From an uncultured Verrucomicrobiae bacterium (GTDB lineage: Bacteria > Chlamydiota > Chlamydiia > Chlamydiales > Rhabdochlamydiaceae), in the NCBI GenBank assembly GCA_963813135.1, contig CAWEXY010000004.1:1-28526 (forward strand): 28,526 bases of DNA, in the 5' to 3' direction. Position numbers and translations under genes: made by a program. Under the pieces are notes generated by a model that saw only the letters and a program-made list of their open reading frames with translations, was not told the DNA's origin and did no database searches. Positions 1-28,526 of this stretch are shown piece by piece. The stretch's first letter is position 1. Each line of letters starts with the position of its first letter.

Positions 1-2
1 TT

Positions 3-430
3 TGTCATCGTATTGCTGTCGGTGATCTGCACCAAATTATCGAAATGGACAAAGAAACATATCCTGGAAGCGAAGGAAGCACAGGTATTGGCCATGGTGG
101 TGATCTGGCTGAAATGAGAACCATAGATAGCTACAATTTAACAAATGTATCCTTTGTAAAAATTGATGTGGAAAGGTCAGAAGGCAAGTTTTAGATGGAA
201 TGGTCAACACTATTATAAAAAATAAACCTGTAATTGTTATTGAATTACAGGGAGGCTATCATTGGGAAACCGCGCTTCCTGACGTCAAACAAAAAATGAT
301 CAATTCCGTGGAAAAACTTAAAAGATTGGGATATGTGATGACCCGCATTTATATTCATGATTATTTAGCAGTGCCAATGCATTTGATGGGTGAAAATTTT
401 GATGTAGATCAACATTTTAAGCTATTGTAG
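3..430 (+). pseudogene. FkbM-family methyltransferase, 3' part, frameshifted near 183-185 (5' end outside window; may be a sequencing error)
   Basis: Frame 3 from position 3 reads ...MRTIDSYNLTNVSFVKIDVERSEGKF* (stop 192-194). Frame 2 from 185 reads QVLDGMVNTIIKNKPVIVIE... to the stop at 430. Joined, these give the FkbM motif KIDVExxExxVLxG...KPVIxIE. Confidence 0.8.
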
Positions 431-431
431 A

Positions 432-1229
432 TCAATTTGGCCATTTGAACCATATGTCTTGACACTCATAAGAATCTCCTTGGGAATCAATGCCTTTCTG
501 AAGTTCAGTCTTTTTATGGACCAAAAAACCATAAGAGGCAATAAGGTCAAACAACTTAGATGGCGTCATTGCATTATGCTTCAGCCAACCCGAGTTAAAC
601 TCGCAAAAGATATTCTTGATTAAGCCTCGTTGCACTAGCTCTCGCATGCCTCTTATCACGTTGGGTTCAAAGCCCTCAACATCTATCTTGATGAGTTTAA
701 TCTGCTGACCATCTGCGAAAGGTTCGTAACGATCTAGCGAGATCAACGGTACTTGAATAGGGACTAAATTGGGGTCTGAAAACAAGACGCTAGGCGAATG
801 GACAGAATTGTTCTGAGGCATATAAATTTGCACATGCCCGACAGCGTCGCCCACAGCAGCACGCACCAAGGTTATGTTTTTCAGCTGATTCTCTGCGATG
901 GTTTTCTCAATAACATCAGCTGCTACAGGGCTCGGTTCAAAAGCAAACACCTCTCCGGAACCCCCTACAATATTGGTAGCAAGAGCCGTGTACCAACCAA
1001 AATTTGCACCGATATCGACGAAGCGGTCTCCTGGCGAGAGACATTCCAAAGCCCAGGCGGTCTGCTCCGGCTCGTAAATACCTCGTGCCATAAAACTTTG
1101 AATTCCTTCGCTTTCGTCGAGCCGCATCAATAGAGAATGAACTCTTGCCGGGTGTGGAGAAGCAGGCGCGACGGATCGTTTTTTTGTCAGCCATTTGTAT
1201 ACGGGCATTAAAAATTTTGCACCAAGCAT
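432..1229 (-). CDS. FkbM-family SAM-dependent methyltransferase
   Basis: Motifs YEP, FVDIGANFGWY, VFAFEP and IKIDVEGFEPNVIRG. Start moved from 1313 to the ATG at 1229 (or 1232), which follows an SD-like GAGAGG. Confidence 0.92.
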   Translation of the reverse strand: MLGAKFLMPVYKWLTKKRSVAPASPHPARVHSLLMRLDESEGIQSFMARGIYEPEQTAWALECLSPGDRFVDIGANFGWYTALATNIVGGSGEVFAFEPSPVAADVIEKTIAENQLKNITLVRAAVGDAVGHVQIYMPQNNSVHSPSVLFSDPNLVPIQVPLISLDRYEPFADGQQIKLIKIDVEGFEPNVIRGMRELVQRGLIKNIFCEFNSGWLKHNAMTPSKLFDLIASYGFLVHKKTELQKGIDSQGDSYECQDIWFKWPN

Positions 1230-1475
1230 CATAACCTCTCTTTTAAAAGGGAAGTATACTTTTCTAACCTCAAAATACAAAGGAAAAATGCCACTAGCCG
1301 CAACATCACCCATTACTGCAAATCAAAATACGATTAGCCTGCATCAAACAACGACTAGTAGCGTAATAAAGCATTCCGCAAAAAATTCTAGCTCAGGAAA
1401 ATCCTGAAAAGGTATGCTTCTAGTACGTTGCCGCAATAAACCTACGGCGTGCTCAATAGGAAGAAAAAGCAGAAT

Positions 1476-2690
1476 ATGAAGTTGACAGAAAGACAAACTT
1501 GTAGAATATCTCAAGACGCTCTTGTAGATGTTTTTGACCTTGGGAAGCTCCCCATTTCCTGTTTTCCCCTTTCCTCTGATCCAGAACCGGACACCCATCC
1601 TACAATACTTTCCCTATCCGAAAAATCAGGTCTCGTCCAACTCAAACATACCGTTGATCCCGATGAGATGTACAGCCAATATTGGTACATGTCCGGGGTA
1701 AACTTATCGATGAAACAAGCTCTCAAATCCATCGCGGAAGAAGCTATCAAACGAACTGGGTTCCCCCTTGCAAACGGCGATATCGTTGTAGACATAGCCT
1801 CCAACGATGGCACTTTGCTTAGCTTTTATCCTAAAGAGTTGTTTCGCGTAGGAATCGATCCAGCTAAGAACATTAAGCCCCAGAACTGCGATTTGCATAT
1901 CAATACCTACTTCAGCGCCAGCGCCTATGCTTCTCATTTGAAAGATAAAAAAGCCAAAATCGTCACCAGCATAGCCATGTTTTATGATCTTGAAGATCCG
2001 ATCCAATTTGCTAAAGATGTTAGCGCAATATTAGACGAAAATGGTCTGTGGATCATCGAACTGAGCTATTTGCCGACCATGCTAGAGCAAAACTCCTTTG
2101 ATACGATCTGCGCTGAGCATTTGGAATACTATTCTCTGACCTCCATCGAATATATTTTGGCAAGAGCCGGAATGGAAGCCGAGGATGTAGAATTGAACGA
2201 TATCAATGGCGGAAGCTTTAGGCTATATATCCGCCACAAAGGCAAAGCGAAAGAAACAGATGCTTTAAGAGCCCTTCGCGATCGTGAAAAGCACTATGAT
2301 CTTGCAAATCCCTCTGTTTATTTTGCTTTTGCATCTCGCGTAGAGAAAAACAAACAAGAGATGCTTTCTTTTCTTGCCGAACAAAAGAAATTAGGAAAAA
2401 AGGTTATCGGGTATGGGGCTTCTACAAAGGGCAATACCATTCTCGCCTATTACGGGATAGGGCCTGATTTAGTGCCATTCGTGGCCGACCGGAATCCCAT
2501 TAAATGGGGAAGGCAAACTGTCACCAGGATACCCATTATTTCAGAAAATGATGCGCGGGCGATGAATCCCGACTATTTTTTAGCATTTCCTTATCACTTT
2601 ATGAAAGAGTTTCTTACGAGAGAAACAGAGTTTCTTGCAAAGGGAGGAAAATTTGTTTCGCCCATTCCTAAACTGAGCATCATTAGTTAG
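1476..2690 (+). CDS. NDP-sugar C-methyltransferase (TcaB9/TylC3/NovU-like, class I SAM)
   Basis: Motifs CRIS...DLGKLP, GLVQL, YWYMSG, DIASNDGTLL, AMFYDL, FDTICAEH, NGGS, GYGASTKGNT and DRNPIKWG. Likely start is the ATG at 1476 (MKLTERQTC). Confidence 0.9.
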   Translation: MKLTERQTCRISQDALVDVFDLGKLPISCFPLSSDPEPDTHPTILSLSEKSGLVQLKHTVDPDEMYSQYWYMSGVNLSMKQALKSIAEEAIKRTGFPLANGDIVVDIASNDGTLLSFYPKELFRVGIDPAKNIKPQNCDLHINTYFSASAYASHLKDKKAKIVTSIAMFYDLEDPIQFAKDVSAILDENGLWIIELSYLPTMLEQNSFDTICAEHLEYYSLTSIEYILARAGMEAEDVELNDINGGSFRLYIRHKGKAKETDALRALRDREKHYDLANPSVYFAFASRVEKNKQEMLSFLAEQKKLGKKVIGYGASTKGNTILAYYGIGPDLVPFVADRNPIKWGRQTVTRIPIISENDARAMNPDYFLAFPYHFMKEFLTRETEFLAKGGKFVSPIPKLSIIS

Positions 2691-3997
2691 GTTGAGATCT
2701 TTTGTTTTACTTTCCTCAATAAGGATTGAATAGGACTCGGCATCCTCTGGAATATCGCTTTGATGAATGATCGATTCGCCATTTTTGCAGACAAATCAGC
2801 TAAAACCATTCCCTTCGCCGCGCGCGACCACGACAAGTCAATCGGGCTACACTCTTTCATAGATTCATAAATGGTCATATACATTTGCCGTAACTGCACT
2901 TCCGAAAATAAATCTGCTCTTTTACGCAGGTTGGCGATTTTGGCTTTATCAAAGTTGAGTATTTTGTCTCTTGTCTCGTAATAATTCCCGATGTCAAAAG
3001 CTTCAAAACAATTAGGGAAATAAATATCATATTCACGGCAATTATAGGTATTACTTTTAAGAGTCGCGCAAGACAATTCAAGAGCGTTAGAAAATGTGGC
3101 CGAGCCGCTCTGACCCACTTCAAATGAGGATAGCAAAACAAAATCGACGTTTGCGAGATCTTCATAGTATTTGGCATCATCGCGCTTCCCCGTAAACACG
3201 ACCCGATCAGCAACCCCGGGATGTGCATCTAGATAGGTCATCATCTCTTGAATAACAGGATCCACTTGCCTCTCTTTGATGCTCATGTGATGCGCTTCGC
3301 CGATGATCAATAATTTATAATTTGCGGGAAGAAGCTTTAATGTGCGCAGGGCGTGAAGATAATTTTTATGCTCGCTTAATAAACCAAATACCCCAATTGT
3401 TACATCTTCTTCTTTGAGGCCAAACTGCTGTTTCCACACATTTGGATTATGAGTCTGTAGAAAATGCCTTCTTCTTTCATTGGTCAAGTATATAAGCGGA
3501 AAGTCTGAAACATTAGTGATTTCAAAGTGTTCTTGGATAAGTTTATTTTCGTGAGGCAAATGCGTAATGACATGAAACGGATTGCTGGAGGGACGTTGTT
3601 TGAGCGCCTGCATTATTTGCCAGTATACAGGAGCATGTCCGCCATTTTGTTTATAGTCGATCGTGTGGACCGTAAAAATTAATCGCCCTGCTGCTTGGCA
3701 TATCTTTAAGATCCGAGAAGTGATCAGATTTGTCTCTGTTCCAAAAATCCCTAATTCGAGATGAACATTCACAACATCGAAGTCTTGGAGCTTCATGCAA
3801 AGCTGATCGATATGAGCTTCGCTGATCTTCTCATAATTTTTGCCTTCTTGTCGTAAAAGTTCGCTGGTTTTTAAATCGATGATTTCGACATCGAAAGCGG
3901 GGCTAAGAAAATCCTTTAAAGCTTCAGCATAATAGGCGAGCGCGCAACAAATTTTATGTGAAGAGACGATAGCTAAGCGAGGTTTGGCTGCCTTCAT
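2687..3997 (-). CDS. GT-B fold (GT4-like) glycosyltransferase
   Basis: Motifs FTVHT, IGVFGLLSEHKNY, LLIIGEAH and DFVLLSSFEVGQSGSA...ALE. Paralog of 3997..5271; 1-nt overlap with the upstream stop. Confidence 0.8.
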   Translation of the reverse strand: MKAAKPRLAIVSSHKICCALAYYAEALKDFLSPAFDVEIIDLKTSELLRQEGKNYEKISEAHIDQLCMKLQDFDVVNVHLELGIFGTETNLITSRILKICQAAGRLIFTVHTIDYKQNGGHAPVYWQIMQALKQRPSSNPFHVITHLPHENKLIQEHFEITNVSDFPLIYLTNERRRHFLQTHNPNVWKQQFGLKEEDVTIGVFGLLSEHKNYLHALRTLKLLPANYKLLIIGEAHHMSIKERQVDPVIQEMMTYLDAHPGVADRVVFTGKRDDAKYYEDLANVDFVLLSSFEVGQSGSATFSNALELSCATLKSNTYNCREYDIYFPNCFEAFDIGNYYETRDKILNFDKAKIANLRKRADLFSEVQLRQMYMTIYESMKECSPIDLSWSRAAKGMVLADLSAKMANRSFIKAIFQRMPSPIQSLLRKVKQKIST

Positions 3998-5271
3998 TAC
4001 ACCGCTCCTTTTAGTCCTGCCGCTCCATCGGGAACATGAACGGAAGTTTTAATGGGAACCTCGGCGGTCAGTGATATGAGTTTCTTGTATAATTCTACAC
4101 TTGTGCGAATATTATATTTATTATGATAAGCCTTTAAATTTTCGCTAAAATCAGCTTGGTGATAGCTGAGAATAGCGTTTGCCAGCTCTAGATAATTACC
4201 GATGCTAAACATCTTGAAGGCATTCACAGCATATTTTTCGAGCTCAAAGAAAGCATTATTTTGTGAAAAGATCGATTTAGCGCCTGCCTCTAATGATAGT
4301 GCCGCGACAGCTGAACCGCCTTGCTTTACTTCCAAATACGGCAATACGTTAAAATCGCAGCCCAGCATTGATAGTAAAAAATCTTCATCATTCATTAACC
4401 TATGAAATTTGATTCTTTTTGTTAGGCCTAATTTTTCGATGAGCTTCAATAATGATAAAATATATCCATCGATGGGAAGGCTGTGTTGAATGGTATGGGG
4501 GTGCTGCGCTCCCATGATTAACAGCTCATAATTATGGGGCAAATATTGCATAGCTTGAATAATCGCCTCATACCCTTTATACCCTCCAATAAAACCGAAG
4601 ATGCCAATGTATGTCTTGCTTTCATCCAGCGACAGTCGGCTTATAAGTTTTTTTCTCGGATCGTCACGTTTCAGCGATTCAATGTAAGCTTGATCATAAT
4701 AACAGATCGGATGATCAAAAACATTGAAATAGCTGAATTTTATATTAATAAGCTCACGATCTCGCTTAGTATGAACTAAAATGGGAATATTGCGTTTTTT
4801 GCAATAGTTAATCACAGAATCATACAATGGCACATATCGATTATTTCCATAAACGACACGGATAGCATGGACCAACCGGCCGATTTTCCGCTCAGATAAA
4901 TCTTTTAACCAAGTGCTAAAAAGGGGATATTTATCATGTGCTTGATAGCGGTGCATCGTAAGCATAACTCTTTTGCATGATTTGATAATCGTAAAGAATC
5001 TTTTCTTCATCGATTTAAGATCTGCGCCAAACAAACCTGCTTCAAACTGAATATTCACACAATCAAATTTGCTGAGCTCCTCGCAAATCTCTTTGATATG
5101 CATCCTTGCTACTTTTGAATCTCCTCTTCTTAACAAATCGACATTGAGAGAGACAACGGTCACGTCATAATGCAAAGAAAGGCCGTCTGCTAATGCTTTT
5201 GTGTAGCTGGCGTTTCCACATAGTTCATTGTAGCTGCTTAGAATTGCTAGTTTTTCTTTTGCCATTTTCAC
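3997..5271 (-). CDS. GT-B fold (GT4-like) glycosyltransferase
   Basis: Motifs CGNASYT, LTMH, IGIFGFIGGYKGYE, IMGAQHP and LPYLEVKQGGSA. GTG start overlaps the upstream TGA; an alternative ATG lies at 5265. Confidence 0.82.
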   Translation of the reverse strand: MKMAKEKLAILSSYNELCGNASYTKALADGLSLHYDVTVVSLNVDLLRRGDSKVARMHIKEICEELSKFDCVNIQFEAGLFGADLKSMKKRFFTIIKSCKRVMLTMHRYQAHDKYPLFSTWLKDLSERKIGRLVHAIRVVYGNNRYVPLYDSVINYCKKRNIPILVHTKRDRELINIKFSYFNVFDHPICYYDQAYIESLKRDDPRKKLISRLSLDESKTYIGIFGFIGGYKGYEAIIQAMQYLPHNYELLIMGAQHPHTIQHSLPIDGYILSLLKLIEKLGLTKRIKFHRLMNDEDFLLSMLGCDFNVLPYLEVKQGGSAVAALSLEAGAKSIFSQNNAFFELEKYAVNAFKMFSIGNYLELANAILSYHQADFSENLKAYHNKYNIRTSVELYKKLISLTAEVPIKTSVHVPDGAAGLKGAV

Positions 5272-6209
5272 TTCCTTACGAGATTTTCTTCATATTTGGA
5301 AACAAACCAGTCATATGTTTCTTTTAAGCCTTCTTTGAGGTCATAGAAAGGCTGAAATCCTAACAACTTTAGTTTTGTGATGTCGAGTTCGTGATAGATG
5401 CGTCCATTTGGTTTGGTGGGATCCCATTTAACTTGGCCTTGCATGTCAAAATAATCCGCGAGGACATCGACTATCTCTCTAATCAGGGTTTTGGCGCCCG
5501 AGGCCACATTAATCGTCCCTGAAAACCTATTCATGAGTAAAACAAGCGCTCGCGCCATATCTTTGCAGTAGAGAAAGTCTCTAGCCGCTGTCCCGTCTCC
5601 CCAGATCACGACCGGCACGCCGTTTTTTTTTGCTTCATAAAACTTGCGGACAAGCGAAGGTATGACATGCCCCCCTTCTATATCAAATCGATCGTTAGGG
5701 CCATACAAATTTGTCGAAACCACATAGGCAAAATCGATGCCGTAATTTTCTTGATAGGCAAGAAGCTGGGCCAACATAGCTCTTTTAGCATGGGCGTAGC
5801 TGCTCTCCGATGCATGGGGAGGGCCTTCCCATATTTGATCTTCCTTCACCGGAACTGTTTTGGGCTCAGGATAAGCCGCCACGGTCCCCATCGCAACGAT
5901 TTTCTTGACTTGGGCGGCGCGGCTAGCTTCTATGACATGCGTGTTGATCAAAATATTGTCCAAAAAAACAGAACCGCGGTTTTTTAAATTGCCGCCAATG
6001 CCGTAGACCGCGGCAGCGGCATGGAACACCGTATGAGGCTGAACGGACGAGAAAAACGATTTTACAGCTTCAAAATTACGAAGATCACAGGCTTCTCTTG
6101 TACAGGAGACAATCTGGGTGTATCCTTCCCGCTTCAATTCTTCGATGAGAGCTGTCCCAACGAGGCCCTGCGCTCCAGTGACGAGAATTGTTTTATTTTT
6201 ATCTTCCAT
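5268..6209 (-). CDS. fcl: GDP-L-fucose synthase-like NDP-4-keto-sugar reductase (extended SDR); catalytic Cys position is Ala
   Basis: Motifs GAQGLVG, HAAAAVYGIGGN, YAHAK (YxxxK), NLYGPNDRF, HVIPSL and WGDGTAARDFLY. Start taken at the ATG at 6209 (MEDKNKTILVTG). Confidence 0.8.
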   Translation of the reverse strand: MEDKNKTILVTGAQGLVGTALIEELKREGYTQIVSCTREACDLRNFEAVKSFFSSVQPHTVFHAAAAVYGIGGNLKNRGSVFLDNILINTHVIEASRAAQVKKIVAMGTVAAYPEPKTVPVKEDQIWEGPPHASESSYAHAKRAMLAQLLAYQENYGIDFAYVVSTNLYGPNDRFDIEGGHVIPSLVRKFYEAKKNGVPVVIWGDGTAARDFLYCKDMARALVLLMNRFSGTINVASGAKTLIREIVDVLADYFDMQGQVKWDPTKPNGRIYHELDITKLKLLGFQPFYDLKEGLKETYDWFVSKYEENLVRK

Positions 6210-6936
6210 ACTGCTTAAAAGCTTCCTCTGCTTCCCCAAAAAATTTGATCTCGCCCTGCTGCAAGATGAGCGCTTTATTACAAAATTCACGGATTAATTG
6301 GTGATCGTGGGTCGAAAGGACCAAAATATCGGATTGATGGATCAAACTCTTCATACGGCTTTTGGCTTTTTCCATAAACTTCGCATCTCCAACATTGACG
6401 ACCTCATCCACTAATAAAATTTCTGAGCGCACGGTCGTGATAATACCAAAAGCCAACCGTAAAAGCATTCCCGCAGAGTAGCTTTTCAAAGGAAGCCTCA
6501 TAAATTCGCCGATTTCAGCAAATTTTTCTATCTCGGGAATGAGTTTTTGCATCTCTAGCTTTGAATACCCTAAAATCAAGCCTCGAAGGATGATATTCTC
6601 ATATCCCGTCAAATCCATGTCAAGGCCAACCATGATGTCAAAAAGGCAATTAGCCTGCCCTTCGATTTTTATACGGCCGCTCGTTGGTTCGTATATTTTC
6701 GCCAGGACCTTCAGCAAAGATGTCTTGCCTGCTCCATTGTGTCCGATCAGCCCCAGGCGATCCCCCTTGACCAGCTGAAACGAAATTTTCTTGAGCGCCT
6801 CGACTTGGAGCGTGCGTTTTTCTTTGTTAAGCCTGCCTCCTGTGGCAAAATTGAGGACGCTTGTTTTCAAAGAGCGGGAATGCGTCCCATACACAGGATA
6901 TTCTAAATAAACGTCTTCTAATTCGATATTGGCCAT
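6199..6936 (-). CDS. wzt: Polysaccharide ABC exporter ATPase Wzt (short form, no C-terminal carbohydrate-binding module)
   Basis: Walker A GHNGAGKT, signature YSAGMLLRLAF, Walker B ILLVDE and H-loop STHD; 245 aa; adjacent to wzm. Confidence 0.95.
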   Translation of the reverse strand: MANIELEDVYLEYPVYGTHSRSLKTSVLNFATGGRLNKEKRTLQVEALKKISFQLVKGDRLGLIGHNGAGKTSLLKVLAKIYEPTSGRIKIEGQANCLFDIMVGLDMDLTGYENIILRGLILGYSKLEMQKLIPEIEKFAEIGEFMRLPLKSYSAGMLLRLAFGIITTVRSEILLVDEVVNVGDAKFMEKAKSRMKSLIHQSDILVLSTHDHQLIREFCNKALILQQGEIKFFGEAEEAFKQYGR

Positions 6937-6939
6937 GCT

Positions 6940-7731
6940 TTAGTCTACCCAAAATGGTATGCGAGTTCTGGCTGTGCTAAAAACACCAATTGCAATCGAT
7001 AATCCCGCTATTGCGATAAAGATATTGACCACCCATATCTCAGACGCGGGCGCAAACCCTAAAAGAGGCTGCCGAACAATATCGATAAAATAAGCAAAAG
7101 GGTTCAACTTGACCACAATAGAATTTTCCCCCAATAGCTTGGGCATCCAAGAGACCGGGGTGATAAAAAACAAAATTTGCATGCAGCTATTCACGATGGG
7201 CACCATATCGCGAAAACGTGTACTCATCAAGGCTGTAAAAAGGCAAATCCAATACATGTTGACCGCCAGCAAAAGAAAGCCGGGAATCGCTAAAAGCACA
7301 TTCCAACCGGGATTAATCTGAAAAAACCAAACAATCAACAAATAAACAACCAAGTTATGCAACAAAACAACAAAGTTTTTTGTCAAAAATTTAAGTGTAT
7401 AAATATTATATGGCAGCTTTACTTGCTTTATAAATCCAGAGTGCATGCGAAACAGATCTGTCGACTCCATCACACTGGTGGAGATAAACGACCAAAGCAA
7501 AAAGCCTGCGGTAAAAAAGGGGATATATTCATTCAAATTTTGGGAAAATAAACGGCTATAAATTTTACCCATGGCAGCGATGAATATGAGCATGCTGATC
7601 GAGATCCACCAAGGGCCGAGCACCGAACGGCGGTACCGCTGCTTCACTTCCATGAGCCCTAAATGGAGCCAAACTCGATATTGACGAAAAGCGGTGGCGA
7701 TGTCTTCTAGAGCAAGAATCAAACGTTTCAT
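6940..7731 (-). CDS. wzm: Polysaccharide ABC exporter permease Wzm
   Basis: Motifs RYRRSVLGPWW, RFRD, FFITPVSW and LNPF...DIVRQPLLG; about six hydrophobic helices. Confidence 0.95.
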   Translation of the reverse strand: MKRLILALEDIATAFRQYRVWLHLGLMEVKQRYRRSVLGPWWISISMLIFIAAMGKIYSRLFSQNLNEYIPFFTAGFLLWSFISTSVMESTDLFRMHSGFIKQVKLPYNIYTLKFLTKNFVVLLHNLVVYLLIVWFFQINPGWNVLLAIPGFLLLAVNMYWICLFTALMSTRFRDMVPIVNSCMQILFFITPVSWMPKLLGENSIVVKLNPFAYFIDIVRQPLLGFAPASEIWVVNIFIAIAGLSIAIGVFSTARTRIPFWVD

Positions 7732-7835
7732 AATTTATTACAAATAGTGTACAGTGTTTGACAACCGCTGACAACGAGCAAATTTTAGATGATACAGACT
7801 AAAAGAGCAAGTTCCATTACACTTAAGTCCTGCCG

Positions 7836-9017
7836 ATGAAAATTTTACGATGGCTATTTAATTTATTCACATCTCATTCCCCAGACTGTAAACCCCCGAT
7901 TTCCTCTCAAAAAGAAAACCTCTTGAAAGTCCTTCATGTCTGCTATCATGACGGTTGCGTCAACGAGCTTCAAGCAATTGCTGATGCCCTATCATGGAAC
8001 CTTACCTCCTGGAACATTCATAAGCTTCCACCCTATTTCTACGACTATGCCGTCAAAAAAGGGAATATTTTATATAACCTAGGCTACGATCGAGCCAACC
8101 GCATTTGGGAAAAACACAAACAGTTTTTTGATCAATTTGATGTCATTATTACTTCGGATATCACTGCCGTTGCCCGAATTTTTCTTCAGAACGGTTGGAC
8201 GAAACCGATCATCTTATGGATCCATAGCCGTTTTGATTTTTCATACCATGGAGAAACCGATTGTGATTTCCCTGATAAAAAGTATTATGATCTTATGAGA
8301 GAGGCACGACATAGAAAAAACGTTTTCTTTGTACCATCTACTCCTTTCGAAATTTATTATGGAAACCAGAAAAATGTCGATTTGAACGGTTCGATAATTG
8401 CTGCCTGCGCATACTATCTTTATAACCTTAAAAATAATTGGCCTAAAAATCATGTTAAAAACAAGCAGCTCTTTATCCATGAAAGAACTGAAAACGTTCA
8501 AGCGCTTCACATCCGTTCTTTTCGAGTATCTAAATTTTTGCAGAAGATGGGCATTCCAGCCACCTGTTATCGCTATAAAACTTTAGAAGAACTTCAAGCA
8601 TTTAAGGGAGTTCTCTACTTGCCTTACCAATGGTACATTATCTCATTTTTTGAGGTCCTGCGTTTAGGTATTCCCATTTTTGTTCCTTCTGAATCTTTTT
8701 TACTGCATTTATTAAAGACCACCAATTATTTCTTTGAAAGAAGAGAGGACGCTATTGATAAACAGATGCTCCCTATCTCTGAATGGTATGCTCCAGCTGT
8801 GAGAGATATTGTGATCTATTTCGATTCTTGGGAAGATCTCAAAAACAAGGTGGAAAATCTTGATATCCAAGCAGTCCGACAAAAAAGTGTTGCCTATGCC
8901 CTTAAACACCAAGAAGAAATGCTGAAAAGATGGAAAGCTGTATTTGAAGAGGTCTGCAAGCTTTTGCCAGAAAAAGTGGTTAATGTCGAACTAACCAACC
9001 TGGAGACTTCCTCATGA
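7836..9017 (+). CDS. Hypothetical protein, probable GT-B-like glycosyltransferase; paralog of 14774..15955
   Basis: 393-aa ORF sharing the motifs FDQFDVII, KPII...SRFD, KGVLYLPYQ...SFFE...GIPIFVP and YFDSWEDL with 14774..15955. The function is inferred. Confidence 0.6.
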   Translation: MKILRWLFNLFTSHSPDCKPPISSQKENLLKVLHVCYHDGCVNELQAIADALSWNLTSWNIHKLPPYFYDYAVKKGNILYNLGYDRANRIWEKHKQFFDQFDVIITSDITAVARIFLQNGWTKPIILWIHSRFDFSYHGETDCDFPDKKYYDLMREARHRKNVFFVPSTPFEIYYGNQKNVDLNGSIIAACAYYLYNLKNNWPKNHVKNKQLFIHERTENVQALHIRSFRVSKFLQKMGIPATCYRYKTLEELQAFKGVLYLPYQWYIISFFEVLRLGIPIFVPSESFLLHLLKTTNYFFERREDAIDKQMLPISEWYAPAVRDIVIYFDSWEDLKNKVENLDIQAVRQKSVAYALKHQEEMLKRWKAVFEEVCKLLPEKVVNVELTNLETSS

Positions 9018-9347
9018 AATTAAACTCCACAAGCTGGCTAAAAGATATCGTGTACAGATTGTTTCTTGATATGCGGAAACCTTTCATGGCCCTCCATATG
9101 GTTAGAGCGTAGGGAATGAGAAACCAACAGGCGACATCTACTGCGTACGGTATTGAGAAAAGATCCTATTTTTGTTGACATCGGAGCAAATATCGGGGTT
9201 CATGCTTTATTGACTGCTGCATTGGTAGGGGCAAACGGAAAGATTTTTGCAGTAGAGCCACATCCTGACGTAAGAAAGCTCCTCCTACTCTATCCAAGTT
9301 GCTTCTCGGAAAGCTCGACTATGGGTAAAAGGAACCTCTGGAGGTAA
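9014..9347 (+). pseudogene. Degraded FkbM-family methyltransferase
   Basis: ATG at 9014 overlaps the upstream TGA and reads MKLN...MALHM. After a frameshift at about 9101 it reads LERRE*ET (TGA 9117-9119, probably formerly Trp), then IFVDIGANIGVHAL...FAVEPHP. No KIDVEG half was found. Confidence 0.8.
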
Positions 9348-9505
9348 TCTTTTTAGATTTTGATAAACGAAAAGCCCATTGGTACGTTATCTAAGAAGAC
9401 AAGATCCTTCGAAGATTTAAGACATTGGCCAGCTCGCGCCTCGCCAAAAATGACTAGCCAACAACCATATCTTTGAGTAAGTTTGAGCAATTTGGAGTAT
9501 TTTCT

Positions 9506-10675
9506 ATGCAACTGCTGCCCCTCTACTTAGGTTTTAGAATCCGATTATTTTTGATCGTCCTTATTTGCCTACTACAACTGCCTCTTATCGCATCTCTTGA
9601 ACCAAAGCTTTTTTATCAAAAATTGAGGGAACCGACCCCTCAATGGATGACCGAACAAATTGAAAAGGACTTGGCCCCTTTTCAAAAAGAACTGAGCCAG
9701 AAATATCTCGACGAGCTTTGGGCAAAATTCAACGAAGATTTTTATTTTATCAGGGTGCGGGTTGCGCAAGGCCAATTAACCTTTGAAAAAAGCAAGTTCG
9801 CCGTGAATTATAAAATGACAAAGCCAATGATTGGCGCTCTGACGGAGCTTCATGCGCTAACACCTTTACCTGACATGGATTTCATTTTTACACTTCATGA
9901 TGTATCACTTACCAAATATAGCTCTCTGTTGAATGCAGACTACCCCTCCGGCCCTCCCGGACCCATTTTTGCGATTACCAAAAATAAATTGGAGTCCGGG
10001 ATAATCATCATGCCTGATTGGTATGCTCTGCATGAATTCCATCCCGATAAAACTAAAATCCTCGAGGGGAGGCGGCTCATGCTTTCATCTTGGGAATCGA
10101 AATACCCTATCTTATTTTTTAGGGGAGGCGATAGTGGAGTTTTCGATCGCATGAATTGGAGAAATTGCGCTCGGCCCAAACTGGTTGCCCTCTCCTTGCA
10201 ACACCCCGATTTGATCGACGCTAAATTCAACTATTTCCTTCCTTATGAAGATGATCCATCCATCCGAAATCAGATGGTACGAGAGGGAATGCTGGGCAGG
10301 CATGTTCCAATCGAATACTTTCCTCGTTTCCGCTATTTGATGGATGTCGATGGACACTCGGCTAACACTCCCAGAGTTGCCTTATGCCTTTATTCTGGCT
10401 CGGTGTTGTTCAAGCAAACCTCAAATAATACTCTTTGGTTTTTTACAAAATTAAAACCTTATGTCCATTTTATTCCCGTTGCTGAAGATTTATCGGATAT
10501 TTTTACTCAAATAGAATGGGCCAAAAACCATGATGAGGAATGCAAAAAAATAGCACTGAATGCCTTCCAAGTCGCCGAAGAAACCCTGAGGTCCGAAAAT
10601 GTTTATCTGTATCTCTATCGGCTTCTAGAGGCCTATTCAAAGAAACAAAAAGACTATTACAATTTAACCGATTAG
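9506..10675 (+). CDS. Glycosyltransferase family 90 (CAP10/Rumi-POGLUT-like) with N-terminal hydrophobic signal/anchor
   Basis: Motifs LPDMDF, IMPD, FFRGGDSG, YLMDVDGHS, GSVLFKQ and LKPYVHFIPV..DLSD. ATG at 9506 preceded by GGAG. Confidence 0.85.
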   Translation: MQLLPLYLGFRIRLFLIVLICLLQLPLIASLEPKLFYQKLREPTPQWMTEQIEKDLAPFQKELSQKYLDELWAKFNEDFYFIRVRVAQGQLTFEKSKFAVNYKMTKPMIGALTELHALTPLPDMDFIFTLHDVSLTKYSSLLNADYPSGPPGPIFAITKNKLESGIIIMPDWYALHEFHPDKTKILEGRRLMLSSWESKYPILFFRGGDSGVFDRMNWRNCARPKLVALSLQHPDLIDAKFNYFLPYEDDPSIRNQMVREGMLGRHVPIEYFPRFRYLMDVDGHSANTPRVALCLYSGSVLFKQTSNNTLWFFTKLKPYVHFIPVAEDLSDIFTQIEWAKNHDEECKKIALNAFQVAEETLRSENVYLYLYRLLEAYSKKQKDYYNLTD

Positions 10676-10686
10676 GCAGCCTACAA

Positions 10687-12447
10687 ATGCTAACTTTTTC
10701 GAAAAGCAAGTTACTGATAGCTCTTTTGTATTGCCTGCCTATCGAAGGTCGAAGCTTGATCGAAGAGACCCCTTACCCAGCGTTTTGTCAACAAGCCGCT
10801 GATCACGAGGCGGCTTTTGCACACTTCAAACGCGAGGCTATTTATCAAGCTGTTTCGGAAACCGTCAAATATCAGACCGGCGCTGAATATTTAGACCTCA
10901 TTCTTCTCAAGGATCCCAATTTTGCTAGTTTATTTGATAAATTTCGGGAGAACGACTCAATAGGCGACCCAATAACCTACAATTACGGGAATTATGGCTG
11001 GTTCTCTCCAACGACATTGCGCTACATAAAAATTGCCTGCGAGTTAAAGCAAAAGTTCGGCGACTTAAGTCAAATGCATATCGTTGAAATCGGAGGCGGA
11101 TATGGGGGGTTGTGCAAGATCTTGCATGACTTGGGAGGATTTGCTAGTTATACAATCATAGATCTTCCGGAATGTAATGCCCTAGCAAAGAAACATCTGG
11201 CATTACTAGGCATCGAAAATGTCCATTTTATTGACAATAATAATCTTGCCCAAGCACAGCCTTACGATCTTGTAATTAGCAATTATATATTTTCTCAATT
11301 TGATCGAATGGGACAGCAGGCATTTATTGAGCGTGTCATTAAAGATACCCCGAATGGGTATTTGACCATGAATTTTATATCCCAGCATTTACAATCTCTT
11401 TCTATAGAGGAAATGATTCGAGTCCTTTATCAAAATAAGAAGACAGGAGTCGTCGAAAAAGAGCATCCCAATACGCACGCTGATAATGTTTTAATCACAT
11501 GGAAGCAGGGCTCTTCACTCCAAACCCTGAAGGAAAGAAATATTCCCCGCCCTACCACTGGTTTCCAAAGTGGAAATGGGATTACCTATAGCTTAAGCGG
11601 AGGACGCCTCGGGGATAATTTGCTTGCCTATCTCCATGCAAGATGGTTCGCTTTCAAATACAATATTCCGTTATATTACATTCCTTTTCCTTATTCTGAT
11701 CAGTTTCTTCTTTCTGAATTAGACCAGCCTTTGAATTCAGCTTTTCATTTTAAAAACACTATCCATATCGCTAGCGACAGCAACGAACTAGCAGTCCCTA
11801 ATTCATCTTTGTTTATCCTTCCCTACTATGCTGAATATCGATTTGAATACGATAGAACGCGGTTCTATTGGCTGCCTTTTTTCCAGATCGACTGGCAGGA
11901 TCCGGCATTTCGCGCCGAAGTTAAACGCTGTTTAACTCCAAAAGCGCCCATCGCAACCATAAATTTGCCTAAAGATCGGATAACGGTGGGCGTACACATC
12001 CGTAAAGGAGGAGGCTTCGACGGAGCAAATTCTTTTAAACGCTACCCTCTCAAATTCCCCTTTGATAACTATTATATTCAGCAAATCAAAAGAATTGCTC
12101 AAATTTTTCATGACAAGCCGCTTTACATTTATATACTAACCGATGACTTTGACCCTGCGAGACTCGCCCGACGCTATGCAATTGCGATAAATAATCGCAA
12201 CATTCACTTCGGTTACCGAAAAGGAAACAATGGACCCACTATCAATGTTTTGGAGGATTTTTTCTTAATCCCAAAATTTGACTGCTTGGTAATTAGTCAG
12301 TCTAATTTCTCCGTTGTCGCCTCTAAGCTCGCTGATTACGCCGTTACGATCACTCCACTTCACGCTACTTTTGTGGGCGATCGACCCGTCATCGATGAGG
12401 TCGAATTTTGTTTCAACGGTAATTACGCCATCGGAACCAAAAACTAG
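10687..12447 (+). CDS. Fusion of a putative sugar O-methyltransferase and a GT11-like (alpha-1,2-fucosyltransferase-like) domain
   Basis: N-terminal domain has IVEIGGGYGGLC, YTIIDLPE and DLVISNY. C-terminal domain has GGRLGDNLLAY, VGVHIRKGG, ILTDD and DCLVISQSNFS. Start taken at the ATG at 10687, after the upstream stop. Confidence 0.75.
   Translation: MLTFSKSKLLIALLYCLPIEGRSLIEETPYPAFCQQAADHEAAFAHFKREAIYQAVSETVKYQTGAEYLDLILLKDPNFASLFDKFRENDSIGDPITYNYGNYGWFSPTTLRYIKIACELKQKFGDLSQMHIVEIGGGYGGLCKILHDLGGFASYTIIDLPECNALAKKHLALLGIENVHFIDNNNLAQAQPYDLVISNYIFSQFDRMGQQAFIERVIKDTPNGYLTMNFISQHLQSLSIEEMIRVLYQNKKTGVVEKEHPNTHADNVLITWKQGSSLQTLKERNIPRPTTGFQSGNGITYSLSGGRLGDNLLAYLHARWFAFKYNIPLYYIPFPYSDQFLLSELDQPLNSAFHFKNTIHIASDSNELAVPNSSLFILPYYAEYRFEYDRTRFYWLPFFQIDWQDPAFRAEVKRCLTPKAPIATINLPKDRITVGVHIRKGGGFDGANSFKRYPLKFPFDNYYIQQIKRIAQIFHDKPLYIYILTDDFDPARLARRYAIAINNRNIHFGYRKGNNGPTINVLEDFFLIPKFDCLVISQSNFSVVASKLADYAVTITPLHATFVGDRPVIDEVEFCFNGNYAIGTKN
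11363..11392 (+). repeat. 30-bp perfect inverted repeat, copy 1 (partner 12616..12645)
   Basis: TGACCATGAATTTTATATCCCAGCATTTAC; exact reverse complement at 12616-12645. Confidence 0.9.
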
Positions 12448-12493
12448 CTTGGGGAGGAAAGCAATTAAGAAGCCTTGGGACAAGTCAATCGCG

Positions 12494-13336
12494 TTAAATA
12501 GACTTCCACGTAAGAATTCGATTATCGGGATGAGTGAGAGGATATTCTTTTACCACTGAACCTTGCTTTTTATTTTGATAGAGAATTTGAAGGAGTTCTT
12601 CTAAAGGGATAGAGCGTAAATGCTGGGATATAAAATTCATGGTCATGTACCCGTTAGGGGTACATTTAATAACATAATCTATATATCCTTGCTGCTCTTC
12701 TCTGTCGATTTCAGAAAAGGCATAATTGCTGATTACAAGATCGTATGATCCTAAGTTTGAAAGGTTTTTGTTATCAACAAAATGAACATTTTTTACGCCC
12801 ATTAAGGATAAATATTTTCGCGCCAAAGCATTGCATTCAGGCAGATCTATAATTGTGTAGGTGGCAAACCCCTTCAAGTCATTCAAAATCTTACATAATC
12901 CCCCGTATCCACCTCCAATTTCGACAATATGCATTTGGCTTAAGTCCCGGAACTGTTGCTTTAAATCGCAAGCAGTTTTTATATAACGTAAATTTGTTGG
13001 AGAAAACCAACCAAACCTTCCATAATTATAAATAACAGGGTCACCAACAGCATCGTTTTCACGGAATTTATCAAATAAAGTAACCAGGCTGGGCTCTTTC
13101 CGAAGTATTACATACAAATATTCGCCTCCAGATTCGCGACTTACCGTTTCAACAATGCCTTGATATGTAGGGCTTCTCTTGAAATGTGCAAACGTTTCGT
13201 CATTATCTGCTGCTTGCTGACAAAATGTTGGATAATAGGTGGCTCCTGATAGACTCGCTGCTACTAAAAAAGACCCCCATAAAATCAGGTAGCAATAAAA
13301 TATACCGATCGCAGTTTTTTTATAATTTGTCAGCAC
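12494..13336 (-). CDS. Putative sugar O-methyltransferase, stand-alone paralog of the N-terminal domain of 10687..12447
   Basis: Colinear with the fusion protein (FDKFREND, GWFSPT, DLSQMHIVEIGGGYGGLCKIL, TMNFISQHL). GTG start preceded by GGAG; hydrophobic N-terminus. Confidence 0.85.
   Translation of the reverse strand: MLTNYKKTAIGIFYCYLILWGSFLVAASLSGATYYPTFCQQAADNDETFAHFKRSPTYQGIVETVSRESGGEYLYVILRKEPSLVTLFDKFRENDAVGDPVIYNYGRFGWFSPTNLRYIKTACDLKQQFRDLSQMHIVEIGGGYGGLCKILNDLKGFATYTIIDLPECNALARKYLSLMGVKNVHFVDNKNLSNLGSYDLVISNYAFSEIDREEQQGYIDYVIKCTPNGYMTMNFISQHLRSIPLEELLQILYQNKKQGSVVKEYPLTHPDNRILTWKSI
12616..12645 (-). repeat. 30-bp perfect inverted repeat, copy 2 (partner 11363..11392)
   Basis: + strand reads GTAAATGCTGGGATATAAAATTCATGGTCA. 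Confidence 0.9.
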
Positions 13337-13380
13337 ACCATCTCCGCTCTTTTCTTAAAGTTGTGTAGTAACCTTATATG

Positions 13381-13974
13381 TCATCTTTGAATTTTTGCCA
13401 CTAGGACATCATTACGGCAATATCCATCTTCGTAAGAAATTTGGTAGTCTGGATTGATTTCTAAGATTTTAGCGATGACATCATCCAATTTAACAAAGTC
13501 GAATTCAGCCGTCCCAAACAGCCGCACGTCATCGATCAACAACGTATGGGTTTTAATGGAGTGTTGTCGAATGTTTTCTAATTCGGCCATAAGGGGGGTG
13601 TTGGTATTTCCTTTGCCTGTGCCCGGCCCAGAAAAGTGGCCATCCAGCCAAAAAGTTGCTGGAGCGTCTATCTCTTTCAAAATAATCGGCAATACATCGG
13701 AAGAATCCCCTAGATAAAGTTTGACGGAGGGGTTTGAAGCAAACAGGCGGCTGCACTTTTTGTAAAAAGCGGGAAATAGCTCTATCGAATATATCGTCTG
13801 AAAACGGCCGGTATTCAAAGCCATACGAATGCCGTCTCCCTGATAACTTCCCGTTTCTATGAAATATTTATTGGGGAATTTTGCAAAAACAGCCTGGCTT
13901 GTATGAGCTTCTGCGGATTGAAAAAACAAGATGGCGACAGTAAACAAAATGGAAAAAACAGAATATCCTCTCAC
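13381..13974 (-). CDS. SAM-dependent methyltransferase-like protein with Sec-type signal peptide
   Basis: Motifs FIETGSYQGDG, YSIEL, LGDS, FWLDGHFSG and LIDDVRLF. N-terminus VFSILFTVAILFFQSAEA ends in an AxA site. GTG start with GGAG. Confidence 0.7.
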   Translation of the reverse strand: MRGYSVFSILFTVAILFFQSAEAHTSQAVFAKFPNKYFIETGSYQGDGIRMALNTGRFQTIYSIELFPAFYKKCSRLFASNPSVKLYLGDSSDVLPIILKEIDAPATFWLDGHFSGPGTGKGNTNTPLMAELENIRQHSIKTHTLLIDDVRLFGTAEFDFVKLDDVIAKILEINPDYQISYEDGYCRNDVLVAKIQR

Positions 13975-14073
13975 AAAAATCTCCTATTCAAAATTTTGAC
14001 GATCGTCTTAAAGATATTGAAATCGTGTCTTTGGGTCAATTATTTACTGAACTCCAGACTCAACAAAAAAATG

Positions 14074-14102
14074 TTGCCTCAAGAACCGCTTTTCACTAAA
14101 TT
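14074..14102 (+). promoter_or_regulatory. Putative sigma70/sigma66-type promoter, possibly giving a leaderless mRNA
   Basis: TTGCCT-N17-TAAATT ends 6 nt before the ATG at 14109; no SD is visible. Confidence 0.4.
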
Positions 14103-14108
14103 AAAACC

Positions 14109-14777
14109 ATGCGGCGAATTTTCTTGATCAGCCTGCTTTTTCTGCATAAGGCTTTGCTTTTTGGACAAGGCGATGCAGAAAAAGTATTTAGCCAAATCTA
14201 TCAGCAGGGAGCCTGGGGCAAAGATCATTTAGGACAGGGGACCTCAGGCCCTGGGTCTACACTTAAAGAAGGCAGGCCCTTCATCAAATACGTGCAGGAC
14301 TTTTTACGTTCTTTTGATGTTCGGTCTATTGTCGATTTAGGCTGCGGGGATTGGGCGCTTGCGAGAGAGATCGATTGGTCCCATCGAAATTACTTAGGGA
14401 TAGACGTTGTTCCTAGTGTAATTGCAAAAAATCAAGCTTTATATGCTTCGGATAACATTAAGTTTCTTCATTTGGATGGTTCGGTCGAAGCTCTACCAAG
14501 TGCAGATCTTTTAATATGTAAAGACGTTTTACAACACTTGCCTCTTTCTAAAATTTTCCAGATCCTATTTCAAATACAAAAATTCAAATACGTTATATTT
14601 GTGAATGGGTTTAGCCAAGGAGACCTCGCGGTAAATGGGGATATTCCGATAGGCAGTTACCGCCCTTTAGATCTTTCAAAGCCTCCATTCAATTTAACAG
14701 CGCAAGACAAAAGCAACTATCTCTCTGGGCAAGAGATAAAGCAGATTTTCCTCATCGTCAACCCAAACATTTTATGA
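14109..14777 (+). CDS. Class I SAM-dependent methyltransferase with signal-like N-terminus
   Basis: Motifs WG...SGPGS, IVDLGCGD, LGIDVV and DLLICKDVLQHL. Confidence 0.85.
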   Translation: MRRIFLISLLFLHKALLFGQGDAEKVFSQIYQQGAWGKDHLGQGTSGPGSTLKEGRPFIKYVQDFLRSFDVRSIVDLGCGDWALAREIDWSHRNYLGIDVVPSVIAKNQALYASDNIKFLHLDGSVEALPSADLLICKDVLQHLPLSKIFQILFQIQKFKYVIFVNGFSQGDLAVNGDIPIGSYRPLDLSKPPFNLTAQDKSNYLSGQEIKQIFLIVNPNIL

Positions 14778-15955
14778 AAAGATTTGTACTGGCTGCGATC
14801 TTATTTTTAAACGTCATTTCAACGGTTACCGCCGAAGAAGAATTAGCGCCCAAAAAACACCTGCGCTTTTTTACTCTTGACTACCATAGTTCAGCGACGG
14901 CTGATGTGATGAATATTTTCGAAGCGCTGGGGCATGAAGTCGTGTATTGGTCCATCTCCCCCTATTCCCAACGAATATTCGGACATGACAACCATCCCGT
15001 TGAAATACTCAATCATGGTACATGGATTAACTTAAACACAGAGATGTGCAATCGCTTTTATGAAAGATATCGTGATTTTTTAAGTCAGTTTGACGGGTTC
15101 ATCGTCACCGCATTTTCGTCATTTGCGCTTGTATTTGAAAAATTCGACAAGCCAATTATTATAGTTAACTCATCTCGATATGAGATGCCTTTTACAGACA
15201 AGCCGGATTACTGGAATTTATTAAATCGCTTCCTAATTGATGGCGTAAATAGAAACAAAGTATTCGTCGTTGCAAATAACATCGGCGACGTAGAATATTT
15301 AAAACGTTATACCGGCATTGAAAGTGAATTTATCCCAAGCCTTTGTCTTTACACAAAGGCAGAATATACAGGAAAAATGAATGGGTTCATATTTCATAAT
15401 CCTAGATGCGCTCCCTTCATAAATGAAGCCGAATCTTTCTTAAGCCGGTTTGGATTAATCATGCCCTATCCCTATAATCACAAATCATTCCAAACTATGT
15501 GCGACTATAAAGGCATAATCCATATTCCTTACCAAATAAGCATCATGTCGTTGTTTGAACAATATAGCGCCAATATACCCCTGTTTTTCCCTACAAAAAA
15601 TCTTCTGTTCTCGATGTGGGGCCGCCGGCCTTCTGAGGTTTTGAACGAAATTTCCGCTTTTAAAATTTTTAATTCCAGGCCGCCGCCCACTATCGAGGGA
15701 GACCTTAATAATCTGAAAGATCCGAATGTTATAAAATTCTGGATCGATACCGCTGATTTCTATGACCAAGAAAATATGCCGCATATTCAATATTTCCACT
15801 CTTACAAACATTTGGAAGAATTGCTTCGAACGGTTGATACCCAAGAAATAAGCAGAAAAATGAAAGAGCATAACGTGCAAAAGAAAAAAATGGTGTTTGA
15901 GAAGTGGAAGCAGCTCTTGGAGAAGATCGCATTGGAGTGTAACAAAGAAGATTAA
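14774..15955 (+). CDS. Hypothetical protein, probable GT-B-like glycosyltransferase with signal peptide; paralog of 7836..9017
   Basis: N-terminus MKRFVLAAILFLNVISTVTA; motifs KPIIIVNSSRYE and KGIIHIPYQISIMSLFE..ANIPLFFP. 4-nt overlap with the upstream gene. Confidence 0.6.
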   Translation: MKRFVLAAILFLNVISTVTAEEELAPKKHLRFFTLDYHSSATADVMNIFEALGHEVVYWSISPYSQRIFGHDNHPVEILNHGTWINLNTEMCNRFYERYRDFLSQFDGFIVTAFSSFALVFEKFDKPIIIVNSSRYEMPFTDKPDYWNLLNRFLIDGVNRNKVFVVANNIGDVEYLKRYTGIESEFIPSLCLYTKAEYTGKMNGFIFHNPRCAPFINEAESFLSRFGLIMPYPYNHKSFQTMCDYKGIIHIPYQISIMSLFEQYSANIPLFFPTKNLLFSMWGRRPSEVLNEISAFKIFNSRPPPTIEGDLNNLKDPNVIKFWIDTADFYDQENMPHIQYFHSYKHLEELLRTVDTQEISRKMKEHNVQKKKMVFEKWKQLLEKIALECNKED

Positions 15956-16971
15956 AGATGGTTCTCTTCAAGGAGTGTTGTGAGATCGGCATCGATTTCT
16001 TTGATCTTGGAATCATAGGCGTCGGTCTCTTCCCTCATTGCTCGCGCGAAGAGCTGAAATTTACGGGAATTGAGTGAAATCCATGACACTAAATAATCGC
16101 GATGCCGTGCTTTGTCTTTCGAAAGGTTGAATCCGTTGGCTTGATCGGCAAACTGCTTCATCTTGTCCCACTCCGGAAGGATATTCGACTCAAAAAAGGA
16201 AAGCGTCCCTTCTATAGGAATCTGTTCATGCATCGTTGCGATTTTATCCTGCATCGTATCGAATTCTAGAACCCACTCGTCGAATCGAACAGCATCCGTT
16301 TTTTTCATCGCGCTTAGGGCCGTTGCCGTAGAGGCCGCCGTAATCAAACCTATTAGAAGGATCGTCGCGCGTTTGATGAGGGGCTTTTGTAAGGATAAGG
16401 AAGGATACAGACTAAACCCTAAAAGAAAACCGCTGAAAAGCCCTCCTAGGTGGGCTGCCACATTGACGTTAGAATCCCTCATACCATACATTATATTTAC
16501 GGCGAGGAACCCAATAAGCTTTTTAAGATTAGAATCTCTCCTTTCTTCGGAAAACAGCTCTGTGTTGAGAAGCGCGAATAGGGCCCCGATGATGCCGAAA
16601 ATCGCCCCCGATGCTCCCGCTTCGACCGTATAAGAATGCAAATGCGCAAACTGGCTGGCGAGCCCCCCAAAAATCCCCGAGGCTAAATAGACTGCCGCAA
16701 ATCGGGCTTTTCCGATCAGCGGCTCAAGAGTAGATCCTATGTCAAATAAGATGTAGAGGTTCATCCCAAGATGGATGATCCCAAAATGGACAAACATGGA
16801 AGTAAATAGACGCCAGGACTCGCCATGCAACATGGATTGTGTATTACATCCGCCCCAATGCAGAACTTGCTCGGTCGTCGGCGCAAAAAAAGAAACGCCG
16901 GAGCAAAGCATTAACACATAGACGATTAAATTAGCGGCGATGAGCAGAAGCGTGATGCGCATGTTGTTCAT
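15952..16971 (-). CDS. Rhomboid-family intramembrane serine protease with C-terminal soluble extension
   Basis: WR motif (SWRLFT), HFGIIHLGMN, catalytic GASG and AAHLGG. ATG at 16971 overlaps the upstream TGA. Confidence 0.92.
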   Translation of the reverse strand: MNNMRITLLLIAANLIVYVLMLCSGVSFFAPTTEQVLHWGGCNTQSMLHGESWRLFTSMFVHFGIIHLGMNLYILFDIGSTLEPLIGKARFAAVYLASGIFGGLASQFAHLHSYTVEAGASGAIFGIIGALFALLNTELFSEERRDSNLKKLIGFLAVNIMYGMRDSNVNVAAHLGGLFSGFLLGFSLYPSLSLQKPLIKRATILLIGLITAASTATALSAMKKTDAVRFDEWVLEFDTMQDKIATMHEQIPIEGTLSFFESNILPEWDKMKQFADQANGFNLSKDKARHRDYLVSWISLNSRKFQLFARAMREETDAYDSKIKEIDADLTTLLEENHL

Positions 16972-17675
16972 AAAAGCCTTCGAAGAAGATGCCATCTGAG
17001 GCACGTTTGCTGAGAAGCAAATGTGCGGATCTCTTCGATGGATAGTTTAGAGAAAAGCGCCATTTCTTTGTCGGTCAAACCAGCAGCTAGGCGCAGGCCG
17101 ACTTTGTTCAAGCACTTTTTAAAAATCCTCCGCTCGATGCAGAGGCGTGCGGCAAAGAAAGTAAAAAAGGGAAGGCTCCAAAGGGGCTCAAAAATTCCTA
17201 GGGCAAGGGCCAGTAAAAATATAATGGACTCTTTGGAAGATCGAAAAAGCGGCCCGCAGAAGCGCCTCCATTTCTTGGGCGACGTTGCGTATGCCAGATG
17301 CTCTTCAAACCTTGGCTCATGGAACATGCAGCGGAGGACATGGACGGCTTCGTGAGTTAAAACTTCGATGGGCTTGTAACCCCAGCTTTTGAGTTCGATG
17401 GCAGCTGCGCCCTCTTCGGAGATCCACGTAGCTCCCCCCTCCCAAAAGAAGAGGCGTTTGGCCTTATTGACGGGAACCCAATCGATAGCAAAGCCCAGCA
17501 AGGGCTGAAGAATGACGTTCGCTTCGTGCCAATGGGATGCATAGGACGGCGCAGCTCTTTGAATACGCTTCTCAAAAGCTTCTGCCGTCTCTTGCGGCCC
17601 CGGAAGAAGCCCGCGGCTAAGCGCGGCGCAGAGACTTTCGGTACTTAAGGAACAGGAGTGTAAATCCGATGACAT
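16968..17675 (-). CDS. Conserved hypothetical membrane protein with HExxH zinc-peptidase-like motif (resembles, from memory, the chlamydial CT642-type gene near topA)
   Basis: GLLPGP, THEAVH followed by FEEHLAY, WRRFCGPLFR and a hydrophobic hairpin. Start uncertain (59-nt overlap with the upstream gene). Confidence 0.65.
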   Translation of the reverse strand: MSSDLHSCSLSTESLCAALSRGLLPGPQETAEAFEKRIQRAAPSYASHWHEANVILQPLLGFAIDWVPVNKAKRLFFWEGGATWISEEGAAAIELKSWGYKPIEVLTHEAVHVLRCMFHEPRFEEHLAYATSPKKWRRFCGPLFRSSKESIIFLLALALGIFEPLWSLPFFTFFAARLCIERRIFKKCLNKVGLRLAAGLTDKEMALFSKLSIEEIRTFASQQTCLRWHLLRRLL

Positions 17676-18675
17676 TGAGGAACGTGATTACTCCAAAAAA
17701 GAGAAGGATTTTATTGGTCTTCTTCGTGATTTTCATGAGACGCTCGCGCACCATTTTTTCAAAGGGATTTTCATTCTCAAACCACGTTCCACCGTAGAGA
17801 TGGCGCGAATAGATCGCGAGATCATCGCGGGGCGCATTGAAATAGAAGGCGGGGAAGGCGACATCGCGGCTTCCTTTCTTGCCAGCGAGCTCCTTAAAGG
17901 ACTCGCCGAGGGCTAAAAAGGTGCGGTGGGCCACGCGGTTGATCACTGCATCGCGGTCCTTGCCGGGATAATCGCGATCGAGCTGGTCCCATTTTAGCGC
18001 GAGCCATTCCATGCAGCGCTCTAAAATCGGATGGCCGGCCTTCGATGCGACAATATTGTTGGTAGGCAGAACGGAAGAGCTGAGCGCCGTTTTATAAGGC
18101 ATCTCCATTCCAATGAACAGGTCCAAGCTGGAGTTGAGGGGCTGGAAAGACTTGAAGCATTTCACATCATGGTCAACGTAGATTCCTCCTTCGGCAAAGA
18201 GTATCTCATAGCGCAGAACGTCGGACTTTTCTCCATAATTGTCCGATTTATTATAGCAGTCGAACAAACGGGCAAACTTGAGGTCTTGAATGAAGCATTT
18301 TTGGAGTTTGGGATGAGGAACGGGGCGGTCGCGGTCGGTCCAAAATTTAAAGGTCCAGTCGGGGTGCTTGGCGACCCATGAGCGGACATTCTCGATGGAC
18401 TCGCGCGGGAAGGGTTTGGGGCCGATCCAAATAAAGTGGATGGTTTTAGGAATCCGCTGAGCGATGCTTTTTTCCTCTATGAGAGGAAGGCTGCGCTCGT
18501 AGATATTTTTAAAAAAAGCGAGATTTTCAAAATCTTCCGGGGTTTGGACAAATTGCCATCTTTCAGTCCCTTTGCCCATGAGGGTTTCAAAATCGGCCTT
18601 ATCTTTTTCATCTTTCTTTTTAGAGCAGGAGAACAAAAGGGGGAGCAGTGCTAGCAGAACAACGATTTTTTTCAT
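17617..18675 (-). CDS. GT32-like DxD glycosyltransferase; predicted lipoprotein with C-terminal TM anchor
   Basis: Motifs IPKTIHFIWIG, KSDVLRYEIL and GGIYVDHD. Lipobox-like LLFS-C at the N-terminus; C-terminal hydrophobic helix followed by KYRKSLRRA. Confidence 0.85.
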   Translation of the reverse strand: MKKIVVLLALLPLLFSCSKKKDEKDKADFETLMGKGTERWQFVQTPEDFENLAFFKNIYERSLPLIEEKSIAQRIPKTIHFIWIGPKPFPRESIENVRSWVAKHPDWTFKFWTDRDRPVPHPKLQKCFIQDLKFARLFDCYNKSDNYGEKSDVLRYEILFAEGGIYVDHDVKCFKSFQPLNSSLDLFIGMEMPYKTALSSSVLPTNNIVASKAGHPILERCMEWLALKWDQLDRDYPGKDRDAVINRVAHRTFLALGESFKELAGKKGSRDVAFPAFYFNAPRDDLAIYSRHLYGGTWFENENPFEKMVRERLMKITKKTNKILLFFGVITFLNVIGFTLLFLKYRKSLRRA

Positions 18676-19760
18676 ATTTTCCTTACCATATATTTTATGG
18701 AAAGTCCCATTAGAAGCAAATTAAAAGCGCCCATTATGCCTATCAAGATGAGCATACGGTTATATTTATTTTGAACTTTGCCTAGATCGCGTGTGATCTG
18801 TTTCTCAAAAGAAGCCTCTTTCTTTTTCCCGTCGGACCAAGAATTCGCAAAAAAATGTTTTGAATAAACAGGTTTTAGGCCCGGTTTGGCAAAGAAATAG
18901 GCTGCGGGGAAAACGATATCGCGATTTCCATTCTCGCTAAGGGGACCTCTCAGCGCGAGGGTGAGGGGCAAATAGGTGCGCTCCATGACGATCTGCGTGC
19001 GGGAAAACCCATCTTTGTTGGGATATTTTGCCGCCAGCTCCTCCCATCTCCCCTCGATAAGATCGATGACGCGTTGAATGACCGGATGTCCTGGGCGCGC
19101 GCCCAGGACGCCCATGCCGGCTGTCACGTTCAGCCCGGCAACCATGGGATGAGGGACTTCGAGGCCGCAATAAAAATCATATCCTCGATGGAGCCCCTCA
19201 AAAGAAATGAGGCAATTGGCGTCATGGTCGACGTAAGTTCCACCCTCGTAGAAAAGAATTTCATAGCGGAGAACATCCGATTTTTCTCCCCAGTTGTCGG
19301 AGGCTTCGTAATATTTTCCTAGTTGGAAAGGGTATTTATTGAAGACGACGACTTCCATGCCATGGCAAGGCGGCGGACGCTCGCGATCGGTCCAAAATTT
19401 AAACTTCCATGTCGGATTCTTGGCCATCCACGTGCGGACATTTTCTACGGATTCGGAAGGAAATTGCTTAGGACCTACCCATATGAAATGAACGACGGGG
19501 GGGATTTTCCAAGGGCCTTCTGCGGTGTAGCGATAGGCAGCATTGCTGTCGTAAAGCGACCGGAATTTATCGAGCGCCGCTAAATCTATAGATTGCTTGA
19601 CATGGGACCAATGCTTCGTCTCCTTTCCCATCCACGTATCGAATTCCCCCGCATAAAGGCAGGAAACAAAGAACAAGAGAAGAAAACGCAAAGGCGCAAA
19701 GGCATGAAGTGAGACTCTGCGTCTTTGCGTCTTTGCGTTAAAAATTCTCTGTATTTTCAT
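18672..19760 (-). CDS. GT32-like DxD glycosyltransferase with signal peptide and C-terminal TM anchor
   Basis: Motifs IPPVVHFIWVG, KSDVLRYEIL and GGTYVDHD. Tandem paralog of 17617..18675; 4-nt overlaps at both ends. Confidence 0.85.
   Translation of the reverse strand: MKIQRIFNAKTQRRRVSLHAFAPLRFLLLFFVSCLYAGEFDTWMGKETKHWSHVKQSIDLAALDKFRSLYDSNAAYRYTAEGPWKIPPVVHFIWVGPKQFPSESVENVRTWMAKNPTWKFKFWTDRERPPPCHGMEVVVFNKYPFQLGKYYEASDNWGEKSDVLRYEILFYEGGTYVDHDANCLISFEGLHRGYDFYCGLEVPHPMVAGLNVTAGMGVLGARPGHPVIQRVIDLIEGRWEELAAKYPNKDGFSRTQIVMERTYLPLTLALRGPLSENGNRDIVFPAAYFFAKPGLKPVYSKHFFANSWSDGKKKEASFEKQITRDLGKVQNKYNRMLILIGIMGAFNLLLMGLSIKYMVRKI
19685..19739. repeat. REP-like palindromic element inside the 5' coding region of the GT32 gene
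   Basis: AACGCAAAGGCGCAAAGGC (19685-19703) pairs with GTCTTTGCGTCTTTGCGTT (19721-19739) at 17 of 19 positions, plus two G:T. Internal 8-mer CTYTGCGT occurs three times. Confidence 0.75.
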
Positions 19761-21457
19761 CGGCGGGGCACAAAAGTGATTTCATGCTCGATGTGCAACG
19801 AGCGGTTAGAGATTTGATGGAACGGGGCAATATCTATTTTGAGCCCTGCTTCAAACTTGCCGAGCAATTCTTCCGTCGTATAACTTTGCATGTTTCGGTT
19901 GGCTTCTGCATTTTGCACCACATTGAGAGGAACATTCACAACCTTAGCTGAATTGAAGTAAAGGCCTACCATATTCTTATCTCCCTTGAGGGCCCAGCGA
20001 GATTCCATCGAAGTCGGATGCGTGAATTCGATTTTTTGAAGGCGGGGAAGAATCTCTTCTTTACGATAGATCGTCATGTCTAGATTGTGGAGATAGCGCC
20101 AATCATCGCGGCCCATTTTGAACTGCCAAGCCAGCATATTTTCTTGGAGTTCGACCGATGGAGGAACAACTTCTTGTTTTCTTTTCATGTAACAATAATC
20201 GATCTCTTTACCCATGCGGAGGAAAAAGGCATATCCGTGGCTTGCTTTGAGAGCCTCTGTGCATTTGGCGATATCAATAATGTCCTTGACGATGATGTCA
20301 TCGACGGCAAAGAGGACGAAGGGAGAAGGCGTGCTTTTGATCATATCTAAGGTGAGAGGCTTAAAATCGCTTGCGGGGTCTATGCCTTGCGCGCGGAACT
20401 GCACTTGCGGATAAGCGGCCTTCACTTTTTCGTAGCCAGCGGCAAACGGGCCGTCAGCGCGATAAAGCACTGTCGTTTCGCCCAAGCCTGTTACATATTT
20501 CTGCACCGACTCTAAGAGGGCGTAGAGCTGCAAAGGGCGATTATAAGAAAAAATAATGAGGTCGGCTTTTTCGGCCTTCTGCGTTGCCTGCGGCCTCTCT
20601 TCTAATGGCTGATACTTTGGCAGCGACCGCACATAAGAGATCATATCAAATTGCTTTTGCCATCTTAGTTTGTCGTCGTTCAAAGGATTGGCGTGATTGT
20701 ACAGATAAAGGACGTCCTTTATGAAATGGGCATGCGTTCCCGCCATTTCTAAAATCGGCAGCATAACGGCGACATCTGACGCTGATTGCAGAAAATTTCC
20801 CTCAAAAAGAAGATCTTGAAGATAAATTTCTTTAAATAGCCCTGCATAAAAAGTTTTAAGGTGCGAAGCTCCCCATTTATGGGTCCTGACCTGGTTTTTT
20901 TCGAGGACGGAAGCGGGCAGGGGCTTGGCCCAGCCCCCTTTCTTATAGCTAGGGTATTCGACATAGCTGCCATAGGTGACCCACACATCGGGATTGGCAT
21001 AAATCGAATTTAATTTTTTCAAGACGCCGTCGTGAGCAAACTGGTCATCTCCATCAAGAAGGACCGCAATCTCGTCATCGCCGCACATATGGACCGCCTT
21101 ATAGAGGTTCGCGGCAGCGCCTTGGTTGCGATCGTTATGAAGGAGGGTAAAACGCTCAGGATGAGCGGACTGCTGAATGATCGTTTCAACTTTTTCAAAG
21201 GTTCCATCCGTCGAAGCGTCATCGATATAGATCACGCGGAAGTTCTCATAGTCTTGCTCGAGGATACTGCGAAGATTTTTTTCACACCACTGAGCGTTGT
21301 TGTAAGAAGGGGTGATGACGACAAAAGATTTTTGCTCTTTTACTTCCCATACGACCTCGACAGGCGGCTTCCTCGCCCACTTTTTCCATACTTTAGGTCC
21401 GAAATGGCCGAGTGAAAAAACCGAGATAAGGATAAAAAAAATTAGAGATTTGGACAT
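19757..21457 (-). CDS. Two-domain glycosyltransferase (GT2 plus a second GT-A-like domain) with N-terminal membrane anchor
   Basis: First domain has VVITPSYN, YIDDASTDGT and LLDGDD. Second domain has IIFSYNRPLQL and FAVDD. Confidence 0.88.
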   Translation of the reverse strand: MSKSLIFFILISVFSLGHFGPKVWKKWARKPPVEVVWEVKEQKSFVVITPSYNNAQWCEKNLRSILEQDYENFRVIYIDDASTDGTFEKVETIIQQSAHPERFTLLHNDRNQGAAANLYKAVHMCGDDEIAVLLDGDDQFAHDGVLKKLNSIYANPDVWVTYGSYVEYPSYKKGGWAKPLPASVLEKNQVRTHKWGASHLKTFYAGLFKEIYLQDLLFEGNFLQSASDVAVMLPILEMAGTHAHFIKDVLYLYNHANPLNDDKLRWQKQFDMISYVRSLPKYQPLEERPQATQKAEKADLIIFSYNRPLQLYALLESVQKYVTGLGETTVLYRADGPFAAGYEKVKAAYPQVQFRAQGIDPASDFKPLTLDMIKSTPSPFVLFAVDDIIVKDIIDIAKCTEALKASHGYAFFLRMGKEIDYCYMKRKQEVVPPSVELQENMLAWQFKMGRDDWRYLHNLDMTIYRKEEILPRLQKIEFTHPTSMESRWALKGDKNMVGLYFNSAKVVNVPLNVVQNAEANRNMQSYTTEELLGKFEAGLKIDIAPFHQISNRSLHIEHEITFVPRR

Positions 21458-21481
21458 TACCTATCAATTTTCCATAGGTAA
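21457..21481. promoter_or_regulatory. 8-bp inverted repeat, possible operator, in the GT2/topA divergent region
   Basis: TTACCTAT-N9-ATAGGTAA, overlapping a weak minus-strand TTGACG-N17-GAAAAT. Confidence 0.3.
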
Positions 21482-21558
21482 ATCATTTCCGTCAATGTTC
21501 TCATCCTTGTGCAAAATAGTCAAAAGATGATATCAACCTTTAAACTACCTGTTTGGTT

Positions 21559-24060
21559 ATGAAAAAAGCGCTTATTATAGTCGAGTCTCCTGCGAAAATC
21601 AAAACTCTCAAAAAGTTTTTGGGTAGCAATTACCTTTTTGAGTCGTCGCTCGGCCATATCCGCGACCTTCCGAAAAAAGGGTTCGGCATCGACCTCGAGA
21701 ACGATTTCGAGCCCCAATATGCGATTCTCGATGAAAAGCAAGAAGTGATCGCCCGGCTCAAGAAAGCCGCCAAGCAAGCCGAAGTCGTTTACCTCTCTCC
21801 CGACCCTGACCGCGAAGGAGAGGCCATTGCCTGGCACATTCAGTCAGTCCTTCCCAAAGGGACTAAATCAAAGCGCGTTACCTTCAATGCGATCACGAAA
21901 GAAGCTGTCCTTGAAGCCTTAAAACATCCTCGCAGCATCGATCAGGCTCTCGTCGACGCTCAGCAGGCGCGCCGCATGCTCGACCGGATCGTCGGCTACA
22001 AAATTTCACCGATCCTCACGCGCCGCGTTCAAGGGGCCCGCGATGGCGGCCTTTCCGCCGGCCGCGTCCAGTCTGTAGCCCTCAAGCTCGTCGTCGACCG
22101 TGAAAAAGAGATCGAAGCCTTTATTCCCGTTGAATACTGGAACATCTTTGCGGAGCTTCAAACCAAAAAAACAGAAAAACCTTTCACCGCCTTCCTCCAC
22201 TCCGTCGATGGAAAAAAAGTAGAAAAAGAAAAAGTTGAGGGCAAGGACTATTACCTCATCCCCGATGAAAAAACAGCCACGGACATCACGGCCCGCCTTA
22301 AAGGCGCTACCTTCAAAATTGAGTCCGTCGACCGCAAAGAAAAGAAAAGAAATCCCACGCCTCCTTTCATCACTTCGACGCTCCAGCAAGAGGCAAGCCG
22401 CCACTTCGGATTTTCAGCGACGCGCACCATGAGCATCGCCCAAACTCTCTATGAAGGGGTTGAAATCGGCGATGAGGGATCTGAGGGCCTTATCACCTAC
22501 ATGCGTACCGATTCTGTACGCAGCGCTCCTGAGTCTATCGAGGCCGCCCGCAAACACATCGGCAAAGAGTACGGAAAAGAATTTCTGCCTGACGAACCCC
22601 GGCAATACGCGTCTAAAAAAAGCGCGCAGGACGCCCACGAAGCGATCCGCCCTGCCAATCTCGAATATCCTCCGGAAAAGATCCAAAAATATCTCACACC
22701 CGATCAAGTCAAACTCTACACCCTCATCTGGCGCCGCTTTATCGCCTCGCAGATGAACCCCGCAATCTACGACACCGTCTCTGCCGACATCGCCACCAAT
22801 AAAGATCTTATTTTCCGCGCGAATGGCTCGACGATCAAGTTTCAAGGATTCCTTGCCGTCTATGAAGAAAAGCAAGATGAGAAAGAGGAAGAGAGCAAAA
22901 TGCTTCCCCCTCTGACGGAGAACCAGCCGCTCCAACTTCTTAACCTCACCCCTGAACAGTCGTTCACCAAGCCCCCGGCTAGATTTACCGAAGCTTCCCT
23001 TGTCAAAGAGTTGGAGAAGTCGGGCATCGGACGCCCCTCTACGTATGCGACCATCATGCAGAAGATCCAAAGCCGCGACTACACGGTTAAAGAAAAGGGC
23101 GCCCTGCATCCCACTGAACTGGGCCGCGTGATCGCCCGCATGCTCGAAGACAATTTCGGGCTCATCATGGACATCACCTTCACCGCCACGATGGAAGACA
23201 ACCTCGAGCTCATCGCTGAAAACAAGATCAAATGGAAAGAGCTCATCGCCGAATTCTGGAAAGAGTTCATTCCCACTGTCGAAAATGCGGAAAAGGAAGC
23301 ATTTGTCCCCAAAGTCCTCACGGACCACGCTTGCCCCGATTGCGGCCATAAGCTTCAAAAAATTTGGTCCCGCAGTAAATACTTTTACGGCTGTTCGAAT
23401 TATCCCGAGTGCAAGTTCACCACTCCCATCGAAGCCCTCGATTTCAACAAGGAAGAATTCGCTCCGGGCTTTGATTCCGACCGAGCCTGCCCCAAATGCC
23501 ACAAAGCCATGAAACTCCGTTTCGGCCGTTTTGGGCCCTTCCTCGGATGCACCGATTATCCCAAGTGCCGCGGCATCGTCAACATTCCCAAAAAAGGCGA
23601 GCCGCCTCCCGAAGAGATGCCCGCCTGCGTCGCGATCGGCTGCGACGGCAAGTTATCTCCGCGCCGCTCCCGCTTTGGAAAAATCTTCTATTCCTGCTCG
23701 AACTATCCCGATTGCGATGTCATCGTCAACAACCTCGAAGACCTCGCCTCCAAATATGTGAACCGTCCCAAAACTCCCTATGTCAAAGGGCCAGAGTCAA
23801 GGGTGGAAAGGGAAAAGGAAGGCTTCCAGCAAACGGCTTATAATCTTTCTAAAGAACTCCAAGCCATCGTCGGCGCAGAAACGATGTCCCGTCCCGAGGT
23901 GACCAAGAAAGTGTGGGAGTACATCAAAAAGCACGACCTCCAAAACCCTAAAAACAAACGGCAGATCGTGCCCGATGCGAAACTAGCTAAAGTCTTCGGC
24001 AACAAAGAGCCCATCGATATGATGCAGCTAGCGCGCGTCCTCGGTCCGCATTTCAAGTGA
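21559..24060 (+). CDS. topA: DNA topoisomerase I (type IA) with three C4 zinc ribbons and a C-terminal SWIB domain
   Basis: Motifs IVESPAK, DPDREGE, SAGRVQS, catalytic ITYMRTD, AHEAIRP and GIGRPSTY; three Cys4 repeats; SWIB segment LSKELQAIVG...RPEVTKKVWEYIKKHDLQNPKNKRQI. ATG at 21559. Confidence 0.97.
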   Translation: MKKALIIVESPAKIKTLKKFLGSNYLFESSLGHIRDLPKKGFGIDLENDFEPQYAILDEKQEVIARLKKAAKQAEVVYLSPDPDREGEAIAWHIQSVLPKGTKSKRVTFNAITKEAVLEALKHPRSIDQALVDAQQARRMLDRIVGYKISPILTRRVQGARDGGLSAGRVQSVALKLVVDREKEIEAFIPVEYWNIFAELQTKKTEKPFTAFLHSVDGKKVEKEKVEGKDYYLIPDEKTATDITARLKGATFKIESVDRKEKKRNPTPPFITSTLQQEASRHFGFSATRTMSIAQTLYEGVEIGDEGSEGLITYMRTDSVRSAPESIEAARKHIGKEYGKEFLPDEPRQYASKKSAQDAHEAIRPANLEYPPEKIQKYLTPDQVKLYTLIWRRFIASQMNPAIYDTVSADIATNKDLIFRANGSTIKFQGFLAVYEEKQDEKEEESKMLPPLTENQPLQLLNLTPEQSFTKPPARFTEASLVKELEKSGIGRPSTYATIMQKIQSRDYTVKEKGALHPTELGRVIARMLEDNFGLIMDITFTATMEDNLELIAENKIKWKELIAEFWKEFIPTVENAEKEAFVPKVLTDHACPDCGHKLQKIWSRSKYFYGCSNYPECKFTTPIEALDFNKEEFAPGFDSDRACPKCHKAMKLRFGRFGPFLGCTDYPKCRGIVNIPKKGEPPPEEMPACVAIGCDGKLSPRRSRFGKIFYSCSNYPDCDVIVNNLEDLASKYVNRPKTPYVKGPESRVEREKEGFQQTAYNLSKELQAIVGAETMSRPEVTKKVWEYIKKHDLQNPKNKRQIVPDAKLAKVFGNKEPIDMMQLARVLGPHFK

Positions 24061-24077
24061 TCTGAAATACGACCAAG

Positions 24078-25283
24078 CTAGGGCGATGTGCACCCAAATA
24101 TAGGGCCTAAATAGGCCACTGTTAATTGCAATACAATCACTCCCATCCATACAGAAATAAAAAAAGAGGCCGCTAAAATTTTAGCGTCCTGGGTGATTGC
24201 AATAGATGCCACGGCCCGCTTGTAGGATTGGATAAACCTCCATGCAAGAAAACTAAAAGCACAAAAACCCACGATCCCCAAGCTGCCTAAAATTTCTGTA
24301 AAGGTGTTGGTGGGATCGAACATTTCTGCTTCGGAAAGAGTTTCAATATGGTTGCCTGCCGCATAATGATGTTGATAGAGATAAGGGCCAATTCCGCCCA
24401 ATCCTACGCCGATCCAAAAATTATCGTAGAAGGTCTGCAGACAATTGCAAATGCCCTCCCACCGGGCCAAGAACGAGCCATGGCCAAACCCCCAATAAAA
24501 AAACTTTAATAAAGAATATTGAATGAGTTCCCGCCAAAAGAAAAAAATAGAGGCGATTACAGAAACTAGCATGCTGGAAAAATAAAATAGCTTTTTCCAA
24601 CTTATTTTAAATGGGATCATCGTGATAACGAATAATGGGTAGGAAAACAGAATGCCCGTTGAAGTTGATACGATCAGCAGCATATTAACTCCTAAAAGTT
24701 TTAACAGGCTGCTTTTTTTATAATTGGAGAGTTGAAAACGCGCATTATAAAACATCACAAATAGGGTCATATAAAGGGCATAATAGGAGGGTTCGTAAGT
24801 AAATGCCTGACCGCGTGCTAAAAAAGCGACGCGCTGGAAAACGAACGGATCATAAATCCCTAAAAGAGAAAAAGCTACTTGCGCTGAGGCGTAAATTCCC
24901 ATCAATATGAACGAAGCAAAATAGATCGTTAATATCTTACTTCCACGGAAAACGAATAAATTATACGGCAAAATAAAATAGGCGATTAGATTGAATATAT
25001 AAACCCCTAAATAGCCAGCGCATCGGAAAATATGCGAGCTAAATAAAGCCGACAGTAAAAGGCTAAAAAAGAGGGCTATCGCCGTTGCACGGACTGAGCG
25101 GTCGATGTATATCTTTCTATATAGGCTAAAAAAAACAAAAAACAAACCGGCTGCAAGAACATGGCCTATCTTTAATTTATAAAGATAGACCTGAACATTC
25201 AGCAGTTCTGCTGAAAGAGTGAGAAAGTAAACAAAAATCCACCCATCGAGCCAATCAAGCCGTCGTAGTAGATTGCTCTTCAA
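24078..25283 (-). CDS. O-antigen ligase/polymerase-like (WaaL/Wzy-type) polytopic membrane protein; C-terminus probably frameshifted
   Basis: About 10-12 hydrophobic segments with motifs RGQAFTYEPSYYA, GSFLARW and WIGVGLGG. One extra base at about 24124 would give LQFNSGLFRPYIWVHIALAW and a stop at 24028. Confidence 0.75.
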   Translation of the reverse strand: MKSNLLRRLDWLDGWIFVYFLTLSAELLNVQVYLYKLKIGHVLAAGLFFVFFSLYRKIYIDRSVRATAIALFFSLLLSALFSSHIFRCAGYLGVYIFNLIAYFILPYNLFVFRGSKILTIYFASFILMGIYASAQVAFSLLGIYDPFVFQRVAFLARGQAFTYEPSYYALYMTLFVMFYNARFQLSNYKKSSLLKLLGVNMLLIVSTSTGILFSYPLFVITMIPFKISWKKLFYFSSMLVSVIASIFFFWRELIQYSLLKFFYWGFGHGSFLARWEGICNCLQTFYDNFWIGVGLGGIGPYLYQHHYAAGNHIETLSEAEMFDPTNTFTEILGSLGIVGFCAFSFLAWRFIQSYKRAVASIAITQDAKILAASFFISVWMGVIVLQLTVAYLGPIFGCTSP

Positions 25284-26667
25284 CTAGTCCGTAGACATCT
25301 TCGAGCCGTACGATATCGTCTTCGCCGACATATTCCCCTACTTGCACTTCCATCATTTCGAGCGGCACTTTTCCGGGATTTTCCAATCGGTGCACGGTCG
25401 ATTTAGGAACGTAAATACTTTCATTCTCATGGAGGTAATAATACTTCTCGCCGATGCGGACGCGCGCGGTTCCCTTGACCACAACCCAGTGTTCGCTGCG
25501 GTGATAGTGGAATTGGAGGCTCAATTTTTGGTGCGGCTCGACACGGATCCGTTTCACCTTGAACCTTTCGCCCTCTTCCAACACCGTATAAGATCCCCAA
25601 GGCCGATACGTCGTGCGATGCTCGACAGCCTGTTTCATTCCCTTTTTGGTGAGCTCGTCTACAAGGGCTTTCACTTGCTGGGACTCGCCCTTTTTACCGA
25701 TGAACAGCGCATCCTCTGTCTCTACGATGTGCAGGTCGTCAAGCCCTATCGTCGAAATCAATCGTTTGCCTCCAACGATCAAACAATTGGTGGTGCCCAT
25801 ATCGACGATATTGCCGATTTTGGCGTTTTGATTTTCATCCTTCTCCAGTACTTCATAGAGGCTATCCCAAGAGCCGACATCGGACCAGGTCAGTTGAAGA
25901 GGAACAACGGAGACATTTTGCGCTTTTTCCATAACAGCGTAATCGAAGGAAATATGAGGAATGGAGGCGAACGATTCCTTGAGAGCGCTTAAAGAGGCAT
26001 TGCACTGAGGAGAAAATATAGGGGCGTGTCTTTGGAGCTCGTTCCACAATCTTGCGGATGTGAAGGCGAAAATCCCGCAATTCCATAGATATCCTCCATC
26101 TCCGGCATATTCTTCGGCTTTTGCAAGGCCGGGTTTTTCAATGAATGACAGAACAGTCTTCACCTCTGTTTTTTCGTCTTTATTAACGCGGATATATCCA
26201 TATCCGGTCTCGGGTTTAGTCGGCTGGACGCCAAAGACGACGATCTGTCCTTTTTTTACCGCTTTTTCTGCGGTTTCGACGGCCTCTAAAAATTTAGCTT
26301 CGGGAGAAATCCAATTGTCGGAAGAAACGACCAAGATGGCTTCGCCCTCTTCGAGTTGTTCAATATCTTGCAAATACTTAACAGCCAACGCAATAGCCGG
26401 CGCGGTGCCGCGCTGGCATGGTTCAATCAGAATATTCCCCTGATAGCCGCCCTCGATCTCTTGGAGCTGGCTGAGCACAAGGTGTTGATAATCGCTGCTT
26501 GTGACGATGGTCATGGACTTGGTCGAGGCCAGCGGCAAGAATCTGCAAACGGTGCGTTGCAATAAAGAGAGCTCGTCTCCAATTTTTAAAAATTGCTTGG
26601 GGAAGGCAGCTCGGGACATGGGCCACAGGCGGGTTCCTTTACCGCCGGCTAATATGACGATTTTCAT
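25255..26667 (-). CDS. manC: Mannose-1-phosphate guanylyltransferase / mannose-6-phosphate isomerase
   Basis: Motifs ILAGGKGTRLWPMSR..PKQF, ETGYGYI, FIEKP, SFDYAVME and WSDVGSW; cupin part RPWG...HYHRSEHW. Confidence 0.96.
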   Translation of the reverse strand: MKIVILAGGKGTRLWPMSRAAFPKQFLKIGDELSLLQRTVCRFLPLASTKSMTIVTSSDYQHLVLSQLQEIEGGYQGNILIEPCQRGTAPAIALAVKYLQDIEQLEEGEAILVVSSDNWISPEAKFLEAVETAEKAVKKGQIVVFGVQPTKPETGYGYIRVNKDEKTEVKTVLSFIEKPGLAKAEEYAGDGGYLWNCGIFAFTSARLWNELQRHAPIFSPQCNASLSALKESFASIPHISFDYAVMEKAQNVSVVPLQLTWSDVGSWDSLYEVLEKDENQNAKIGNIVDMGTTNCLIVGGKRLISTIGLDDLHIVETEDALFIGKKGESQQVKALVDELTKKGMKQAVEHRTTYRPWGSYTVLEEGERFKVKRIRVEPHQKLSLQFHYHRSEHWVVVKGTARVRIGEKYYYLHENESIYVPKSTVHRLENPGKVPLEMMEVQVGEYVGEDDIVRLEDVYGLVEEQSTTTA

Positions 26668-27753
26668 TAAATTCCTCCCATTTACTTTTTACGAAAGACT
26701 CAAACTCCCTATTAAATCGATCCAGGCTATATTTTTCTGCATTTTTTTGGATGCGCGCAGGATCGAATTCAATGTTTTCAAAACGTTGGACGGCCGCCAA
26801 AATCGCTTCGGGAGTTTGTTCATCGAAGAAGATCCCCGTCTCATTTTCGATCACGGTTTCAAGAGCGCCTCCTTTTCCATAAGCAATGACGGGCGTGCCT
26901 GCGGCCTGCGCTTCGACGGGAACGATGCCGAAGTCTTCTTCGGCGGCAAAGACGAGGGCTTTGGCGCGGCTCATATAGCTTCTCATTTCCTCATCGGACA
27001 CATGTCCTAAAATTTCGACGTTGGAGGCGGCCCTTTTTTGATCCTGTCCATTTCCGGACCATCTCCAATGAGCAATAATCGGCGCTCGGGAAGCCGGGAA
27101 AACGCTTCGACGATGAGGTCCATTCTTTTATAGGGCACCAGGCGGGACGCCGCTAAATAAAATTCCTCTTTTTTCGATTCCAAGGGAAATAGATGGGTCG
27201 CGACAGGAGGATAAATGACGACGGCCTCCCTTCCATAATTTCTCCGGATGCGCCGCGCCACATGATGAGAATTGGCGATGAAATGATCGACTCTTGGGAC
27301 GCTGGCAACATCCCATTGCCTTATTTTATATAAAATCCTTTTGGCCAAGAACCCCGAAAAATTTCCAAGTTCGCGCATATATTGATGGTGCAGGTCCCAG
27401 GCGTACCGCATAGGAGAATGGCAATAACAAATATGCAATTGGTCGGCATGTGTCAATATGCCTTTGGCCACGGCATGAGAACTAGAAAGGACGAGATCGT
27501 ATTCTTTTAGTTCAAATTGCTCGATCGCATAGGAGAAAAAAGGGAGAAGATTGCGGTAAAATTTTTGCGAAAAAGGGATGTTTTGGATGAAGGAGGTTTC
27601 GACGACGGCATTTTTTCCCAATAGGCTTTCTACCGTCACACGATTTTTTATAAGAGTAAAAATAGGAGAAGGAAAAATCGCAGCGATGGCTTGCAGAACT
27701 TTTTCGGCGCCCCCGATCGAAGTCAGCCAATCATGAATAATTGCCGTTTTCAC
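26639..27753 (-). pseudogene. GT4 glycosyltransferase (WbaZ-like mannosyltransferase) split by a 1-nt frameshift in an A6 run (may be a sequencing error)
   Basis: GTG at 27753 starts VKTAIIHDWL...GGAE, followed by YCHSPMRYAWD and SRLVPYKR. Adding one A at 27034-27039 gives IKKRAASNVEILGHVSDEE, continuing to EEDFGIVPVEAQAAG. Confidence 0.85.
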
Positions 27754-28526
27754 AAAAGTTTCTCTATAACTTCGAGATGTTTTTGAGCCGAAATATCCCA
27801 ATTAAAGATCTCAACACGTTTTCTTCCTTTCGCTCGCAGCGTCCCTTGCAGCTCAGGATCGGACCAGACGGCATTAATGCCTCGAGCGATGCTCGCAGGG
27901 TCGCTCGGATCGACGTAAACAGAAGCGTCGCCGCATACTTCGGGAAGGCTCGCCGCATCGGAGACGACCGTCGGACAATCAGCGCTCATCGCTTCTAAAG
28001 GAGTGAGCCCAAATCCTTCATATTGGGAAGGATGGACGAGAAGAGCCGCCCGGCGATAAAGCTGCGCGAGTGCATCATGACTGACTTGGCCCAGCACTGA
28101 AACTTTCTCCTTGCGTTTTGCCGCTTCGAGCTTCCAATCATCCCACTTATCGCCTTTTCCTACGAGAACTAGATGAACGTCGGCCGGCAAAAAATCGAGG
28201 GCTTGGAGCAGGCCGCAGATATTCTTTCGCGGAGCTAAATTTCCTACATATAGTAGGAATTTTTCAGGAATCTGCGGCAAATCAACAACGGAGGTGTTTT
28301 TATATTTATCAGGATCGACGCCGAGGTGGATCATGGTCATTTTGTGCGCGTAGGGCCCGGCATGTTTAAGAATTTCTTGGAACGAAAAAGTCGACTCGGT
28401 GATGACGCGGTCCGACCGCCGCAAGGCTGCAGGGATAAAATAGGCCGCATAAGCTCTCTTATACAGAGGAAACTCCTGCGGATGGGCCAGAAAATAAACG
28501 TCATGGATTGTAACGAGCCGTTTTCG
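27750..28526 (-). CDS. GT4 glycosyltransferase, 5'-truncated by the window edge
   Basis: Frame is open to 28526 (RKRLVTIHDVYF...), followed by YVGNLAPRKN and PSQYEGFGLTPLEAM (EX7E). Confidence 0.92.
   Translation of the reverse strand, partial: RKRLVTIHDVYFLAHPQEFPLYKRAYAAYFIPAALRRSDRVITESTFSFQEILKHAGPYAHKMTMIHLGVDPDKYKNTSVVDLPQIPEKFLLYVGNLAPRKNICGLLQALDFLPADVHLVLVGKGDKWDDWKLEAAKRKEKVSVLGQVSHDALAQLYRRAALLVHPSQYEGFGLTPLEAMSADCPTVVSDAASLPEVCGDASVYVDPSDPASIARGINAVWSDPELQGTLRAKGRKRVEIFNWDISAQKHLEVIEKLL

Follow-up and report, generated by a model that had tools for sequence, protein, structure and literature searches.

In a 28,526-nucleotide stretch of DNA, here called the window, from an environmental, Rhabdochlamydiaceae-like member of the Chlamydiota of the intracellular type, a number of glycosyltransferases and methyltransferases begin with secretion signals, so that their probable site of action is outside the bacterial cytoplasm. 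We favour, with a probability of roughly 0.55, the reading that eight of these enzymes, all but a GT2 glycosyltransferase, are exported by Sec and act in the periplasm or in the lumen of the host vacuole on host-derived SAM and NDP-sugars. If so, a chlamydia-like bacterium would be adding sugars and methyl groups outside its cytoplasm with building blocks from its host. To our knowledge, bacteria offer no established examples of Leloir glycosyltransferases or SAM methyltransferases that act outside the cytoplasm, and our literature search found no description of such a pattern of signal-bearing SAM- and NDP-sugar-dependent enzymes in chlamydiae.

The initial annotation had treated 9506..21457 as one set of enzymes. 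The window instead comprises two units, a GT2-GT32-GT32 core block that is conserved in the Chlamydiota and a low-GC variable island. The island would itself consist of two halves, a signal-less one for sugar nucleotides, GT4 and methyl transfer and Wzm/Wzt export, and one of six putative tailoring enzymes with Sec signals (GT90, a fusion of an O-methyltransferase with a fucosyltransferase-fold domain, a second O-methyltransferase, a small methyltransferase-like protein, a methyltransferase and a GT-B enzyme). The features are as follows.

432..1313, minus strand: FkbM-type methyltransferase without a segment, in the cytoplasmic part of the island (PF05050, 77.3 bits).
1449..2690, plus strand: NDP-sugar-type C-methyltransferase without a signal (PF08484, 159.4 bits).
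2687..3997 and 3997..5271, minus strand: two weak GT1/GT4-like glycosyltransferases without a signal (PF00534, 23.4 and 21.1 bits, under the cut-off of 26.4).
5268..6290, minus strand: Fcl-like NAD-dependent epimerase/reductase without a signal (PF01370, 182.2 bits).
6199..6936, minus strand: Wzt-like ABC ATPase (PF00005, 65.7 bits).
6940..7731, minus strand: Wzm-like ABC-2 permease (PF01061, 49.4 bits).
7836..9017, plus strand: distant paralog (19% identity, by alignment; no Pfam match) of the GT-B enzyme at 14774, without a signal.
9506..10675, plus strand: GT90 glycosyltransferase with a signal-peptide-like N-terminus, MQLLPLYLGFRIRLFLIVLICLLQLPLIAS (..LPLIAS/LEPK; PF05686, 123 bits).
10687..12447, plus strand: fusion of a NanM-type sugar O-methyltransferase with a fucosyltransferase-fold C-domain, behind one N-terminal signal, MLTFSKSKLLIALLYCLPIEG (TIGR04371, 68.3 bits).
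12494..13336, minus strand: sugar O-methyltransferase of the NanM type, whose hydrophobic N-terminus of 20 aa may be a signal or an anchor (TIGR04371, 82.5 bits).
13381..13974, minus strand: 197-aa protein with a classical signal, MRGYSVFSILFTVAILFFQSAEA (..QSAEA/HTS; signal in 24 of 29 chlamydial homolog ORFs).
14109..14777, plus strand: SAM methyltransferase with a signal-like N-terminus, MRRIFLISLLFL (PF08241, 24.7 bits; PF13649, 27.1 bits).
14774..15955, plus strand: GT-B fold glycosyltransferase of an unnamed family, by AF2 and Foldseek, with a classical signal, MKRFVLAAILFLNVISTVTA (..STVTA/EEE).
15952..17004, minus strand: rhomboid intramembrane protease with a C-terminal extension (PF01694, 115.8 bits).
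16968..17675, minus strand: conserved protein of unknown function without a signal, member of the core block (homologs in 33 of 40 loci; no Pfam match).
17617..18675, minus strand: GT32a glycosyltransferase (DXD) with a lipoprotein signal (LFSC), MKKIVVLLALLPLLFSC, and a C-terminal TM helix (PF04488, 52 bits).
18672..19760, minus strand: GT32b, with a signal-peptide-like N-terminus and a C-terminal TM helix (PF04488, 34.6 bits).
19757..21457, minus strand: 566-aa GT2 glycosyltransferase whose N-terminal helix leads into a K/R-rich stretch (PF00535, 86.9 bits).
24078..25283, minus strand: polytopic O-antigen ligase/polymerase-like membrane protein with eight TM-like windows (PF04932, 30.4 bits, just below the 31.7 cut-off).
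25255..26667, minus strand: ManC (GDP-mannose pyrophosphorylase/isomerase) without a signal (PF01050, 180.8 bits; PF00483, 171.2 bits).

The core block, in the order GT2, GT32b, GT32a, ORF 16968, lies beside topA and recurs in many Chlamydiota; the rhomboid protease borders the island and is syntenic in a relative of the same genus.

Pfam confirms the GT90, GT2 and two GT32 labels of the initial annotation, and its O-methyltransferase at 12494..13336 is a TIGR04371 sugar O-methyltransferase, as is the N-terminal half of the fusion. The sequence gives no confirmation of the GT11 label for the other half, which, judged from its structural model (pLDDT 93.5; top Foldseek matches FUT8, AtFUT1 and POFUT1), is a fucosyltransferase-fold domain only, GT11 membership not being established. 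Modelling likewise indicates that the 14774 product is a GT-B glycosyltransferase (AF2, pLDDT 94.2; Foldseek match to BshA, 3mbo, E 5.8e-7, and also to PglA and GT4). The 197-aa protein is probably a small class I SAM methyltransferase, an assignment that draws on weak matches (Methyltransf_24 in 7/27 homologs, a best PDB profile match to the O-methyltransferase 5zw3 at E 0.0095, and an Atlas lead).

All nine enzymes that had been said to start with a basic and hydrophobic segment do so, each quoted segment being present in the sequence. Our topology calls use an in-house rule of hydrophobicity and charge. As had been claimed, the same rule finds no segment in the C-methyltransferase, the GT4-like proteins (both), the Fcl-like protein and ManC, nor in the FkbM-type methyltransferase, the 7836 paralog, ORF 16968..17675 and TopA. 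Such a pattern might arise from miscalled start codons or from hydrophobic N-termini that line up by chance: of 76 ORFs that the rule flagged in other loci, at least 10 are evidently cytoplasmic enzymes and so false positives, and the longest ORF of the fusion opens 147 nt too early. We nevertheless regard an artefact as extremely improbable. The true start of the fusion is most likely the ATG at 10687, 12 nt past the GT90 stop, and not 10540; a homolog (P0337, 57% identity to the fusion) begins at the same place. Three starts (14774, 18675 and 19760) overlap the upstream stop as ATGA, and homolog gene calls in independent assemblies open with the same type of segment. The initial annotation had itself considered that the true starts might lie downstream of the segments, but no downstream start would leave the conserved domain intact. 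Finally, of 1645 ORFs roughly collected from the same genome, 353 (21%) have an N-terminal hydrophobic segment and 161 (9.8%) start with what looks like a simple signal peptide; at the 21% rate, the binomial chance of segments in 9 of 11 consecutive genes is ∼3e-5, neighbouring genes not being independent.

The segments recur in homologs, mostly with an N-in charge bias. They are present in 113/120 GT32a homologs (105 of them N-in), in 71/96 GT90 homologs (63 N-in), in 127 of 150 representatives of the MT/FucT-like family at 50% clustering (114 N-in), in 69/120 members of the GT-B 14774 family (57 N-in) and in 29/32 GT32b homolog ORFs (24 N-in). In these five families the charge difference thus predicts N-in/C-out in 83–93% of segment-bearing homologs. 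About 15 of 18 standalone homologs of the 14109 methyltransferase have a signal by eye. Standalone C-domains and standalone methyltransferases carry one signal each, and MT+GT and MT+FucT fusions a single one. The signal is clade-specific among GT-B family members: a tree of 116 rows needs 11 changes, whereas shuffling gives a mean of 37 (0/500 shuffles as low). These patterns support the view that the segments are inherited features with the behaviour of genuine Sec signals rather than products of chance or of misplaced starts. Around homologs in 20 other chlamydial loci, signal-flagged enzymes occur in runs, with 18 GT-family and 15 MT matches among the 76 flagged ORFs. Among the conserved cysteines there is no disulfide signature, which counts against export.

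The segments could still be mere membrane tethers, either N-out anchors or re-entrant/monotopic helices, in which case the enzymes would face the cytoplasm near an Und-P-linked acceptor and use the cell's own SAM and GDP-/UDP-sugars before export by Wzm/Wzt. Bacterial SAM and NDP-sugar donors are known to be cytoplasmic, the O-methyltransferase segment, at 20 aa, is long enough to span the membrane, and the island has its own ManC/Gmd/Fcl route (Gmd is encoded on the adjoining contig, 521.7 bits) next to an ABC exporter. That route accords more readily with a fucosyltransferase in the cytoplasm than with one that is exported and, because it provides cytoplasmic GDP-sugars, host donors are not the sole option. 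The tie to the exporter is weak, since, of 20 other neighbourhoods, a single one has Wzm/Wzt next to a homolog. We consider tethering unlikely as a general explanation. Besides the charge bias, several hydrophobic cores are merely 10–15 aa long (MT fusion 11, MT14109 10, GT32a 15), and the uncharged stretch of homolog segments has a median of 15–18 aa, which is the length of a signal peptide and not of a membrane span. Homolog segments recurrently end in ..LEA/ and ..A/LD, three deep clades of the GT-B tree start directly at the domain, and clades of that family that look non-chlamydial lack any segment. The lipobox that the initial annotation had noted in one GT32 (LLFSC) is conserved, the Cys aligned to C17 being kept in 95% of 120 GT32a homologs.

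GT2 is the exception. Its segment is followed by KKWARK, giving a charge difference of −2, and its homologs are split between 12 N-in, 6 zero and 12 N-out (n=30); the segment is probably an N-out anchor that leaves the domain in the cytoplasm. The proposal that all nine enzymes are exported therefore loses GT2 and keeps the others, with their conserved, predicted Sec-like signals, while the converse concern, that the segments are uncleaved anchors of cytoplasmic domains, fits GT2 and runs against the predicted orientation in the five families.

Signals might also be relics that came along with genes of eukaryotic or large-virus origin, the exported proteins being inactive without donors or serving as lectin-like binders. 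The nearest named non-chlamydial GT90 matches are fungal, and the folds are common to eukaryotic lumenal enzymes. We think this very unlikely, because catalytic and donor-binding residues are invariant in hundreds of diverged homologs (the GT32a DHD in 120/120; H156/R158 in the FucT-like domain), whole clades keep the signal, and the families are widespread in the phylum (168/400, 93/401 and 68/401 genomes). GT32a-like genes are found in 0/29 and 0/23 genomes of two families of the phylum.

If the enzymes do leave the cytoplasm, they may go further, as effectors that reach the vacuole lumen by Sec and type II secretion and act on glycoconjugates of the host or on glycoproteins that the bacterium secretes, for example collagen-like ones, instead of a Wzm/Wzt polysaccharide. 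The genome has a cluster of secretin and T2SSF genes, and eukaryotes have lumenal enzymes of the same kinds (GT90, GT32 and the FUT8/POFUT1-like fold). In other chlamydial loci, the neighbours of homologs include collagen-repeat proteins with signals, a PLOD-type GT and a 2OG oxygenase, mostly without Wzm/Wzt. Lumenal glycosyl transfer has a precedent in Chlamydia trachomatis, where secreted enzymes make glycogen in the vacuole lumen from host UDP-glucose supplied through SLC35D2 (Gehre et al., 2016; PMC4829429). We hold the effector explanation to be rather improbable, since GT32a and GT32b have a C-terminal membrane helix (in 119/120 GT32a homologs) and GT32a a lipid anchor, so that both would remain on a bacterial membrane; in the window the enzymes sit together with genes for polysaccharide assembly and export in a single low-GC island, and a candidate substrate protein is absent from the window. 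The GT32a C-terminal helix has a net charge of +4 on both sides, so charge leaves its orientation unfixed.

On the preferred reading of Sec export and action on host donors, eight of the nine enzymes would cross the inner membrane by Sec. GT32a would become a lipoprotein additionally tethered by its C-terminal helix, and the others would be cleaved or N-anchored; the genome encodes Lgt and LspA. Whether in the periplasm, at the cell surface or, once released by type II secretion, in the vacuole lumen, they would add sugars and methyl groups to a glycan or glycoprotein. We infer export, cleavage, this activity, the donor source and the acceptor; observed are the signals with their conservation and N-in charge bias, the intact donor-binding motifs and the genes for Sec-lipoprotein and type II machinery. 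The donors, SAM and GDP-/UDP-sugars, would be drawn from a host pool that must already cross the periplasm of an energy parasite importing nucleotides and SAM. An intracellular lifestyle had been thought probable, and four TLC/NTT matches, an energy-parasite trait, bear this out. A search of the genome for transporters, as had been proposed, yielded two DMT-type carriers, each 2xEamA, but no match to the nucleotide-sugar transporter families PF04142 and PF03151. A host supply of SAM is plausible, given that no MetK was found in the genome (completeness 82.5%), the two carriers, and the documented transport of host SAM into chlamydiae by CTL843, homologs of which are present in every member of the Chlamydiales that had been sequenced by then (Binet et al., 2011; PMC3104491).

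That SAM/SAH transporter demonstrates that SAM from the host gets to the chlamydial envelope and passes through it; it is a transporter and not a tailoring system, and the two 2xEamA carriers are its candidate counterparts. The C. trachomatis glycogen enzymes resemble the proposed system in that an NDP-sugar-dependent glycosyltransferase works outside the bacterium's own cytoplasm, there supplied through a recruited Golgi transporter, but they leave by type III secretion and have no signal peptide (PMC4829429), whereas the window enzymes have Sec or lipoprotein signals. They also belong to other families (GT90, GT32, FucT-fold and GT-B) and include SAM methyltransferases. The comparison with eukaryotic lumenal enzymes made in the initial annotation stands for GT90 and GT32 by Pfam and for the fucosyltransferase-like fold, though not for GT11: POGLUT1/CAP10-type GT90, Och1-type GT32 and FUT8/POFUT1/AtFUT1 of the ER/Golgi share these families or folds, and in them a targeting segment at the N-terminus brings a Leloir enzyme into a non-cytosolic compartment supplied with imported donors, as is proposed here. 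Eukaryotic ER/Golgi glycosyltransferases are mostly type II, with an uncleaved anchor and stem, whereas the window segments are mostly short, cleavable-looking bacterial signals, one of them a lipoprotein signal, and the two GT32 proteins have an extra C-terminal helix; moreover, no compartment-feeding transporter was identified in the genome with the two families searched.

Closer to home, the joint presence of a Wzm/Wzt-like exporter, GT4-like proteins, ManC, methyltransferases and a ligase-like membrane protein recalls an E. coli O8/O9a-type O-polysaccharide locus. In that WbdA-D type ABC pathway all glycosyl and methyl transfers take place at the cytoplasmic face, whereas six further transferases of the island carry export signals. 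In GtrABC systems, O-antigen is tailored in the periplasm from a lipid-linked sugar by a polytopic GT-C enzyme. Sec export of the window enzymes would likewise alter a glycan after its export, on the periplasmic side, but with enzymes of soluble-type folds (GT-A/GT-B and class I methyltransferase) that are predicted to bind NDP-sugars and SAM.

Nine enzymes encoded between 9506 and 21457 had been described in the initial annotation as beginning with a short basic and hydrophobic segment, and all nine quoted segments were found in the sequence:

9506-10675 (+), GT90 glycosyltransferase
10687-12447 (+), fusion of a methyltransferase (MT) with a predicted fucosyltransferase-like (FucT-like) domain
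12494-13336 (-), O-methyltransferase (O-MT)
13381-13974 (-), ORF 13974, probable small methyltransferase
14109-14777 (+), ORF 14109, methyltransferase
14774-15955 (+), ORF 14774, predicted GT-B glycosyltransferase
17617-18675 (-), GT32a
18672-19760 (-), GT32b
19757-21457 (-), GT2

Signals were called with a hydrophobicity and charge rule devised for this analysis, not with SignalP. Within the window the rule flagged the nine enzymes and a rhomboid protease. Both GT4-like proteins, the Fcl-like protein, ManC and the C-methyltransferase, listed initially as lacking a segment, were indeed left unflagged, as were the FkbM-type methyltransferase, a 14774 paralog at 7836, ORF 16968 and TopA. GT90 starts at the ATG at 9506, and at three starts (14774, 18675 and 19760) an ATGA overlaps the preceding stop codon. 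For the MT fusion, the most likely start is the ATG at 10687 rather than the longest-ORF start at 10540: 10687 lies 12 nt past the GT90 stop, and the start of a 57% identical homolog (P0337) falls at the corresponding residue. In a crude ORF set of the genome (n = 1645), a hydrophobic N-terminal segment is seen in 353 (21%), and 161 (9.8%) resemble simple signal peptides; binomial arithmetic, which ignores that neighbouring genes are not independent, puts the chance of a segment in nine of 11 consecutive genes at ~3e-5.

By the same rule, GT90, the MT fusion, ORFs 13974, 14109 and 14774, and GT32b carry 1-4 K/R ahead of the core, their uncharged stretches measuring 10-19 aa, and all six have the n-region and hydrophobic core of a Sec (SPase I) signal. 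Small residues are seen at -3/-1 (the slash follows -1) in ORF 13974 (AEA/H), ORF 14774 (VTA/E), GT90 (IAS/L) and GT32b (LYA/G), and endings of the type LEA/ and A/LD recur in the homologs. 

N-terminal segments in homologs of five window enzymes (family; homologs; with segment; N-in/C-out by charge)
GT32a (54-100% identity); 120; 113; 105
GT-B (ORF 14774); 120; 69; 57
GT90; 96; 71; 63
MT/FucT-like (50%-identity representatives); 150; 127; 114
GT32b; 32; 29; 24

The segments are kept where the remaining protein has diverged. ORF 13974 has a signal in 24 of 29 chlamydial homolog ORFs, often ending in LEA, and ORF 14109 in ~15 of 18 standalone homologs, judged by eye. Standalone FucT-like domains and standalone O-MTs each have a signal of their own, and fusions (MT with FucT-like; a 14109-like MT with a 14774-like enzyme in the homolog P0123) have a single N-terminal one, an arrangement to be expected of domains that all have to enter one compartment. 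In the GT-B family (tree of 116 rows) the signal changes 11 times, at least five of them forced, against a mean of 37 after shuffling, and none of 500 shuffles was as low as 11. Three deep clades of this tree start directly at the catalytic domain; the sole named member of the signal-less clades is from Desulfobacterota, and the named signal-bearing members are from Chlamydiota. Conserved cysteine columns, our proxy for disulfides and an oxidising compartment, number 1-3 per family and do not clearly set clades with a signal apart from those without one. Cluster look-ups of 30 homologs with and without a signal gave a single organism name, Chlamydiales. The MT/FucT-like family numbers 3430 hits. 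A blastp search at 1e-5 found no paralogs of the signal-bearing enzymes elsewhere in the genome. In the window itself, a 393-aa distant paralog of the 14774 enzyme (19% identity) lies in the same island, at 7836-9017 (+), and has no signal.

The main rival explanation is that the segments are membrane tethers of enzymes that face the cytoplasm. The median uncharged stretch in the homologs is 15-18 aa, which is the length found in signal peptides and is short for a membrane span, and we consider tethering unlikely for the set as a whole. It is how we read GT2. The GT2 helix is followed by KKWARK and has a charge difference of -2, and the enzyme is read from its sequence as an N-out anchor with a predicted cytoplasmic catalytic domain; its homologs (n = 30) are divided between 12 N-in, six zero and 12 N-out. 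The proposal that all nine enzymes are exported holds, as a prediction, for eight of them, and GT2 does not fit it. We conclude that the signals on these eight are real, conserved and, as judged from sequence, export-oriented, export itself being predicted. That Sec-exported glycosyl- and methyltransferases act outside the cytoplasm is the reading we prefer, with a probability of roughly 0.55; export, cleavage, activity there, donors and acceptor are all predicted.

GT32a would reach the envelope as a lipoprotein. The lipobox reported for it is present (LFSC), its cysteine is kept in the alignment in 95% of 120 homologs, and 97 of the 120 match the strict lipobox pattern. The genome encodes Lgt (PF01790, 217.2 bits) and LspA (PF01252, 93.6 bits); GT32a has the features of a bacterial lipoprotein (SPase II) signal and is predicted to be acylated. 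Its D168-H-D170 (DHD) motif is invariant (120/120), and a C-terminal hydrophobic helix is present in 119 of 120 homologs. A conserved proline had raised the possibility of a re-entrant, PglC-like helix in GT32a; we rejected it, as the core is only ~13-15 aa and ends in the conserved lipobox cysteine.

Family labels were examined. Pfam confirmed both GT32 enzymes (PF04488, DXD; 52 bits for GT32a and 34.6 for GT32b, cut-off 23), GT2 (a PF00535-type match of 86.9 bits) and GT90 (PF05686; 123 bits, cut-off 24, over residues 61-393). The O-MT and the N-terminal half of the fusion are NanM-type sugar O-methyltransferases (TIGR04371; 82.5 and 68.3 bits, cut-off 44). The label GT11 for the C-terminal half of the fusion is not borne out by sequence: PF01531 touches only two of 44 homologs (best E 0.021), only three of 44 match NodZ (best E 0.012), and the half itself has no Pfam family at E <= 10. 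Its structural model (pLDDT 93.5) retrieved only fucosyltransferases as top Foldseek matches, namely FUT8, AtFUT1 and POFUT1 (E 9e-8 to 4e-5, TM 0.42-0.49), and H156 and R158 of an H-x-R donor motif are invariant in 44 sequences. On the modelled structure, this half is a predicted fucosyltransferase-superfamily fold (a GT23/GT37/GT65-like GT-B variant) and a putative fucosyltransferase-type enzyme.

ORF 14774 has no family in Pfam or NCBIfam, and relaxing Pfam to E <= 10 gave chance-level matches only, as it did for ORF 16968. The model of ORF 14774 (pLDDT 94.2) matches BshA (3mbo, E 5.8e-7, TM 0.54-0.57) and also 7qsg, PglA (8dqd) and 2jjm; these matches include a GT4 enzyme and a mycobacterial methylmannose-polysaccharide mannosyltransferase, and the protein is accordingly modelled as a two-Rossmann, GT4-like GT-B glycosyltransferase. 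ORFs 13974 and 7836 have no Pfam family at E <= 10, and sequence searches of the PDB with the fusion C-half and ORFs 13974 and 14774 gave nothing usable. Among 27 homologs of ORF 13974, seven match Methyltransf_24 (best E 5.7e-4), but Polysacc_deac_1 likewise has seven matches among the 27. The best PDB profile match is an O-MT (E 0.0095). Together with the Methyltransf_24 matches and an Atlas lead, this weakly supports reading the protein as a probable small class I SAM methyltransferase. The stretch carries four or five methyltransferase and five glycosyltransferase domains bearing N-terminal segments. Two homolog proteins, P0123 and P0162, combine a 14109-like methyltransferase and a 14774-like GT-B enzyme in one polypeptide of 584-591 aa.

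The enzymes had been presented as one set. Runs of signal-bearing genes are there, but they belong to two units, a core block (GT2, GT32b, GT32a and ORF 16968, beside topA) and a variable island to the left of the rhomboid gene. We compared 40 loci around GT32a homologs, nearly all in Rhabdochlamydiaceae, Parachlamydiales, Simkaniaceae or Chlamydiae MAGs. GT32b has a match in all 40, ORF 16968 in 33, TopA in 32 and GT2 in 27, while each gene left of the rhomboid was found in 0-5 of the same loci. In a genome of the same genus (L002, GT32a 91% identical), the order GT2-GT32b-GT32a-ORF 16968-X-rhomboid is present and the island is absent. GC content lies between 0.38 and 0.45 in the first 16 kb; from 16 to 28 kb it is mostly 0.46-0.53, apart from a single bin of 0.41 at 24-25 kb. 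Of 400 genomes sampled from the phylum, 168 have a GT32a-like gene; by family, the counts are 74 of 90 in that of the window and 0 of 29 and 0 of 23 in two others. From synteny, island absence, GC and these counts, we conclude that the core block is ancestral across a large part of the phylum and that the island is variable low-GC cargo.

Five of the loci have, between their two GT32 genes, a methyltransferase that resembles ORF 14109 (25-32% identical) and carries a hydrophobic N-terminal segment, at ~9.3-10.0 kb in L008-L010 and L013 and at 5.3-6.0 kb in L027. The rhomboid protease, at 15952-17004 (-), has a C-terminal extension of ~150 aa. Its gene marks the boundary between island and core block and is syntenic in L002; one idea is that the protease might shed some of the anchored enzymes.

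Other chlamydial genomes were also surveyed near their homologs of ORFs 13974 and 14109, in 20 neighbourhoods of ~20 kb each; the rule flagged 76 of 332 ORFs there, which were sorted by Pfam.

Signal-flagged ORFs in the surveyed neighbourhoods (class; number)
Glycosyltransferase families (GT2 x4, Anp1 x4, GT11 x2, GT6, GT9, GT10, GT17, GT25, PLOD-type, CAP59, weak RXYLT1); 18
Methyltransferases; 15
Sulfotransferase, 2OG oxygenase and LicD, one each; 3
Ordinary envelope proteins, two with collagen repeats; 13
Without family; 17
Enzymes evidently cytoplasmic, wrongly flagged by the rule; 10

The PLOD-type glycosyltransferase, the 2OG oxygenase and the sulfotransferase are in L126, L128 and L132 respectively. 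Signal-flagged proteins with collagen triple-helix repeats are encoded at L139:11573-12667 (-) and L140:7964-8890 (+), near flagged glycosyltransferases (GT2 in L139, Anp1-like in L140) and 14109-like methyltransferases; such collagen-like proteins are possible candidates for secreted glycoprotein substrates. In the window, a possible ABC-transporter-dependent O-polysaccharide set comprises a permease and an ATPase above cut-off and both GT4-like proteins and Wzy_C below theirs; no initiating transferase was identified at this locus. Wzm/Wzt homologs adjoin a homolog in only one of the 20 neighbourhoods (L131), so the association with an ABC exporter is not general, and a general role of these enzymes in tailoring ABC-exported polymers was dropped.

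The genome belongs to Chlamydiota, as indicated by the related loci, four TLC/NTT nucleotide-transporter matches and a topoisomerase I that ends in a SWIB domain, a fusion typical of chlamydiae. No SAM synthetase domain was found in the 82.5%-complete genome, and two 2xEamA carriers are encoded. CTL843, a chlamydial transporter of SAM and SAH, has this domain arrangement, and PMC3104491 reports homologs of it in all Chlamydiales genomes then available. Because of the NTT and 2xEamA carriers and the lack of a SAM synthetase match, we infer that host nucleotides and SAM must cross the periplasm of this organism. Neither PF04142 nor PF03151, two families of nucleotide-sugar transporters, was found in the genome; for PF04142 the blank says little, since it matched in no control genome. 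The organism has a GDP-sugar route of its own, with ManC and the Fcl-like protein in the window and a true Gmd (521.7 bits) on the adjoining contig, and this, with the missing transporter families, counts against a purely host-fed model. A secretin/T2SSF cluster in the genome may offer a route past the periplasm.

There is one published precedent. In C. trachomatis, according to PMC4829429, glycogen is made in the vacuole lumen by secreted enzymes from host UDP-glucose imported via SLC35D2. That account describes the glycogen enzymes as lacking a signal peptide and as substrates of type III secretion, whereas the window enzymes have Sec-type N-termini. The suggestion that donors are taken from the host has this one precedent and is coherent with the organism's biology, the donors themselves being predicted. 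More tentatively, the periplasm and vacuole lumen of environmental chlamydiae could serve as a Golgi-like compartment, in which Sec-exported Leloir glycosyltransferases and SAM methyltransferases make or tailor glycans and glycoproteins with activated donors siphoned from the host. In this genome, such a system would follow on from a conventional line of cytoplasmic assembly and ABC export; in relatives, a sulfotransferase-family and a 2OG-oxygenase-family protein would also take part.

In bacterial glycan synthesis, to our knowledge, every NDP-sugar- or SAM-dependent step is cytoplasmic and periplasmic steps use lipid-linked donors. A Golgi-like system would be a second, extracytoplasmic mode of glycosylation in bacteria. 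If the enzymes do act outside the cytoplasm, an energy parasite would be able to feed such reactions in its periplasm or vacuole with metabolites of the host, and the glycogen system of C. trachomatis, so far the only precedent, would be joined by a wide range of Sec-dependent enzymes. This would also reveal a new level of dependence on the host and of surface-glycan mimicry, and would be relevant to the exchange of genes for Golgi-type enzymes among chlamydiae, protists and large viruses. No description of signal-bearing glycosyl- or methyltransferases in Chlamydiae was found in the literature searched for this pattern.

The window is the entire contig C4 of a 1.83 Mb genome in 31 contigs, estimated to be 82.5% complete. 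The rightmost 8.2 kb of the window (20370-28526) is found again at the end of the 259-kb contig C11 (259398-251254, reverse strand), with 98.08% identity over 8166 nt. This makes C4 a continuation of C11 and indicates that two close strains were probably co-assembled. A frameshift breaks a GT4 glycosyltransferase gene at 26639-27801 (-) into two frames, of 264 and 162 aa, and the C11 copy is a single intact 387-aa frame; the break reflects either an error of assembly or pseudogene formation in one strain. A 362-aa ORF antisense within topA, at 22414-23502 (-), is probably spurious.
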